Of a DNA stretch of 64,000 nt, positions 1 through 64,000 are shown one piece after another (positions within the stretch are counted from its first letter, which is position 1; each line of letters begins with the position of its first letter). Source of the stretch: Botryllus schlosseri (lineage: Eukaryota). The stretch is taken from contig CM119371.1 in assembly GCA_051294905.1 (NCBI GenBank), positions 19,036,001-19,100,000 of the forward strand, given 5' to 3'. The translations under genes and the position numbers were made by a program. Below the pieces are notes generated by a model, which did no database searches, was not told the origin of the DNA, and worked only from the letters and a program-made list of their open reading frames with translations.

Positions 1-1248
1 TTTCAATACACTCAGATTTTCATCAACGAGTAAACCCATCAAGTACTCTTTGAGACAGTTCAAGTCATACCGGCCGCCATTGAACGATAAAACAGGGATT
101 TGTTTTAAATATCGCATGAGCTCCTCTTGTAAACGTTCAAGTGGTATTTTTTTCTCGGAAGGATCGAGTGCTTTCATTTCGGTAATTTTAGTTTCGAGCA
201 TGCCCAAGTAGTGTTGATATTCCATCTGTAACAACCTAAATGACTCACTTTGAATATCATGAAAATGATCAACCATTTCCGCACACAAGTCGTTTGGGTC
301 GCCGTTCGAGACAATTACATACGGTTCCAAGAACCCTTCCACATTAGAAGATATACTAACGGAAATGGGGATATGTTTACACTCCCATGAAGTTTTGGAG
401 GAATCTGGAATATCACACTTCTCAAACATGCTCTCGATATCAAACGCGATACGGTATTTGAAATAACGAAGCTGGTGGGGAACGAACACCCCTTCTAGAT
501 CGAGTTTTTCAAAAATGTTCAAAGGAGGGCTATACACGCCACCCGGAAACACTTCAACAGGACCCGTTGCACATTTGTGTCTGGTCAATTCATACTGCAA
601 ATTGAAAAATCTTTGACAAACATCACATCGATAGCTCTCCATATATCGCCTCATATCAGTAATTAGGCAGAAATGGTTGCTTTCTAAATGTAAGTACACA
701 GGTTTCCCTTCAAACGTACTACGACGTAGTGCGACAGCTTTACCCTCGGTCTTGGTGTACACGAATATAGCGACATTAAACAAATCCTCGATATCATCCA
801 ACATGTCAAGAGTTACACCAGAATCTACATTGATGCCATATACCGACGTGAATTGTTGAGCCATTGCTTTTGTATCTTTTCCTAGCGAGTGGGCGATACA
901 ACGAAAAGCACACAGATTGTCGTTGTACAGGTTCTTATTTTTTCGACGCAACATTGTCATGATACATCTCGCTCTCGCAAGCCATTTCGGTAGCTTAATA
1001 CCAACACAACCAATCAACACACCATTGGTAGGATATACATATAACCGCGGGTTGATCAGACAGAACGATTGTGAATCACAGAAAACATCCAACCGCTTAC
1101 GATTGCTGACGCAAGTATTGTGCACGTGGCTACTGTTTACTACATACGATTTCACCGCTTGCCAGTTCTGGGGTGTAATTTGTTGGTGTTGGTTGTCGAT
1201 CTCTGGCGTCGCATCCCCATCCCTGTGATTCCACAGACATCGACTCAT
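1..1248 (-). CDS. Protein-primed family B DNA polymerase (pPolB), N-terminal part, runs off the left edge
   Basis: Absent from the ORF track. Hand translation from ATG 1248 puts all these motifs in one frame: DNLCAFRCIA (~895-921) and HLESNHFCLI (~661-690, vOTU-like Cys/His), a CxxC..HxC Zn motif, ExoI IAFDIES (430-450) and ExoII LSFNGGRYDL (61-90). Not every intervening codon was checked. Confidence 0.9.
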   Translation of the reverse strand, partial: MSRCLWNHRDGDATPEIDNQHQQITPQNWQAVKSYVVNSSHVHNTCVSNRKRLDVFCDSQSFCLINPRLYVYPTNGVLIGCVGIKLPKWLARARCIMTMLRRKNKNLYNDNLCAFRCIAHSLGKDTKAMAQQFTSVYGINVDSGVTLDMLDDIEDLFNVAIFVYTKTEGKAVALRRSTFEGKPVYLHLESNHFCLITDMRRYMESYRCDVCQRFFNLQYELTRHKCATGPVEVFPGGVYSPPLNIFEKLDLEGVFVPHQLRYFKYRIAFDIESMFEKCDIPDSSKTSWECKHIPISVSISSNVEGFLEPYVIVSNGDPNDLCAEMVDHFHDIQSESFRLLQMEYQHYLGMLETKITEMKALDPSEKKIPLERLQEELMRYLKQIPVLSFNGGRYDLNCLKEYLMGLLVDENLSVLK

Positions 1249-1606
1249 CTGTAAAATTGATAACGCATGGTTACATTCAACACTCGGTAATATTAAACTA
1301 GTGTTACTTACAATGTGGTTTCTTTTTCGGTGTCTTCCTTGGATCTTTATACTAAACAAGTAACATGTCAAACTATGTCGCTAACATAGTGCTATAGCAG
1401 ATAACTTACCAGTAGACTTGTGTATCCCACTTAATCATTGAGTTCGCTTTGTCTGTTCAACAACAAAATCATTACATCATGCTCACTAGTTCTGTGCAGT
1501 AATAACTCACCGTTTCAATTCTTTAATTCCACGCCTGTTTTGTCTGGGGACTGAATAAATAACAAATTATATTCATAAATCGAAGTATTCACACCGAATA
1601 ACTTAC
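1249..1606 (-). other. Four predicted short GT-AG introns separating 40-43 nt mini-exons upstream of the pPolB ATG
   Basis: Donors GTAAGT/GTGAGT at 1311, 1409, 1510, 1606. Acceptors TTACAG 1249, TTTAG 1352, AACAG 1453, TTCAG 1551. Introns are 56-63 nt. Confidence 0.6.
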
Positions 1607-1961
1607 CTATTAAACCCTTAATCCCTGCGTCGATGTAATCTCTATATGTAAACTATTTAAATCTAATGACATAACCGACTTGAGATATGAAATAATGTTA
1701 TCCACCTGGAAACAAATGATACATTAACAAACAACACAAAAATCATATTAAACAAACAAAATGTACAAATATATTCCAATAACACCACACACAATACATA
1801 CAAGTACATCTCAATAGAATTCAATGACAGGATTATTTTCTTGGGTCGCAATGAAAATGATTGAGATCATGAAAGACACATCGGCGTCGTAGTTTTTTTC
1901 ACCGTATAAATGGTGTGGTACATCTTGATCGTGCAAGTCCTGGCGGTATTTCGATATCAGC

Positions 1962-2663
1962 TCAATCAATCAACAAACCATCAGTGGGGTATACGTAAAA
2001 CTGTACATTAGCCAGACAGACCGCCCTGTATTTTGTATCTGGTCGAGAGTCTTGTAACACATCTAGTGCCGTTTCCAATCTTATAGATTCAACAAATTCA
2101 TCGAATTCAGCTAGTGATGTAATCGCTGCTGGGACTTCTAATACGCTATCGACGTTCGCCGATGCATGAAAATACCGAAATCTCCCAGCCGCGATGTTAT
2201 GTAAAATGATTCCATACGCGAAATTCACTTTGAAACGGGTCGACTCTGAGAAAAATATCGCTTGGATATCGCGGAAAACATCCGGTATCTCACGATCGAT
2301 GACTCGGATATTATACACGCGCCGACTCTGATTCACTACATATGATTTTATCGCTTGCCAGTTCTGGGATACAACTTCTTGGTATTGGTCGCCTGTCTCT
2401 GGTGGTGTGTCTTCTTCCTCGCGAACACGACTCCGTCTGCGTCGACTCACAGACTTCGGCCCTACCTGACGCGCTATATCTGCGTGGTTTGGTTGCATTT
2501 CGATCGTGAGGTCGCGTTCTGCGGATTCACCTCTTAAATCCGGTGTCATCAGATCACTAGGATTAATCGCATCAAAGATATCCGCGTTCTCTTCAAATTC
2601 CGATTCGAATGCATTTGGCTCATAACCAAATTTGTCAAGATTATCTATCTGAACCTCGGCCAT
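1962..2663 (-). CDS. Stand-alone homolog of the Polinton pPolB N-terminal (putative terminal protein) domain, 233 aa
   Basis: FKVNFAYGIILHN..RFRYFHAS..RPDTKY..NVQFYVY resembles the N-terminal region of Polinton pPolBs. It is paralogous to the start of the adjacent pPolB ORF. TATAAATA lies ~85 bp upstream on the minus strand. Confidence 0.75.
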   Translation of the reverse strand: MAEVQIDNLDKFGYEPNAFESEFEENADIFDAINPSDLMTPDLRGESAERDLTIEMQPNHADIARQVGPKSVSRRRRSRVREEEDTPPETGDQYQEVVSQNWQAIKSYVVNQSRRVYNIRVIDREIPDVFRDIQAIFFSESTRFKVNFAYGIILHNIAAGRFRYFHASANVDSVLEVPAAITSLAEFDEFVESIRLETALDVLQDSRPDTKYRAVCLANVQFYVYPTDGLLID

Positions 2664-2758
2664 TGTATAATAATTAATCTAATTGCTCCAACCAACGTTT
2701 ATGTCTGCAACAGCGAAGTATAACAACCGGATTGCGGTGTTGGCTATTTATAGATTTA

Positions 2759-2864
2759 ATTCGATAGTAGCACGCGGTTGGATGGAAAATAATTCGGCGC
2801 GCAGGTCATTCGAAATATAGACCACACGCACACTGCGTAATCCTCAGAACCGATCGCGTTTCCG
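2759..2864. repeat. Non-coding direct repeat, copy 1 (copy 2 at 4567-4661)
   Basis: Shared blocks TTCGATAGTAGC, AAATAATTC, GCGCAGGTCATTCGAAATATAG, CACTGC-TAATCCTC, CGTTTCCG. Confidence 0.8.
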
Positions 2865-3124
2865 ACTTTCAGAACCGGACGTGTTTAGTGTGTCACAGAT
2901 CAAAACGTCGCTACAGATATCTGATTTTTCAAAATCGCACAGAGCACTGCGCTTTAGTGAATTTCCTGTTTAGTGAAACGGGCGATTTTATTGCGCCACA
3001 CATGTCAAACGCACCCGCCAACATCTGTTTTCTCGAAATCTGAGCGGTGTATTTCACCATTTTAACACATTGTGGTATCATTATCATGGTTTACTTTTTC
3101 AGTTGATAGTTACATATACTCGTT

Positions 3125-3478
3125 ATGGCAACTAGTGCGATTATTGAGAATTACCTTCTCTACTATCATAACTTGACAACCCCCACACTGAGCGAAACGG
3201 AAAAATTCATCCACGGAGTACTAGATTTCTATGTACATGGACAAAACGTGAGCCGTGTTCGAAAGTGTGATTTTACCGCATTGGTTAACTCGATTCGATC
3301 ATACGGCATCGACTGGAATGGGGTTTTTAGTGTCATAAGCATTGCGGCGATGAAAAGTGACATACGTACCCTAGCGGCGTACAGAGATTTAGCAACAGAC
3401 ATCTTGAATACTCACTACAGTACATTGATAATTGACTGGGTAAGAAGAAAATTCATTCGTGTCGTTTGTCACTTGTGA
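3125..3478 (+). CDS. Polinton hypothetical protein, 117 aa
   Basis: ATG-initiated ORF with ordinary globular composition between other element genes; no family recognised. Confidence 0.55.
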   Translation: MATSAIIENYLLYYHNLTTPTLSETEKFIHGVLDFYVHGQNVSRVRKCDFTALVNSIRSYGIDWNGVFSVISIAAMKSDIRTLAAYRDLATDILNTHYSTLIIDWVRRKFIRVVCHL

Positions 3479-3610
3479 ACGGCGTCCTTTCTTACAGAAC
3501 TCCTGTAAAGTTTATTTCAATCCAAGTCTATTCGCGCGGGTCATCAGGATTATACCAAGACTGTTAACTCACTCAATACCACGTGTCTAATTCTATAAAT
3601 ATCGACGGGT

Positions 3611-4252
3611 TTGTTGATGACTCCCACTTTATCAAACGACATGACATCGAATAGCGTCAACACTATGCAAGTCGGAGCAACTTCAAATTTTCACGTCGGC
3701 GTCAAATTCGTCTCATCACCCAAAAGAGGCGGCGTTAGCCAATATCTCAAAGGTATATTCGTCGACGGCAATAACGAAGAGATATCTTTCACGTGTTTCA
3801 ATCGTGAATTGTTCGGGGTCATTGAGAAAGCATTCTCCAAACGAAAAAAACTCATGGTCAAATCCGGTTGGGTTCAAATTGATAAATTTACTGGAAAACC
3901 CGCTGTATTACTTGGTCGGGCTTCGTCAGTAACTCTACATGGAAAATCGAGACATACGACTGAAGAATACCCATTATTGACCTGTGAATCGGTATACGGA
4001 AATAAAGATGAATACGTCTCGATCGCCGCTACTTGTGTTTCTCGAGAGGAGAAGATGGTCAATTCTGACGCCGGAAAGGAGTTGAAATTATACAGTTTTA
4101 CATTGAAGGATGATACTGGCGAGGTGGTTTTGGATCAATGGAACAAAGCCTCGCTCGTACCCGGGAAGAAATATCAACTCACTCGTGTTAAAAACTGTGT
4201 CGGCAGCTTGAAAATCGATTCGTTAACTAGACTTGTTGAATTGAAAGAATAG
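3611..4252 (+). CDS. Putative tandem OB-fold ssDNA-binding protein (RPA/SSB-like)
   Basis: LYSFTLKDDTGEVVLDQW and GIFVDGNNEEISFTCF match the OB-fold L-x-D-x-T-G-x-I-x-L-x-x-W pattern. TATAAATA at ~3594. The real start is probably ATG 3617 or 3641. Confidence 0.65.
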   Translation: MLMTPTLSNDMTSNSVNTMQVGATSNFHVGVKFVSSPKRGGVSQYLKGIFVDGNNEEISFTCFNRELFGVIEKAFSKRKKLMVKSGWVQIDKFTGKPAVLLGRASSVTLHGKSRHTTEEYPLLTCESVYGNKDEYVSIAATCVSREEKMVNSDAGKELKLYSFTLKDDTGEVVLDQWNKASLVPGKKYQLTRVKNCVGSLKIDSLTRLVELKE

Positions 4253-4566
4253 TTTGCATATTTGTATACCACAATACAATATTTCATTTCGCGTAAAATG
4301 TATGACCTATGTGATTCGACAACTGGATTAGCGCGGTGTTGTTCTACTGATCGAGGTGTGAAAATTGCGCTATCGCGGTGAAGTCGCGACTGTGAACAGC
4401 AGATTATTTTGTAGGCGCGAAACAGCGAATAAGTCGAAAGTATTATTCAGCTAGCAATCAATAGTGAGGAAAGAGAACACGATCGGTCATTTGACACGAC
4501 TAAACTATGACATCGTATATCATAATTTACGATCAAACTATTTCGCGCTGACTGGTCTAGTGTAAT

Positions 4567-4661
4567 ATTCGATAGTAGCGGCTGGACGAGAAATAATTCA
4601 GTGCGCAGGTCATTCGAAATATAGGTCGCACTGCTTAATCCTCTTGCAAGCCACGTTTCCG
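4567..4661. repeat. Non-coding direct repeat, copy 2
   Basis: Homologous to 2759-2864. Confidence 0.8.
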
Positions 4662-4919
4662 TTTGCGCGGTTATTGTTGGTGACTATTCAACACCACGCG
4701 AGAGATGGTTGAAAGTGCGAATCACGAACGCATCCATAAGAACACATGGTGAATCAGTAGAGACCGTGTAATAATACACGACGATATACACATTAACAAA
4801 GGTTCATTCACATGACTATTTACTTGATACATATTCAACACGAAGTACGACATGCCAACAACGAAGCCGCTTGCGACCGCAGTCTATACTGAAAAGGGTT
4901 ACCGTTCGACCACAAGACG

Positions 4920-5175
4920 CAATAGCCGCTCGCCACCCCCGCCATAAGACGAAAACGTTAGCTCGCCACCCCCGCCATAAGAAATAAGAGCCGCTCGCCA
5001 CCCCCGGTTTTCCAGCCGCTCGCCACCCCCGCCATAAGAAATAAGAGCCGCTCACCACCCCCGCCATAAGACGCAATAGCCGCTCACCACCCCCGCCATA
5101 AGAAATAAGAGCCGCTCACCACCCCCGGTTTTCCAGCCCGTCACCACCCCGCCCATAAGAGCCCCTGCCACCCCC
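4920..5175. repeat. Polinton subterminal tandem repeats (~27-31 bp, core GCCGCTC(G/A)CCACCCCCG)
   Basis: About 9 imperfect copies immediately inside the terminus. Confidence 0.9.
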
Positions 5176-5196
5176 AGAGCGATCGACTACACTACT

Positions 5197-5312
5197 TACA
5201 TGCACCCGGTATTCCCAGCCGGTCACCCATGCAAGTACTAACTGAGCCCAACGCCGCTTAACTTCCGAGATCAGACGAGATCGGGTGTATTCAACGTGGT
5301 ATGGTCGTAGGC
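5197..5312 (-). pseudogene. RNA5S: 5S rRNA type A, 3' end cut by the Polinton
   Basis: Lacks the terminal GGC and the oligo-T terminator. Confidence 0.88.
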
Positions 5313-5745
5313 GACAGTGGATACAATCTGTGCCGTTTTACGTGACATTTTTCGTTCATCTCAGGCGAAAAGTCGCCACGCTGCCAACGATGAGACGCCT
5401 GAAAAGCAGATTGTCTGATTGCGCCAAGGCACTTTCGGCCCAATAACTGGAAAGAAAAGTCTGCTAGCGGTCGAATATCATTGGCGTCCTGCTCTGTTCT
5501 TGTATCTGGTCAACAAACACACAAGTAAGCTCTCGCTGTCAGAGTAGTTATTTTATTGCACTTTTCGTCATGTGAAAACAGCACGAGATTTCGATATAAT
5601 GACAATGTGTTAGGCCTAGTATAACTACAAATTGAAATAAGCGGCGGCCAGCAAATGATGACATTTATAGTTGTACGTAGGCCTACGTGCGCATACAAAA
5701 CAGTTGCAATCTAATTGATCGAGTTTGTGCGACAAAAATGCAAAA

Positions 5746-5866
5746 GCCGTCTACTACACACGGTATTCCCAGCCGGTCACCCATGCAAGTACTAACCGGG
5801 CCCAACGTTTCTTGACTTCCGAGATCGGACGAGATCGGGTATATTCAACGTGGTATGGTCGTAGGC
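5746..5866 (-). rRNA. RNA5S: 5S rRNA type C
   Basis: GCCTACGACC...GTAGTAGACGGC then TTTT. Confidence 0.85.
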
Positions 5867-7695
5867 AAGTGTGGTTACCAATTCTGACGTTTTATGTGAC
5901 AATTTCCGTCGACAGCCGCCAGAAAAGCAGATTGTCTGATTGCGCTGGGGCATTTTCAACCCGTCTGCCAGCGTTCGAATATCGTTGGCATCCTGCTCTG
6001 TTCTTGTATCTTGTGGACAAACACACAATTAAGCTCTCGCTGTCAGAGTAGTTATTTTATTGTACTTTCTGTCATGTCAAAACAGTACGAGAGTTTGATA
6101 TAATGAAAATGTGTTAGGCCGATTACAATTCCAAATTTCGCGCGATAGTTCATTTGAAAATAAGGAACTAGTGAACTATATGCCCGCTTCACTCGTGTGA
6201 ATGATTGACGTCATCTATCATGTTTCCCCATGATCATTTAATTCAATCTCCTTGTTTATGCTATCACTTATTCTTTTTTCTTCTTGTTCTCTCGTTTTTC
6301 CGCACGAGATAGAAAAATGCTGACTCGGCATTTTTTCTAGTTACGACGTTTCAGTTTTGTCCGTTTGCTCCCATTAAAGGGATTTTTGTCCGTTCACCCT
6401 TATTATATCACATATTTACACTCTGCCAAAAGCAGCTTTACATCTTTTGTATGATCGTGGGTGGTATAGGGCCTTCGCACAACACCACTTCTTGTACGTT
6501 TGATTGCAGCAGCACGAGCCCTTTATTCCTTATATCGGCTGCTTTCATACAAATTACCACATTCCTTGTTTTGCTTCTCTTCGTTATCGTTTTGCTCAAA
6601 TGAACGAATCTCCTGTTCATTCGTTCAATGCCTGCTGACATTATCTGTCTTGCATTGTTTTCAGTCGTCATGTGGGTACAATATCTCGTTACCTTCATAT
6701 TTACAGTATTGAGGAGGCGTCCCCTTTGTATGTCCATGGGCGGCCTCCAATCCATTTTTCGAGACTATTGCTCTGTCGCACCTTTTCATGACGTACGTGA
6801 TTTCTTCAATTCTCATTTGCATCCCCATTTTCTTTCTAATGACGCCGCAAATTCCTTCCCAGGGATGATATCCATCCACTGAGTCATTACAAAGATCATG
6901 GCGATGATGAGACTCTTGAGTTCCGTCTTAACGCTTGGACTGGTCCCTTGTTGCGGTAACTTGGCCAGCCATTGGCTAATGGGAATCTCGTGATGAACGG
7001 GGTTCTGTGTTTGGTGGAGAGAGGGCGAGGTCCTTCGATGTAGGCCTCTGATGTCGGTGCGTGCCCGCACCTACCGTCACGCCGACGGACTCCTTTTCCG
7101 CCGGGAACTCTTTTTCTGGGGAGACGTGCATCCTAAAATCCCCAGACTCCTTGTCGGACATGACCGGGTGTGTATCCGGTTGACCGGCAATCGCTGCTTC
7201 GTTTGAACCTTTTGGGAAAGTACTCATTACTGTGGCTGTCGTCATGCATCTATGGGCCGATTCATTAAGGTTATTCGGACAAGTGCATCCACGAAAGCAT
7301 TTAGGACCAGTTTTCTCGTGCAGGTCTTTATTTTCGCCAGCGGGGATTCCACGCTCGACGTCTTCATTAACGGTGTTAGCAGGCATTCCTGTCTCAACAC
7401 CAATAGTTTCCCATGGGTTCTGTGTGACGTTAGTTGCTATTTTCAACTCGTCGTTCGCACCAGTGGTGATTACCATCTCGGTACTTGCGCCAGCGGCAAC
7501 GGCCAGCGGCGACGGCTAGCGTGCCGGCTCGACGCTTATTTGATTTGCAGCTTCCATCAACCCCATCATCGGTTACAGTGTCGCGAGGACTGCTTCCGAC
7601 TTTGGTTCCGTCCCGTTGATCTCATGAGATCCCATCATGTAGAGTTACTAAAGACAACTCTTCAATCGCATTAGACGGTGTTTTCAACCCAATTA

Positions 7696-7974
7696 CTATG
7701 CTTGGTAATTGCTGTACTTGTTCAATGGAACGGACATACCATCAAAATTAATCTCTACCAAGGAATCAACTTGGGACGAGCCACCTATTCCTGTCAATTC
7801 CATGTCTATTGGTTGACGTTCCTCCCAGCTTTGTGGGTATTTAGTAATAACGACCTTTTTCATTATCAAATTGGGGATGCTTCCCGTGTCAGCTAGGAAT
7901 TTCGAACCCGTTATTGTATCAATCAAATACAACAATTGGCCTCCGAACAATTCCGTAAATCGGGCTGTAATGGG
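7696..7974 (-). pseudogene. Retropepsin-like aspartic protease remnant
   Basis: KFLADTGSIPNLI catalytic motif and LTGIGGS flap, downstream of gag in another frame, bounded by stops. Confidence 0.75.
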
Positions 7975-8078
7975 TCATCCGGCGTATCAAGAAATGTAAA
8001 TAAGGGTAAAGAAGAGTTATGTACAGTTTTTGTGTGTTTGGGGTAATAAATTATCTGGGAGCTGATTTACCGGATCAA

Positions 8079-9938
8079 TCAGCTCCCGCAAGCGATCGAG
8101 AGTCGAATACCTTGATTCAGTTCATCATCCGTCCAATATGAAGCATCATATCGACGTGGATGATCAGGGTATTGAGGTTCCGCCCAAGTCACTTGGCTAT
8201 TACCTCGGGACGAGTGTGCAGGCGGTAAAGATGGCTTTGTGTCACGCACTTCCTTTGTTTCCTGGTTCCTAGGGCGCGTCTCTTGTTCATCCAGAAACTC
8301 GGAGTTACAGACGAGTTGTAGTTCCTCCGCAACGTCCCGCCAGGTTTTCTCTTCTTCCCAGCCTCGTAACATCAGTCTGAGCGCTTCTGGAAGTCGTTGT
8401 CGTAAATTTCGGAAAAGACGCAATCCATCCGGATTATCCTCAATAAGACTATCCATGTCTATTTCTAGTTGCTTCAAAGCGCTATTCAGCATAGGTAGCG
8501 GCTCTTCCTCCCAGCGATAATTTCTGCGGAAATCCCCAATGATCTTTTCATCATTTACCAAACCCTGGGGATTGGATAAGGAAAGGGATCGCATCACCGA
8601 TTCCCATTCTGCTTCCCCCGAATTGGTATTAAAAAAATTTCCCAGTTGAGTAGCCTGCTTGTGTCTGTCAGCCGCCCGCAATTTCTTCTGCATCGCATTA
8701 GCCAATATAACATCCACATCCGTATTCCCGGAACCGTGGCGTATTCGTCGCATCGAATTTTCCATCCACTTTAGCAGTGGCATGTCCCCAGGATCCATCA
8801 TAAGCTGAAGCATTTCTTTTTCTGATTGGATTTTAACAGGCACGTTGAGCATTGGGACCGTAACACCGGGATATTGGTGCGGCTGTTGTTGGCCTGACCG
8901 TCTGCTACGATCGTTAGGAGTAGAGGTAAAACGAGGCATATTTGGATAAATCGGGTTGTTAGGTCGGCCCTCATCCGTATCTTCAACCGACGAATTTTCG
9001 GAACTTCGTAGAGACTTCCCAATCTCCTTTATTTCTCGTGCCAATAATCGCATACGAGCATCGTAATCGTCGTCTCCAGTGTCTTCCGCATCTTTTCTAG
9101 TATCACCCTGTTCTTGGAAGGTCACCCGTCGGGATTCGCCATCCGCACTTCCCGCTCGTCTTCGAGAATCCTTCTCCTCGTTACGACGTTCCTGCCATCC
9201 TCGATACCCCATATATTTATCTAAGGGATTCTTTTTTGGTTTTGACGCAACGGGGGGCTCGAGCTCGTTCCCCCCAAGTCTAATGAAGCTTGGCATTTCC
9301 ACGGGGTTTTGCTTATTCTGTTTGGCGCGTGCACCACTTCCCACGTGGAAGCATGTTGCCGTTCCCATTCGAGAGTCTGACAACGAGGTCGAGTCAGAAC
9401 GTGGTAGCTTAGGATAGACGGCCGTTACAGTATGACAATCCAGACCCTTGCGAACCGTCATCGTTGGTCCTTGTTTTACGTTACCAGACGGCTGCTCAGT
9501 GAGAGGAACGTAAGCCGGAGGGTCATATTCTGGTGCAGTTGGAGCTACTGTCAAAACGGGAGATTGGATGCTATCTCGTGTAGCCTGTGCATGCGACTTT
9601 CCGAGCTCAAATTCTGACGTAAGGATGTCATTCAGAACGTCGGTGGAGACCTTCCCGCTAACTTTTGTTGTGGCATCGCAAACAGCTTTGAGGTCCGCTT
9701 GAGCTTTTCGAACCTCTTTCTTTGCCTTTTCTAACCCTTTCATGGTCCCCGGTAGAGCTGTCTTTACTTCTTTTAATAGCTCCGTTTGTTCAGCCACATC
9801 TTTAGCAAGTTGTCTTTCTTGTCGCCGTACATCTTCATGGCGTTTTTGTGTTGCTTTAAGCAAGGTAATGCCCTGTTTAAGTTCATTTGTCGCTTCTGAC
9901 GACCTTTTCCTTTTAAATGCTTTCAATATTCTTCGCAT
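8079..9938 (-). CDS. gag: Gag-like protein, 619 aa, of LTR retroelement origin
   Basis: Lies between a PBS and a protease. Basic N-terminus, coiled coil, PTAP/PPAY/YPKL motifs and a capsid-like helical region (LKWME..EWESVM..RLPEALRLML..TWRDV). No CCHC knuckle. Confidence 0.75.
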   Translation of the reverse strand: MRRILKAFKRKRSSEATNELKQGITLLKATQKRHEDVRRQERQLAKDVAEQTELLKEVKTALPGTMKGLEKAKKEVRKAQADLKAVCDATTKVSGKVSTDVLNDILTSEFELGKSHAQATRDSIQSPVLTVAPTAPEYDPPAYVPLTEQPSGNVKQGPTMTVRKGLDCHTVTAVYPKLPRSDSTSLSDSRMGTATCFHVGSGARAKQNKQNPVEMPSFIRLGGNELEPPVASKPKKNPLDKYMGYRGWQERRNEEKDSRRRAGSADGESRRVTFQEQGDTRKDAEDTGDDDYDARMRLLAREIKEIGKSLRSSENSSVEDTDEGRPNNPIYPNMPRFTSTPNDRSRRSGQQQPHQYPGVTVPMLNVPVKIQSEKEMLQLMMDPGDMPLLKWMENSMRRIRHGSGNTDVDVILANAMQKKLRAADRHKQATQLGNFFNTNSGEAEWESVMRSLSLSNPQGLVNDEKIIGDFRRNYRWEEEPLPMLNSALKQLEIDMDSLIEDNPDGLRLFRNLRQRLPEALRLMLRGWEEEKTWRDVAEELQLVCNSEFLDEQETRPRNQETKEVRDTKPSLPPAHSSRGNSQVTWAEPQYPDHPRRYDASYWTDDELNQGIRLSIACGS

Positions 9939-9946
9939 AGTACTCT

Positions 9947-10213
9947 CTATTGACTAGAGGAAGTACTGTTGACAAATATTAGATCAGGCAAGGATGCGTT
10001 GAAAAAGACTGTAGGTCCTGGCGGCGTATTCGTGGTTTTGACGTAAGCAGTGGGTTCGCTGCTATTTGATCCCAAAAATACGTTCAACAGATTAGAAAAC
10101 GCTCCAGGCGATACGTGCAGATAAATTGCTGCCAATATTATCAGGAGAGATACAGACGAGGAAAGCAAGGATACAACAAGTACAAGTTTTACGATAGTCG
10201 TCTTAGAAAGCAT
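9947..10213 (-). CDS. Small predicted single-pass membrane protein, 88 aa, upstream of gag
   Basis: ATG 28 nt after the PBS, long hydrophobic N-terminal segment, three N-x-S/T sequons; stops 8 nt before the gag ATG. Confidence 0.55.
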   Translation of the reverse strand: MLSKTTIVKLVLVVSLLSSSVSLLIILAAIYLHVSPGAFSNLLNVFLGSNSSEPTAYVKTTNTPPGPTVFFNASLPDLIFVNSTSSSQ

Positions 10214-10240
10214 CGATTGGTCAACGTCTTAGCACCGGAA

Positions 10241-10260
10241 GATCCCCGTACTGGCCACCA
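10241..10260 (-). promoter_or_regulatory. Primer binding site complementary to the tRNA-Ile(AAU) 3' end
   Basis: Minus strand TGGTGGCCAGTACGGGGATC. The plus strand GATCCCCGTACTGGCCACCA matches, from memory, the 3' end of metazoan tRNA-Ile including CCA. Confidence 0.8.
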
Positions 10261-12459
10261 ATTTTGTTTTTATATTGCAGCTCCACAACGATTGTTATGC
10301 GAGTAGTCCACACTTGTTCGGGTTACTTCCTAGTAAAGCGTTGCCTTTCGTTTGCTTTAGTATCTTGACGACGTCTGTAAATGGTGATTGGAGCAACAAA
10401 AGTTGTAGGATTGTTTCTTCTCAAGTTGACAATGACCCTGGGGTCCAGAATTTTAATCTACCCTTATCTACTGATAATCTAGAACCTTAATACAACCAAA
10501 TACTCCAATCATTATCAACCAATTATGGACACAAAAATAGGGCGCTTCTATAAATATCGTCCCGCACGGGTCTATCAGAATACGAGTAAAAGCTAGGCCT
10601 ATAAATATGTCATGCATGATTGATAACTTTTCAATACTCCAAGGTTAGTTTACACATATAAATGTGAAGGCCTTTCCTGCCTCGACACACAAGCATATGC
10701 AATATACAAGAAACATGCCAATAGATGTTACAAAAAATACACTCAGAGTTCAAGTTGACCAACTTGCAGACTCGTGTATTATAAGAGTTCTCCAGTCTTC
10801 CAGCTGCAGGTATAGAACCGAAAGCAGTCCAGAAACCGACCCCTTGTTGAGTACTTTACATCATCAAGTACTTTCGTGTCGATTCGGGGATCGGGCATTC
10901 CAACAGAAGGCGGCGTTTGTTGAGGGTTCGTCGTAGGCAGAGATTCCGAATGCAATATCTCTATACTCTTGGCTCTTTTCATCTTTAGTTCATCGACTTC
11001 ATGGAGCTATTCCAGCACATTTCATTTGGCTTCTCCATTTCTGTATACTTTGCAACTTCGGCTAGCAGTCAATCCCATTTTATTGCACTGCTTTATTTCT
11101 GTATACTTTGCAACTGTGGCAAGCAGCCGATCCAATCATTATAAGGTCAAGAGCTTCCAGGGGGACATGCGAACATCACCCTTCAATGCCGAAAGACTTT
11201 AGAACCTCCCGCAATCAATCGTCAATATACTGTTTTGTGGATATAGTCTGATACTGGATGCTTCGTTTTGGGCTGTGTTTCGAGAGTGCTGGACTGCTGG
11301 TGGCTTTACATTGGTAGAGCCAGAAATTAGCCAACACTAGAGGACACATTCATGATGTCTGCATTGGTAGTCATTGGATATTACAACTGAATGTACAATT
11401 CATGTGGGCACCATACATGGCATGGATATGCAATATGCATACACACATGTATTACATACACTTCAGCTCACTGCAAAAGTTCGCATACATGGAAAAATGG
11501 TGGCGCCATTTTCGGTAAAGCAACCTGATGGTATAGCTAACTACTAACATGCATACGACAATTCCAGATAAGCACAAAGTGCTATCAACACAACGGCTAA
11601 ATCTACAAAGCATATTCGACTGTTCATTCAATAACCCATGCGCGAATTCGAAATACAAAATGGCGGCATTTTTGTTAACTCAACACGATAGTGAGTATCG
11701 GCAATTATAAAGTTCGAACACGTTCTGTTAATTTAGCGTTGACGCAATCGATCTCATGAAACGAAAGCGTGAACCCTGGGACTCAATATTCGACACATCA
11801 ATTTCGCAAAAACTGATGTGTGTATTTTTCTATTGTATCTAAGAATTTTTGTTTTTAATTCTATTGAGAGTTATTTAGGGTGATTATATCTGTTGCTTAC
11901 GCAACGGCAATTCTTCTTACTAACGGCTCATATGGGCAGCCTCATGACTACAGAAGTCACCTCTATTTTTTCGGTTACTATAATTCCTTACCTTAACAAT
12001 TTGGAGGGGCAGTGTAGGCATTCTCTGAAATATAAGATTTGCAGTGCCTATAGTTGAGAGCTTAAATTTACGACCTTTTACTTTGTATAGCTACAATCCC
12101 TGAAGCGCGGATTTATGCATTTGAAACTCAGTGACAATGCGGCTCGTTTTGGAAAGGCACGAACTCACACCGGCGTTTCCACGCTATTGAATTGTGAACA
12201 GTCCACCGTATTATATTTATGTTAGCATCTTGGCACATAAGGGAGGCTTGAGAACGGTACGACTTTGATAGTCGTAGCTTTCACACATTAAAGCGGATCA
12301 ATAAATTCGTAGCTCATCAAATTTCAACGTACACAAACTAGAATAGTTGCGCCTCAATGTAGGAATCGTCACATACATATGACTAGCGCATTCCTAACTT
12401 TCAAGTCCTTTTTCTAGATAGGGCGTCTTGCGCAAAGTCGTTATTGTTCAACAATTATC

Positions 12460-12494
12460 CGGCCCGCAACGTAATATGAGTTTGACACCCCTGG
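12460..12494 (-). repeat. Isolated hAT/Charlie-type MITE end
   Basis: Reverse complement CAGGGGTGTCAAACTC...GCGGGCCGG; partner end not found. Confidence 0.4.
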
Positions 12495-14453
12495 GAGTTG
12501 TCTATGCGGCTCGGACCTCATTGTCGCAAATACTTGGCGTTGAATTATTGTGCCAAAGTGCCTAAATTAGGACACGACGAAGCAAGCTATACGCAAAAGC
12601 ACAGCTAATGTTTTAGAACTTTAGACTAAGTGAAAAAAACCAATTGACCTTTAATATCAGTGTGCCAAAGTTTGAGTGTCCGGTGTGTTATAATCATGAA
12701 CTTATTTGCGGGAACATGCACAGATTATACCAGAAGCCTGATATATACTCCATTCCGAATCGAATCACTCACATACTTGATATGGACCAGCCCTAATCAC
12801 AAGTCATTGCGATGACCGGTAATGCCGAAGAATATAAGTATCACGGATTAACGTATTCATTTTATTTCCGCAATGTACGCATTAATCTTAGTAACAGTCG
12901 TGATGCTTGAGATCACTTGCGACTGCATGGTGACATGGCATCTGTCCTATAAAACTATAAACCTAGCATAGAACCCAGTAGTTTGCCACAGGCTAAATCG
13001 AATCCCCCAGTGTGGCGATTCCAACCGATACGCTGCAATGCGTCATATTATGCCATTGCAAGCAATGCCCAAAAGGATATTGGAATCAGATGCCAAAATC
13101 ATACGGCGAAGATGCCATTTTCAGTTTATATGTAAGGAACAGCTATAATAGCAAAAGGTGTCGACAGCAGGCTGATACCATAAATCATAAAATTCCAGAC
13201 CTACTGTCATTATGTGCCGCAAATAATTGTATTTGCAAACGTCTTTAGCAGGGATTGGCAGTACTTTAATAGACACAGGCAAAATTATGAGTGAGCGAGT
13301 GTTTGGCGGGCCGAAATTTTATTGTGTGGTATATTTTATGCTTATATCAGTATATTATACTATCTGATGCAATCTCAATCATCCCAACCGCAAGACACAA
13401 GCATTTATACTTCAGCAACGCAGAATGAATGCAATAATTGGTGCAGCTTGCTTTACGAGAGATCATCAACTTCTGACAATAGGTCAGGTGAAGCAAGAGT
13501 CAGACCATATTCCATATAGGCTTCCCAAATTCGTGATATTAGCTTGTTCTTTCATAATTTTGGTGTTCAAAACTATTGATCACATGCGTATATATAATAC
13601 TAAAATCAATGTAATCTTGTTTGCATTATTGGTCACTTGGCAAGGATAGATTTAAGGACGTACTCTCTATAGTGATGTGCTCCTTGTGTTGTTTTTGTCA
13701 TTAATTTCTACTGCATAGCCTTTCCGAAGGCTCACTTTATTTTTACAGACCAGTTATTTAGCGTTTATATTGAGTTAGTAACGAGTGTTTTAAAATTTAT
13801 TTGGTATGGTAGAGGTGTCAATGAAGCGAGTGATTATAATTAAGTCTCATATCATATTTATAAATGCCACGTTGATTTTCTCTCTCCCCTTTATAGGAAA
13901 GTGAGCATCAGTTTCTTTGTACTGTCAAGGTTTTCCTAGGCGCCGATTTAATTAGAATAAGTCTATATTTCTCATATATCCAGTTGTTATACCCAAAGTA
14001 GCAAATTCTAGTTGTTCAGATGTGACACTTAAAAGTGTTAGAAGATTAAGATGAGATACCTATTTTTTTGTAAAATTATTAGTCTGAGATGTTTATAGTT
14101 CAAGCAAAGTTGCCGTTTTATTTCACAGCTCATTACTCCATGCAAGTATAGCTACTTGATTTAATACGCGAACAGGGAATATATTCATCCTTTCGTTCTA
14201 TTGATTCAATGCTTCTGGTTACCAGCATAACATTGATGGCGATTCAGTTAGAGAGACAGAATTATTTTAAAATTGTTTTTCATTCCACTCGATTAGTCAG
14301 CACTGATGTATTATATTCCGCCCAGATATTCTTCATCACCTATTTCAACCTTTTTTGTTCTATGACGTCCATTTGTATGATAAAATGGTGGTCATGATCT
14401 TTTCTCATCAAAGTATTGGGCCAGGTGATTTCTCGTGAGGGGTCGGATACAGC

Positions 14454-14656
14454 CAGTGTTGGGATCAAGTCACTACCCTCGAGTCACGAGTCATCTCGAG
14501 CCATTGCACATCCTAACTCGAGTCAAGTCAAGCCAACCGATTCCTGAAGGTGACTCGAGTCAAGCCAAGTCACTCGTTTTTTGGAGGTGACTCGAGTCAA
14601 GTCGAGCCAAGTCAAGCCAAGCCACGAAAAAGTCGACCCGAGTCTTCCCAACACTG
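14454..14656. mobile_element. hAT-type MITE, 203 bp
   Basis: TIR CAGTGTTGGGA/TCCCAACACTG, perfect 8-bp TSD GATACAGC, internal GACTCGAGTC/CAAGT motifs. Confidence 0.9.
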
Positions 14657-17600
14657 GATACAGCCCCTGCCTATAGCTATGTGGCATAGGATCATACAAC
14701 TGATAACATCACGTATCAACGAGGGTTTTAATATCTTAGGTGACTTACCAAGAGACAATTAATTTGCTAAAACAAATTAAAAACGACCATCATTAAATGT
14801 CGTAATGCTATTGTCTATAAGATTTGACTAACTTGTCATTAATCTTAGTCAACTTCTTTTCAAACCCTGCTAGCTTTCTAGACTCTTCATGCTGTTCAGC
14901 TCTGTGTAGGGTGAACTGAATTTTCTGTTCTTACGCTTCGAGTTATATTCAGTTATGAGCGGAAGATCGTTGACATGCCTGCATCCGCCCCCCATCTTTA
15001 CGAGCGATAAATTATTTTCGGAAAGTAGGGACTGACGCACATCCGAACATTCATCAAGCAAAATTTTGTCGCTATCATTTGTACTACGGCGTGACTAAAC
15101 CACCCACTGCAATCAAATTTCACCATTTTGCTGCAGTTAATTATTTCCTATGAGTCAATCTACCCCTGCAACGTTTCCTTTCCCACCGCCTTCTGCAAAA
15201 TTATTTTGCAAAAGTTTCGCAATTTGATTCCAAATTCGCATATTGACGCATTACATAAACAGCACTTGGCTCTGTTACCCAATCCGCAACTTCCTTAGTT
15301 ACATCAATTATTTTTTCTCTTGTTATGCAATTCGTAGTTTTGCTAGTTATGTAATTCTTAATTTTACTTATTACGCAATTCACATTTTTTTTCTTATTCT
15401 GCAATTCGCATTTGTGCTTGTTACGCAAGTCGCAATCTTCGGCCAGTTCGCGCGAATTAAATTTACTTTCCACAGACTTAACCAGGGCCGAAATCAGAAA
15501 AAAACTTCTCCATTTTTAAAAACCCGATGTTATACTTGTAACAGTCACTGTTAACTCCCTAGCGCCCGAAACTACTAAAACCTACTTCGTTCAAAACGTG
15601 GTTTTTCGTGTATATAGTGTAGTTATCATCATATGTGTATGATTTTGACTCACAATATCGTCCTTTCACACATTATTAGTCAATCCAAGTTCTACAATTT
15701 AGCGGAAAACACTCCTGTTTGGGGCAAGTTGTCCGCAGAATCTGTCACGAGGTTCAGTAACTTCTCAAAGGGTCGTAAGGAGGTTAGGACTTGGGTATCT
15801 CTAACCACGCCACCATCGCCAATCGAAAGACAGCGAGCAACAAACCGGTGGGCTCGACAGCGGTAATCACCCACGGAATGCTAGGCGACTGAACCCTTCC
15901 TTGCCACGTAACATTTAGGTACAAAGCCCCTTCTGTCGAGCACCATAATACAACATCAATTACCAAGGTAGACTAATTCAGTAGGCTAATGGTGTTGTTA
16001 TTTATCCGTTCCAATATTCGAAGATAAATCTATATTTAGACTTCAATAGATTTTGGTGAACATTAAATCTTTCCACGGCCGCAAAACTTCAACGCGACAG
16101 AACCCACTATGCGCGACGCAACCGCACGCCCGCACTAATCCGCCGTCACACAACCCCGACAATCCATGCCAAGTGCAACTACCCCTCTATTCAGCTATTC
16201 CAAAATGTACCTTTTTCTCGTGACAGGCGCAAATGTTGCTATAGTACATAATACATTTACAATGTGTGTGGAATCTGCACAGTTCAAATTCAAAATATGG
16301 TCGACACCACGCATATTAATTCTAGTTATTGTTATTGTAAAACCATGTACTTTTTTGCCTAAACTGCAAAGGGTAAGTTGTTGATAGTTCGCATTCTACC
16401 ATTTTGAGCTATACTACTTTATGGCCTTTCAACAGAATACCTATTCATAACTGCCTGCACCGCACAAGAGATTTCCGGCAATTTTTGTGGAAATCGGTAC
16501 TTTAATTCAATTATTGATCTTACGCGCAGTCGTGACTGGTGCTATGTACATACTGTTTTGTTACTGACATATGTCAGAATTACCACTCTTCTTTGTGTAC
16601 TCGAATGCACGATGTAGCGCATTGTGTAATGCAATTTACTTACACTAAACCAAAGCCGCGAAACAAGCGGTATTCACTTCGTGTCGTTAGACAGCAGTAG
16701 TTGTAAAAACCAAATTGACAGAAGTGTTGGAAAATCAACTCACCCGACACAAAAACCTACCCACTGGTTCCGAAATATCTAATGCAAATGGTGATGCGGT
16801 ATGCACGCATAACCACCTGCATTCATGCAGCTTACAACACCGACCATGATAACAATTTAGAATTGCTGTTAATACTTTTTGGCCACAACTATTCACTCGC
16901 TAGCCAATAGTTAGAATTCACGAGTTACTGATAAAGCAGTAAGTTACCGAATGTTTGGGGGACCAGTATGGTAGACATTGGTGGGGTTACTTCTTAGTCA
17001 CTTGGGCAATTAAATTAACGACTATTAGTTCAGCGGGCCTTTCAAGATTTTTCTATTTATTAGCATATTCGTCAAGCAAAGTCCGCTGCAACAGATATAT
17101 TTTCCGTGAGCATTCAAAGCTAGTGTTTTCCGTAACTTTGCGGTTTGTTAGATCACGCAATTCTACATTATAATGTCAGCTAATTTCAATTTGGATTCAA
17201 AAGTGCACATTCCCACTGTGTGCGTTCACCTTTGACCAAAAGTGATCGTCAGACTGTGGTGTGAACACACACGTCTTCATAGATATGCCATTCCAATAAC
17301 GTGCATATTGCGTAGCTTTGTACTGAATGCTTAATATGTTGCGATGTGGAAAATGGAGGTTTCAAAGCTTCCATAGTTGAAAATAATATCGCTCAGACGG
17401 TAGACAGACATAAAATTAGCACCAACAATCTCCCCCACCTTCAAGAAATACAATTATTAATTCATTAGTTCAATTATTTCGTCTTTATTATTGACGATTT
17501 TAATTTGTCCTGCAAAGCAATAGCTGTTATTTACGTTTACTGGTTATTACGACGAGTAACACCCCTAATATATTTTCTAGTACTGTTTTTGCAGTACTTG

Positions 17601-18640
17601 GACCAACTCGATATTCTCAGCACTATGTTATGTGCTGTGGTCGTTGCGAATAGTATTATTATTATTATTTGGTCCCTGGTCTAATCGTCGCAAATATTAT
17701 GTTCGCAGTTGGCGTCCAGCTCTCCGTCACGTCGTTTCGGCCCAATGTTGTTGGAACATTCTGGCCATCCCCTGACGAAATGAATCTGGTTAATTTGGTA
17801 CTTACCTTCCGACCTTGATCTCGGGTATGATAGTCCGCCCTGGTGCTGAAGTGTTTCTTGCTTGTGACGTAGTTGTTCGTTTCGATTTTTCTGGCCACTT
17901 GTATTGTGTCAGGCACTTCGTCATGGTGTTGAGTTGTTGTTACGAGACGATTGATTACACGGATTGGTTGCGTATAGGGCTCAGTTTCGAACGTATTGCG
18001 CACCCGCGCTTTTAATACTGGACTTGACATTCTACGTAGCTCGGTCAGAACCGGGGTATCAATTTGGGATGATTTTATTCTACCAGAACTGAGCGGTCCA
18101 GACGATAGAACCGCGGCTGGAACCATGATCGCTACAATAGCACCGCTTGTGGCTCGAATATTGACGTTTTGGTCTATTTTGTTCAGGTGTCTCATCGGAA
18201 ATGCTTGTGGTGTTTATTCGTGTGACATTTGTGTACTGCCCCTGACGGGACCAAGCGCAGTACATTGTATGTCCTTCTTTGACGGCCTGCGTAGATATGC
18301 GTAGGCAAACAGCACAACACGTGTGGACTATCAGATCCCTACCGCCATGTGCGGGGCTAACGTCGTTTTTCTCGACAACTCATAACTCTACGATTCTCTC
18401 CCATTTGATCCCGTGCTATTCATATGGCAGGGTGGTTTTTTTCACTTGTTCCTTACTAGACCTAGCGATTCTTCCACCCTTAATTCAATGTATATGTGCA
18501 ACACTTCCAATCCTACAACACACCCACTTTCTGATGCAACAACTATTGCCGTAGTAATCTCCGGGTACTTATTTCACTAGTACCGAAAATAAAGCACAGC
18601 AATCGAATTGATCGAGTTTGTGCGGAAAAAAAATGCAAAA

Positions 18641-18759
18641 GCCTACATGCACCCGGTATTCCCAGCCGGTCACCCACGCAAGTACTAACTGAGCCCAACG
18701 CCGCTTAACTTCCGAGATCAGACGAGATCGGGTGTATTCAACGTGGTATGGTCGTAGGC
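18641..18759 (-). rRNA. RNA5S: 5S rRNA type A
   Basis: GCCTACGACCATACCACGTTGAATACACCCGATCTCGTCTGATCTCGGAAGTTAAGC...GCATGTAGGC then TTTT; boxes A and C present. Confidence 0.92.
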
Positions 18760-19187
18760 GACAGTGGATACAATCTGTGCCGTTTTACGTGACATTTTTC
18801 GTTCATCTCAGGCGAAAAGTCGCCACGCTGCCAACGATGAGACGCCTGAAAAGCAGATTGTCTGATTGCGCCAAGGCACTTTCGGCCCAATAACTGGAAA
18901 CAAAAGTCTGCTAGCGGTCGAATATCATTGGCGTCCTGCTCTGTTCTTGTATCTGGTCAACAAACACACAAGTAAGCTCTCGCTGTCAGAGTAGTTATTT
19001 TATTGCACTTTTCGTCATGTGAAAACAGCACGAGATTTCGATATAATGACAATGTGTTAGGCCTAGTATAACTACAAATTGAAATAAGCGGCGGCCAGCA
19101 AATGATGACATTCATAGTTGTACGTAGGCCTACGTGCGCATACAAAACAGTTGCAAGCAAATTGATCGTGTTTGCGCGACAAAAATA

Positions 19188-19305
19188 GCCTTCTACACCC
19201 GGTATTCCGAGCCGGTCACCCATGCAAGTACTAACCGGGCCCAACGTTGCTCGACTTCCGAGATCGGACGAGATCGGGTATATTCAACGTGGTATGGTGG
19301 TAGGC
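19188..19305 (-). rRNA. RNA5S: 5S rRNA type B
   Basis: 3' end GTGTAGAAGGC then TATTTTT; a few private substitutions. Confidence 0.88.
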
Positions 19306-19663
19306 AAGTGTGGTTACCAATTCTGACGTTTTATGTTGACAATTTCCGTCGCCATGCTGTCGACGAGACGCCAGAAAAGCAGATTGTCTGATTGCGCTGG
19401 GGCATTTTCAGCCCGTCTGCCAGCGTTCGAATATCGTTGGCATCCTGCTCTGTTCTTGTATCTTGTGGACAAACACACAATTAAGCTCTCGCTGTCAGAG
19501 TAGTTATTTTATTGTACTTTCTGTCATGTCAAAACAGTACGAGAGTTTGATATAATGAAAATGTGTTAGGCCGATTACAATTCCAAATTTCGCGCGATAG
19601 TTCATTTGAAAATAAAGCACAGCAATCGAATTGATCGAGTTTGTGCGGAAAAAAAATGCAAAA

Positions 19664-19782
19664 GCCTACGTGCACCCGGTATTCCCAGCCGGTCACCCAT
19701 GCAAGTACTAACTGAGCCCAACGCCGCTTAACTTCCGAGATCAGACGAGATCGGGTGTATTCAACGTGGTATGGTCGTAGGC
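19664..19782 (-). rRNA. RNA5S: 5S rRNA type A
   Basis: Array copy. Confidence 0.9.
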
Positions 19783-20210
19783 GACAGTGGATACAATCTG
19801 TGCCGTTTTACGTGACATTTTTCGTTCATCTCAGGCGAAAAGTCGCCACGCTGCCAACGATGAGACGCCTGAAAAGCAGATTGTCTGATTGCGCCAAGGC
19901 ACTTTCGGCCCAATAACTGGAAAGAAAAGTCTGCTAGCGGTCGAATATCATTGGCGTCCTGCTCTGTTCTTGCATCTGGTCAACAAACACACAAGTAAGC
20001 TCTCGCTGTCAGAGTAGTTATTTTATTGCACTTTTCGTCATGTGAAAACAGCACGAGATTTCGATATAATGACAATGTGTTAGGCCTAGTATAACTACAA
20101 ATTGAAATAAGCGGCGGCCAGCAAATGATGACATTCATAGTTGTACGTAGGCCTACGTGCGCATACAAAACAGTTGCAAGCAAATTGATCGTGTTTGCGC
20201 GACAAAAATA

Positions 20211-20328
20211 GCCTTCTACACCCGGTATTCCCAGCCGGTCACCCTCGCAAGTACTAACTGAGCCCAACGTCGCTTAAATTCCGGGATCAGACGAGATCGG
20301 GTGTATTCAACGTGGTATGGTCGTAGGC
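20211..20328 (-). rRNA. RNA5S: 5S rRNA A/B chimera
   Basis: Type A body with type B 3' end. Confidence 0.85.
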
Positions 20329-20756
20329 GACAGTGGATACAATCTGTGCCGTTTTACGTGACATTTTTCGTTCATCTCAGGCGAAAAGTCGCCACGCTGC
20401 CAACGATGAGACGCCTGAAAAGCAGATTGTCTGATTGTGCCAAGGCACTTTCGGCCCAATAACTGGAAAGAAAAGTCTGCTAGCGGTCGAATATCATTGG
20501 CGTCCTGCTCTGTTCTTGTATCTGGTCAACAAACACACAAGTAAGCTCTCGCTGTCAGAGTAGTTATTTTATTGCACTTTTCGTCATGTGAAAACAGCAC
20601 GAGATTTCGATATAATGACAATGTGTTAGGCCCAGTATAACTACAAATTGAAATAAGCGGCAGCCAGCAAATGATGACATTCATAGTTGTACGTAGGCCT
20701 ACGTGCGCATACAAAACAGTTGCAAGCAAATTGATCGTGTTTGCGCGACAAAAATA

Positions 20757-20874
20757 GCCTTCTACACCCGGTATTCCCAGCCGGTCACCCATGCAAGTAC
20801 TAACCGGGCCCAACGTTGCTCGACTTCCGAGATCGGACGAGATCGGGTATATTCAACGTGGTATGGTCGTAGGC
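20757..20874 (-). rRNA. RNA5S: 5S rRNA type B
   Basis: Array copy. Confidence 0.9.
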
Positions 20875-21232
20875 AAGTGTGGTTACCAATTCTGACGTTT
20901 TATGTTGACAATTTCCGTCGCCATGCTGTCGACGAGACGCCAGAAAAGCAGATTGTCTGATTGCGCTGGGGCATTTTCAACCCGTCTCCCAGCGTTCGAA
21001 TATCGTTGGCATCCTGCTCTGTTCTTGTATCTTGTGGACAAACACACAATTAAGCTCTCGCTGTCAGAGTAGTTATTTTATTGTACTTTCTGTCATGTCA
21101 AAACAGTACGAGAGTTTGATATAATGAAAATGTGTTAGGCCGATTACAATTCCAAATTTCGCGCGATAGTTCATTTGAAAATAAAGCACAGCAATCGAAT
21201 TGATCGAGTTTGTGCGGAAAAAAAATGCAAAA

Positions 21233-21351
21233 GCCTACATGCACCCGGTATTCCCAGCCGGTCACCCACGCAAGTACTAACTGAGCCCAACGCCGCTTAA
21301 CTTCCGAGATCAGACGAGATCGGGTGTATTCAACGTGGTATGGTCGTAGGC
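21233..21351 (-). rRNA. RNA5S: 5S rRNA type A
   Basis: Array copy. Confidence 0.9.
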
Positions 21352-21784
21352 GACAGTGGATACAATCTGTGCCGTTTTACGTGACATTTTTCGTTCATCT
21401 CAGGCGAAAAGTCGCCACGCTGCCAACGATGAGACGCCTGAAAAGCAGATTGTCTGATTGCGCCAAGGCACTTTCGGCCCAATAACTGGAAAGAAAAGTC
21501 TGCTAGCGGTCGAATATCATTGGCGTCCTGCTCTGTTCTTGTATCTGGTCAACAAACACACAAGTAAGCTCTCGCTGTCAGAGTAGTTATTTTATTGCAC
21601 TTTTCGTCATGTGAAAACAGCACGAGATTTCGATATAATGACAATGTGTTAGGCCTAGTATAACTACAAATTGAAATAAGCGGCGGCCAGCAAATGATGA
21701 CATTTATAGTTGTACGTAGGCCTACGTGCGCATACAAAACAGTTGCAATCTAATTGATCGAGTTTGTGCGACAAAAATGCAAAA

Positions 21785-21905
21785 GCCGTCTACTACACAC
21801 GGTATTCCCAGCCGGTCACCCATGCAAGTACTAACCGGGCCCAACGTTTCTTGACTTCCGAGATCGGACGAGATCGGGTATATTCAACGTGGTATGGTCG
21901 TAGGC
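21785..21905 (-). rRNA. RNA5S: 5S rRNA type C
   Basis: Array copy. Confidence 0.85.
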
Positions 21906-22250
21906 AAGTGTGGTTACCAATTCTGACGTTTTATGTGACAATTTCCGTCGACAGCCGCCAGAAAAGCAGATTGTCTGATTGCGCTGGGGCATTTTCAACC
22001 CGTCTGCCAGCGTTCGAATATCGTTGGCATCCTGCTCTGTTCTTGTATCTTGTGGACAAACACACAATTAAGCTCTCGCTGTCAGAGTAGTTATTTTATT
22101 GTACTTTCTGTCATGTCAAAACAGTACGAGAGTTTGATATAATGAAAATGTGTTAGGCCGATTACAATTCCAAATTTCGCGCGATAGTTCATTTGAAAAT
22201 AAAGCACAGCAATCGAATTGATCGAGTTTGTGCGGAAAAAAAATGCAAAA

Positions 22251-22369
22251 GCCTACGTGCACCCGGTATTCCCAGCCGGTCACCCATGCAAGTACTAACT
22301 GAGCCCAACGCCGCTTAACTTCCGAGATCAGACGAGATCGGGTGTATTCAACGTGGTATGGTCGTAGGC
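22251..22369 (-). rRNA. RNA5S: 5S rRNA type A
   Basis: Array copy. Confidence 0.9.
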
Positions 22370-22797
22370 GACAGTGGATACAATCTGTGCCGTTTTACGT
22401 GACATTTTTCGTTCATCTCAGGCGAAAAGTCGCCACGCTGCCAACGATGAGACGCCTGAAAAGCAGATTGTCTGATTGCGCCAAGGCACTTTCGGCCCAA
22501 TAACTGGAAAGAAAAGTCTGCTAGCGGTCGAATATCATTGGCGTCCTGCTCTGTTCTTGCATCTGGTCAACAAACACACAAGTAAGCTCTCGCTGTAGGA
22601 GTAGTTATTTTATTGCACTTTTCGTCATGTGAAAACAGCACGAGATTTCGATATAATGACAATGTGTTAGGCCTAGTATAACTACAAATTGAAATAAGCG
22701 GCGGCCAGCAAATGATGACATTCATAGTTGTACGTAGGCCTACGTGCGCATACAAAACAGTTGCAAGCAAATTGATCGTGTTTGCGCGACAAAAATA

Positions 22798-22915
22798 GCC
22801 TTCTACACCCGGTATTCCCAGCCGGTCACCCACGCAAGTACTAACTGAGCCCAACGTCGCTTAAATTCCGAGATCAGACGAGATCGGGTGTATTCAACGT
22901 GGTATGGTCGTAGGC
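22798..22915 (-). rRNA. RNA5S: 5S rRNA A/B chimera
   Basis: Type A body with type B 3' end. Confidence 0.85.
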
Positions 22916-23343
22916 GACAGTGGATACAATCTGTGCCGTTTTACGTGACATTTTTCGTTCATCTCAGGCGAAAAGTCGCCACGCTGCCAACGATGAGACG
23001 CCTGAAAAGCAGATTGTCTGATTGCGTCAAGGCACTTTCGGCCCAATAACTGGAAAGAAAAGTCTGCTAGCGGTCGAATATCATTGGCGTCCTGCTCTGT
23101 TCTTGTATCTGGTCAACAAACACACAAGTAAGCTCTCGCTGTCAGAGTAGTTATTTTATTGCACTTTTCGTCATGTGAAAACAGCACGAGATTTCGATAT
23201 AATGACAATGTGTTAGGCCTAGTATAACTACAAATTGAAATAAGCGGCGGCCAGCAAATGATGACATTCATAGTTGTACGTAGGCCTACGTGCGCATACA
23301 AAACAGTTGCAAGCAAATTGATCGTGTTTGCGCGACAAAAATA

Positions 23344-23461
23344 GCCTTCTACACCCGGTATTCCCAGCCGGTCACCCATGCAAGTACTAACCGGGCCCAA
23401 CGTTGCTTGACTTCCGAGATCGGACGAGATCGGGTATATTCAACGTGGTATGGTCGTAGGC
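23344..23461 (-). rRNA. RNA5S: 5S rRNA type B
   Basis: Array copy. Confidence 0.9.
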
Positions 23462-23819
23462 AAGTGTGGTTACCAATTCTGACGTTTTATGTTGACAATT
23501 TCCGTCGCCATGCTGTCGACGAGACGCCAGAAAAGCAGATTGTCTGATTGCGCTGGGGCATTTTCAACCCGTCTGCCAGCGTTCGAATATCGTTGGCATC
23601 CTGCTCTGTTCTTGTATCTTGTGGACAAACACACAATTAAGCTCTCGCTGTCAGAGTAGTTATTTTATTGTACTTTCTGTCATGTCAAAACAGTACGAGA
23701 GTTTGATATAATGAAAATGTGTTAGGCCGATTACAATTCCAAATTTCGCGCGATAGTTCATTTGAAAATAAAGCACAGCAATCGAATTGATCGAGTTTGT
23801 GCGGAAAAAAAATGCAAAA

Positions 23820-23938
23820 GCCTACATGCACCCGGTATTCCCAGCCGGTCACCCATGCAAGTACTAACTGAGCCCAACGCCGCTTAACTTCCGAGATCAG
23901 ACGAGATCGGGTGTATTCAACGTGGTATGGTCGTAGGC
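23820..23938 (-). rRNA. RNA5S: 5S rRNA type A
   Basis: Array copy. Confidence 0.9.
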
Positions 23939-24366
23939 GACAGTGGATACAATCTGTGCCGTTTTACGTGACATTTTTCGTTCATCTCAGGCGAAAAGTC
24001 GCCACGCTGCCAACGATGAGACGCCTGAAAAGCAGATTGTCTGATTGCGTCAAGGCACTTTCGGCCCAATAACTGGAAAGAAAAGTCTGCTAGCGGTCGA
24101 ATATCATTGGCGTCCTGCTCTGTTCTTGTATCTGGTCAACAAACACACAAGTAAGCTCTCGCTGTCAGAGTAGTTATTTTATTGCACTTTTCGTCATGTG
24201 AAAACAGCACGAGATTTCGATATAATGACAATGTGTTAGGCCTAGTATAACTACAAATTGAAATAAGCGGCGGCCAGCAAATGATGACATTCATAGTTGT
24301 ACGTAGGCCTACGTGCGCATACAAAACAGTTGCAAGCAAATTGATCGTGTTTGCGCGACAAAAATA

Positions 24367-24484
24367 GCCTTCTACACCCGGTATTCCCAGCCGGTCACCC
24401 ATGCAAGTACTAACCGGGCCCAACGTTTCTTGACTTCCGAGATCGGACGAGATCGGGTATATTCAACGTGGTATGGTCGTAGGC
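24367..24484 (-). rRNA. RNA5S: 5S rRNA B/C chimera
   Basis: Type C 5' part with type B 3' end. Confidence 0.87.
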
Positions 24485-24831
24485 AAGTGTGGCTACCAAT
24501 TCTGACGTTTTATGTGACAATTTCCGTCGACAGCCGCCAGAAAAGCAGATTGTCTGATTGCGCTGGGGCATTTTCAACCCGTCTGCCAGCGTTCGAATAT
24601 CGTTGGCATCCTGCTCTGTTCTTGTATCTTGTGGACAAACACACAATTAAGCTCTCGCTGTCAGAGTAGTTATTTTATTGTACTTTCTGTCATGTCAAAA
24701 CAGTACGAGAGTTTGATATAATGAAAATGTGTTAGTCCGATTACAATTCCAAATTTCGCGCGATAGTTCATTTGAAAATAAAGCACAGCAATCGAATTGA
24801 TCGAGTTTCCGCGGAAAAAAAAAATGCAAAA

Positions 24832-24950
24832 GCCTACATGCACCCGGTATTCCCAGCCGGTCACCCATGCACGTACTAACTGAGCCCAACGCCGCTTAAC
24901 TTCCGAGATCAGACGAGATCGGGTGTATTCAACGTGGTATGGTCGTAGGC
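24832..24950 (-). rRNA. RNA5S: 5S rRNA type A
   Basis: Array copy. Confidence 0.9.
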
Positions 24951-25378
24951 GACAGTGGATACAATCTGTGCCGTTTTACGTGACATTTTTCGTTCATCTC
25001 AGGCGAAAAGTCGCCACGCTGCCAACGATGAGACGCCTGAAAAGCAGATTGTCTGATTGTGCCAAGGCACTTTCGGCCCAATAACTGGAAAGGAAAGTCT
25101 GCTAGCGGTCGAATATCATTGGCGTCCTGCTCTGTTCTTGTATCTGGTCAACAAACACACAAGTAAGCTCTCGCTGTCAGAGTAGTTATTTTATTGCACT
25201 TTTCGTCATGTGAAAACAGCACGAGATTTCGATATAATGACAATGTGTTAGGCCTAGTATAACTACAAATTGAAATAAGCGGCGGCCAGCAAATGATGAC
25301 ATTCATAGTTGTACGTAGGCCTACGTGCGCATACAAAACAGTTGCAAGCAAATTGATCGTGTTTGCGCGACAAAAATA

Positions 25379-25496
25379 GCCTTCTACACCCGGTATTCCC
25401 AGCCGGTCACCCATGCAAGTACTAACCGGGCCCAACGTTGCTTGACTTCCGAGATCGGACGAGATCGGGTATATTCAACGTGGTATGGTCGTAGGC
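25379..25496 (-). rRNA. RNA5S: 5S rRNA type B
   Basis: Array copy. Confidence 0.9.
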
Positions 25497-25854
25497 AAGT
25501 GTGGTTACCAATTCTGACGTTTTATGTTGACAATTTCCGTCGCCATGCTGTCGACGAGACGCCAGAAAAGCAGATTGTCTGATTGCGCTGGGGCATTTTC
25601 AACCCGTCTGCCAGCGTTCGAATATCGTTGGCATCCTGCTCTGTTCTTGTATCTTGTGGACAAACACACAATTAAGCTCTCGCTGTCAGAGTAGTTATTT
25701 TATTGTACTTTCTGTCATGTCAAAACAGTACGAGAGTTTGATATTATGAAAATGTGTTAGGCCGATTACAATTCCAAATTTCGCGCGATAGTTCATTTGA
25801 AAATAAAGCACAGCAATCGAATTGATCGAGTTTGTGCGGAAAAAAAATGCAAAA

Positions 25855-25973
25855 GCCTACATGCACCCGGTATTCCCAGCCGGTCACCCATGCAAGTACT
25901 AACTGAGCCCAACGCCGCTTAACTTCCGAGATCAGACGAGATCGGGTGTATTCAACGTGGTATGGTCGTAGGC
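25855..25973 (-). rRNA. RNA5S: 5S rRNA type A
   Basis: Array copy. Confidence 0.9.
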
Positions 25974-26401
25974 GACAGTGGATACAATCTGTGCCGTTTT
26001 ACGTGACATTTTTCGTTCATCTCATGCGAAAAGTCGCCACGCTGCCAACGATGAGACGCCTGAAAAGCAGATTGTCTGATTGCGCCAAGGCACTTTCGGC
26101 CCAATAACTGGAAAGAAAAGTCTGCTAGCGGTCGAATATCATTGGCGTCCTGCTCTGTTCTTGTATCTGGTCAACAAACACACAAGTAAGCTCTCGCTGT
26201 CAGAGTAGTTATTTTATTGCACTTTTCGTCATGTGAAAACAGCACGAGATTTCGATATAATGACAATGTGTTAGGCCTAGTATAACTACAAATTGAAATA
26301 AGCGGCGGCCAGCAAATGATGACATTCATAGTTGTACGTAGGCCTACGTGCGCATACAAAACAGTTGCAAGCAAATTGATCGTGTTTGCGCGACAAAAAT
26401 A

Positions 26402-26519
26402 GCCTTCTACACCCGGTATTCCCAGCCGGTCACCCATGCAAGTACTAACCGGGCCCAACGTTGCTTGACTTCCGAGATCGGACGAGATCGGGTATATTCA
26501 ACGTGGTATGGTCGTAGGC
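26402..26519 (-). rRNA. RNA5S: 5S rRNA type B
   Basis: Array copy. Confidence 0.9.
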
Positions 26520-26877
26520 AAGTGTGGTTACCAATTCTGACGTTTTATGTTGACAATTTCCGTCGCCATGCTGTCGACGAGACGCCAGAAAAGCAGATTG
26601 TCTGATTGCGCTGGGGCATTTTCAACCCGTCTGCCAGCGTTCGAATATCGTTGGCATCCTGCTCTGTTCTTGTATCTTGTGGACAAACACACAATTAAGC
26701 TCTCGCTGTCAGAGTAGTTATTTTATTGTACTTTCTGTCATGTCAAAACAGTACGAGAGTTTGATATAATGAAAATGTGTTAGGCCGATTACAATTCCAA
26801 ATTTCGCGCGATAGTTCATTTGAAAATAAAGCACAGCAATCGAATTGATCGAGTTTGTGCGGAAAAAAAATGCAAAA

Positions 26878-26996
26878 GCCTACATGCACCCGGTATTCCC
26901 AGCCGGTCACCCATGCAAGTACTAACTGAGCCCAACGCCGCTCAACTTCCGAGATCAGACGAGATCGGGTGTATTCAACGTGGTATGGTCGTAGGC
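26878..26996 (-). rRNA. RNA5S: 5S rRNA type A
   Basis: Array copy. Confidence 0.9.
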
Positions 26997-27424
26997 GACA
27001 GTGGATACAATCTGTACCGTTTTACGTGACATTTTTCGTTCATCTCAGGCGAAAAGTCGCCACGCTGCCAACGATGAGACGCCTGAAAAGCAGATTGTCT
27101 GATTGCGCCAAGGCACTTTCGGCCCAATAACTGGAAAGAAAAGTCTGCTAGCGGTCGAATATCATTGGCGTCCTGCTCTGTTCTTGTATCTGGTCAACAA
27201 ACACACAAGTAAGCTCTCGCTGTCAGAGTAGTTATTTTATTGCACTTTTCGTCATATGAAAACAGCACGAGATTTCGATATAATGACAATGTGTTAGGCC
27301 TAGTATAACTACAAATTGAAATAAGCGGCGGCCAGCAAATGATGACATTCATAGTTGTACGTAGGCCTACGTGCGCATACAAAACAGTTGCAAGCAAATT
27401 GATCGTGTTTGCGCGACAAAAATA

Positions 27425-27542
27425 GCCTTCTACACCCGGTATTCCCAGCCGGTCACCCATGCAAGTACTAACCGGGCCCAACGTTGCTTGACTTCCGAGA
27501 TCGGACGAGATCGGGTATATTCAACGTGGTATGGTCGTAGGC
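27425..27542 (-). rRNA. RNA5S: 5S rRNA type B
   Basis: Array copy. Confidence 0.9.
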
Positions 27543-27900
27543 AAGTGTGGTTACCAATTCTGACGTTTTATGTTGACAATTTCCGTCGCCATGCTGTCGA
27601 CGAGACGCCAGAAAAGCAGATTGTCTGATTGCGCTGGGGCATTTTCAACCCGTCTGCCAGCGTTCGAATATCGTTGGCATCCTGCTCTGTTCTTGTATCT
27701 TGTGGACAAACACACAATTAAGCTCTCGCTGTCAGAGTAGTTATTTTATTGTACTTTCTGTCATGTCAAAACAGTACGAGAGTTTGATACAATGAAAATG
27801 TGTTAGGCCGATTACAATTCCAAATTTCGCGCGATAGTTCATTTGAAAATAAAGCACAGCAATCGAATTGATCGAGTTTGTGCGGAAAAAAAATGCAAAA

Positions 27901-28019
27901 GCCTACATGCACCCGGTATTCCCAGCCGGTCACCCATGCAAGTACTAACTGAGCCCAACGCCGCTTAACTTCCGAGATCAGACGAGATCGGGTGTATTCA
28001 ACGTGGTATGGTCGTAGGC
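27901..28019 (-). rRNA. RNA5S: 5S rRNA type A
   Basis: Array copy. Confidence 0.9.
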
Positions 28020-28447
28020 GACAGTGGATACAATCTGTTCCGTTTTACGTGACATTTTTCGTTCATCTCAGGCGAAAAGTCGCCACGCTGCCACCGATGA
28101 GACGCCTGAAAAGCAGATTGTCTGATTGCGCCAAGGCACTTTCGGCCCAATAACTGGAAAGAAAAGTCTGCTAGCGGTCGAATATCATTGGCGTCCTGCT
28201 CTGTTCTTGTATCTGGTCAACAAACACACAAGTAAGCTCTCGCTGTCAGAGTAGTTATTTTATTGCACTTTTCGTCATGTGAAAACAGCACGAGATTTCG
28301 ATATAATGACAATGTGTTAGGCCTAGTATAACTACAAATTGAAATAAGCGGCGGCCAGCAAATGATGACATTCATAGTTGTACGTAGGCCTACGTGCGCA
28401 TACAAAACAGTTGCAAGCAAATTGATCGTGTTTGCGCGACAAAAATA

Positions 28448-28565
28448 GCCTTCTACACCCGGTATTCCCAGCCGGTCACCCATGCAAGTACTAACCGGGC
28501 CCAACGTTTCTTGACTTCCGAGATCGGACGAGATCGGGTATATTCAACGTGGTATGGTCGTAGGC
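28448..28565 (-). rRNA. RNA5S: 5S rRNA B/C chimera
   Basis: Type C 5' part with type B 3' end. Confidence 0.87.
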
Positions 28566-28910
28566 AAGTGTGGTTACCAATTCTGACGTTTTATGTGACA
28601 ATTTCCGTCGACAGCCGCCAGAAAAGCAGATTGTCTGATTGCGCTGGGGCATTTTCAACCCGTCTGCCAGGGTTCGAATATCGTTGGCATCCTGCTCTGT
28701 TCTTGTATCTTTTGGACAAACACACAATTAAGCTCTCGCTGTCAGAGTAGTTATTTTATTGTACTTTCTGTCATGTCAAAACAGTACGAGAGTTTGATAT
28801 AATGAAAATGTGTTAGGCCGATTACAATTCCAAATTTCGCGCGATAGTTCATTTGAAAATAAAGCACAGCAATCGAATTGATCGAGTTTGTGCGGAAAAA
28901 AAATGCAAAA

Positions 28911-29029
28911 GCCTACATGCACTCGGTATTCCCAGCCGGTCACCCATGCAAGTACTAACTGAGCCCAACGCCGCTTAACTTCCGAGATCAGACGAGATCG
29001 GGTGTATTCAACGTGGTATGGTCGTAGGC
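28911..29029 (-). rRNA. RNA5S: 5S rRNA type A
   Basis: Array copy. Confidence 0.9.
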
Positions 29030-29457
29030 GACAGTGGATACAATCTGTGCCGTTTTACGTGACATTTTTCGTTCATCTCAGGCGAAAAGTCGCCACGCTG
29101 CCAACGATGAGACGCCTGAAAAGCAGATTGTCTGATTGCGCCAAGGCACTTTCGGCCCAATAACTGGAAAGAAAAGTCTGCTAGCGGTCGAATATCATTG
29201 GCGTCCTGCTCTGTTCTTGTATCTGGTCAACAAACACACAAGTAAGCTCTCGCTGTCAGAGTAGTTATTTTATTGCACTTTTCGTCATGTGAAAACAGCA
29301 CGAGATTTCAATATAATGACAATGTGTTAGGCCTAGTATAACTACAAATTGAAATAAGCGGCGGCCAGCAAATGATGACATTCATAGTTGTACGTAGGCC
29401 TACGTGCGCATACAAAACAGTTGCAAGCAAATTGATCGTGTTTGCGCGACAAAAATA

Positions 29458-29575
29458 GCCTTCTACACCCGGTATTCCCAGCCGGTCACCCATGCAAGTA
29501 CTAACCGGGCCCAACGTTGCTTGACTTCCGAGATCGGACGAGATCGGGTATATTCAACGTGGTATGGTCGTAGGC
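29458..29575 (-). rRNA. RNA5S: 5S rRNA type B
   Basis: Array copy. Confidence 0.9.
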
Positions 29576-29933
29576 AAGTGTGGTTACCAATTCTGACGTT
29601 TTATGTTGACAATTTCCGTCGCCATGCTGTCGACGAGACGCCAGAAAAGCAGATTGTCTGATTGCGCTGGGGCATTTTCAACCCGTCTGCCAGTGTTCGA
29701 ATATCGTTGGCATCCTGCTCTGTTCTTGTATCTTGTGGACAAACACACAATTAAGCTCTCGCTGTCAGAGTAGTTTTTTTATTGTACTTTCTGTCATGTC
29801 AAAACAGTACGAGAGTTTGATATAATGAAAATGTGTTAGGCCGATTACAATTCCAAATTTCGCGCGATAGTTCATTTGAAAATAAAGCACAGCAATCGAA
29901 TTGATCGAGTTTGTGCGGAAAAAAAATGCAAAA

Positions 29934-30052
29934 GCCTACATGCACCCGGTATTCCCAGCCGGTCACCCATGCAAGTACTAACTGAGCCCAACGCCGCTTA
30001 ACTTCCGAGATCAGACGAGATCGGGTGTATTCAACGTGGTATGGTCGTAGGC
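29934..30052 (-). rRNA. RNA5S: 5S rRNA type A
   Basis: Array copy. Confidence 0.9.
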
Positions 30053-30485
30053 GACAGTGGATACAATCTGTGCCGTTTTACGTGACATTTTTCGTTCATC
30101 TCAGGCGAAAAGTCGCCACGCTGCCAACGATGAGACGCCTGAAAAGCAGATTGTCTGATTGCGCCAAGGCACTTTCGGCCCAATAACTGGAAAGAAAAGT
30201 CTGCTAGCGGTCGAATATCATTGGCGTCCTGCTCTGTTCTTGTATCTGGTCAACAAACACACAAGTAAGCTCTCGCTGTCAGAGTAGTTATTTTATTGCA
30301 CTTTTCGTCATGTGAAAACAGCACGAGATTTCGATATAATGACAATGTGTTAGGCCTAGTATAACTACAAATTGAAATAAGCGGCGGCCAGCAAATGATG
30401 ACATTTATAGTTGTACGTAGGCCTACGTGCGCATACAAAACAGTTGCAATCTAATTGATCGAGTTTGTGCGACAAAAATGCAAAA

Positions 30486-30606
30486 GCCGTCTACTACACA
30501 TGGTATTCCCAGCCGGTCACCCATGCAAGTACTAACCGGGCCCAACGTTTCTTGACTTCCGAGATCGGACGAGATCGGGTATATTCAACGTGGTATGGTC
30601 GTAGGC
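30486..30606 (-). rRNA. RNA5S: 5S rRNA type C
   Basis: Array copy. Confidence 0.85.
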
Positions 30607-30951
30607 AAGTGTGGTTACCAATTCTGACGTTTTATGTGACAATTTCCGTCGACAGCCGCCAGAAAAGCAGATTGTCTGATTGCGCTGGGGCATTTTCAAC
30701 CCGTCTGCCAGCGTTCGAATATCGTTGGCATCCTGCTCTGTTCTTGTATCTTGTGGACAAACACACAATTAAGCTCTCGCTGTCAGAGTAGTTATTTTAT
30801 TGTACTTTCTGTCATGTCAAAACAGTACGAGAGTTTGATATAATGAAAATGTGTTAGGCCGATTACAATTCCAAATTTCGCGCGATAGTTCATTTGAAAA
30901 TAAAGCACAGCAATCGAATTGATCGAGTTTGCGCGGAAAAAAAATGCAAAA

Positions 30952-31070
30952 GCCTACATGCACCCGGTATTCCCAGCCGGTCACCCATGCAAGTACTAAC
31001 TGAGCCCAACGCCGCTTAACTTCCGAGATCAGACGAGATCGGGTGTATTCAACGTGGTATGGTCGTAGGC
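30952..31070 (-). rRNA. RNA5S: 5S rRNA type A
   Basis: Array copy. Confidence 0.9.
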
Positions 31071-31498
31071 GACAGTGGATACAATCTGTGCCGTTTTACG
31101 TGACATTTTTCGTTCATCTCAGGCGAAAAGTCGCCACGCTGCCAACGATGAGACGCCTGAAAAGCAGATTGTCTGATTGTGCCAAGGCACTTTCGGCCCA
31201 ATAACTGGAAAGAAAAGTCTGCTAGCGGTCGAATATCATTGGCGTCCTGCTCTGTTCTTGTATCTGGTCAACAAACACACAAGTAAGCTCTCGCTGTCAG
31301 AGTAGTTATTTTATTGCACTTTTCGTCATGTGAAAACAGCACGAGATTTCAATATAATGACAATGTGTTAGGCCTAGTATAACTACAAATTGAAATAAGC
31401 GGCGGCCAGCAAATGATGACATTCATAGTTGTACGTAGGCCTACGTGCGCATACAAAACAGTTGCAAGCAAATTGATCGTGTTTGCGCGACAAAAATA

Positions 31499-31616
31499 GC
31501 CTTCTACACCCGGTATTCCCAGCCGGTCACCCATGCAAGTACTAACCGCGCCCAACGTTGCTTGACTTCCGAGATCGGACGAGATCGGGTATATTCAACG
31601 TGGTATGGTCGTAGGC
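31499..31616 (-). rRNA. RNA5S: 5S rRNA type B
   Basis: Array copy. Confidence 0.9.
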
Positions 31617-31974
31617 AAGTGTGGTTACCAATTCTGACGTTTTATGTTGACAATTTCCGTCGCCATGCTGTCGACGAGACGCCAGAAAAGCAGATTGTCT
31701 GATTGCGCTGGGGCATTTTCAACCCGTCTGCCAGCGTTCGAATATCGTTGGCATCCTGCTCTGTTCTTGTATCTTGTGGACAAACACACAATTAAGCTCT
31801 CGCTGTCAGAGTAGTTATTTTATTGTACTTTCTGTCATGTCAAAACAGTACGAGAGTTTGATATAATGAAAATGTGTTAGGCCGATTACAATTCCAAATT
31901 TCGCGCGATAGTTCATTTGAAAATAAAGCACAGCAATCGAATTGATCGAGTTTGTGCGGAAAAAAAATGCAAAA

Positions 31975-32093
31975 GCCTACATGCACCCGGTATTCCCAGC
32001 CGGTCACCCATGCAAGTACTAACTGAGCCCAACGCCGCTTAACTTCCGAGATCAGACGAGTTCGGGTGTATTCAACGTGGTATGGTCGTAGGC
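31975..32093 (-). rRNA. RNA5S: 5S rRNA type A
   Basis: Array copy. Confidence 0.9.
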
Positions 32094-32521
32094 GACAGTG
32101 GATACAATCTGTGCCGTTTTACGTGACATTTTTCGTTCATCTCATGCGAAAAGTCGCCACGCTGCCAACGATGAGACGCCTGAAAAGCAGATTGTCTGAT
32201 TGCGCCAAGGCACTTTCGGCCCAATAACTGGAAAGAAAAGTCTGCTAGCGGTCGAATATCATTGGCGTCCTGCTCTGTTCTTGTATCTGGTCAACAAACA
32301 CACAAGTAAGCTCTCGCTGTCAGAGTAGTTATTTTATTGCACTTTTCGTCATGTGAAAACAGCACGAGATTTCGATATAATGACAATGTGTTAGGCCTAG
32401 TATAACTACAAATTGAAATAAGCGGCGGCCAGCAAATGATGACATTCATAGTTGTACGTAGGCCTACGTGCGCATACAAAACAGTTGCAAGCAAATTGAT
32501 CGTGTTTGCGCGACAAAAATA

Positions 32522-32639
32522 GCCTTCTACACCCGGTATTCCCAGCCGGTCACCCATGCAAGTACTAACCGGGCCCAACGTTGCTTGACTTCCGAGATCG
32601 GACGAGATCGGGTATATTCAACGTGGTATGGTCGTAGGC
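32522..32639 (-). rRNA. RNA5S: 5S rRNA type B
   Basis: Array copy. Confidence 0.9.
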
Positions 32640-32997
32640 AAGTGTGGTTACCAATTCTGACGTTTTATGTTGACAATTTCCGTCGCCATGCTGTCGACGA
32701 GACGCCAGAAAAGCAGATTGTCTGATTGCGCTGGGGCATTTTCAACCCGTCTGCCAGCGTTCGAATATCGTTGGCATCCTGCTCTGTTCTTGTATCTTGT
32801 GGACAAACACACAATTAAGCTCTCGCTGTCAGAGTAGTTATTTTATTGTACTTTCTGTCATGTCAAAACAGTACGAGAGTTTGATATAATGAAAATGTGT
32901 TAGGCCGATTACAATTCCAAATTTCGCGCGATAGTTCATTTGAAAATAAAGCACAGCAATCGAATTGATCGAGTTTGTGCGGAAAAAAAATGCAAAA

Positions 32998-33116
32998 GCC
33001 TACATGCACCCGGTATTCCCAGCCGGTCACCCATGCAAGTACTAACTGAGCCCAACGCCGCTTAACTTCCGAGATCAGACGAGATCGGGTGTATTCAACG
33101 TGGTATGGTCGTAGGC
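32998..33116 (-). rRNA. RNA5S: 5S rRNA type A
   Basis: Array copy. Confidence 0.9.
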
Positions 33117-33544
33117 GACAGTGGATACAATCTGTACAGTTTTACGTGACATTTTTCGTTCATCTCAGGCGAAAAGTCGCCACGCTGCCAACGATGAGAC
33201 GCCTGAAAAGCAGATTGTCTGATTGCGCCAAGGCACTTTCGGCCCAATAACTGGAAAGAAAAGTCTGCTAGCGGTCGAATATCATTGGCGTCCTGCTCTG
33301 TTCTTGTATCTGGTCAACAAACACACAAGTAAGCTCTCGCTGTCAGAGTAGTTATTTTATTGCACTTTTCGTCATGTGAAAACAGCACGAGATTTCGATA
33401 TAATGACAATGTGTTAGGCCTAGTATAACTACAAATTGAAATAAGCGGCGGCCAGCAAATGATGACATTCATAGTTGTACGTAGGCCTACGTGCGCATAC
33501 AAAACAGTTGCAAGCAAATTGATCGTGTTTGCGCGACAAAAATA

Positions 33545-33662
33545 GCCTTCTACACCCGGTATTCCCAGCCGGTCACCCATGCAAGTACTAACCGGGCCCA
33601 ACGTTGCTTGACTTCCGAGATCGGACGAGATCGGGTATATTCAACGTGGTATGGTCGTAGGC
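33545..33662 (-). rRNA. RNA5S: 5S rRNA type B
   Basis: Array copy. Confidence 0.9.
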
Positions 33663-34020
33663 AAGTGTGGTTACCAATTCTGACGTTTTATGTTGACAAT
33701 TTCCGTCGCCATGCTGTCGACGAGACGCCAGAAAAGCAGATTGTCTGATTGCGCTGGGGCATTTTCAACCCGTCTGCCAGCGTTCGAATATCGTTGGCAT
33801 CCTGCTCTGTTCTTGTATCTTGTGGACAAACACACAATTAAGCTCTCGCTGTCAGAGTAGTTATTTTATTGTACTTTCTGTCATGTCAAAACAGTACGAG
33901 AGTTTGATATAATGAAAATGTGTTAGGCCGATTACAATTCCAAATTTCGCGCGATAGTTCATTTGAAAATAAAGCACAGCAATCGAATTGATCGAGTTTG
34001 TGCGGAAAAAAAATGCAAAA

Positions 34021-34139
34021 GCCTACATGCACCCGGTATTCCCAGCCGGTCACCCATGCAAGTACTAACTGAGCCCAACGCCGCTTAACTTCCGAGATCA
34101 GACGAGATCGGGTGTATTCAACGTGGTATGGTCGTAGGC
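34021..34139 (-). rRNA. RNA5S: 5S rRNA type A, upstream flank interrupted at -18
   Basis: Array copy next to the CACTG element. Confidence 0.9.
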
Positions 34140-36055
34140 GACAGTGGATACAATCTGCACTGTAAAAAATAATCATGGGTGTACCCATAGTCTAGACCTG
34201 GTCCCACCTGAGTCATGTTGACATGGAAAAGGCCCATGATAACTTGTCAACATCCATGTAGACCTGTTGACATCCATGTTCCTACCCATGTCCTAATATT
34301 GCCTCAAATTGACCTTTCACCTCTAGTAATGTACATATACCCTGTGGTTAGATGTATTTATCTGTATTTGACATCTGGAATGTTTGCAAGAAAATCTGTG
34401 AAAAGTTCAATGAACTCGCTGACGCTGGCGCAAACTTGATGTTGAAACGCAATATGTCGCCAATGTATGATGGAAACTCATTATTCCATCGACAGATTCC
34501 CCAACGAAATGGATTGTCCACTTTTTCTGAAGAGTATCGAACTTCATCATCGGGTAGACATTCTTCGGATCCTATAATGAATATAAATGTCATTACCATC
34601 CATGCACTATTCAAGGCACATGGGTTGATAGAATACAGATGAATGGTTTCCAAGGTGGTTTAAAGTTGTATCAATCACAGCCAGTTAAGATGACAAAAAT
34701 CTATTAGCACCTCATTACATTGACCTTGTCTATGAATTGTCTCGGTATGTACAAAATCTACTTTTAACTTGACAATATTATGTATGCACACATGCACAGT
34801 CTTCCATTCCTTTACCTCTGCACTACTATACTATTTGATGCTGCGACCTACGATAATCCAATTATTAATAAATGGATGGATTAATGCACCGATGGGCGGT
34901 AAATCCAGGATTTGAAAACTTGTATTTTGGTGACGGAGTTCAACTTTGGTGATTGTGACCCAGCCAAAGGTTGTTTGTGTCTTTTCTGGGAATTCCGAAA
35001 ACAGAACTACTCGCTTTTTCATATCCGCAAGTAAAACTAAAACTAGGACTAATCAATCATCTTATAAAATTCAAAACTAGAATTGGAACTAAAATTACTC
35101 AATTTTAAAAATCCACAAATATAACTATAACTTACAACTATACCTAGAACTTTTTAAAATTCGATACTAGAACTAGTACTAGCAACCTTTTAAAATCAGG
35201 AGCTTACGAACTAAATCACAACTAAAAATATCAGTGGCTTTTGACTGGTTTTCCCGCGAGGCAATGGCGCACACTAAACTCACATTGTTTGTAGGGCTGG
35301 GCATAATGATTCGAGCACTTGAATCTGAATTGAGTATTATTATTATTATTGTTTTCAATACAACATCCATTGATAGTAAAATATTTATTCAACTCGAAGA
35401 CTTTTCGGGTGCCTCTTTTCAAGAGTTAACGGCACACTGAAGGGATTTAAACAGAATGAAAAGCAAAACCAGAAAGGCGAAGTATGACGCAACAATCAGA
35501 AATTACATACCATGGAGTCCGCAATGTAACAATGGCAACAATAACAAACTTGAAGTGTACGGTACTAGTAACATATCAATTTGAAACTAAACAATAACAA
35601 ACACGAATTAGAACGCATTATAATGGGAAATTTATAAGTTAAACATAAAATCTTTTTGTCCACATAATATAGACTTGGTCAATTGGATGATTGTTGATTC
35701 TAGGGCTTTCAAATGAAACAAGGATCTGATTCGCTCAAAAACTTGCGCAAATGACCGTACGGAGTTCGCACGACAATGTAAATCAGCCGCCAAAACCGAC
35801 TGTTACGACGATTACCAAGCATACGCTTCGGCCAACATTTAAGTGAGAACCCTTCTTGTGCTCAAATTTATAATGACCAAATGTTTACTGTCATTGCGCG
35901 AGGCAGATCCTTGTTTCATTTGAAAGCCCTAGAGAATGAACAATCATCCAATTGACCAAGCCTATTTTATGTAAACAAAAATATTTTCTGTATAACTTAC
36001 AAATTTCCCATTCGCGCGTTCTAATTCGTGTTTGTTATTGTTTAGTTTCAAATTG

Positions 36056-37204
36056 GGTTGCCAGTAAACTCGCCCCAAAGTAAATTCGGCCCGTCGAATT
36101 CGGCCCTCGGTCACTTTGGCCGTCGGTGAATTCGGCCGTCGGTAAATTCGGCCGTCGGTAAATTCGGCCCTCGGTAAATTCGGCCAGGGCCAGAGTAACA
36201 ATAACAGTTACAATACCATTACCTGACCTGAACCCTAACCCTAATCCTAACCTAACTCTAATCCTAACCTAACCCTAATCCTAACCTAACCCTACTCTTA
36301 ACCGAACCCTAATCCTAACCCTAATCCTAACGTAACCCTAATCCTAACCTAACCTAACCCTAATCCTAACCCTAACATAATGCAAACCCTAACGCTAATC
36401 CTAACCCTAAACGTAACCCCTAACCTCCAAATCACTTGATAATATTATAATTATGTAATATAATACACATTATTAGTTATTAGGTTTAGGGTTAGGATTA
36501 GCGTTAGGGTTAGGATTAGGGTTAGGATTAGGATTAGGGTTAGGATTAGGGTTAGGTCAGGTTAGGATCAGGGTTAGGTTAGGATTAAGGTTAGGTTAGG
36601 ATTAGGGTTAGGTTAGGATTAGGGTTAGGGTTAGATTAGGGTTAGGTTAGAATTAGGATTAGTGTTAGGGTTCAGGTTAGATAATATTATAATTATGTAA
36701 TATAATACACATTATTAGTTCGTAATACAATTTCACACAATGTTCTCCGAGGGCCGAATATACCGATTGAATTCGGCTGTCGGTAAATTCGGCCCCGTAA
36801 ACATCGGCATATATATATACATATATATATTTATGCGCATACCCTGTTCCCCAAATCACTTGATAATAATATAATTATGAAATTAATTCACATTAATAGT
36901 TGGTAATACATTTTTATAAAAAATTCTCCGAGGGCAGAATTGACCAAGTAACCAGTGAATTGACCGGTGAATTCGGCCGTCGGTAAATTCGGTCCCCGTG
37001 AATATCCGCGCTATCTCCCGTGATTACGCGATCTACGCATACCCTGACATCCAAATCACTTAATAATAGTATAATTATGTAATTAATTCATGTTAACGGT
37101 TGGTAATACATCTTAATACAATATTCTAGGTGGGCCGAATTTACTGATGTAATGGCCGAATTTGCCTGGGCCGAATTTACTTTGGGGCGAGTTTACTGGC
37201 AACC
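36056..37204. mobile_element. Non-autonomous TIR element with internal tandem and telomere-like repeats
   Basis: 37-bp perfect TIR GGTTGCCAGTAAACTCGCCCCAAAGTAAATTCGGCCC, 8-bp TSD TCAAATTG, 15-bp AAATTCGGCCGTCGG repeats. Confidence 0.92.
36221..36680. repeat. Degenerate telomere-like arrays: (CCCTAA/CCTAA)n 36221-36426, then (TTAGGG/TTAGG)n 36480-36680
   Basis: Seen directly. Confidence 0.9.
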
Positions 37205-39531
37205 TCAAATTGATATGTTTCTAGTACTGTACACTTCAAGTTTGTTATTGTTGCCATTGTTACATTGCAGACTTCATGGTATGTAATTTCTGATTGTTGC
37301 GTCATACTTCGCCTTTCTGGTTTTGCTTTTCATTCTGTTTAAATCCCTTCAGTGTGCCGTTAACTCTTGAAAAGAGGCACCCGAAAAGTCGTCGAGTTGA
37401 ATAAATATTTTACTACAATGGATGTTGTATTGAAAGCTATCTTCAAGTTCTGTACCACGAACCAACTGTTTTTATTATTATTGTAGTATTGTCTAGTAGT
37501 ATTATTGAGCAAACCCGTTTTGGCCATTATCAACAACTCACCTTATCCACAATCAGGAAGCTGCCGAAGCGTTCATTGAAAATGGTGGGGATGCCGGCCA
37601 CCCAGTCCAATTTCTGATTACCTGAATGAGAAGTGAGAGATCAGCTCAAGTGAAACACTCGAGAAAAAAAAACGTTTTAAAAATTAAATAAATGCAGTTA
37701 CAAAAATTAAATGAATGCAGTTAATGTTAGTGTAGTGTGAACTGCAAATATGAGCGTGGCAAAAAATATGCAAATTTTACCATTGCCTTAGGAACCAGAC
37801 AGTTTTTAAAATCGGCAACTTGAAATACCCTATTTCTATAATATCCTACCAAGTAATCAATGACTTTTATGAATCCGCAACTAACGAACTATAATACATC
37901 GAACTCAGCCATGGGCAAAGTGAGCCCCGCTATTTTGAGAAGCACGCGTGGCCATTATTTAAAATTAAAAACATAAAACGTACTTTTGAATATTGCTGCA
38001 TGGAATAAAACCATAAGCTGGATGAGCTGAGCTGGAACGGAAATTGATTTACTTTGAAACCTACTCAATAATATATCGCGATTACATAGCCTACGTCCCT
38101 CCCAAGCTTGTATGCGTAATCCAGATTTAAAATCAAGTCAATGTAGCAAAGTCGTAACAATTAGTCACTCCTTCCATATAGTTTGGTTCAGACCTTCTTT
38201 GTTACCATTATCAGAGCGCGTGTTGACGGAGACCTCATCATACATAAAGGGTGAATGGGCATATCATAAAAAGAATGTCGAAAGCTGAAATGCAAAGAAG
38301 GTATGGAGCACTAAACACAGGGCCGCAACTGCCGCATCCCAGACCCCTCAAAGGGAGAGGGCCCGACCTCGAAGCATCAAAAATTACTTCGTAAATGGAC
38401 ATAAATCCTATAATTTATGAAACTTCATTCAAATTCAAACAAAGATGTTTTGATAATAATATGGGTACCACTCTACCCGCAAAAACAGCCCATTTATAGA
38501 GATCAGCATTTCGGCGTCGGCCGTTAGCGCGTCAGGACACACCACGACGTTGACAATGACGTTTCGGCTAACAATTGACTGTGCGAAGTGTGCTGCAAAA
38601 AAGCTCAACGGCGAGGAAACCTTGACCAAAAGTACCGCCACATGTCGACCGAAACCGATATATATATGTCAATTTCATCAAGTTGCAACTGTTAGGATAT
38701 AGCCTACCTTTTAATGTCTTGATATAAAAGCCTGGATTACAGAGAATTCAAAATGTATCATGTTTAACATTATCTTGAATCACGAGGGAAAATAAATATA
38801 AATTTTCATTTCGTTAATTAACCGTACTTTTCTCAATAGGCTATCTAATATCAACACATCCACGGAGACGTATTTATTAACAATGTAATTCACTGCTTTC
38901 CATTTATAAATTAAATCAATACACTGGAGAATATAGCTAAATATGTAGGCTCGGCAGTCGGTACGCCAACTTATTTTCTATTACTGAAGTGGCCTGCAGA
39001 GAAAAATAATTGCCCACACCTGATCTAACTAAATCTGTGGAATCACTCAGGTAGGCTATTCGATTTTAACCCACCCTCGCGATGACATGTGTTTTTCAGT
39101 TATTGAACACCTACACAACTGCGAAGGTGAAACAAGAATTACTCAGTTCCCGAAACCCGCAACTAAAATTTGAACTAATCATTTTTCACAATCCGCAACT
39201 AGAACTATACTCGACAGATATTGACCGCCAACTAACTAAATTTTCAAAAGTCTCTTACTTACCCATAAATTTTTGTATTTCTATCAGAATTTCTTGCGGT
39301 TGCAGGAGACTGAGTGCAGAGTTCCCAAGTCTTTTCCAAAATCTTCGAGGTCAAGTCAATATCCAAGCAGGCTTGATTCAGGCAACATATTTTCCCTTCT
39401 TCCAAAATCTGAACATTGTGACAGATTTACATCATAGCTAATTAATCAAGTTCGTCTGCAGGAGCCTTTAGTACTATCAGTAGTCTCAATTTAAGCACAA
39501 GTCGGGCTTTTGGTGGAGGATATGTCACAAC

Positions 39532-39703
39532 CAATGTTCCCTCTAAGCTGCTAACGTGCGCAAATGCGCAGTGTTGACACGGTCTCTGCGCACAGAATAT
39601 CTAAGTTGCGCACAAAAATTCCGCAGTAATGACCTTTTTCTAGTCGTTACGCACTGTTGTCCAAGGGTCTGCGCAGACTCGTCAAAAATTAGAGGGAACA
39701 TTG
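39532..39703. mobile_element. hAT-type MITE, 172 bp
   Basis: 15-bp TIR CAATGTTCCCTCTAA; 8-bp TSD GTCACAAC/TTCACAAC (7/8). Confidence 0.85.
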
Positions 39704-41520
39704 TTCACAACTATCGTAAATTATTTCAGCAATATATATATGTAGTTTGTTTTGTACTATCATAGCACTCTGAAAAACGAACTCTTTGTGGGTTTTTTGC
39801 AAAGTAGCGGGTTGACTCGATCATGGCAATGTTGTGTTTGAAACCACTGCGTTAGGCTGTACCTACCAAGGGAGCATGGGTAAAAACTGGGTATATCTTC
39901 AATTCCATTTACGACACTGTCGCGGCGTGATTTAAAAGTTCTTCTCATTCTATCTTGCAGCATCTCTTCATCTGGCACCCTCTCTGACTTATTCCCTTTT
40001 GATGCTCGTCGACGCTAAGTTCGTCTTCGGAAGGGTAGATGTGTTGACTTTGCAAACAGCTTTCTCTGCACAAGTATAGAAGAGTCACGATAATACTTGG
40101 CTTAGCCATGGAAATATCTCTTCAGCGCAAAAAATAGCAACGTGCTTGTAAGAAATGGATTGCAAGGTTGAAATTAAAGGGGCACCACTCTAAATCTGAT
40201 GTGGTTGTGGCCTCTCAAGAAATAATCTATAAAAAACTCCAATTATGATAAATCCAATTACCATTAATATAATTATTTACTGCATTTTGATTTAATACAG
40301 TGTTCAGTATAACAAGTAGATCTAATTTCTTTTTTTATCTGGACCATACAGTGAAAATGTGACGTTTGTCAAAATAACCCCATGGGACATCACCAAAACC
40401 AGAGACAATTTGAAAAAACCAAGGTCATATTTGGAATAAGTTTCCTTCGGAAACCCGAAACAACTCTTCCAATATGCGTTCAGAGTGTAATCCTAGTATA
40501 GTTGCCTACCAATTTATTTGGGGTAATAATTACTCACTTTCATCGTCTGTCAAGGTTAGTCCTTTATCTTGAATTGCCGAGAGATCATTCGAGGCAAATG
40601 CCTCGTCGGAATATAGAAGTTGAATATACTGTCCCCGACATTACTCCGAAATACAGTTCTCACAGTTTCAGCTATCTCAGATCTGTGATCCACTGTAATC
40701 ACTTGTTCATGATCTCCGGCAGCCTCATTTTCAATGTGACAAATATCTCAGGAGTAATATTACTAACAACTGCAGTATGTATATCTGTAAAATACAAATT
40801 TACATCAGTTCCTTATGTTTCTAGGGTTTTCAAATCTTGAATCAAAGGATCGAGTATAGCATGACATCCCATATTTTTTAAAGCTGAAGTTTTTTCAATC
40901 ACCTCAGGATGAATATTCCTCCAGTTGGATAAATACTTCACTTGAACATTGCCCAGTACGGTACAAAATAAAAGCAAGGGAGCTCGTGTAACGTCTCGAA
41001 CTAGGCCTACTAGCGCTTTACCAACTTCCATATGATCTACAACTACATACAAATGGATACGCAGTAAACTTTGATCACTATGTGCAGCCGCTCGGCAGTA
41101 TATACCGCTATATACCGGTATCTGATTGAATACGGCTAAGTTGCTAAAGGTTCGACTATACGTCTATACCCAGTGACGCATTGCAGATTCGGCGGATATA
41201 TTACAACGAAGGCAGTCACAATAAATATATCAATACTTACCATCCAATCCACGGCTTAATACAGCAACAAGCAATAAACTTTGCAACTTTGACTAAGCCA
41301 ACCCAAGAAATGACCAACTCTATCAAACTTACTCTTTATGCCAATCCTTTTGAATCGAACGCTACACCGTACGCATGACTGGTCTTGTAACCAGATAATC
41401 CGGAGTCATTATGGCTCCGTAACCGAACGCCTATGTTTGCGTGCGATGATGTAGCTATTTGTGTGTTGCAATATATCCTGTGAGGATGTAACGATATTTA
41501 CTTGTCACTCAGCTGTAATA

Positions 41521-41655
41521 GCGATATAGTGAAATGGTAAAGCGTCCTGCTTCTTGATCGGTAGGTCATATTATCAATTCTCGGCCATGTCAGACCGAAG
41601 ACTAAAAAAATGGTATCCGTGGCTATCTGGCTCAACGTTCAGCATTCAGGGATAG
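41521..41655 (+). mobile_element. Degenerate tRNA-derived SINE fragment
   Basis: A-box-like TAGTGAAATGG, decayed B box, then CCGAAGACTAAAAAAATGGTA..CTCAACGTTCAGCATT resembling, from memory, the Meta-type SINE core. Confidence 0.5.
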
Positions 41656-41715
41656 CATGGTTATCGCATCTCAATCGTCAAAGCATCTCAATGGTGCAAA
41701 CGAGAATAACTCTGA

Positions 41716-42100
41716 TATCTCTCCCCCCTATCTCTCTCCTCCCCTTTTTCTCCCTCATCTCTCTCTCTCTCTCTCTCTCTTGCTCTCCTTTCTCTATGCT
41801 CCCTTTCCCTTCTTTCTCCCTCTCTTCTTTCTGCTTTATTCTCTATATCTCCCCCCTCTCTCTCTCCCCTATCTCTCTCCTCCCCTCCCCCTTCCCCTCT
41901 CTATCTCCTTTCTCTATGCTCTCTTTCCCTTCTTTCTCCCCCTATCTTCTTTCTGCTCTATTCTCTATCTCTCCCTCCTCCTCTCTCTCCTCACCCTCCT
42001 CTCTCTCTCTCCCTCCCCATCCGCTCTCTCTCCCTCCCCCCTCCTCTCTCTCTCTCTCTCCCTTTCTCTCAGTGACGATGATGATGATAATTATGATGAT
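41716..42100. repeat. CT-rich polypyrimidine tract followed by a short (GAT)n
   Basis: Seen directly. Confidence 0.95.
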
Positions 42101-42703
42101 ATCACTGAAGCTCAACGTGATTATCTTACTCGATAACCATGGACATGGATGCCTTTATCATGTCTAACATGGAAGTTTTTGTCATGTCAACATGAGATTT
42201 TAAAGTCATGTCGGTGTTTTCATGGAATTAACATGACTCAGAGCAAGTCATGTCATTTCCATGACAAAAACCCATGTTTTTTTTTACAGTGTGTGCCGTT
42301 TTACGTGACATTTTTCGTTCATCTCAGGCGAAAAGTCGCCACGCTGCCAACGATGAGACACCTGAAAAGCAGATTGTCTGATTGCGCCAAGGCACTTTCG
42401 GCCCAATAACTGGAAAGAAAAGTCTGCTAGCGGTCGAATATCATTGGCGTCCTGCTCTGTTCTTGTATCTGGTCAACAAACACACAAGTAAGCTCTCGCT
42501 GTCAGAGTAGTTATTTTATTGCACTTTTCGTCATGTGAAAACAGCACGAGATTTCGATATAATGACAATGTGTTAGGCCTAGTATAACTACAAATTGAAA
42601 TAAGCGGCGGCCAGCAAATGATTACATTCATAGTTGTACGTAGGCCTACGTGCGCACACAAAACAGTTGCAAGCAAATTGATCGTGTTTGCGCGACAAAA
42701 ATA

Positions 42704-42821
42704 GCCTTCTACACCCGGTATTCCCAGCCGGTCACCCATGCAAGTACTAACCGGGCCCAACGTTGCTTGACTTCCGAGATCGGACGAGATCGGGTATATT
42801 CAACGTGGTATGGTCGTAGGC
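42704..42821 (-). rRNA. RNA5S: 5S rRNA type B
   Basis: Array copy. Confidence 0.9.
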
Positions 42822-43179
42822 AAGTGTGGTTACCAATTCTGACGTTTTATGTTGACAATTTCCGTCGCCATGCTGTCGACGAGACGCCAGAAAAGCAGAT
42901 TGTCTGATTGCGCTGGGGCATTTTCAACCCGTCTGCCAGCGTTCGAATATCGTTGGCATCCTGCTCTGTTCTTGTATCTTGTGGACAAACACACAATTAA
43001 GCTCTCGCTGTCAGAGTAGTTATTTTATTGTACTTTCTGTCATGTCAAAACAGTACGAGAGTTTGATATAATGAAAATGTGTTAGGCCGATTACAATTCC
43101 AAATTTCGCGCGATAGTTCATTTGAAAATAAAGCACAGCAATCGAATTGATCGAGTTTGTGCGGAAAAAAAATGCAAAA

Positions 43180-43298
43180 GCCTACATGCACCCGGTATTC
43201 CCTGCCGGTCACCCATGCAAGTACTAACTGAGCCCAACGCCGCTTAACTTCCGAGATCAGACGAGATCGGGTGTATTCAACGTGGTATGGTCGTAGGC
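43180..43298 (-). rRNA. RNA5S: 5S rRNA type A
   Basis: Array copy. Confidence 0.9.
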
Positions 43299-43726
43299 GT
43301 CAGTGGATACAATCTGTGCCGTTTTACGTGACATTTTTCGTTCATCTCAGGCGAAAAGTCGCCACGCTGCCAACGATGAGACGCCTGAAAAGCAGATTGT
43401 CTGATTGCGCCAAGGCACTTTCGGCCCAATAACTGGAAAGAAAAGTCTGCTAGCGGTCGAATATCATTGGCGTCCTGCTCTGTTCTTGTATCTGGTCAAC
43501 AAACACACAAGTAAGCTCTCGCTGTCAGAGTAGTTATTTTATTGCACTTTTCGTCATGTGAAAACAGCACGAGATTTCGATATAATGACAATGTGTTAGG
43601 CCTAGTATAACTACAAATTGAAATAAGCGGCGGCCAGCAAATGATGACATTCATAGTTGTACGTAGGCCTACGTGCGCATACAAAACAGTTGCAAGCAAA
43701 TTGATCGTGTTTGCGCGACAAAAATA

Positions 43727-43844
43727 GCCTTCTACACCCGGTATTCCCAGCCGGTCACCCATGCAAGTACTAACCGGGCCCAACGTTGCTTGACTTCCGA
43801 GATCGGACGAGATCGGGTATATTCAACGTGGTATGGTCGTAGGC
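43727..43844 (-). rRNA. RNA5S: 5S rRNA type B
   Basis: Array copy. Confidence 0.9.
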
Positions 43845-44201
43845 AAGTGTGGTAACCAATTCTGACGTTTTATGTTGACAATTTCCGTCGCCATGCTGTC
43901 GACGAGACGCCAGAAAAGCAGATTGTCTGATTGCGCTGGGGCATTTTCAACCCGTCTGCCAGCGTTCGAATATCGTTGGCATCCTGCTCTGTTCTTGTAT
44001 CTTGTGGACAAACACACAATTAAGATCTCGCTGTCAGAGTAGGTATTTTATTGTACTTTCTGTCATGTCAAAACAGTACGAGAGTTTGATATAATGAAAA
44101 TGTGTTAGGCCGATTACAATTCCAAATTTCGCGCGATAGTTCATTTGAAAATAAAGCACAGCAATCGAATTGATCGAGTTTGTGCGGAAAAAAATGCAAA
44201 A

Positions 44202-44320
44202 GCCTACATGCACCCGGTATTCCCAGCCGGTCACCCATGCAAGTACTAACTGAGCCCAACGCCGCTTAACTTCCGAGATCAGACGAGATCGGGTGTATTC
44301 AACGTGGTATGGTCGTAGGC
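44202..44320 (-). rRNA. RNA5S: 5S rRNA type A
   Basis: Array copy. Confidence 0.9.
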
Positions 44321-44748
44321 GACAGTGGATACAATCTGTGCCGTTTTACGTGACATTTTTCGTTCATCTCAGGCGAAAAGTCGCCACGCTGCCAACGATG
44401 AGACGCCTGAAAAGCAGATTGTCTGATTGCGCCAAGGCACTTTCGGCCCAATAACTGGAAAGAAAAGTCTGCTAGCGGTCGAATATCATTGGCGTCCTGC
44501 TCTGTTCTTGTATCTGGTCAACAAACACACAAGTAAGCTCTCGCTGTCAGAGTAGTTATTTTATTGCACTTTTCGTCATGTGAAAACAGCACGAGATTTC
44601 GATATAATGACAATGTGTTAGGCCTAGTATAACTACAAATTGAAATAAGCGGCGGCCAGCAAATGATGACATTCATAGTTGTACGTAGGCCTACGTGCGC
44701 ATACAAAACAGTTGCAAGCAAATTGATCGTGTTTGCGCGACAAAAATA

Positions 44749-44866
44749 GCCTTCTACACCCGGTATTCCCAGCCGGTCACCCATGCAAGTACTAACCGGG
44801 CCCAACGTTGCTTGACTTCCGAGATCGGACGAGATCGGGTATATTCAACGTGGTATGGTCGTAGGC
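44749..44866 (-). rRNA. RNA5S: 5S rRNA type B
   Basis: Array copy. Confidence 0.9.
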
Positions 44867-45224
44867 AAGTGTGGTAACCAATTCTGACGTTTTATGTTGA
44901 CAATTTCCGTCGCCATGCTGTCGACGAGACGCCAGAAAAGCAGATTGTCTGATTGCGCTGGGGCATTTTCAACCCGTCTGCCAGCGTTCGAATATCGTTG
45001 GCTTCCTGCTCTGTTCTTGTATCTTGTGGACAAACACACAATTAAGCTCTCGCTGTAAGAGTAGTTATTTTATTGTACTTTCTGTCATGTCAAAACAGTA
45101 CGAGAGTTTGATATAATGAAAATGTGTTAGGCCGATTACAATTCCAAATTTCGCGCGATAGTTCATTTGAAAATAAAGCACAGCAATCGAATTGATCGAG
45201 TTTGTGCGGAAAAAAAATGCAAAA

Positions 45225-45335
45225 GCCTACATGCACCCGGTATTCCCAGCCGTGCAAGTACTAACTGAGCCCAACGCCGCTTAACTTCCGAGATCAGACG
45301 AGATCGGGTGTATTCAACGTGGTATGGTCGTAGGC
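45225..45335 (-). pseudogene. RNA5S: 5S type A with 8-bp box C deletion
   Basis: CAGCCG^TGCAAG lacks GTCACCCA. Confidence 0.85.
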
Positions 45336-45768
45336 GACAGTGGATACAATCTGTGCCGTTTTACGTGACATTTTTCGTTCATCTCAGGCGAAAAGTCGCC
45401 ACGCTGCCAACGATGAGACGCCTGAAAAGCAGATTGTCTGATTGCGCCAAGGCACTTTCGGCCCAATAACTGGAAAGAAAAGTCTGCTAGCGGTCGAATA
45501 TCATTGGCGTCCTGCTCTGTTCTTGTATCTGGTCAACAAACACACAAGTAAGCTCTCGCTGTCAGAGTAGTTATTTTATTGCACTTTTCGTCATGTGAAA
45601 ACAGCACGAGATTTCGATATAATGACAATGTGTTAGGCCTAGTATAACTACAAATTGAAATAAGCGGCGGCCAGCAAATGATGACATTTATAGTTGTACG
45701 TAGGCCTACGTGCGCATACAAAACAGTTGCAATCTAATTGATCGAGTTTGTGCGACAAAAATGCAAAA

Positions 45769-45889
45769 GCCGTCTACTACACACGGTATTCCCAGCCGGT
45801 CACCCATGCAAGTACTAACCGGGCCCAACGTTTCTTGACTTACGAGATCGGACGAGATCGGGTATATTCAACGTGGTATGGTCGTAGGC
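45769..45889 (-). rRNA. RNA5S: 5S rRNA type C
   Basis: Array copy. Confidence 0.85.
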
Positions 45890-46234
45890 AAGTGTGGTTA
45901 CCAATTCTGACGTTTTATGTGACAATTTCCGTCGACAGCCGCCAGAAAAGCAGATTGTCTGATTGCGCTGGGGCATTTTCAACCCGTCTGCCAGCGTTCG
46001 AATATCGTTGGCATCCTGCTCTGTTCTTGTATCTTGTGGACAAACACACAATTAAGCTCTCGCTGTCAGAGTAGTTATTTTATTGTACTTTCTGTCATGT
46101 CAAAACAGTACGAGAGTTTGATATAATGAAAATGCGTTAGGCCGATTACAATTCCAAATTTCGCGCGATAGTTCATTTGAAAATAAAGCACAGCAATCGA
46201 ATTGATCGAGTTTGTGCGGAAAAAAAATGCAAAA

Positions 46235-46345
46235 GCCTACATGCACCCGGTATTCCCAGCCGTGCAAGTACTAACTGAGCCCAACGCCGCTTAACTTCCG
46301 AGATCAGACGAGATCGGGTGTATTCAACGTGGTATGGTCGTAGGC
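46235..46345 (-). pseudogene. RNA5S: 5S type A with 8-bp box C deletion
   Basis: Same deletion. Confidence 0.85.
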
Positions 46346-46773
46346 GACAGTGGATACAATCTGTGCCGTTTTACGTGACATTTTTCGTTCATCTCAGGCG
46401 AAAAGTCGCCACGCTGCCAACGATGAGACGCCTGAAAAGCAGATTGTCTGATTGCGCCAAGGCACTTTCGGCCCAATAACTGGAAAGAAAAGTCTGCTAG
46501 CGGTCGAATATCATTGGCGTCCTGCTCTGTTCTTGTATCTGGTCAACAAACACACAAGTAAGCTCTCGCTGTCAGAGTAGTTATTTTATTGCACTTTTCG
46601 TCATGTGAAAACAGCACGAGATTTCGATATAATGACAATGTGTTAGGCCTAGTATAACTACAAATTGAAATAAGCGGCGGCCAGCAAATGATGACATTCA
46701 TAGTTGTACGTAGGCCTACGTGCGCATAAAAAACAGTTGCAAGCAAATTGATCGTGTTTGCGCGACAAAAATA

Positions 46774-46891
46774 GCCTTCTACACCCGGTATTCCCAGCCG
46801 GTCACCCATGCAAGTACTAACCGGGCCCAACGTTGCTTGACTTCCGAGATCGGACGAGATCGGGTATATTCAACGTGGTATGGTCGTAGGC
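46774..46891 (-). rRNA. RNA5S: 5S rRNA type B
   Basis: Array copy. Confidence 0.9.
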
Positions 46892-47248
46892 AAGTGTGGT
46901 AACCAATTCTGACGTTTTATGTTGACAATTTCCGTCGCCATGCTGTCGACGAGACGCCAGAAAAGCAGATTGTCTGATTGCGCTGGGGCATTTTCAACCC
47001 GTCTGCCAGCGTTCGAATATCGTTGGCATCCTGCTCTGTTCTTGTATCTTGTGGACAAACACACAATTAAGCTCTCGCTGTCAGAGTAGTTATTTTATTG
47101 TACTTTCTGTCATGTCAAAACAGTACGAGAGTTTGATATAATGAAAATGTGTTAGGCCGATTACAATTCCAAATTTCGCGCGATAGTTCATTTGAAAATA
47201 AAGCACAGCAATCGAATTGATCGAGTTTGTGCGGAAAAAAATGCAAAA

Positions 47249-47359
47249 GCCTACATGCACCCGGTATTCCCAGCCGTGCAAGTACTAACTGAGCCCAACG
47301 CCGCTTAACTTCCGAGATCAGACGAGATCGGGTGTATTCAACGTGGTATGGTCGTAGGC
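47249..47359 (-). pseudogene. RNA5S: 5S type A with 8-bp box C deletion
   Basis: Same deletion. Confidence 0.85.
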
Positions 47360-47792
47360 GACAGTGGATACAATCTGTGCCGTTTTACGTGACATTTTTC
47401 GTTCATCTCAGGCGAAAAGTCGCCACGCTGCCAACGATGAGACGCCTGAAAAGCAGATTGTCTGATTGCGCCAAGGCACTTTCGGCCCAATAACTGGAAA
47501 GAAAAGTCTGCTAGCGGTCGAATATCATTGGCGTCCTGCTCTGTTCTTGTATCTGGTCAACAAACACACAAGTAAGCTCTCGCTGTCAGAGTAGTTATTT
47601 TATTGCACTTTTCGTCATGTGAAAACAGCACGAGATTTCGATATAATGACAATGTGTTAGGCCTAGTATAACTACAAATTGAAATAAGCGGCGGCCAGCA
47701 AATGATGACATTTATAGTTGTACGTAGGCCTACGTGCGCATACAAAACAGTTGCAATCTAATTGATCGAGTTTGTGCGACAAAAATGCAAAA

Positions 47793-47913
47793 GCCGTCTA
47801 CTACACACGGTATTCCCAGCCGGTCACCCATGCAAGTACTAACCGGGCCCAACGTTTCTTGACTTCCGAGATCGGACGAGATCGGGTATATTCAACGTGG
47901 TATGGTCGTAGGC
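47793..47913 (-). rRNA. RNA5S: 5S rRNA type C
   Basis: Array copy. Confidence 0.85.
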
Positions 47914-48258
47914 AAGTGTGGTTACCAATTCTGACGTTTTATGTGACAATTTCCGTCGACAGCCGCCAGAAAAGCAGATTGTCTGATTGCGCTGGGGCAT
48001 TTTCAACCCGTCTGCCAGCGTTCGAATATCGTTGGCATCCTGCTCTGTTCTTGTATCTTGTGGACAAACACACAATTAAGCTCTCGCTGTCAGAGTAGTT
48101 ATTTTATTGTACTTTCTGTCATGTCAAAACAGTACGAGAGTTTGATATAATGAAAATGTGTTAGGCCGATTACAATTCCAAATTTCGCGCGATAGTTCAT
48201 TTGAAAATAAAGCACAGCAATCGAATTGATCGAGTTTGTGCGGAAAAAAAATGCAAAA

Positions 48259-48377
48259 GCCTACATGCACCCGGTATTCCCAGCCGGTCACCCATGCAAG
48301 TACTAACTGAGCCCAACGCCTCTTAACTTCCGAGATCAGACGAGATCGGGTGTATTCAACGTGGTATGGTCGTAGGC
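48259..48377 (-). rRNA. RNA5S: 5S rRNA type A
   Basis: Array copy. Confidence 0.9.
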
Positions 48378-48805
48378 GACAGTGGATACAATCTGTGCCG
48401 TTTTACGTGACATTTTTCGTTCATCTCAGGCGAAAAGTCGCCACGCTGCCAACGATGAGACGCCTGAAAAGCAGATTGTCTGATTGCGCCAAGGCACTTT
48501 CGGCCCAATAACTGGAAAGAAAAGTCTGCTAGCGGTCGAATATCATTGGCGTCCTGCTTTGTTCTTGTATCTGGTCAGCAAACACACAAGTAAGCTCTCG
48601 CTGTCAGAGTAGTTATTTTATTGCACTTTTCGTCATGTGAAAACAGCACGAGATTTCGATATAATGACAATGTGTTAGGCCTAGTATAACTACAAATTGA
48701 AATAAGCGGCGGCCAGCAAATGATGACATTCATAGTTGTACGTAGGCCTACGTGCGCATACAAAACAGTTGCAAGCAAATTGATCGTGTTTGCGCGACAA
48801 AAATA

Positions 48806-48923
48806 GCCTTCTACACCCGGTATTCCCAGCCGGTCACCCATGCAAGTACTAACCGGGCCCAACGTTGCTTGACTTCCGAGATCGGACGAGATCGGGTATA
48901 TTCAACGTGGTATGGTCGTAGGC
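48806..48923 (-). rRNA. RNA5S: 5S rRNA type B
   Basis: Array copy. Confidence 0.9.
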
Positions 48924-49281
48924 AAGTGTGGTAACCAATTCTGACGTTTTATGTTGACAATTTCCGTCGCCATGCTGTCGACGAGACGCCAGAAAAGCAG
49001 ATTGTCTGATTGCGCTGGGGCATTTTCAACCCGTCTGCCAGCGTTCGAATATCGTTGGCATCCTGCTCTGTTCTTGTATCTTGTGGACAAACACACAATT
49101 AAGCTCTCGCTGTCAGAGTAGTTATTTTATTGTACTTTCTGTCATGTCAAAACAGTACGAGAGTTTGATATAATGAAAATGTGTTAGGCCGATTACAATT
49201 CCAAATTTCGCGCGATAGTTCATTTGAAAATAAAGCACAGCAATCGAATTGATCGAGTTTGTGCGGAAAAAAAATGCAAAA

Positions 49282-49392
49282 GCCTACATGCACCCGGTAT
49301 TCCCAGCCGTGCAAGTACTAACTGAGCCCAACGCCGCTTAACTTCCGAGATCAGACGAGATCGGGTGTATTCAACGTGGTATGGTCGTAGGC
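49282..49392 (-). pseudogene. RNA5S: 5S type A with 8-bp box C deletion
   Basis: Same deletion. Confidence 0.85.
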
Positions 49393-49825
49393 GACAGTGG
49401 ATACAATCTGTGCCGTTTTACGTGACATTTTTCGTTCATCTCAGGCGAAAAGTCGCCACGCTGCCAACGATGAGATGCCTGAAAAGCAGATTGTCTGATT
49501 GCGCCAAGGCACTTTCGGCCCAATAACTGGAAAGAAAAGTCTGCTAGCAATCGAATATCATTGGCGTCCTGCTCTGTTCTTGTATCTGGTCAACAAACAC
49601 ACAAGTAAGCTCTCGCTGTCAGAGTAGTTATTTTATTGCACTTTTCGTCATGTGAAAACAGCACGAGATTTCGATATAATGACAATGTGTTAGGCCTAGT
49701 ATAACTACAAATTGAAATAAGCGGCGGCCAGCAAATGATGACATTTATAGTTGTACGTAGGCCTACGTGCGCATACAAAACAGTTGCAATCTAATTGATC
49801 GAGTTTGTGCGACAAAAATGCAAAA

Positions 49826-49946
49826 GCCGTCTACTACACACGGTATTTCCAGCCGGTCACCCATGCAAGTACTAACCGGGCCCAACGTTTCTTGACTTCC
49901 GAGATCGGACGAGATCGGGTATATTCAACGTGGTATGGTCGTAGGC
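49826..49946 (-). rRNA. RNA5S: 5S rRNA type C
   Basis: Array copy. Confidence 0.85.
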
Positions 49947-50291
49947 AAGTGTGGTTACCAATTCTGACGTTTTATGTGACAATTTCCGTCGGCAGCTGCC
50001 AGAAAAGCAGATTGTCTGATTGCGCTGGGGCATTTTCAACCCGTCTGCCAGCGTTCGAATATCGTTGGCATCCTGCTCTGTTCTTGTATCTTGTGGACAA
50101 ACACACAATTAAGCTCTCGCTGTCAGAGTAGTTATTTTATTGTACTTTCTGTCATGTCAAAACAGTACGAGAGTTTGATATTATGAAAATGTGTTAGGCC
50201 GATTACAATTCCAAATTTCGCGCGATAGTTCATTTGAAAATAAAGCACAGCAATCGAATTGATCGAGTTTGTGCGGAAAAAAAATGCAAAA

Positions 50292-50410
50292 GCCTACATG
50301 CACCCGGTATTCCCAGCCGGTCACCCATGCAAGTACTAACTGAGCCCAACGCCGCTTAACTTCCGAGATCAGACGAGATCGGGTGTATTCAACGTGGTAT
50401 GGTCGTAGGC
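50292..50410 (-). rRNA. RNA5S: 5S rRNA type A
   Basis: Array copy. Confidence 0.9.
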
Positions 50411-50838
50411 GACAGTGGATACAATCTGTGCCGTTTTACGTGACATTTTTCGTTCATCTCAGGCGAAAAGTCGCCACGCTGCCAACGATGAGACGCCTGA
50501 AAAGCAGATTGTCTGATTGCGCCAAGGCACTTTCGGCCCAATAACTGGAAAGAAAAGTCTGCTAGCGGTCGAATATCATTGGCGTCCTGCTCTGTTCTTG
50601 TATCTGGTCAACAAACACACAAGTAAGCTCTCGCTGTCAGAGTAGTTATTTTATTGCACTTTTCGTCATGTGAAAACAGCACGAGATTTCGATATAATGA
50701 CAATGTGTTAGGCCTAGTATAACTACAAATTGAAATAAGCGGCGGCCAGCAAATGATGACATTCATAGTTGTACGTAGGCCTACGTGCGCATACAAAACA
50801 GTTGCAAGCAAATTGATCGTGTTTGCGCGACAAAAATA

Positions 50839-50956
50839 GCCTTCTACACCCGGTATTCCCAGCCGGTCACCCATGCAAGTACTAACCGGGCCCAACGTTG
50901 CTTGACTTCCGAGATCGGACGAGATCGGGTATATTCAACGTGGTATGGTCGTAGGC
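50839..50956 (-). rRNA. RNA5S: 5S rRNA type B
   Basis: Array copy. Confidence 0.9.
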
Positions 50957-51314
50957 AAGTGTGGTTACCAATTCTGACGTTTTATGTTGACAATTTCCGT
51001 CGCCATGCTGTCGACGAGACGCCAGAAAAGCAGATTGTCTGATTGCGCTGGGGCATTTTCAACCCGTCTCCCAGCGTTCGAATATCGTTGGCATCCTGCT
51101 CTGTTCTTGTATCTTGTGGACAAACACACAATTAAGCTCTCGCTGTCAGAGTAGTTATTTTATTGTACTTTCTGTCATGTCAAAACAGTACGAGAGTTTG
51201 ATATAATGAAAATGTGTTAGGCCGATTACAATTCCAAATTTCGCGCGATAGTTCATTTGAAAATAAAGCACAGCAATCGAATTGATCGAGTTTGTGCGGA
51301 AAAAAAATGCAAAA

Positions 51315-51425
51315 GCCTACATGCACCCGGTATTCCCAGCCGTGCAAGTACTAACTGAGCCCAACGCCGCTTAACTTCCGAGATCAGACGAGATCGGGTG
51401 TATTCAACGTGGTATGGTCGTAGGC
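51315..51425 (-). pseudogene. RNA5S: 5S type A with 8-bp box C deletion
   Basis: Same deletion. Confidence 0.85.
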
Positions 51426-51853
51426 GACAGTGGATACAATCTGTGCCGTTTTACGTGACATTTTTCGTTCATCTCAGGCGAAAAGTCGCCACGCTGCCAA
51501 CGATGAGACGCCTGAAAAGCAGATTGTCTGATTGCGCCAAGGCACTTTCGGCCCAATAACTGGAAAGAAAAGTCTGCTAGCGGTCGAATATCATTGGCGT
51601 CCTGCTCTGTTCTTGTATCTGGTCAACAAACACACAAGTAAGCTCTCGCTGTCAGAGTAGTTATTTTATTGCACTTTTCGTCATGTGAAAACAGCACGAG
51701 ATTTCGATATAATGACAATGTGTTAGGCCTAGTATAACTACAAATTGAGATAAGCGGCGGCCAGCAAATGATGACATTCATAGTTGTACGTAGGCCTACG
51801 TGCGCATACAAAACAGTTGCAAGCAAATTGATCGTGTTTGCGCGACAAAAATA

Positions 51854-51971
51854 GCCTTCTACACCCGGTATTCCCAGCCGGTCACCCATGCAAGTACTAA
51901 CCGGGCCCAACGTTGCTTGACTTCCGAGATCGGACGAGATCGGGTATATTCAACGTGGTATGGTCGTGGGC
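51854..51971 (-). rRNA. RNA5S: 5S rRNA type B
   Basis: Array copy. Confidence 0.9.
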
Positions 51972-52329
51972 AAGTGTGGTTACCAATTCTGACGTTTTAT
52001 GTTGACAATTTCCGTCGCCATGCTGTCGACGAGACGCCAGAAAAGCAGATTGTCTGATTGCGCTGGGGCATTTTCAACCCGTCTGCCAGCGTTCGAATAT
52101 CGTTGGCATCCTGCTCTGTTCTTGTATCTTGTGGACAAACACACAATTAAGCTCTCGCTGTCAGAGTAGTTATTTTATTGTACTTTCTGTCATGTCAAAA
52201 CAGTACGAGAGTTTGATATAATGAAAATGTGTTAGGCCGATTACAATTCCAAATTTCGCGCGATAGTTCATTTGAAAATAAAGCACAGCAATCGAATTGA
52301 TCGAGTTTGTGCGGAAAACAAATTCAAAA

Positions 52330-52448
52330 GCCTACATGCACCCGGTATTCCCAGCCGGTCACCCATGCAAGTACTAACTGAGCCCAACGCCTCTTAACTT
52401 CCGAGATCAGACGAGATCGGGTGTATTCAACGTGGTATGGTCGTAGGC
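52330..52448 (-). rRNA. RNA5S: 5S rRNA type A
   Basis: Array copy. Confidence 0.9.
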
Positions 52449-52876
52449 GACAGTGGATACAATCTGTGCCGTTTTACGTGACATTTTTCGTTCATCTCAG
52501 GCGAAAAGTCGCCACGCTGCCAACGATGAGACGCCTGAAAAGCAGATTGTCTGATTGCGCCAAGGCACTTTCGGCCCAATAACTGGAAAGAAAAGTCTGC
52601 TAGCGGTCGAATATCATTGGCGTCCTGCTCTGTTTTTGTATCTGGTCAGCAAACACACAAGTAAGCTCTCGCTGTCAGAGTAGTTATTTTATTGCACTTT
52701 TCGTCATGTGAAAACAGCACGAGATTTCGATATAATGACAATGTGTTAGGCCTAGTATAACTACAAATTGAAATAAGCGGCGGCCAGCAAATGATGACAT
52801 TCATAGTTGTACGTAGGCCTACGTGCGCATACAAAACAGTTGCAAGCAAATTGATCGTGTTTGCGCGACAAAAATA

Positions 52877-52994
52877 GCCTTCTACACCCGGTATTCCCAG
52901 CCGGTCACCCATGCAAGTACTAACCGGGCCCAACGTTGCTTGACTTCCGAGATCGGACGAGATCGGGTATATTCAACGTGGTATGGTCGTAGGC
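52877..52994 (-). rRNA. RNA5S: 5S rRNA type B
   Basis: Array copy. Confidence 0.9.
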
Positions 52995-53352
52995 AAGTGT
53001 GGTAACCAATTCTGACGTTTTATGTTGACAATTTCCGTCGCCATGCTGTCGACGAGACGCCAGAAAAGCAGATTGTCTGATTGCGCTGGGGCATTTTCAA
53101 CCCGTCTGCCAGCGTTCGAATATCGTTGGCATCCTGCTCTGTTCTTGTATCTTGTGGACAAACACACAATTAAGCTCTCGCTGTCAGAGTAGTTATTTTA
53201 TTGTACTTTCTGTCATGTCAAAACAGTACGAGAGTTTGATATAATGAAAATGTGTTAGGCCGATTACAATTCCAAATTTCGCGCGATAGTTCATTTGAAA
53301 ATAAAGCACAGCAATCGAATTGATCGAGTTTGTGCGGAAAAAAAATGCAAAA

Positions 53353-53471
53353 GCCTACATGCACCCGGTATTCCCAGCCGGTCACCCATGCAAGTACTAA
53401 CTGAGCCCAACGCCTCTTAACTTCCGAGATCAGACGAGATCGGGTGTATTCAACGTGGTATGGTCGTAGGC
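53353..53471 (-). rRNA. RNA5S: 5S rRNA type A
   Basis: Array copy. Confidence 0.9.
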
Positions 53472-53899
53472 GACAGTGGATACAATCTGTGCCGTTTTAC
53501 GTGACATTTTTCGTTCATCTCAGGCGAAAAGTCGCCACGCTGCCAACGATGAGACGACTGAAAAGCAGATTGTCTGATTGCGCCAAGGCACTTTCGGCCC
53601 AATAACTGGAAAGAAAAGTCTGCTAGCGGTCGAATATCATTGGCGTCCTGCTCTGTTCTTGTATCTGGTCAGCAAACACACAAGTAAGCTCTCGCTGTCA
53701 GAGTAGTTATTTTATTGCACTTTTCGTCATGTGAAAACAGCACGAGATTTCGATATAATGACAATGTGTTAGGCCTAGTATAACTACAAATTGAAATAAG
53801 CGGCGGCCAGCAAATGATGACATTCATAGTTGTACGTAGGCCTACGTGCGCATACAAAACAGTTGCAAGCAAATTGATCGTGTTTGCGCGACAAAAATA

Positions 53900-54017
53900 G
53901 CCTTCTACACCCGGTATTCCCAGCCGGTCACCCATGCAAGTACTAACCGGGCCCAACGTTGCTTGACTTCCGAGATCGGACGAGATCGGGTATATTCAAC
54001 GTGGTATGGTCGTAGGC
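53900..54017 (-). rRNA. RNA5S: 5S rRNA type B
   Basis: Array copy. Confidence 0.9.
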
Positions 54018-54375
54018 AAGTGTGGTAACCAATTCTGACGTTTTATGTTGACAATTTCCGTCGCCATGCTGTCGACGAGACGCCAGAAAAGCAGATTGTC
54101 TGATTGCGCTGGGGCATTTTCAACCCGTCTGCCAGCGTTCGAATATCGTTGGCATCCTGCTCTGTTCTTGTATCTTGTGGACAAACACACAATTAAGCTC
54201 TCGCTGTCAGAGTAGTTATTTTATTGTACTTACTGTCATGTCAAAACAGTACGAGAGTTTGATATAATGAAAATGTGTTAGGCCGATTACAATTCCAAAT
54301 TTCGCGCGATAGTTCATTTGAAAATAAAGCACAGCAATCGAATTGATCGAGTTTGTGCGGAAAAAAAATGCAAAA

Positions 54376-54486
54376 GCCTACATGCACCCGGTATTCCCAG
54401 CCGTGCAAGTACTAACTGAGCCCAACGCCGCTTAACTTCCGAGATCAGACGAGATCGGGTGTATTCAACGTGGTATGGTCGTAGGC
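54376..54486 (-). pseudogene. RNA5S: 5S type A with 8-bp box C deletion
   Basis: Same deletion. Confidence 0.85.
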
Positions 54487-54919
54487 GACAGTGGATACAA
54501 TCTGTGCCGTTTTACGTGACATTTTTCGTTCATCTCAGGCGAAAAGTCGCCACGCTGCCAACGATGAGACGCCTGAAAAGCAGATTGTCTGATTGCGCCA
54601 AGGCACTTTCGGCCCAATAACTGGAAAGAAAAGTCTGCTAGCGGTCGAATATCATTGGCGTCCTGCTCTGTTCTTGTATCTGGTCAACAAACACACAAGT
54701 AAGCTCTCGCTGTCAGAGTAGTTATTTTATTGCACTTTTCGTCATGTGAAAACAGCACGAGATTTCGATATAATGACAATGTGTTAGGCCTAGTATAACT
54801 ACAAATTGAAATAAGCGGCGGCCAGCAAATGATGACATTTATAGTTGTACGTAGGCCTACGTGCGCATACAAAACAGTTGCAATCTAATTGATCGAGTTT
54901 GTGCGACAAAAATGCAAAA

Positions 54920-55040
54920 GCCGTCTACTACACACGGTATTTCCAGCCGGTCACCCATGCAAGTACTAACCGGGCCCAACGTTTCTTGACTTCCGAGATC
55001 GGACGAGATCGGGTATATTCAACGTGGTATGGTCGTAGGC
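54920..55040 (-). rRNA. RNA5S: 5S rRNA type C
   Basis: Array copy. Confidence 0.85.
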
Positions 55041-55385
55041 AAGTGTGGTTACCAATTCTGACGTTTTATGTGACAATTTCCGTCGACAGCTGCCGGAAAA
55101 GCAGATTGTCTGATTGCGCTGGGGCATTTTCAACCCGTCTGCCAGCGTTCGAATATCGTTGGCATCCTGCTCTGTTCTTGTATCTTGTGGACAAACACAC
55201 AATTAAGCTCTCGCTGTCAGAGTAGTTATTTTATTGTACTTTCTGTCATGTCAAAACAGTACGAGAGTTTGATATTATGAAAATGTGTTGGGCCGATTAC
55301 AATTCCAAATTTCGCGCGATAGTTCATTTGAAAATAAAGCACAGCAATCGAATTGATCGAGTTTGTGCGGAAAAAAAATGCAAAA

Positions 55386-55504
55386 GCCTACATGCACCCG
55401 GTATTCCCAGCCGGTCACCCATGCAAGTACTAACTGAGCCCAACGCCGCTTAACTTCCGAGATCAGACGAGATCGGGTGTATTCAACGTGGTATGGTCGT
55501 AGGC
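55386..55504 (-). rRNA. RNA5S: 5S rRNA type A
   Basis: Array copy. Confidence 0.9.
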
Positions 55505-55932
55505 GACAGTGGATACAATCTGTGCCGTTTTACGTGACATTTTTCGTTCATCTCAGGCGAAAAGTCGCCACGCTGCCAACGATGAGACGCCTGAAAAGCA
55601 GATTGTCTGATTGCGCCAAGGCACTTTCGGCCCAATAACTGGAAAGAAAAGTCTGCTAGCGGTCGAATATCATTGGCGTCCTGCTCTGTTCTTGTATCTG
55701 GTCAACAAACACACAAGTAAGCTCTCGCTGTCAGAGTAGTTATTTTATTGCACTTTTCGTCATGTGAAAACAGCACGAGATTTCGATATAATGACAATGT
55801 GTTAGGCCTAGTATAACTACAAATTGAAATAAGCGGCGGCCAGCAAATGATGACATTCATAGTTGTACGTAGGCCTACGTGCGCATACAAAACAGTTGCA
55901 AGCAAATTGATCGTGTTTGCGCGACAAAAATA

Positions 55933-56050
55933 GCCTTCTACACCCGGTATTCCCAGCCGGTCACCCATGCAAGTACTAACCGGGCCCAACGTTGCTTGAC
56001 TTCCGAGATCGGACGAGATCGGGTATATTCAACGTGGTATGGTCGTAGGC
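55933..56050 (-). rRNA. RNA5S: 5S rRNA type B
   Basis: Array copy. Confidence 0.9.
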
Positions 56051-56409
56051 AAGTGTGGTTACCAATTCTGACGTTTTATGTTGACAATTTCCGTCGCCAT
56101 GCTGTCGACGAGACGCCAGAAAAGCAGATTGTCTGATTGCGCTGGGGCATTTTCAACCCGTCTCCCAGCGTTCGAATATCGTTGGCATCCTGCTCTGTTC
56201 TTGTATCTTGTGGACAAACACACAATTAAGCTCTCGCTGTCAGAGTAGTTATTTTATTGTACTTTCTGTCATGTCAAAACAGTACGAGAGTTTGATATAA
56301 TGAAAATGTGTTAGGCCGATTACAATTCCAAATTTCGCGCGATAGTTCATTTGAAAATAAAGCACAGCAATCGAATTGATCGAGTTTGTGCGGAAAAAAA
56401 AATGCAAAA

Positions 56410-56520
56410 GCCTACATGCACCCGGTATTCCCAGCCGTGCAAGTACTAACTGAGCCCAACGCCGCTTAACTTCCGAGATCAGACGAGATCGGGTGTATTC
56501 AACGTGGTATGGTCGTAGGC
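56410..56520 (-). pseudogene. RNA5S: 5S type A with 8-bp box C deletion
   Basis: Same deletion. Confidence 0.85.
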
Positions 56521-56953
56521 GACAGTGGATACAATCTGTGCCGTTTTACGTGACATTTTTCGTTCATCTCAGGCGAAAAGTCGCCACGCTGCCAACGATG
56601 AGACGCCTGAAAAGCAGATTGTCTGATTGCGCCAAGGCACTTTCGGCCCAATAACTGGAAAGAAAAGTCTGCTAGCGGTCGAATATCATTGGCGTCCTGC
56701 TCTGTTCTTGTATCTGGTCAACAAACACACAAGTAAGCTCTCGCTGTCAGAGTAGTTATTTTATTGCACTTTTCGTCATGTGAAAACAGCACGAGATTTC
56801 GATATAATGACAATGTGTTAGGCCTAGTATAACTACAAATTGAAATAAGCGGCGGCCAGCAAATGATGACATTTATAGTTGTACGTAGGCCTACGTGCGC
56901 ATACAAAACAGTTGCAATCTAATTGATCGAGTTTGTGCGACAAAAATGCAAAA

Positions 56954-57074
56954 GCCGTCTACTACACACGGTATTTCCAGCCGGTCACCCATGCAAGTAC
57001 TAACCGGGCCCAACGTTTCTTGACTTCCGAGATCGGACGAGATCGGGTATATTCAACGTGGTATGGTCGTAGGC
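56954..57074 (-). rRNA. RNA5S: 5S rRNA type C
   Basis: Array copy. Confidence 0.85.
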
Positions 57075-57419
57075 AAGTGTGGTTACCAATTCTGACGTTT
57101 TATGTGACAATTTCCCTCGACAGCTGCCAGAAAAGCAGATTGTCTGATTGCGCTGGGGCATTTTCAACCCGTCTGCCAGCGTTCGAATATCGTTGGCATC
57201 CTGCTCTGTTCTTGTATCTTGTGGACAAACACACAATTAAGCTCTCGCTGTCAGAGTAGTTATTTTATTGTACTTTCTGTCATGTCAAAACAGTACGAGA
57301 GTTTGATATAATGAAAATGTGTTAGGCCGATTACAATTCCAAATTTCGCGCGATAGTTCATTTGAAAATAAAGCACAGCAATCGAATTGATCGAGTTTGT
57401 GCGGAAAAAAAATGCAAAA

Positions 57420-57538
57420 GCCTACATGCACCCGGTATTCCCAGCCGGTCACCCATGCAAGTACTAACTGAGCCCAACGCCGCTTAACTTCCGAGATCAG
57501 ACGAGATCGGGTGTATTCAACGTGGTATGGTCGTAGGC
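57420..57538 (-). rRNA. RNA5S: 5S rRNA type A
   Basis: Array copy. Confidence 0.9.
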
Positions 57539-57966
57539 GACAGTGGATACAATCTGTGCCGTTTTACGTGACATTTTTCGTTCATCTCAGGCGAAAAGTC
57601 GCCACGCTGCCAACGATGAGACGCCTGAAAAGCAGATTGTCTGATTGCGCCAAGGCACTTTCGGCCCAATAACTGGAAAGAAAAGTCTGCTAGCGGTCGA
57701 ATATCATTGGCGTCCTGCTCTGTTCTTGTATCTGGTCAACAAACACACAAGTAAGCTCTCGCTGTCAGAGTAGTTATTTTATTGCACTTTTCGTCATGTG
57801 AAAACAGCACGAGATTTCGATATAATGACAATGTGTTAGGCCTAGTATAACTACAAATTGAAATAAGCGGCGGCCAGCAAATGATGACATTCATAGTTGT
57901 ACGTAGGCCTACGTGCGCATACAAAACAGTTGCAAGCAAATTGATCGTGTTTGCGCGACAAAAATA

Positions 57967-58084
57967 GCCTTCTACACCCGGTATTCCCAGCCGGTCACCC
58001 ATGCAAGTACTAACCGGGCCCAACGTTGCTTGACTTCCGAGATCGGACGAGATCGGGTATATTCAACGTGGTATGGTCGTAGGC
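57967..58084 (-). rRNA. RNA5S: 5S rRNA type B
   Basis: Array copy. Confidence 0.9.
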
Positions 58085-58442
58085 AAGTGTGGTTACCAAT
58101 TCTGACGTTTTATGTTGACAATTTCCGTCGCCATGCTGTCGACGAGACGCCAGAAAAGCAGATTGTCTGATTGCGCTGGGGCATTTTCAACCCGTCTGCC
58201 AGCGTTCGAATATCGTTGGCATCCTGCTCTGTTCTTGTATCTTGTGGACAAACACACAATTAAGCTCTCGCTGTCAGAGTAGTTATTTTATTGTACTTTC
58301 TGTCATGTCAAAACAGTACGAGAGTTTGATATAATGAAAATGTGTTAGGCCGATTACAATTCCAAATTTCGCGCGATAGTTCATTTGAAAATAAAGCACA
58401 GCAATCGAATTGATCGAGTTTGTGCGAAAAAAAAATGCAAAA

Positions 58443-58553
58443 GCCTACATGCACCCGGTATTCCCAGCCGTGCAAGTACTAACTGAGCCCAACGCCGCTT
58501 AACTTCCGAGATCAGACGAGATCGGGTGTATTCAACGTGGTATGGTCGTAGGC
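58443..58553 (-). pseudogene. RNA5S: 5S type A with 8-bp box C deletion
   Basis: Same deletion. Confidence 0.85.
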
Positions 58554-58986
58554 GACAGTGGATACAATCTGTGCCGTTTTACGTGACATTTTTCGTTCAT
58601 CTCAGGCGAAAAGTCGCCACGCTGCCAACGATGAGACGCCTGAAAAGCAGATTGTCTGATTGCGCCAAGGCACTTTCGGCCCAATAACTGGAAAGAAAAG
58701 TCTGCTAGCGGTCGAATATCATTGGCGTCCTGCTCTGTTCTTGTATCTGGTCAACAAACACACAAGTAAGCTCTCGCTGTCAGAGTAGTTATTTTATTGC
58801 ACTTTTCGTCATGTGAAAACAGCACGAGATTTCGATATAATGACAATGTGTTAGGCCTAGTATAACTACAAATTGAAATAAGCGGCGGCCAGCAAATGAT
58901 GACATTCATAGTTGTACGTAGGCCTACGTGCGCATACAAAACAGTTGCAATCTAATTGATCGAGTTTGTGCGACAAAAATGCAAAA

Positions 58987-59107
58987 GCCGTCTACTACAC
59001 ACGGTATTCCCAGCCGGTCACCCATGCAAGTACTAACCGGACCCAACGTTTCTTGACTTCCGAGATCGGACGAGATCGGGTATATTCAACGTGGTATGGT
59101 CGTAGGC
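58987..59107 (-). rRNA. RNA5S: 5S rRNA type C
   Basis: Array copy. Confidence 0.85.
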
Positions 59108-59453
59108 AAGTGTGGTAACCAATTCTGACGTTTTATGTGACAATTTCCGTCGACAGCCGCCAGAAAAGCAGATTGTCTGATTGCGCTGGGACATTTTCAA
59201 CCCGTCTGCCAGCGTTCGAATATCGTTGGCATCCTGCTCTGTTCTTGTATCTTGTGGACAAACACACAATTAAGCTCTCGCTGTCAGAGTAGTTATTTTA
59301 TTGTACTTTCTGTCATGTCAAAACAGTACGAGAGTTTGATATAATGAAAATGTGTTAGGCCGATTACAATTCCAAATTTCGCGCGATAGTTCATTTGAAA
59401 ATAAAGCACAGCAATCGAATTGATCGAGTTTGTGCGGAAAAAAAAATGCAAAA

Positions 59454-59572
59454 GCCTACATGCACCCGGTATTCCCAGCCGGTCACCCATGCAAGTACTA
59501 ACTGAGCCCAACGCCGCTTAACTTCCGAGATCAGACGAGATCGGGTGTATTCAACGTGGTATGGTCGTAGGC
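59454..59572 (-). rRNA. RNA5S: 5S rRNA type A
   Basis: Array copy. Confidence 0.9.
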
Positions 59573-60000
59573 GACAGTGGATACAATCTGTGCCGTTTTA
59601 CATGACATTTTTCGTTCATCTCAGGCGAAAAGTCGCCACGCTGCCAACGATGAGACGCCTGAAAAGCATATTGTCTGATTGCGCCAAGGCACTTTCGGCC
59701 CAATAACTGGAAAGAAAAGTCTGCTAGCGGTCGAATATCATTGGCGTCCTGCTCTGTTCTTGTATCTGGTCAACAAACACACAAGTAAGCTCTCGCTGTC
59801 AGAGTAGTTATTTTATTGCACTTTTCGTCATGTGAAAATAGCACGAGATTTCGATATAATGACAATGTGTTAGGCCTAGTATAACTACAAATTGAAATAA
59901 GCGGCGGCCAGCAAATGATGACATTCATAGTTGTACGTAGGCCTACGTGCGCATACAAAACAGTTGCAAGCAAATTGATCGTGTTTGCGCGACAAAAATA

Positions 60001-60118
60001 GCCTTCTACACCCGGTATTCCCAGCCGGTCACCCATGCAAGTACTAACCGGGCCCAACGTTGCTTGACTTCCGAGATCGGACGAGATCGGGTATATTCAA
60101 CGTGGTATGGTCGTAGGC
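60001..60118 (-). rRNA. RNA5S: 5S rRNA type B
   Basis: Array copy. Confidence 0.9.
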
Positions 60119-60465
60119 AAGTGTGGTTACCAATTCTGACGTTTTATGTTGACAATTTCCGTCGACAGCACGCCAGAAAAGCAGATTGTCTGATTGCGCT
60201 GGGGCATTTTCAACCCGTCAGCCAGCGTTCGAATATCGTTGGCATCCTGCTCTGTTCTTGTATCTTGTGGACAAACACACAATTAAGCTCTCGCTGTCAG
60301 AGTAGTTATTTTATTGTACTTTCTGTCATGTCAAAACAGTACGAGAGTTTGATATAATGAAAATGTGTTAGGCCGATTACAATTCCAAATTTCGCGCGAT
60401 AGTTCATTTGAAAATAAAGCACAGCAATCGAATTGATCGAGTTTGTGCGGAAAAAAAATGCAAAA

Positions 60466-60576
60466 GCCTACATGCACCCGGTATTCCCAGCCGTGCAAGT
60501 ACTAACTGAGCCCAACGCCGCTTAACTTCCGAGATCAGACGAGATCGGGTGTATTCAACGTGGTATGGTCGTAGGC
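60466..60576 (-). pseudogene. RNA5S: 5S type A with 8-bp box C deletion
   Basis: Same deletion. Confidence 0.85.
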
Positions 60577-61009
60577 GACAGTGGATACAATCTGTGCCGT
60601 TTTACGTGACATTTTTCGTTCATCTCAGGCGAAAAGTCGCCACGCTGCCAACGATGAGACGCCTGAAAAGCAGATTGTCTGATTGCGCCAAGGCACTTTC
60701 GGCCCAATAACTGGAAAGAAAAGTCTGCTAGCGGTCGAATATCATTGGCGTCCTGCTCTGTTCTTGTATCTGGTCAACAAACACACAAGTAAGCTCTCGC
60801 TGTCAGAGTAGTTATTTTATTGCACTTTTCGTCATGTGAAAACAGCACGAGATTTCGATATAATGACAATGTGTTAGGCCTAGTATAACTACAAATTGAA
60901 ATAAGCGGCGGCCAGCAAATGATGACATTTATAGTTGTACGTAGGCCTACGTGCGCATACAAAACAGTTGCAATCTAATTGATCGAGTTTGTGCGACAAA
61001 AATGCAAAA

Positions 61010-61120
61010 GCCGTCTACTACACACGGTATTCCCAGCCGGTCACCCATGCAAGTACTAACCGGGCCCAACGTTGCTTGACTTCCGAGATCGGGTATATTC
61101 AACGTGGTATGGTCGTAGGC
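61010..61120 (-). pseudogene. RNA5S: Edge 5S copy (B body, C 3' end) with a 10-bp deletion in helix III/loop C
   Basis: TTCCGAGATC^GGGTAT lacks GGACGAGATC, a deletion between CGAGATCGG direct repeats. Confidence 0.85.
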
Positions 61121-62732
61121 GAGTGTGGTTACCAATTCGGCCGTTTTATGTTGACAATTTCCGTTGCCATGTTGTCGACGAGACGCCAGAAAAGCAGATT
61201 GTCTGATTGCGCTGGGGCATTTTCAACCCGTCTGCCAGCGGTCGAATATCGTTGGCATCCTGCTCTGTTCTTGTATCATGTCGACAAACACACAAGTAAG
61301 CTCTCGCTGTCAGAGTAGTTATTTTATTGCACTTTCCGTCATGTCAAAACAGTACGAGAGTTTAATATAATGAAAATGTGTTAGGCCTAGTATGACTACA
61401 AATTGAAATAAGCGGCGGCCAGCAAATGATGACATTCATAGTTGTACGTAGGCCTACGTGCGCATACAAAACAGTTGTAATCTAATTATCAAATAATGCA
61501 GGAAGTTCAGGCTTCCCGCATGCTGCTGCCTGCTATCCGATCGTTGCCCTTGTTCACGTGCCACGAGTTGGGCTCTTAAACCAGCACACACAAAAATAAC
61601 ATACCGGCATTTCAGTAACATCGAAAGCGTTTTTTACTTGCTATTTCGTTGAACCCAGCACAGGGCTGCAACACATCAAACACGGAACAGGATCAGCGAG
61701 ATCAAACAGGAAAAAAAACATTGTTCTACACCACACAATCAAAATTGCCCTACCCGCAAGGCCGCAATGTCCCGTGCCGCACAACAGCACATCCGCATTG
61801 CAGACATTGCGATATTACATTTGTTCCAAGCATACATTAGTTGACCAGATATCGTTTTTCTCGAAATGCTTCCGACCTACATACCTTGATGTATATTCGA
61901 GCACAACACATCTAGCGACACTGAGTCTGCAGACTATACTTGCCGTCAATAAATAATTATTCGCAAAATAATCGCCGTGCAACAATACCAATGCATGTAA
62001 ACCTGATTTCAAAGAGCAGTCAACATTATTGAATAGGTGATGCAGACCTGAGCGCCTACACTTTTCGAGGGCAAAAGAATATTGCAAAGCACAAAAAATT
62101 GTAGATGTGCGCTCAGGCTAAAATCATAACCACTTGAGTAAGTATAGTGTAAGTATGCAAGACATACTCCAGTACTTCGAAAGAGTAGTATTTTGTTAGG
62201 GACCACTTCTGGTGACACTTCAGCAGAGGTGCCGAATACAGTCATCGTTCATGCTCTAGTAGAGGTAGCAGTAACGCTGTATATTTCTACTCAAGTACAA
62301 GTAGTAGTGGAAGGTAAGTTTTCTAGGTTTCGTTTTGCTTTAAAACTATGAAGTAGAAATGCAATAGTTTATGAATATGCAATAGTTTGTACAAGTATGC
62401 CAGACACGGTACTTGGTGGCGCGATCACCAATCTAGTCTCTATCAGATAATTTGTAAAGGTACAGTCCAGGAATGAGGTGCAGCAGAAAGTTGACTCAAC
62501 ACTTCGGAAGCTGGTGGGTGTGCTCCTCTGTCGCATGAAAGAGTATTTGCTCTTCGCCATAGGTGGTCAAAGTTGCTGGCGATCATATGGTGCTTTCATT
62601 TCAGGAAGAATGGCGCTTACAACTGGCAAAGAAATAACTGGCATTAATATATCTCAGGGCGGGAATGTGATTGGTATTTTTGCTCTGTTTTCAGATATTA
62701 CATCAGGGATAAATTTCTGATTAAGTGAGGTA

Positions 62733-63780
62733 CGGAGTTGTTGAGTAAGTCACAAGGCTCCGAATCACAAGTCAATCTGACTTTTATAGTTTTGACTCGA
62801 GTCAAGTCGAGTCATTTTCAATTCACCACCGAGTCCAAGTCGCCGAGCAGAGGGTCGAGTCTGAGTCATGGTGTTATGACTAGAGTCCGAGTCCAAGTCA
62901 TTGTGTTGACTGCCCAGTTTCCAGTTAAGGTCTCGTTAAACCCACTTTTATAACTCTGTTTTGTGATATCGAATGGTTCGCATTTATATTATACTAATTT
63001 TCCTCGCATTTAGCAGTTTGTGGTCGCATTTTCAAGTACCAGTACCAATATACGAAATCCCAATAAGGTGGTTACTTTACTATTCTTCGGAATTACAATG
63101 AAATGTTGGTCTTTGCCGTCCGATTCTCGAGTCATATGACTTGGTTCGAGTCACGCACAATGACTCGAGTCCAAGTCGAGTCAATACACAGATTGACTCG
63201 AGCCGAGTCGAGTCATTTTCGTATTTTGAGACAATGACTCGAGTCAAGTTAAGTCATCAGAAAATCGTGACTCGACTCGGACTCGAGTCATTACAACCCT
63301 GGGGAAAATCCAGTAACTACCCAGGTGATTTGATTTTGAGTCGACTGTTCGAGTCAGCATTGGGCAAAATCGAGTCAAGACTTGAATAAATCACATTTTT
63401 TAATGACTTGACTCTACTCAAGTCACCACCCGAGACTGACTTAAAAGAAGTCACTACTAGGCCCGGGCAAAATTGAGTACCTGGGTGACATGATTCTGAG
63501 CACTGAGATCACGTCAAATTAATTATCCCAGTAAAAACTTGACTCGAGTTACTGATTTTAAATGACTTGATTTGAGTCACATCTGAGTCTCAGTAAAATC
63601 GAGTACTGTGCGATATTATTACCAGTCAAGTACGAGTATTTAAATTTGATTTAAGTTGGCTATATATTTCAGTTTGCATTGAGTCACATTTTGCAGTGAA
63701 TTGAATCGACTCGAGTCGCTACCCAAAACTGGCTACTAGGGTTGGACAAAATCAAGTGCCCGGGTTTGAGTCCATTCGAG
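62733..63780. repeat. Cluster of GACTCGAGTC-rich MITE-like repeats
   Basis: Dense GACTCGAGTC/CAAGTC motifs as in the 14454-14656 MITE; a hAT-like end TTACAACCCTG near 63301; boundaries approximate. Confidence 0.65.
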
Positions 63781-64000
63781 CGCCATTCATCATAATATCA
63801 TACCAGTATTGATTGCATAGAAAGTTCAATTACGTATGTGGATTATATATTCCCAATCGCACGTCATCAAAAATGATCCGTTCATTCTCGTCAATAACCA
63901 TTGCATAGCGCTTTGCGATCATCCTGCTGGTGGATCGAATCGCAGCACAAATCTCCTTTCAATGAATATAAGTACCATGCGTTGGATGCTTCATTACAAT

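Follow-up and report, generated by a model that had tools for sequence, protein, structure and literature searches.

The window analysed here, a 64,000-nt stretch of DNA to which all coordinates refer, carries two neighbouring genes on the minus strand, and it probably includes one end of a Polinton/Maverick element in which fission has split the replication gene. The first gene encodes a 233-aa protein in which an N-terminus derived from a neighbouring gene, X, is joined to D1, the putative terminal-protein (TP) domain of pPolB. The second gene encodes a TP-less pPolB of 1,198 aa in total, the end of which lies 2,348 nt left of the window. The features of both genes and of the sequence between them are collected in Table 1.

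Table 1. Features of the two genes and their surroundings, in window coordinates
Feature	Position	Strand	Remark
Candidate TATA box TATAAATAG, ~80 nt upstream of the small-gene ATG	2744..2752	-	putative promoter element
Stand-alone 233-aa gene, X N-terminus and pPolB D1	1962..2663	-	TGA stop at 1964-1962 included
Residues 1-71 of the small gene, from the 5' end of gene X	2451..2663	-	tblastn with X
Complete D1 (putative terminal-protein) domain	1965..2450	-	former pPolB start codon (now GTG, V72) to D233
Thr210 codon, RPDTK loop, candidate DNA-linking residue	2034..2036	-	putative role in priming
Decayed vOTU start of the first, internally deleted pPolB copy	1892..1961	-	stop and frameshift
Relic of the last ~20 codons of an L012/L014-type pPolB and of the intron after the pPolB stop	1706..1891	-	
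Relic of downstream gene Y, first ~32 codons	1607..1705	-	ATG changed to GTG; acceptor and donor flank
Leader upstream of the polymerase ATG	1249..1606	-	GT..AG signals
Leader introns	1606-1551, 1510-1453, 1409-1352, 1311-1249	-	
Leader mini-exons	1550-1511, 1452-1410, 1351-1312	-	
TP-less pPolB, first 416 codons	1..1248	-	ATG 1248
D1 remnant fused to the polymerase, aa 1-80	1009..1248	-	conserved LIG border at its end
vOTU-like cysteine protease domain, aa ~85-200	649..996	-	Cys113 (codon 912-910), His192 (codon 675-673)
C2H2-like zinc-finger motif between the vOTU and exonuclease domains	562..627	-	Pfam zf-C2H2, E 0.021, below cutoff

Standard elements of this genome have gene X (292 aa), followed by a spliced leader and a single pPolB of 1,280-1,300 aa, as read in L025/L034, with the order D1 (putative terminal protein), vOTU protease, exonuclease and polymerase. 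They outnumber the split elements: 33 rows have an open frame of 1,200 aa or more. The window polymerase is 92.7% identical to a standard pPolB over aa 145-661, and the pPolB of the standard copy matches Pfam PF03175 (E 6.5e-8, above cutoff). Left of the window, the same element contains a 356-aa ORF with a retroviral-type rve integrase domain (E 2.5e-16) and a chromodomain. A 203-aa P-loop protein of the element has weak Pfam matches only, to AAA_14 below cutoff and to RNA_helicase just above it, and Pfam gave no match for the 423-aa, 167-aa and other ORFs of the element. An LTR retrotransposon inserted into the 423-aa gene means that the copy in the window is no longer a live element.

Two copies of a putative terminal-protein domain

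The original prediction held that the N-terminal domain of the polymerase is present twice, once in the 233-aa ORF and once in the ORF that begins at ATG 1248, and that the copy still fused to the polymerase has lost about 78 aa of its core while staying in frame. Both statements were borne out by BLASTP, which aligned aa 85-144 of the small ORF with polymerase aa 12-69 (30/74 identical, E 1e-12) and aa 200-232 with polymerase aa 53-79 (E 8e-6); these two matches indicate that the domain is present twice. In the gap between the matched blocks, ~78 aa are missing from the polymerase-fused D1, between ..DVF.D.Q.. and ..CL.N..YVYP. Reading of the codons further confirmed that the small ORF ends with TGA at the place where the fused copy has TGT, and that the codons for YVYPT differ only synonymously between the copies (tac gta tac ccc act versus tat gta tat cct acc). 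Past the TGA, the similarity runs on into a decayed OTU start (IEIPPGLARSRC versus IKLPKWLARARC).

As an intact copy of the domain, the 233-aa ORF holds from aa 72 on, but its first 71 residues are not polymerase-derived. They match the 5' end of gene X, with 85% identity between X and aa 1-68 of the small ORF by tblastn, and the ORF is a chimera. These residues are acidic and predicted to be disordered, with an AlphaFold pLDDT of ~50. In most copies the X/D1 junction reads CTGAAGTCG followed by GTGAGTCGACG, and its position is that of the pPolB start codon, one base inside the ATG. The acceptor before the ATG would suggest a splice-mediated junction, but this was rejected on account of the one-base offset and of the lack of a GT donor in X at this point; the same two observations point to an in-frame deletion at the DNA level. 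The region of the candidate TATA box is common to gene X of standard elements, and the promoter of the 233-aa ORF presumably comes from gene X too.

D1 of the small ORF is 62-94% identical to the stand-alone and fused D1 of other genomic copies (62-84% for fused D1) and 37% identical to a foreign 1,030-aa pPolB. A search with a 1,030-position profile that included full-length pPolB returned 7,383 pPolB-like proteins, the polymerase dominating the matches, and the shared motifs of D1 were present in 32/32 of the pPolB N-termini printed, which had been selected for a match beginning at the profile start. D1 ends at a conserved ..LIG border, with at least 90% conservation of ..IG across 38 sequences. 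Directly after this border stands the stand-alone stop; the window copy has D233 instead of the conserved G. Pfam found nothing in the 233-aa ORF or in gene X, and a protein atlas search gave no usable match for either. A homology search with the 233-aa protein returned one near-length match, a 168-aa protein ending at ..LIG, and one longer match, numbers too small for tracing the split from species to species.

The AlphaFold (AF2) model of the 233-aa protein reached pLDDT >90 for aa 85-230, with predicted elements in the order b0-b1-a1-b2-b3-a2-b4 (strands at 108-111, 115-120, 144-156, 161-165 and 212-226, helices at 126-139 and 184-206) and the RPDTK loop at 207-211, between helix a2 and strand b4. 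In section 7 of PMC11071308, pPolB D1 is described as a putative TP with a four-stranded sheet, an optional fifth strand and two helices, and with a Ser, Thr or Tyr in the a2-b4 loop and a Gly or Pro nearby; the modelled D1 of the small gene matches this description. The label "TP" for D1 of polintons is itself a published structural inference based on structure modelling, in which the priming activity is putative. The Thr of RPDTK is invariant in alignment A2 (as T139) and kept in 17/17 open copies, and the Pro is replaced in 5/17 of these. Fold searches with the TP model gave weak but concordant matches, among them the pPolB N-termini of adintovirus, bidnavirus-like and MELD sequences. The best solved-structure match had a Z of 5.0, under usual significance; Y-family little-finger domains made up 10 of 50 solved-structure rows (Z 3.7-4.7), and pol kappa matched the model with an E of 0.04. 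In the structural comparison proposed with the original prediction, the strand and helix order is that published for D1, and no PRD1 TP, adenovirus pTP or Stylophora coral adintovirus (StCAV) appeared among the 50 matches listed in the BFVD fold search.

Missing from the D1 remnant on the polymerase are b2, b3, a2 and the RPDTK loop, and confidence in the model of this remnant is low (pLDDT 39-68). The vOTU domain behind it is modelled at pLDDT 87-97, and the Foldseek PDB rows listed for it are OTU domains or OTU-type viral proteases, among them OTUD1 (4bop_A; E 2.9e-3, prob 1.00) and the proteases of TYMV and MRFV. Pfam OTU gave no family match to the domain at E up to 1, and the vOTU is recognisable by its predicted fold and its motif only. 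C113 and H192 are invariant in 41 sequences, and the Cys and His are present in 18/18 split copies listed, which agrees with the original statement that both residues are intact. In the zinc-finger motif, C208, C211 and H224 are invariant.

Relics in the spacer and the leader

The 713-nt spacer between the two genes is a composite of an OTU start, a pPolB 3' end, a 3' intron, the start of gene Y and a leader. The decayed vOTU start is 81% identical over 58 nt to the OTU start of L014's pPolB, and the relic of the pPolB 3' end is 79% identical over 261 nt to the 3' end of the L012 and L014 pPolB; weaker matches to this relic follow the pPolB stop in the window's own element and in the standard element. 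The relic of gene Y stands at the place of leader exon 1 and may be used as an exon. Standard elements conserve the leader region. One contig of run X1, which is RNA only by guess, lacks introns 1453-1510 and 1352-1409, and introns 1606-1551 and 1311-1249 are predicted only. No splice join between the small ORF and the polymerase was seen in the thin RNA available, which comprised run X1, the one informative run, and three raw RNA runs with 18-29 reads, most of them lying only partly on the stretch.

Split copies in the genome and their constraint

The split layout is present at at least 20 loci, on at least 10 contigs of this genome. Sixteen loci, the window and 15 others, have the X-derived N-terminus, and at four loci the small gene has its own ATG behind a second leader. 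The small gene is 78-96% identical at the 15 other loci. All 20 split loci share the same stop and the same composite spacer, and the 19 copies matched on both sides carry an identical deletion (stdP aa ~65-144, ~78-80 aa), with L020 too decayed to judge. The split is thus family-wide and not the property of one defective copy, the two possibilities that the original prediction had set against each other. The TP ORF is open in 17/20 copies, with a frame of 162-235 codons, and protein divergence among the copies reaches ~21%. The remnant and vOTU are in frame in 18/20 copies. Seven of the 20 polymerases were read full-length, the window's and six others: the full TP-less pPolB is intact in four (1,197-1,198 aa), a fifth reads 1,114 aa and differs at its C-terminus, and the remaining two are broken.

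The comparison of dN/dS between the two D1 copies that was proposed with the original prediction gave 0.24 for the stand-alone TP (bootstrap 0.18-0.32; dS 0.29) and 0.46 for the D1 remnant (0.32-0.63), and the vOTU gave 0.21 (0.16-0.27) in split copies versus 0.22 in standard copies, all of these being pairwise estimates whose values are non-independent. The stand-alone TP ORF appears from these ratios to be under purifying selection. In sequence, the stand-alone D1 copies are mosaic and have blocks in common with the fused D1 of standard elements, and gene conversion from selected fused copies could therefore cause part of the low dN/dS. FastTree trees (~480 nt, midpoint rooted, read for topology) did not show the single clade expected of the split copies and mix split with standard copies; we attribute this mixing to recombination and base no sequence of events on these trees.

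Proposed origin, alternatives and known systems

The account that we favour, and regard as likely, is one of duplication and fission, with the 233-aa protein serving as a priming TP in trans. A unit consisting of the leader, pPolB, the 3' intron and the start of gene Y would have been duplicated in tandem. In copy 1, a deletion would have removed all sequence between the OTU start and the last ~20 codons, and with a TGA arising immediately behind ..LIG, the conserved border of D1 and vOTU, this copy would have come to encode D1 alone. Copy 2 would have kept the vOTU, exonuclease and polymerase but lost the core of D1, and with it the loop that holds the candidate linking Thr. In the subtype found in the window, a further in-frame deletion would have joined the first 71 codons of X and its upstream region to the D1 gene. 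The 233-aa protein would then be a priming terminal protein, made free and acting in trans through Thr210, with the TP-less polymerase as its partner, in the manner of adenoviruses and PRD1, and the vOTU may have been retained for another task, namely removal of the N-terminal remnant, deubiquitination, or both. The fission put forward in the original prediction is supported by the family-wide layout, the open frames, the constraint and the predicted folds, but the duplicated unit would be the whole stretch from the leader through pPolB to its 3' flank, not the N-terminal domain alone.

It is also conceivable, if improbable, that the split elements are defective or non-autonomous, that the small ORF and truncated polymerase are debris, and that standard elements supply the pPolB; open frames and low dN/dS would then stem from youth and from gene conversion by functional copies. 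The greater number of standard elements with frames of at least 1,200 aa, the retrotransposon in the window's copy and the two broken polymerases among seven are what such elements would be expected to show, yet the TP-less polymerase of 1,197-1,198 aa persists in four of the seven, with the same vOTU constraint as in standard copies (0.21 vs 0.22). Against this reading also stand a protein divergence of up to ~21%, across which the frame is kept in 17/20 copies and the stop is common to all, and a stand-alone TP at dS 0.29 that has a dN/dS of 0.24. Conversion draws support from the mixing of split and standard copies in both the D1 and OTU trees and from their shared sequence blocks, but conversion from a standard copy would restore the deleted core, and the remnant itself has a dN/dS of 0.46, below 1.

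We judge it less probable again that the 233-aa protein is functional but not a primer, acting as a decoy or regulator of competing polymerases or as a DNA-end binding factor while the TP-less polymerase primes by another route. The priming role of D1 is putative, the window subtype has a 71-aa acidic, disordered N-terminal extension of foreign origin, and many related elements lie side by side in this genome, all of which would suit such a role. The loop with the conserved Thr/Ser is, however, exactly what the remnant lost and what is kept in 17/17 open copies, and with this loop gone from the remnant no other primer domain is visible in the polymerase remnant. That the two ORFs are exons of one gene, joined by splicing or readthrough into a single TP-vOTU-polymerase protein, is very unlikely: the region is intron-rich, with four leader introns, of which one contig lacks two, and an acceptor lies directly before the polymerase ATG, but there are stops in the small ORF's frame within the leader exons and the inter-ORF relics, readthrough of the TGA runs into a second stop and a frameshift, the fused product would contain one and a half D1 domains, and one X1 contig (RNA by guess) is unspliced from 2342 to 1782, across the small-ORF stop.

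On the account of duplication and fission, the window family has a known layout with an unusually clear origin. The literature traces the separate TP and dead vOTU of adenoviruses to a polinton ancestor that underwent a split, and cites one coral element as an example. That example is StCAV, a hood-coral polinton (Krupovic, Kuhn, Fischer & Koonin, PNAS 2024; PMC11161782 section 10; preprint PMC11071308 section 11), which has a separate TP gene and an active vOTU and which its authors read as an independent split within polintons (PMC11161782). An independent split of TP and polymerase had also been claimed in the original prediction; its independence from adenoviruses is likely, but the kind of split is not new, having been published for the coral polinton. 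StCAV shares with the window's element the separate TP (D1) gene and the vOTU with catalytic Cys and His fused to pPolB, and, compared by description only, may belong to the same family. The sections cited on StCAV make no mention of a D1 remnant, relics of a duplicated pPolB, a chimeric N-terminus, or data on copy number and selection. Here, about 20 diverged split copies share a genome with the parent family, which is unsplit, and relics of the event can still be read; a route of tandem duplication, reciprocal deletion and promoter capture may be reconstructed and the selective fate of each piece measured. The gain is one of detail and testability, with no new principle; the small protein and TP-less polymerase would make a natural two-component system for a first biochemical test of D1 as a primer.

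Adenoviridae E2B likewise combines a stand-alone TP of PRD1-like fold with a pPolB that has an N-terminal vOTU-like domain (PMC11071308 sections 7, 9, 11). The adenovirus vOTU has lost its catalytic residues, whereas Cys113 and His192 are invariant and constrained in the window family; with both residues kept and a dN/dS of 0.21, the family is in the state of the coral polinton and not of the adenovirus type. Adenovirus pTP has large helical insertions and extensions (PMC11071308), whereas the only extension of the window-family TP is the disordered 71-aa X piece, which is absent in the second subtype. More tentatively, and with considerable doubt, the family may be a preserved intermediate toward the adenovirus-type replication module, in which the vOTU has an essential job besides TP release. 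Constraint on the vOTU at 0.21 versus 0.22 after the TP was freed would argue for a job other than TP release, for example deubiquitination against host defence or processing at another site. If this were true, the loss of the vOTU in adenoviruses would need a different explanation, the published hypothesis would have been put to a test, and the new TP gene would have gained its expression by taking over a neighbouring gene's promoter and its first 71 codons.

Tectivirus PRD1 also has a separate TP (gene VIII) and pPolB, and its TP is reported to share the fold of D1 (PMC11071308 section 7). Its pPolB is without a vOTU domain (PMC11071308), and, in contrast to PRD1, the split state in the window family would be secondary, from a fused ancestor. 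Standard Polinton/Mavericks of this genome share with the split family the gene order, leader, integrase, ATPase and other genes, and are 78-84% identical to it in D1 and 75-93% in vOTU-Pol. A standard D1, being fused, would have to be cleaved at the ..IG border, whereas in the split form a stop stands at this border and the fused D1 is gutted.

Two adjacent ORFs and two architectures

When the products of the two ORFs at the start of the window were compared by BLASTP, residues 85-144 of the 233-aa protein aligned to polymerase residues 12-69 (E 1e-12) and residues 200-232 to polymerase residues 53-79. One domain is therefore present twice, as the original prediction had claimed, namely D1, the pPolB N-terminal domain and putative terminal protein (TP). 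The polymerase-fused copy lacks ~78 residues, and direct reading of the sequence confirmed that YVYPT codon differences between the copies are synonymous and that the small ORF has TGA at the position of the fused copy's TGT. Extended into the flanking sequence of the contig, the large ORF runs for 1,198 aa without interruption.

Features of the window element and its left flank
Feature	Position or length	Strand	Basis
Small ORF, 233 aa	1962-2663	minus	ORF reading
Polymerase ORF	ATG 1248, continues past window start	minus	ORF reading
Spacer part 1: decayed OTU start	~70 nt	minus	sequence comparison
Spacer part 2: pPolB last ~20 codons, L012/L014 type		minus	sequence comparison
Spacer part 3: intron located after pPolB stop		minus	sequence comparison
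Spacer part 4: Y first ~32 codons, ATG now GTG		minus	sequence comparison
Spacer part 5: leader, joined at first donor		minus	sequence comparison
P-loop ATPase-like gene	left of window, after polymerase		Pfam search
rve integrase with chromodomain	left of window, after polymerase		Pfam match
Positions bearing on the acceptor observation	1249-1250, 1706-1707

A standard relative of the window's polymerase matches Pfam PF03175, several further ORFs left of the window had no match in the Pfam search, and the element is of Polinton/Maverick type. This copy is not intact, as an LTR retrotransposon carrying a DUF7041 gag-like ORF, RT, RNase H and integrase splits a 423-aa gene; in window coordinates the insertion (L031/L032) lies left of the window, at ~-8,700 to -13,600. 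Just past a divergent 211-aa gene, repeats of 32-121 bp that are rich in CCACCCCCGCCATAAGA form a short array (4924-5160), which possibly lies near the end of the element.

When all six frames of the 495-Mb assembly were searched with the 233-aa protein, there were 327 candidates, of which 150 were scored. In at least 33 of the scored matches residues ~60-232 stand at the head of an uninterrupted frame 1,200 aa or more in length, and in this standard family residues 1-81 match a separate ~300-aa open frame ~1.5 kb upstream. The standard elements L025 and L034 have the order X (the upstream gene, 292 aa), spacer, four mini-introns and a 1,280-aa pPolB, complete in its N-terminal domain, whose first residues are MSRRRRNRV. 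The split layout was found at at least 20 loci (L001-L020), the window among them, and is family-wide. At 16 of the 20, window included, the small gene has an X-derived N-terminus, while L017-L020 encode a 162-aa version using the original ATG downstream of a second leader copy. In L018, the single copy of this second subtype with upstream DNA read, X is wholly missing and a short unrelated ORF stands in its place; thus the body of X is missing in both subtypes. That ORF (~80 aa, MSSIKRHH.., L018/L045 4001-4240) extends into the leader.

Two side observations concern individual copies. L013, L014 and L015, on three different contigs, have identical stand-alone TPs and do not differ in the first 240 residues of their polymerases, a protein-level identity that hints at recent copying. 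A public 168-aa protein (P0003, 858-nt contig) begins in leader read-through, terminates at ..MLIG and has a D1 nearly identical to the fused D1 of L025; it is possibly another split-type variant, or else a gene call cut short.

Construction of the small gene

Residues 1-71 of the small protein come from the N-terminus of X, with 85% identity, and V72 to the C-terminus form a complete D1. The X/D1 junction, in most copies CTGAAGTCG on the X side and GTGAGTCGACG on the D1 side, consists of X codon 71 plus one G, then TG from the polymerase start codon, in frame. The stop directly follows the ..LIG motif at the border between D1 and vOTU, the OTU-like cysteine protease domain, a motif at least 90% conserved among 38 pPolB sequences. 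The 713-nt spacer that separates this stop from the polymerase ATG is composite, and the first copy is therefore a whole polymerase gene with an internal deletion, duplicated as a unit spanning the leader into Y, the gene downstream of pPolB. The L012 and L014 pPolBs are ~84 aa shorter at the end with a different C-terminus (..RYDADASFH.LNRFHSDPR), and all split copies preserve a relic of the same sequence downstream of their TP gene.

The second-copy deletion (standard pPolB aa ~65-144, downstream gene matched both sides) is common to 19 of the 20 split copies, L020 being too decayed to score, and the first-copy stop is identical in all. Together with the spacer relics, these shared features uphold the predicted duplication with decay and suggest a single origin by tandem duplication, then reciprocal deletions; the X fusion would be a later or separate step.

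Constraint, fold and function

A stand-alone, constrained D1 gene terminates at a natural domain border, and the polymerase has lost the part of D1 with the candidate linking residue and retained vOTU. We consider it likely that the small protein primes in trans and vOTU persists for another task: the small protein would be the primer for the TP-less polymerase, so that release by cleavage would be unnecessary, and vOTU could serve, for example, in remnant removal or deubiquitination.

In 17 of 20 copies the small ORF stays open as far as the shared stop (it is broken in L006, L016 and L020), and remnant and vOTU are in frame in 18 of 20. Seven split-copy polymerases were readable to the end; four (window, L007, L008, L018) are intact at 1,197-1,198 aa, L014 has 1,114 aa and a different C-terminus, and the frame is broken in L002 and L012. 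Pairwise Nei-Gojobori dN/dS (95% codon-bootstrap intervals; pairs not independent), a check proposed for both D1 copies, was 0.24 (0.18-0.32) for stand-alone D1, 0.46 (0.32-0.63) for the remnant, 0.47 (0.24-0.90) for the X-derived part, and 0.21 (0.16-0.27) and 0.22 (0.15-0.30) for vOTU in split and standard copies. The copies are mosaics, with AYAFILYHIETL or NTKSLPVCLTN blocks common to some stand-alone and some standard fused D1s, and trees of short sequences intermix the architectures, so part of the constraint could have been imported via recombination. That split elements are defective derivatives, sustained by standard elements and gene conversion, is improbable.

According to Krupovic, Kuhn, Fischer and Koonin (PMC11071308, PMC11161782), polinton pPolBs begin with D1, followed by vOTU. 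In their account D1 consists of a sheet of four strands and two helices, and modelling makes it a homologue of PRD1 and adenovirus TPs and of the Y-family little finger; the Ser or Tyr used for linkage sits in the a2-b4 loop, close to Gly or Pro. Our AlphaFold model of the 233-aa protein (38 aligned sequences) has pLDDT >90 over residues 85-230, in the order b0-b1-a1-b2-b3-a2-b4, with residues 1-84 predicted disordered. Loop 207-211 is RPDTK, and the motif RP(N/D)(T/S)(K/S)(W/Y) is present in many of 32 foreign pPolB N-termini printed. The best BFVD match was an adintovirus protein (E 3.3e-5), then bidnavirus-like and MELD-virus pPolB entries; Foldseek against PDB ranked pol kappa first (E 0.04), and in a Foldseek-independent search little-finger regions made up 10 of the best 50 entries (Z 3.7-4.7; top entry Z 5.0). 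These model-based searches point weakly one way, towards adintovirus/pPolB and little-finger folds; neither PRD1 TP nor adenovirus pTP was among the matches listed. A small protein that is functional yet non-priming is distinctly unlikely.

In the polymerase, the remnant (aa 1-80) is without b2, b3, a2 and the RPDTK loop (pLDDT 39-68), and the domain after it is modelled at pLDDT 87-97. OTU domains and OTU-type viral proteases, among them OTUD1 and the TYMV and MRFV proteases, fill its Foldseek PDB list; the Pfam OTU model did not match this region. C113 and H192 are invariant across 41 sequences, in keeping with the predicted intact Cys and His.

Four GT..AG introns, each 56-63 nt long, are readable between the relics and the polymerase ATG, and standard elements conserve them. 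Run X1 is RNA only by guess; one of its contigs is without exactly 1352-1409 and 1453-1510, and another crosses the small-ORF stop with no splicing between 2342 and 1782. Three raw RNA runs yielded just 18-29 reads, most of which covered the stretch in part. That both ORFs form one spliced gene is very hard to credit. Among 15 ORFs of L034, only pPolB and Y have a ..cag acceptor immediately 5' of the ATG, and an intron is present after the pPolB stop (L034/window); X, pPolB and Y may be one alternatively spliced transcription unit.

The layout itself is already published: in StCAV, the Stylophora coral adintovirus (hood-coral polinton), TP is described as having its own gene while pPolB carries an active vOTU, a likeness by description to the Botryllus split family. 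A full-text literature search for this layout found no precedent beyond the StCAV work. New here are the chimeric N-terminus origin, the duplicated-unit reconstruction, the leader introns, the second subtype and the dN/dS estimates, among them an undiminished vOTU constraint.

Repeats in the rest of the window

Tandem arrays of a ~1,015-bp unit (97-98% identity between units) occupy 18000-34200 and 42000-62000, both conspicuous by their flat base composition; an ORF search of the first found none of at least 300 aa. At 36231-36680, in the interior of a contig of 42 Mb, degenerate (CCCTAA)n is followed head to head by (TTAGGG)n, a telomere-like repeat pair in interstitial position.

Follow-up and report, generated by a model that had tools for sequence, protein, structure and literature searches.

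The element described here lies in a window of 64,000 nucleotides of Botryllus schlosseri DNA and raises the question of how retroelement genes came to sit between the inverted ends of a DNA transposon, and how such an element moves. We consider it fairly probable that this is a non-autonomous internal-deletion derivative of a retroelement family in which Merlin/IS1595-type ends replace LTRs and integrase, and that it is now moved in trans as DNA. The features of the element are collected in Table 1.

A recent insertion into 5S rDNA

The insertion spans 6164-18584 (12.4 kb) and is flanked by GAAAATAA at both ends. The host array is 5S rDNA (70 Rfam matches), and 32 empty sites with a single 8-mer are found in it (alignments of a 40-nt junction, with at most three substitutions). 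The flanking array unit on the left is 100% identical to two others, and that on the right 99.6%. The 12.4-kb insertion in B. schlosseri is real and recent, and the preliminary description was right in proposing a recent insertion into a near-homogeneous array, with imperfect 23-bp terminal inverted repeats (TIRs) and a perfect 8-bp target site duplication (TSD). The TIRs pair at 18 of 23 positions; every other 23-mer inside the element reaches at most 15, and window-wide no other 23-mer matches a TIR at 17 of 23 or above.

The ends had also been assigned to Merlin, with which the 5'-GG termini and the TSD (8 bp here, 8 or 9 bp in Merlin) agree. The accessible part of the Merlin survey (PMC8101967) gives 5'-GG ends, an 8-bp TSD and short TIRs, including families with 23-29 bp and imperfect TIRs, and the element shares these features with the Merlin/IS1016 group of IS1595. 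Unlike Merlin, it is 12.4 kb long, lacks a DDE_Tnp_IS1595 gene and has retro-type genes inside; the terms "reverse transcriptase" and "virus" do not occur in that survey. The copy carries no remnant of a transposase or envelope gene, so that its tie to Merlin is one of end signature alone. The absence of DDE_Tnp_IS1595 is as expected for a non-autonomous copy.

Table 1. Features of the 12.4-kb element and its target site, in window coordinates
Feature	Positions	Strand	Remarks
Left TSD copy, 8 bp GAAAATAA	6156-6163	+	In 5S rDNA spacer
Left TIR, 23 bp, GGAAC start	6164-6186	+	18/23 match to right TIR; next best 15/23
Short 3' region past pol stop; ATTAAA at 6242	6187-6437	-	Low minus-sense RNA depth, from family members
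Tpt1/KptA NAD lobe (HMT motif, MNRRFVH)	6438-6675	-	Stop at same place as P0004; 88% identity to P0004
Tpt1/KptA RNA lobe (HHRH, CDRA, GHT)	6676-6915	-	Frameshift separates RNA lobe from NAD lobe
Remnant of post-protease spacer; RT and RNase H missing	6916-7722	-	Relatives' profiles
Aspartic protease (FLADTGS)	7723-7974	-	Homology stops at 7723, before C-terminal motif
Pol start, overlapping gag end in other frame	7975-8091	-	Frame changes here; P0012 1-120 aligns 8091-7720; relatives' profile 8076-7726
Gag, 619 aa	8079-9938	-	Coiled coil at the N-terminus; capsid-like helices at ~aa 366-550; in-frame deletion near 8214
88-aa ORF	9947-10213	-	One strongly hydrophobic segment; three N-glycosylation sequons
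Candidate primer-binding site, 20-mer, TGG start	10241-10260	-	
Exact 25-nt ascidian spliced-leader exon copy	10486-10510	-	Followed closely by ATTAAA at 10457
8-kb right arm without recognised gene	10511-18561		Multi-copy, ~99% identity
End relic of another high-copy repeat	12457-12494		Contigs that end loosely at 12457: 107, 132 and 26
Nested very-high-copy MITE, CAGTGTTGGG ends	14454-14656		Own 8-bp duplication GATACAGC
Right TIR, GGTAC start	18562-18584	-	Contig 16 of set X16 stops two letters past 18584
Right TSD copy	18585-18592	+	GAAAATAA, as on the left

A retroelement block closed by Tpt1

The genes are arranged in the order leader, small putative membrane ORF, gag, protease, Tpt1 and left end, with RT-RNase H lost between protease and Tpt1. 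The 88-aa ORF may encode a small membrane protein and has no family match. The candidate primer site may pair with tRNA-Ile, and the spliced-leader copy, recovered as one match versus none in 100 shuffles, sits 225 bp upstream of it. A start site of the element itself at 10510, which 259 reads with capped 5' ends might suggest, was set aside; because this position is that of the spliced leader, any trans-spliced host mRNA can yield capped reads there. RNA folding of the leader was unremarkable (z -0.01 to 1.03), and it has no Rfam match. Our literature search found, provisionally, no spliced leader inside a tunicate retroelement.

The protease motif is matched by 11 of the 17 phmmer matches, and three have weak RVP Pfam matches. 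The retro block closes with a Tpt1/KptA domain (Pfam E 4.1e-9), predicted to be an NAD-dependent phosphotransferase, and the Tpt1 region matches the PTS_2-RNA profile. The fold of the relative P0005 has two lobes, with 21 matches at E<=0.001, all of them Tpt1/KptA. Tpt1's Arg-His-Arg-Arg tetrad, given in the accessible part of PMC6333775, aligns in both Tpt1 halves of the window copy and in most relatives, as checked against solved Tpt1s; in P0016 the first Arg is replaced by Gln, and P0012 and P0019 have Lys/Arg variants near the last. Cellular Tpt1/KptA/TRPT1 enzymes have this fold and tetrad and the His-x-Thr NAD motif in common with the domain (PMC6333775; PMC6182162, accessible parts), whereas here a predicted enzyme, ~20% identical to solved Tpt1s, is joined to a retroelement Pol behind its RNase H. 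Homologs of the Tpt1 half and of the protease were sought by word-indexed searches, which are weak by design, and none was found; PDB sequence searches with both were blank or at chance level. The protease and the region downstream had been described as broken; the decay is real, but so is the protease motif itself, and what lies downstream is a recognisable Tpt1/KptA domain.

RT, RNase H, integrase and transposase were absent from Pfam scans (six frames read through with X, and 67 right-arm ORFs), from an NCBIfam scan of 14 window ORFs, and from searches of the window with profiles built from relatives. DDE_Tnp_IS1595, RVT_1 and rve, the families named in the preliminary description, gave no match in the element. 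These negative scans bear out the earlier view of a decayed retro block without RT, integrase or transposase, in an element without an enzyme for its own movement.

Relatives indicate what has been lost. Among the 17 phmmer matches, the Pol of P0019 is organised as protease (PR)-RT-RNase H (RH)-Tpt1 and ends there, P0012/P0020, the one case with ExoIII, as PR-RT-RH-Tpt1-ExoIII, and P0013 as RH-Tpt1; in five proteins with a Tpt1 of this type, which stand alone or are partial, the sequence stops after Tpt1 or is cut there. Since the relatives' Pol runs protease-RT-RNase H-Tpt1, the RT and RNase H of the window copy were lost by deletion; protease and Tpt1 motifs are ~330 codons apart in this copy versus 683 and 801 residues in relatives. 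The relatives also have a Gag with a predicted capsid and a CCHC knuckle, followed by the protease, the knuckle being absent from the window copy; P0003, from Styela clava, joins the knuckle region of P0001 and P0002 to a protease of the window type. No integrase family match was found in any of the 19 proteins scanned; the relatives might have an integrase or recombinase in a separate ORF. No other part of the window repeats 10256-11100 as a second LTR would, and no long direct repeat was found inside the element, in agreement with the earlier search for a 3' LTR, which found none. The lack of integrase and LTRs seems to characterise the family and not to result from loss, since Tpt1 or Tpt1-ExoIII stands at the end of the relatives' Pol, with no integrase, and the earlier suggestion of a passive nested LTR remnant is doubtful. 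Locus scans of viral, metagenome and genome contigs and of phage records found no relative.

Other copies and competing origins

In each of the contig sets X2, X15 and X16, related sequence is present in every one of the 30 bins, so the element belongs to a multi-copy family; right-arm contigs show 0-10 differences over 317-870 letters. The X16 depth is level between the left end (21-28) and the right arm (19-24), and the pol stop lies 274 bp from the left element end, with no poly(A) tract there. Together, the stop position and the level depths indicate that the pol 3' end travels with the inverted end. Read depth over gag-pol exceeds that of the right arm by a factor of 1.5-3 (X15, ~3400-3800 vs 920-1490; X16, 28-47 vs 19-24), indicating that some retro copies occur in other contexts. 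No end-to-end (circle) junction was found among the 15 listed of 85 joints.

These depths bear on the possible, though rather unlikely, explanation that the block is chance cargo: an ordinary non-autonomous Merlin would have captured host DNA in which an integrase-less retroelement, or else an endogenous virus of the reverse-transcribing kind, was by chance present as a decayed copy or as the cDNA of a trans-spliced transcript, the two parts having separate origins and the unit being amplified later. The excess gag-pol depth, the lack of a transposase and the patchwork right arm with nested MITEs fit such a capture, and a spliced leader heading the block is expected of processed cDNA, but a pol stop so close to the left end without poly(A) and the level X16 depth argue against it, and integrase-less relatives need another way into the genome.

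The right arm has one 182-codon stop-free frame (17665-18213, minus strand), without a family match, and the relic at 12457-12494 is presumably a hAT-like end. Overall, the right arm resembles ordinary non-coding DNA carrying nested repeats.

The gag frame is open for 619 codons from an ATG at 9938, as first described, but it is not intact: an in-frame deletion equivalent to 329 residues of P0001 and 318 of P0002 took the CCHC zinc knuckle. The predicted fold is poor (pLDDT 45.5) and fold searches returned coiled coils or nothing; the capsid call is based on Atlas feature matches. The differences listed for gag look neutral, with two silent and six replacement changes versus 28% silent expected (p=0.70 for excess silent; eight sites among 40 rows listed, with 1043 further rows). 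The chance of a 619-codon ORF staying open is 0.2-0.45 at ~1-2% divergence, the divergence of 1.3-2% being that implied by word sharing.

It is therefore improbable, given these figures, that a DNA transposon keeps gag (as an Arc-like capsid without nucleocapsid) or Tpt1 under selection, to package or protect its own DNA. The frame is open and its deletion in phase, the capsid-like region is 72-77% identical to relatives versus 37-39% for the linker, and the Tpt1 frameshift of the window copy is missing from most other copies (X15, X16 and X24); however, this pattern of conservation stems from selection on the parent lineage and not on the derivative, and X2 contains a gag frameshift at depth 1445/5095, in an A run where it may be an error. 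The capsid gene retained by a DNA transposon, as proposed earlier, thus finds no selection signal in the silent-to-replacement count, the comparison that had been suggested for gag, and the loss of the knuckle and the chance of ORF survival also speak against it. Least probable of all is that the ends belong to another superfamily (e.g. Mutator-like), or that the block is a Gypsy/Troyka LTR element which lost integrase and LTRs by deletion: the ends are short and imperfect with no transposase to classify, and the relatives' RT and RNase H match generic LTR-type families, but GG ends and an 8-bp TSD agree with Merlin, the relatives' Pol ORFs end without integrase, and knuckle spacing and YxDD exclude Troyka.

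Known systems and a possible life cycle

The best solved-structure match for the RT of both relatives is 8r0s, titled Enzymatic polyprotein and presumably the cauliflower mosaic virus enzyme, ahead of Ty3; this is a best PDB score only, with a small margin for P0020 (1.3e-22 vs 7.5e-22 for Ty3). In the accessible part of PMC12440569, integrase-less virus-like retroelements comprise Caulimoviridae, Hepadnaviridae, Nackednaviruses, DIRS and HEART. Features shared with Caulimoviridae are the CCHC gag and a PR-RT-RH Pol without integrase (in relatives only), and the candidate tRNA primer site may be another, whereas the animal host, the linear unit with TIRs and TSD, and Tpt1 at the Pol C-terminus differ. 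DIRS and hepadnaviruses are given there without a protease, which the window family has, and no DIRS-type tyrosine recombinase was matched in the window. Literature searches, judged from titles and abstract starts and without subscription journals, Repbase or bioRxiv supplements, found neither a Tpt1/KptA joined to a retroelement Pol nor animal caulimovirid-like elements.

Metaviridae (Ty3/Gypsy) and Troyka/Kuafuorterviruses have the gag-PR-RT-RH order in common with the family, and the sporadic Exo_endo_phos domain of Kuafuorterviruses may be compared with ExoIII in P0012/P0020 (PMC12440569; PMC11673190, accessible parts). Metaviridae and Troyka have paired LTRs, an integrase and 3-6-bp TSDs (4-6 bp in Metaviridae) in these sources, whereas the window element has an 8-bp TSD and neither paired LTRs nor integrase. 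An integrase after RNase H, as in Ty3-Gypsy, is found neither in the window nor in P0012, P0013, P0019 and P0020, which have Tpt1 or Tpt1-ExoIII. Troyka has CX2CX8-10HX4C and xADD, as far as these sources extend, versus CX2CX4HX4C and YxDD in the relatives. Troyka/Kuafuorterviruses were rejected, as neither CG..CG LTR ends, a 3-bp TSD, their knuckle nor xADD was found. Cassandra, Helenus and Ajax (PMC10886601, accessible part) are likewise non-autonomous retroelements and have, upstream of the primer site, a segment that stems from a small RNA, but they belong to the TRIMs, in which paired LTRs are present and the segment is of 5S or tRNA origin, instead of one spliced-leader exon inside TIRs. 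A virus-like gene set inside DNA-transposon ends is also known from another case. Teratorn is reportedly a piggyBac-herpesvirus fusion, with another type of virus and of transposase and no reverse transcription.

For the preferred reading, a derivative with Merlin-type ends, the window copy would no longer reverse-transcribe; a Merlin transposase supplied in trans would move it as DNA, and such a copy would recently have landed in the 5S spacer. More tentatively, the parent might copy itself by tRNA-primed, capsid-borne reverse transcription, like integrase-less caulimovirids, the spliced-leader exon might be the fossil of a trans-spliced genomic RNA copied to DNA, and Tpt1 might use NAD to cap (ADP-ribosylate) or clean phosphate ends of cDNA or RNA, the product being inserted afterwards by the transposase.

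We are evenly divided on whether tunicates, and other eukaryotes judging from divergent relatives, host an undescribed reverse-transcribing group whose Pol would end in an active Tpt1, whose genomic RNA would be trans-spliced to the spliced leader, and whose cDNA would enter the genome through a Merlin DDE transposase that works on inverted ends. The 12.4-kb element would then be a MITE-like, non-autonomous descendant of this group, spreading now only as a DNA transposon. If so, one family would use both class I and class II movement. What is new is, provisionally, the parent family; the window copy is a broken member, which by itself attests to the Merlin-type ends and to the Pol lineage that ends in Tpt1 and lacks integrase, but not to the transposase. 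In the established view, LTR retroelements stem from the union of a reverse transcriptase with a DDE transposase, and a living family with a virus-type gag-pol, Merlin ends and no LTRs would be a second such union, blurring the class I/II boundary. The role of Tpt1 outside fungal and plant tRNA splicing is still open according to the accessible part of PMC6182162, and a Tpt1 domain in Pol would offer the enzyme a concrete, testable one.

Minus-sense RNA in X24 has a depth of 4.5 vs 1.0 in bin 6000-6421. At 6377, none of the seven reads of the plus class is identical to the window sequence, so that the sense-strand RNA near the pol end comes from other copies. The low RNA depth over gag is no evidence that gag is silent if reads in the single-cell library come from 3' ends. 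Minus-sense RNA reads pile up at 10220-11063, largely from diverged sequences that match 10628-10661.

Insertion into the 5S rDNA array

A 5S rDNA array fills most of the window; it gives 70 Rfam 5S matches and alternates two 5S types within a repeat unit of about 1.02 kb. It spans 5193-61120, the two 5S types being about 75-80% alike within the 1.02-kb dimer and several copies carrying internal deletions, and a GC-rich tandem repeat lies at its left edge (4924-5160). The element occupies 6164-18584, within a 5S spacer, and is flanked on both sides by GAAAATAA, an 8-bp duplication of which the 32 uninterrupted units of the array hold a single copy, as seen in alignments of these empty sites. 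Its terminal 23-mers agree at 18 of 23 positions, compared with 15 of 23 for the best other 23-mer within the element. The terminal inverted repeats and 8-bp target-site duplication reported in the preliminary description are thus confirmed, as is the Merlin-type signature proposed there: the GG ends, 8-bp duplication and short imperfect repeats agree with those given in the available part of PMC8101967. The units flanking the element are 99.6-100% identical to other array units, which indicates that the insertion is no older than the last homogenisation of the array and bears out the earlier claim of a recent insertion into a near-homogeneous array.

Another insertion in the array, of 8.1 kb (34158-42291), has inverted ends CACTGTAAAAAA, which we take to be CACTA-like. 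It contains facing arrays of AACCCT and TTAGGG (36231-36695) and a long TC-rich simple repeat (41731-42070).

A retro gene set ending in Tpt1

Between the Merlin-type ends lies what is left, after deletion, of a retro gene set that lacks integrase and ends in Tpt1; the order of its features is given in the table. PTS_2-RNA is the sole Pfam domain across the six frames of the element, in agreement with the earlier failure to find RT, integrase or transposase.

Order of features in the retro block
Feature	Position or length	Strand	Remark
Spliced-leader exon	10510-10486	minus	exact 25-mer match
Gap, spliced leader to primer site	225 bp	minus	
Candidate primer site	10260-10241	minus	
88-aa hydrophobic ORF	between primer site and gag	minus	three sequons
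gag	9938-8079	minus	
Protease, then spacer	between gag and Tpt1	minus	
Tpt1	6915-6438	minus	PTS_2-RNA Pfam match
Gap, Tpt1 to element end	274 bp	minus	

A full phmmer search with the protease-to-Tpt1 frame, stops being entered as X, retrieved 17 proteins, with the best match at the protease in 11 and at Tpt1 in 6. Two relatives show the order protease-RT-RNase H-Tpt1, with no further domain after Tpt1 in P0019 (994 aa) and with an additional ExoIII/APE1-type nuclease in P0020 (1122 aa), and P0013 consists of RNase H-Tpt1. P0004, another relative, shares 77-88% identity with the two halves of the window Tpt1, runs uninterrupted across the window frameshift, and terminates at the same place. The Styela clava protein P0003 bridges the knuckle region and an element-type protease. 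No integrase family matched any of the 19 proteins scanned. The repair-type nuclease of P0020, at residues 881-1120, is fused after Tpt1; the source contigs measure 361 kb for P0020 and 246 kb for P0019.

Of the profiles built from the relatives, those for protease and Tpt1 matched the element and those for RT, RNase H and ExoIII did not; the protease-to-Tpt1 motif distance is about 330 codons in the element versus 683 and 801 residues in relatives. The protease is truncated at 7723 and the pol of the window copy contains several frameshifts, so the protease and downstream region are broken as first described, but the downstream part is a recognisable Tpt1. The break in Tpt1 is missing from most other copies in three of the sequencing data sets compared (X15, X16 and X24), and not in a fourth (X2). 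According to the available part of PMC6182162, Tpt1 enzymes strip 2'-phosphates from RNA, and some add an ADP-ribose cap to 5'-phosphate RNA or DNA ends.

Two gag relatives are 59-68% identical across the searched part. Each exceeds the window gag by about 320-330 residues, and the extra segment holds a CX2CX4HX4C knuckle; the frame, open for 619 codons as reported, is therefore an in-frame deletion product rather than an intact gag. Residues 366-550, approximately, are helical and resemble Retrotrans_gag clusters by Atlas features (0.93, 124/256 shared), a likeness that serves as a lead only. The predicted fold was poor.

Copies and origin of the element

The stretch 6000-18635 was compared with four of the 24 listed runs, with 40 of 1083 variant rows, 15 of 85 joints, and 24 of 1417 loose ends listed. 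All 30 bins are covered in three contig sets, and the element belongs to a multi-copy family, with many near-identical copies as well as a recent insertion. Contigs of the right arm (10511-18561) differ at 0-10 letters over 317-870, with one exception (37 plus gaps over 773 letters). Right-arm depth in X15 is 918-1490 versus 65-72 for diverged relatives, roughly 13-23 copies if these relatives mark single copy, depth itself being no copy number. Depth in X16 is level between the left end (21-28) and the right arm (19-24), and one X16 contig terminates two letters beyond 18584. Depth over gag-pol is 1.5-3 times that over the right arm, so that further retro copies lie in other contexts. Copies also vary in structure, with an X16 depth of 2.6 at 14018-14439 and several internal skips in X15. 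Back-jumps at 7230-7362 in other copies, with depth up to 2334 in X15, suggest tandem duplications in the post-protease spacer.

The element is probably a deletion derivative of a family that combines retro genes with Merlin-type ends. The observations that bear on this reading are that the relatives yield no integrase match, that LTRs are lacking, and that the end of pol adjoins the inverted repeat. A Merlin transposase acting in trans would move it. That the candidate primer site lies inside a unit with inverted ends suggests a cycle with a circular intermediate; speculatively, the parent would be excised as a circle, giving terminally redundant RNA whose product a transposase would insert. 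No end-to-end circle junction occurs among the 15 of 85 joints listed. Chance capture of the retro block by a DNA transposon seems unlikely. Selection retaining gag or Tpt1 is very improbable: the eight listed differences between gag and other copies comprise 2 silent and 6 replacement changes (28% silent expected), and a frame of this length has a computed chance of 0.2-0.45 of staying open at 1-2% divergence. In this small sample, gag of the window copy shows nothing that would indicate selection, contrary to the earlier suggestion of a capsid gene kept by a DNA transposon. Other origins are marginally less probable still.

The element behaves like a non-autonomous Merlin member, and Pfam and NCBIfam scans detected no transposase in it. 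Gypsy and Troyka elements were ruled out by the lack of LTRs and integrase and by different knuckle and RT motifs, as far as the available parts of PMC12440569 and PMC11673190 describe them. The RT of the relatives scores highest with 8r0s, followed by Ty3, a margin too small for placement. Tpt1/KptA joined to a retroelement Pol was not found among the titles and abstracts searched, and the parent design provisionally appears undescribed. As a broken member, the window copy is a weaker witness for this design than a full element; what it newly provides is the non-autonomous form, the spliced leader, an ORF for a putative small membrane protein, and a view of how broad the lineage of Tpt1-ended Pol proteins is.

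Spliced leader and right arm

The leader 25-mer exactly matches the published chordate consensus, occurring once in the window and in none of 100 shuffles; the available part of PMC3795323 gives the same leader for Botryllus and Boltenia. Together with the one named relative, which comes from Styela clava, this makes a stolidobranch-type ascidian the probable host. Its position is the one expected for the 5' end of a genomic RNA, and ATTAAA follows 30 bp downstream. Most simply, reverse transcription of a trans-spliced element RNA would have fixed the leader in DNA; alternatively, it could be a captured leader gene or part of a processed cDNA. Capped reads end at 10510, a position at which they cannot be assigned to the element.

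The 8-kb right arm has no Pfam or NCBIfam match above cut-off. Within it lie a 203-bp MITE, flanked by a separate 8-bp duplication, and the end relic of another repeat. Near the right end, there is a 182-codon stop-free frame (17665-18213, minus strand), a length that 99 of 100 base shuffles fall short of; it matches no Pfam or NCBIfam family and may be a remnant accessory gene. Minus-sense RNA reads match 10600-10690 in their hundreds; they derive from two or more diverged sequences (550, 384, and 151 loose ends) and may represent 3' ends of related elements or a host gene.

Follow-up and report, generated by a model that had tools for sequence, protein, structure and literature searches.

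What kind of mobile element places a small membrane glycoprotein gene ahead of a Gag that carries three types of late-domain motif? The question is raised by a 64,000-nucleotide stretch of the Botryllus schlosseri genome (contig CM119371.1; termed here the window), on the minus strand of which a tRNA primer-binding site (PBS) is followed by a small open reading frame (termed here the sORF) and by a gag-like ORF. A preliminary description of the locus proposed that its source element buds from membranes and may use the small protein in place of a 3' env. Retroviruses and LTR elements are defined by their long terminal repeats (LTRs) and by retroviral integrase; the exceptions to this definition that are known to us use tyrosine recombinases or nucleases.

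The retrovirus-like ORFs of the window belong to a 12.4-kb, internally deleted and non-autonomous derivative of a family of ~40-kb mobile elements. From the element's 5' side to its 3' side, the features are as follows.

18585..18592, no strand: target-site duplication on the 5' side of the element, GAAAATAA on the plus strand; the same 8 bases lie at 6156-6163
6164..18584, minus strand: whole mobile element; homology with five sister copies stops at 6164 and about 18588
18563..18584, minus strand: 5' terminal inverted repeat, GGTACTAGTGAAATAAGTACCC, which starts 5'-GG and matches the 3' end as an imperfect inverted repeat
18233..18562, minus strand: 5' subterminal region, homologous to the start of full-length copies, including a remnant of the first transposase ORF (74% identity to 205-550 of a 39-kb copy)
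10241-10260, minus strand: PBS, TGGTGGCCAGTACGGGGATC, complementary at 20/20 positions to the 3' end plus CCA of host tRNA-Ile(AAT)
9947-10213, minus strand: sORF, 88 aa, a predicted single-pass membrane glycoprotein
8079-9938, minus strand: short Gag ORF, 619 aa, starting MRRILKAFKRKR, with a basic N-terminus, a helical region, the late-domain cluster and a capsid-like core
9405..9542, minus strand: late-domain cluster, with PTAP at Gag residue 133 (9531-9542), PPAY at 140 (9510-9521) and YPKL at 175 (9405-9416)
8280..8834, minus strand: capsid-like two-lobed helical core, about Gag residues 369-553, from a predicted structure
8214..8226, minus strand: gag deletion junction, where about 970 nt are missing relative to the full-length form
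7696..7974, minus strand: protease (PR) remnant with a LADTGS motif, in a frame different from that of gag
6913..6956, minus strand: pol deletion junction, where about 1.8 kb with RT and RNase H are missing
6438..6764, minus strand: C-terminal remnant of the Pol Tpt1/KptA-like domain, by sequence match
6268..6295, minus strand: purine-rich tract ~110 nt before the 3' end, a possible plus-strand primer site that is also present in the 39-kb copy
6164..6185, minus strand: 3' terminal inverted repeat, ending ...GGGCATATAGTTCACTAGTTCC
6156..6163, no strand: target-site duplication on the 3' side, repeating the bases at 18585..18592

Relative to the 39-kb copy, the window copy retains its two ends, a portion of a middle region without ORFs, the leader, the sORF, a shortened gag, the PR remnant and the 3' end of pol; it has no RT, env or transposase, and must depend on full-length relatives for mobilisation. 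At 7 places in the genome the paired matches to the two ends are separated by 39.0-40.3 kb, and at 9 places by 12.1-13.9 kb. The elements are bounded by imperfect 22-bp terminal inverted repeats (TIRs), 5'-GG first, in which 15 of the 22 terminal positions match when counted by eye. The same 5' terminus as in the window element is found in 15/15 copies, another subfamily terminates in the same motif as its 3' end (L028:5803-5812), and no internal copies of the terminal motif were found. Direct repeats flank all 15 copies for which both ends were read (8 bp in 14, 9 bp in one); they adjoin GGTACT...TAGTTCC termini and differ in sequence among all 15. In the 5S rDNA repeat unit without the insertion, the 8 bases duplicated around the window element occur once. 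The 39-kb copy has, close to its 5' end, a retrovirus-like purine tract that the window copy does not retain.

Full-length members of the family are ~39-40 kb long and have all of their genes on one strand. They contain the PBS, sORF, Gag, Pol, an Env candidate, a second large glycoprotein, two Merlin/IS1595 transposases and host-like cargo (an IAP, an E2 and an LRR protein); over 20 ORFs accompany the two transposases. GC content is mosaic, at 42-48% in the retro and env blocks versus 33-39% in the middle. Both transposase ORFs of each full-length copy match DDE_Tnp_IS1595 (PF12762) at 40-67 bits (cut-off 27), conserve the blocks DET, TD and TN.IE and carry a zinc finger at the N-terminus; the two are 42-43% identical to each other, and a search of the genome with the transposase gene gave 116 matches. 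The first transposase ORF of one subfamily lies in frame after pol, separated from it by a single TAG, with no ATG before its conserved N-terminus. Merlin elements are defined, in the part of the published account used here, by a DDE_Tnp_IS1595 domain, terminal 5'-GG and 8-9-bp target-site duplications (TSDs) (PMC8101967), and the family has all three, the last in 15/15 copies.

The hallmarks of an LTR retrotransposon were looked for as well. Self-BLAST (to word size 7-9) of the window copy and of one 39-kb copy revealed no LTRs, either terminal or adjacent to the PBS; a Pfam scan placed the retroviral integrase domain rve (PF00665) in no ORF of the full-length copies; and the 8-9-bp target duplications fall outside the 4-6-bp range of LTR elements. 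Because there are no LTRs and no integrase, and because the PBS of the window copy is internal, 8.3 kb into an element that TIRs and 8-bp TSDs delimit, the family is not one of LTR retrotransposons but one of elements with transposon-type ends. We could not find a description of this combination of retrovirus-type genes, a DNA-transposon enzyme and transposon-type ends: the literature searched as full text, a scope outside which lie subscription journals and Repbase reports, contained no reverse-transcriptase element with a Merlin/IS1595 transposase. In the viral and metagenome contig collections, no relatives of Gag or Pol were found.

The PBS ahead of the small ORF, noticed from the outset, proved to be a 20-nt minus-strand match to tRNA-Ile, as established by a pattern search and by ARAGORN identification of the host tRNA-Ile(AAT) gene. 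Among the 24 distinct genomic copies over which conservation was counted throughout (26 rows, two places being present twice), 20 retain 17 nt of this site. It lies 8.3 kb from the 5' end in the window copy and 32 kb from it at full length. At the corresponding position a second subfamily has an 18-nt complement of tRNA-Thr(CGT), and a third has an 18-nt complement of a third tRNA, the matching gene for which was found in the host genome. Each of the three subfamilies in this genome thus has a primer site for a different host tRNA, a pattern that speaks for active use of reverse transcription, as do the slippery site in the gag-pol overlap and the low dN/dS of gag described below.

The Pol of full-length copies comprises PR, RT (RVT_1), RNase H and a Tpt1-like domain (PF01885), but no rve; pol lies in the -1 frame relative to gag and shares 66 nt with it, and this overlap contains the slippery sequence A AAA AAC. 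In the window copy this AAAAAAC is replaced and pol is mostly deleted. In a search of 5.8 billion proteins, the six closest Pols (35-46% identity) likewise had no rve, whereas 44 of the remaining 57 matches (28% identity or less) had it. In one raw single-cell RNA run, depth over the gag-pol of a full-length copy was 0-0.4x, with a small sense signal close to that copy's 3' end; a depth peak at 1337-1670, with loose ends at 1418-1481, we take for an unrelated short repeat. Three contig runs (of a kind of data not given) covered the whole full-length gag-pol stretch, and no circle-junction reads were found on that stretch in these or in the single-cell run.

The 619-aa ORF on the minus strand has the basic N-terminus with which it was first described, and the coiled coil reported alongside corresponds to just weak Pfam matches to coiled-coil families. 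That the protein is Gag-like is supported by its position immediately 5' of a PR-RT-RNaseH pol, by the CCHC knuckle of its relatives and by a weak capsid resemblance. Compared with the 947-aa form, the window Gag is without the Pro-rich linker, the knuckle (which is deleted) and the post-knuckle domain, and the deletion breakpoints are identical in 9 of 10 short-Gag loci. The knuckle scores 20.5 bits against PF00098 in the 947-aa relatives (cut-off 20.8) and exceeds the cut-off in 5 of the 31 distant Gag relatives scanned. Pfam assigns no significant family to the window Gag or to the PR remnant, and a PDB sequence search with the Gag profile gave nothing beyond a knuckle (E 0.12). When the Gag alignment was used as a profile against 1.84 billion representatives, 42 matches resulted; since none of the 31 that were scanned with Pfam contains a known Gag or CA family, there is no sequence bridge to known capsids. 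An AF2 model of window Gag residues 346-560 (pLDDT 67.7) has 11 helices. Retroelement capsids account for 18 of the best 50 VIA-align matches listed, at Z 4.8-6.5, which is below the tool's caution line for helical proteins; the capsids matched are those of copia, MLV, PFV, PNMA2, Arc, PEG10 and Ty1, and some of the matches span both lobes (copia 156 aa, MLV 169 aa). The best BFVD match is a retroviral Gag, though a weak one (E 0.1), and Gag or CP appears in 9 of the best 50 rows. The modelled core weakly resembles retroelement capsids: the capsid fold that the preliminary description proposed to look for is weakly suggested by the capsid matches, but Foldseek against the PDB returned nothing at E <= 0.001.

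PTAP, PPAY and YPKL are clustered in Gag just as reported earlier, and their conservation differs. PPAY is retained in 24/24 genomic copies and YP[KT]L in 23/24 (the exception reads YPAI), but P[TS]AP is present in just 7/24, with PNAP, PDAP and ATAP as variants; conservation in relatives, proposed as a check, therefore holds for PPxY and YPxL, and PTAP itself is not conserved within this genome. In distant relatives from other data sets, at 30-60% identity or less, late motifs occupy the same place, after the N-terminal helical region: PPxY in P0001, P0002, P0067 and P0080; YPx(n)L in P0001, P0002, P0003, P0067, P0076 and P0080; and P(T/S)AP in P0002, P0067 and P0080, where the trio is complete. 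Because late motifs are conserved or recurrent and the family encodes an envelope-type glycoprotein, budding is a reasonable reading, and a membrane-budding particle is plausible from these sequence features.

The sORF agrees with its first description--88 aa with a long hydrophobic helix and three sequons--in having a single strongly hydrophobic segment (residues 10-28; Kyte-Doolittle 2.64) along with the sequons NSS, NAS and NST. Its product, for which Pfam gives no significant family, is probably a type II membrane glycoprotein. As for its conservation in relatives, the reading frame is open in 24/24 copies, with lengths of 88-111 aa. The transmembrane part is conserved (dN/dS 0-0.54 in 23 pairs), and over the first 36 codons dN/dS is 0-0.3 in comparisons between subfamilies, for which synonymous sites approach saturation; the tail is variable and otherwise unalignable, yet always has an NxS/T. 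Such ratios indicate that the sORF is under purifying selection. Of 36 pairs drawn from 9 copies with common deletions, 33 have a gag dN/dS of 0.18-0.31, which suggests that the shortened Gag, together with the sORF, is kept under purifying selection in window-type copies. The sORF start has a weak Kozak context, and the gag ATG lies 8 nt past the sORF stop; between the two start codons there is no ATG in 21 copies and one in 3, compared with 3.5-5.2 in shuffles. The arrangement appears to be laid out for leaky scanning onto gag.

Relatives of the window copy contain an 872-aa glycoprotein ORF, which is 3' of pol in one subfamily. Its sequence shows a signal peptide, an R-x-K/R-R furin site with a 19-aa hydrophobic segment after it, long helices, an anchor at the C-terminus and 14 sequons, and it is a candidate for a furin-cleaved, fusion-type Env. 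A second large glycoprotein in relatives is of type I (1047-1167 aa), and PDB sequence searches with the two matched nothing meaningful. For the Env candidate, one sequence relative was found, and an ESM Atlas lead points to class I fusion proteins, with scores of 0.88-0.89, short of the 0.9 line, for clusters of coronavirus S2 and paramyxovirus F; its AF2 model, built from 3 sequences, was too poor for a structure search (pLDDT 45.7). Given these two ORFs, the absence of env from full-length relatives that the preliminary description anticipated is not borne out, and the substitution of the small protein for a 3' env is not supported; the window copy lost its env by deletion.

We hold with moderate confidence that the sORF and gag are the 5' genes of a retrovirus-like module in a giant chimeric element, which would combine tRNA-primed copying, Merlin-type insertion and budding. 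This reading builds on the observed anatomy and conservation, on the transposase-type insertion signature and on primer sites that track three host tRNAs. The sORF and Gag would be made from one RNA by leaky scanning; Gag would recruit NEDD4-type ligases and ALIX, as well as TSG101 in those forms that have PTAP; the particles that bud would be enveloped and bear the Env candidate; the genome would be copied by tRNA-primed reverse transcription; and the Merlin-type transposase, replacing retroviral integrase, would insert the DNA. The link between reverse transcription and integration by the transposase is one that we infer. In a more tentative circle model, an integrated copy would give rise, by release or by copying, to a DNA circle in which the ends abut and from which longer-than-genome RNA would be made, as in pararetroviruses, and packaged by Gag; the packaged RNA would be reverse-transcribed from a host tRNA, and the transposase would insert the new DNA, generating the 8-bp duplications. 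The ATG-less first transposase ORF and env would then lie downstream of pol and of a leader promoter, matching the order in the second subfamily, and could be expressed by readthrough or splicing.

Several observations count against the preferred reading. With neither LTRs nor a demonstrated terminal redundancy, it is hard to see how both inverted-repeat ends would be restored by reverse transcription; cut-and-paste DNA transposons, too, typically give rise to internally deleted derivatives in which both ends survive; and there is almost no RNA depth on gag-pol, a weak capsid match, an Env candidate with a poor model and one sequence relative, a variable PTAP and the loss of one catalytic residue in the Tpt1-like domain. 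That the family constitutes a new class of reverse-transcribing, enveloped, virus-like element, in which LTRs and integrase were exchanged for inverted repeats and a Merlin-type transposase, is a tentative proposal, possible but doubtful.

An unlikely alternative is that the family consists of giant, purely cut-and-paste Merlin transposons with an old retrovirus-like cargo, devoid of LTRs and integrase, of which gag, the sORF and the PBS are leftovers. TIRs, 8-bp TSDs and two transposase genes would suffice for DNA transposition, to which the end-retaining deletion derivatives, the mosaic GC content and the very low RNA depth in the one raw-read run all conform. Yet leftovers would hardly keep, or switch between, 18-20-nt matches to three host tRNAs at one site without priming; purifying selection acts on gag and the sORF even where a copy has neither RT nor transposase; the integrase-less, Tpt1-bearing Pol lineage also occurs in other data sets; and in one subfamily the first transposase ORF, which has no ATG of its own, is in the pol frame after a single TAG.

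The remaining alternatives concern parts of the module. The Pro-rich motifs of Gag might provide WW/SH3 binding for ubiquitination, trafficking or turnover, or simply reflect linker composition, rather than being ESCRT late domains; they do sit in a Pro/Ser/Thr-rich linker, and PTAP does drift to PNAP, PDAP or ATAP, but this is improbable given that PPAY is invariant and YPxL nearly so while their flanks vary, that relatives have the same motif types in the same place, and that the family has envelope-type genes. Still less probable is that the sORF is a regulatory upstream ORF that tunes gag translation and encodes a functionless peptide: a stop 8 nt ahead of the gag ATG, a weak start context and an ATG-free region are typical of translational control, but selection on the first 36 codons, the conserved hydrophobic anchor, NxS/T sites kept in unalignable tails and a length of 88-111 aa in every copy all speak for the protein. 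That the sORF product is the envelope or fusion protein in place of a 3' env we regard as very improbable indeed. It is conserved and would be membrane-anchored, glycosylatable and co-expressed with gag, and the window copy has no env; but that env was deleted, relatives encode both the 872-aa protein, with its furin site, fusion-peptide-like segment and anchor, and the 1047-1167-aa glycoprotein, and the sORF ectodomain (about 58 aa, variable and Ser/Thr/Asn-rich) is devoid of fusion-protein features.

Under the preferred reading of a chimeric retrovirus-like element, the family shares with errantivirus-type Ty3/gypsy elements (Metaviridae) and vertebrate retroviruses a tRNA PBS, a CCHC gag, a -1 frameshift, a DTG protease, RT with RNase H of the RT_RNaseH_2 type, an env bearing a furin site and a fusion peptide, and Gag late-domain motifs. 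It differs from them in having neither LTRs nor rve, 8-bp rather than 4-6-bp duplications, a Tpt1-like domain, a length of 40 kb, and a Pol with 28% identity or less to integrase-bearing Pols. Reverse transcription without retroviral integrase is known from DIRS/Ngaro/VIPER, Caulimoviridae and Hepadnaviridae, and caulimoviruses also have a tRNA primer and a zinc-knuckle coat protein but no LTRs. DIRS-type elements, however, use a tyrosine recombinase and have split or inverted repeats, and pararetroviruses form episomal circles without a dedicated integration enzyme, whereas the present family has a DDE transposase and precise TIR-plus-TSD insertions.

Three further comparisons are with cut-and-paste or giant systems. 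Burro, a planarian gypsy-like element, is likewise over 30 kb and retrovirus-like, with env homology and BIR-type anti-apoptosis domains, but it has LTRs and PR-RT-RH-IN, whereas the present family is bounded by transposon TIRs and lacks both LTRs and IN (PMC6431247). Teratorn of teleost fish, a piggyBac-like transposon fused with an alloherpesvirus, is also a giant in which a virus genome is enclosed by the inverted repeats of a DDE transposon of the cut-and-paste kind, with genes for a transposase of its own, an envelope and a capsid as well as host-like cargo; its partners are a DNA virus and a piggyBac transposase, versus a retrovirus-like module (PBS, gag, PR-RT-RNaseH) and Merlin/IS1595 here, and it measures 41-182 kb versus 40 kb (PMC6431247, PMC10175614). 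Merlin/IS1595 transposons share the DDE domain, N-terminal zinc finger, 5'-GG termini and 8-9-bp TSDs, but the part of the published account used here describes a single transposase gene for IS1595 and one Merlin family with a single extra ORF, compared with 39-40 kb, two diverged transposases and over 20 other ORFs, gag-pol-env included, in the present element (PMC8101967).

The family thus pairs a working-looking retroviral core with Merlin-type insertion hallmarks, 40 kb of sequence and anti-apoptosis and ubiquitin cargo, and would be a reverse-transcribing counterpart of Teratorn. If confirmed, it would mean that the integration module of a retroelement can be swapped for a cut-and-paste transposase, and would raise the concrete question of how such an element restores its ends in the absence of LTRs. 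Two other parts of the family, its conserved small 5' glycoprotein and the Tpt1-like domain of Pol, call for an explanation as well. Pneumovirus SH, HIV-1 Vpu and MLV glyco-Gag are short single-pass membrane (glyco)proteins that are expressed from shared mRNA by leaky scanning or alternative starts and have roles in release or host antagonism, SH being of type II and N-glycosylated; the sORF has no detected sequence similarity to them (no Pfam match), and its position as a separate ORF 5' of gag is unusual. For the other part, the literature full text searched (subscription journals and Repbase reports lying outside it) contained no Tpt1 domain in a retroelement Pol. The domain of full-length Pol matches PF01885 at 43.3 bits (cut-off 26) and PDB Tpt1 chains at E 5e-7. 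The catalytic tetrad of Tpt1/KptA RNA 2'-phosphotransferases is Arg-His-Arg-Arg; in all 8 aligned sequences with the Tpt1-like domain the Arg before GHS/GHT, one of these four residues, is replaced; the RH pair is retained, as is the Arg of R..(V/I)H(L/F).

On its minus strand the window carries a tRNA primer-binding site (PBS), a small ORF (sORF) with one hydrophobic segment and three sequons, and then a Gag ORF; all of these parts are present as set out in the preliminary description, whose placement of three late-domain motifs within Gag also holds:

8079-9938, minus: Gag ORF, 619 aa, beginning MRRILKAFKRKR
9405-9542, minus: PTAP, PPAY and YPKL, at Gag residues 133, 140 and 175
9947-10213, minus: sORF, 88 aa, with its stop 8 nt ahead of the gag ATG
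10241-10260, minus: PBS, reading TGGTGGCCAGTACGGGGATC

Neither the window Gag nor the sORF matches a Pfam family. Homology with five sister copies spans 6164 to ~18588, and the element is therefore 12.4 kb long, with the PBS lying 8.3 kb from its 5' end. Self-comparison revealed no LTR-like direct repeats in this copy or in its relatives. The window copy carries two internal deletions, one of ~970 nt of gag and the other of ~1.8 kb of pol, a stretch that takes in reverse transcriptase (RT) as well as RNase H. A ~1-kb segment (13743-14790), which occurs also in sisters L034 and, in part, L036, and which is missing from three other sisters, is a polymorphic insertion or deletion within the element.

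The element starts GGTACTAGTGAAAT and finishes CACTAGTTCC; these termini form an imperfect inverted repeat with a 5'-GG start (15 of 22 positions matching, as counted by eye), and an identical 8 bases flank the element on both sides. Both ends were read in 15 copies: six short and nine long, eight of the latter measuring 39.0-51.6 kb and the ninth (C10:14.6 Mb) having its ends paired by hand. Direct repeats flank all 15, of 8 bp in 14 and of 9 bp in one, and every repeat is different. Terminal 400-nt probes gave paired matches at spacings of 39.0-40.3 kb (7 places) and 12.1-13.9 kb (9 places), as well as a few pairs 35-52 kb apart (spacings computed by hand from match tables). Merlin transposons are defined (PMC8101967) by a DDE_Tnp_IS1595 domain, terminal 5'-GG and 8-9-bp target-site duplications, and this family has all three.

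At least 73 matches to the window Gag occur within the 495-Mb genome, and in most of these relatives Gag is ~947-964 aa long and contains a CCHC knuckle, while a Pol of ~1200 aa comes next in the -1 frame. The anatomy of a full-length element was read from one 39-kb copy (L039-L042, L029 and L030) using ORFs of at least 150 aa and Pfam; every such ORF that was taken as a gene lies on the same strand.

Order of features in the 39-kb copy, from the 5' end
DDE1, a transposase ORF of IS1595/Merlin type, 255 nt inside the 5' end
Glycoprotein ORF, split by one in-frame stop into 475 + 383 aa
ORF of 1167 aa whose start resembles a signal peptide and which has a C-terminal anchor
ORF-free stretch of ~9.6 kb (L039:7664 to L040:7294)
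Series of ORFs, among them an LRR protein, another transposase (DDE2, with its own ATG), an IAP (BIR-BIR-RING) and an E2 (UQ_con)
Non-coding leader of 1.1 kb
PBS, sORF, gag and pol, then 276 nt to the 3' end

Part of the ORF-free region is kept by the short, non-autonomous copies (window about 12423-15223), and this region may act in cis or as non-coding RNA. A second subfamily (L027/L028) is ordered differently: pol follows gag, and after it come DDE1, an unbroken 872-aa glycoprotein, a 1047-aa glycoprotein and finally the same terminal motif. The transposases retain zinc-finger cysteines and DET, TD and TN.IE blocks. The first ATG of DDE1 comes, in both subfamilies, after the conserved N-terminus, and a pyrimidine-rich, acceptor-like CAG site occurs just upstream of the conserved part; in the second subfamily DDE1 is, in addition, in frame with pol, from which a single TAG separates it (loci examined: L027:8337-8339 and L039:463-520). 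This arrangement suggests that DDE1 is expressed by readthrough or splicing. Under the proposed model, transcription would begin within the ~1.1-kb leader ahead of the PBS, and spliced RNAs would use acceptor-like sites in front of DDE1 and env.

Pol comprises a DTGS protease motif, RVT_1, RNase H and a C-terminal Tpt1/KptA domain (PF01885, 43 bits); Pfam found no integrase in the Pol of full-length copies. Whether the element undergoes reverse transcription can be addressed through four observations, each of which says that it does. One is the PBS, which is the exact complement (20/20) of the 3' end of a host tRNA-Ile(AAT) gene plus CCA, as identified by a genome pattern search and then ARAGORN, and 17 nt of which are retained in 20 of 24 distinct copies. 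Two other subfamilies have, at the same position, 18-nt complements of other host tRNAs, the one tRNA-Thr(CGT) and the other a tRNA called Ser(ACT) by ARAGORN; primer switching with perfect complementarity retained is what active tRNA priming produces in retroelements. Another is the slippery heptamer A AAA AAC within the gag-pol overlap of full-length copies. A further observation is selection upon gag: identical breakpoints for both deletions are shared by 9 of 10 short-Gag loci, and among these nine copies dS is 0.08-0.49 and dN/dS 0.18-0.31 in 33 of 36 pairs, the remaining three pairs being nearly identical. Gag is thus kept in copies without RT and transposase, which argues both against a Gag acting solely in trans and against a functionless one. 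The last is an integrase-less Pol lineage: the six nearest foreign Pols (35-46% identity, among 5.8 billion proteins) are without integrase, and beyond them the score drops from 258 bits to 106, where the matches are ordinary Ty3/gypsy Pols, an integrase being present in 44 of these 57. Taken together, these sequence features indicate that reverse transcription would be part of the element's cycle, and we infer that it is linked to insertion by the transposase. Raw single-cell RNA reads have next to no depth over gag-pol. Within the leader (L023:1337-1670), read depth is very high at about 1418-1481, where the reads have loose ends on both sides; this peak is probably a short repeat common to an abundant, unrelated transcript.

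The Tpt1/KptA-like end of Pol (L023:8091-8618, with a remnant at window 6438-6764, minus strand) is conserved in foreign relatives; PF01885 was found in four of the six nearest (precomputed Pfam), and in one more, P0005, the alignment extends across the domain as well. The domain's RH pair and last Arg are retained, whereas the Arg before GHS is replaced; it lacks one of the family's four catalytic residues. Possibly this domain represents a new accessory activity of a retroelement Pol.

Late motifs were compared across 24 distinct genomic copies and, at the same place following the N-terminal helical region, within Gag relatives from other data sets, which have the same motif types:

PPAY: 24/24 copies, invariant
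YP[KT]L: 23/24 copies, the remaining copy having YPAI
P[TS]AP: 7/24 copies, with PNAP, PDAP or ATAP elsewhere
P0001: PPAY, YPKL
P0002: PTAP, PPSY, YPIL
P0067: PTAP, PPEY, YPKL
P0080: PPSY, PTAP, LYPNL
P0076: YPVL
P0003: LYPALTL
P0087: no late motif

Of the three motif types that had been proposed to serve in budding, PPAY and YP[KT]L are thus conserved within this genome and P[TS]AP is not. The Gag family is small and isolated, with 3 relatives in a word-indexed search and 42 in a profile search over 1.84 billion representatives; the 31 of these that were scanned with Pfam matched no known Gag family. Residues 346-560 of the window Gag were modelled with AF2 from 11 sequences; the model has eleven helices (pLDDT 67.7), and a Foldseek search of the PDB with it returned nothing at E <= 0.001. 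VIA-align against 48,161 chains listed 50 matches, 18 of which are retroelement capsids with Z 4.8-6.5, scores that fall under the tool's caution line for helical proteins; these include copia, MLV, foamy virus, M-PMV, HERV-K, PNMA2, Arc, PEG10, MOAP1 and the Ty1-derived Drt2, and several span both lobes. In BFVD a retroviral Gag comes out best (E 0.1, probability 0.94), and among the 50 matches listed 9 are a Gag or coat protein from a reverse-transcribing virus. This enrichment among fold matches lends moderate support, short of proof, to a retroelement-capsid-like core in the predicted structure.

The sORF, with its one strong hydrophobic segment (residues 10-28) and its NSS, NAS and NST sequons, is open in 24 of 24 copies (88-111 aa), and its conservation in relatives is borne out by low dN/dS over codons 1-36, which encode a short basic N-terminus and the anchor: 0-0.54 for 23 computable pairs, and 0.16-0.29 between subfamilies, where synonymous sites are near saturation. 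The tail is rich in Ser, Thr, Pro and Asn and hardly alignable, and has NxS/T in every copy. By the positive-inside rule, and given a 22-residue hydrophobic core, these features suggest a type II anchor with a glycosylated tail outside, an architecture that we take to resemble that of small accessory membrane proteins of enveloped viruses. The -3 position is a pyrimidine at the sORF ATG; at the gag ATG it is a purine in 22 of 24 rows and T at the two divergent loci, L031 and L033. Over the 272-377 nt from the one ATG to the other, 21 copies are free of any ATG and 3 have a single one, as compared with 3.5-5.2 when this stretch is shuffled (per-copy P 0.004-0.08). Such a leaky-scanning layout implies that the sORF and Gag are probably both translated from one RNA.

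The preliminary description had also proposed that the sORF takes the place of a 3' env. This idea is unsupported, because relatives carry an Env candidate and the window copy lost env through deletion. The candidate is the ORF of 872 aa in the second subfamily. Its sequence shows a signal peptide, 14 sequons, 16 cysteines, an R-x-K/R-R motif at residue 512 that leads directly into a hydrophobic segment of 19 residues, heptad-like sequence prone to form helices, and a C-terminal anchor with a Cys-rich tail. Its nearest ESM Atlas clusters are those of coronavirus S2 and paramyxovirus F (0.88-0.89, with 184-187 of 256 features shared), which is to be taken as a lead only; the ORF has a single sequence relative, and its AF2 model was too poor for searching.

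In logic, Teratorn, in which a herpesvirus lies within piggyBac ends, is the closest precedent; a 2023 review (PMC10175614) describes it as the first case of a cut-and-paste transposon having fused with a DNA virus. Burro, a giant gypsy-like element, has its own env and BIR, yet it also has LTRs and an integrase (PMC6431247), neither of which is found here. Within the searchable full-text literature, whose coverage is incomplete, we found no paper that describes an RT and a Merlin/IS1595 transposase together in one element, and none that places a Tpt1 domain in the Pol of a retroelement.

The element is inserted, 48 bp from a 5S gene, into a 5S rDNA tandem array that continues on both sides (window 5193-6163 and 18593-61120), with a repeat of ~1023 bp containing two 5S variants; across the window Rfam gave 70 5S_rRNA matches, every one of them on the minus strand. 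At 4924-5160, adjoining the array edge, GC-rich 32-nt units with a CCACCCCCGCCATAAGA core repeat in tandem. Two related ORFs, one of 460 aa (1-1380, minus, open at the window edge) and the other of 238 aa (1962-2678, minus), have a 71-nt repeat in common; Pfam gave a weak C2H2 match alone for the two, and the longer has, by eye, motifs recalling the exonuclease part of Polinton-type protein-primed DNA polymerases. Between two 5S array blocks lie interstitial telomere-like repeats (36231-36680), arranged head to head as a CCCTAA-type block (36231-36426) followed by TTAGGG (36480-36680).
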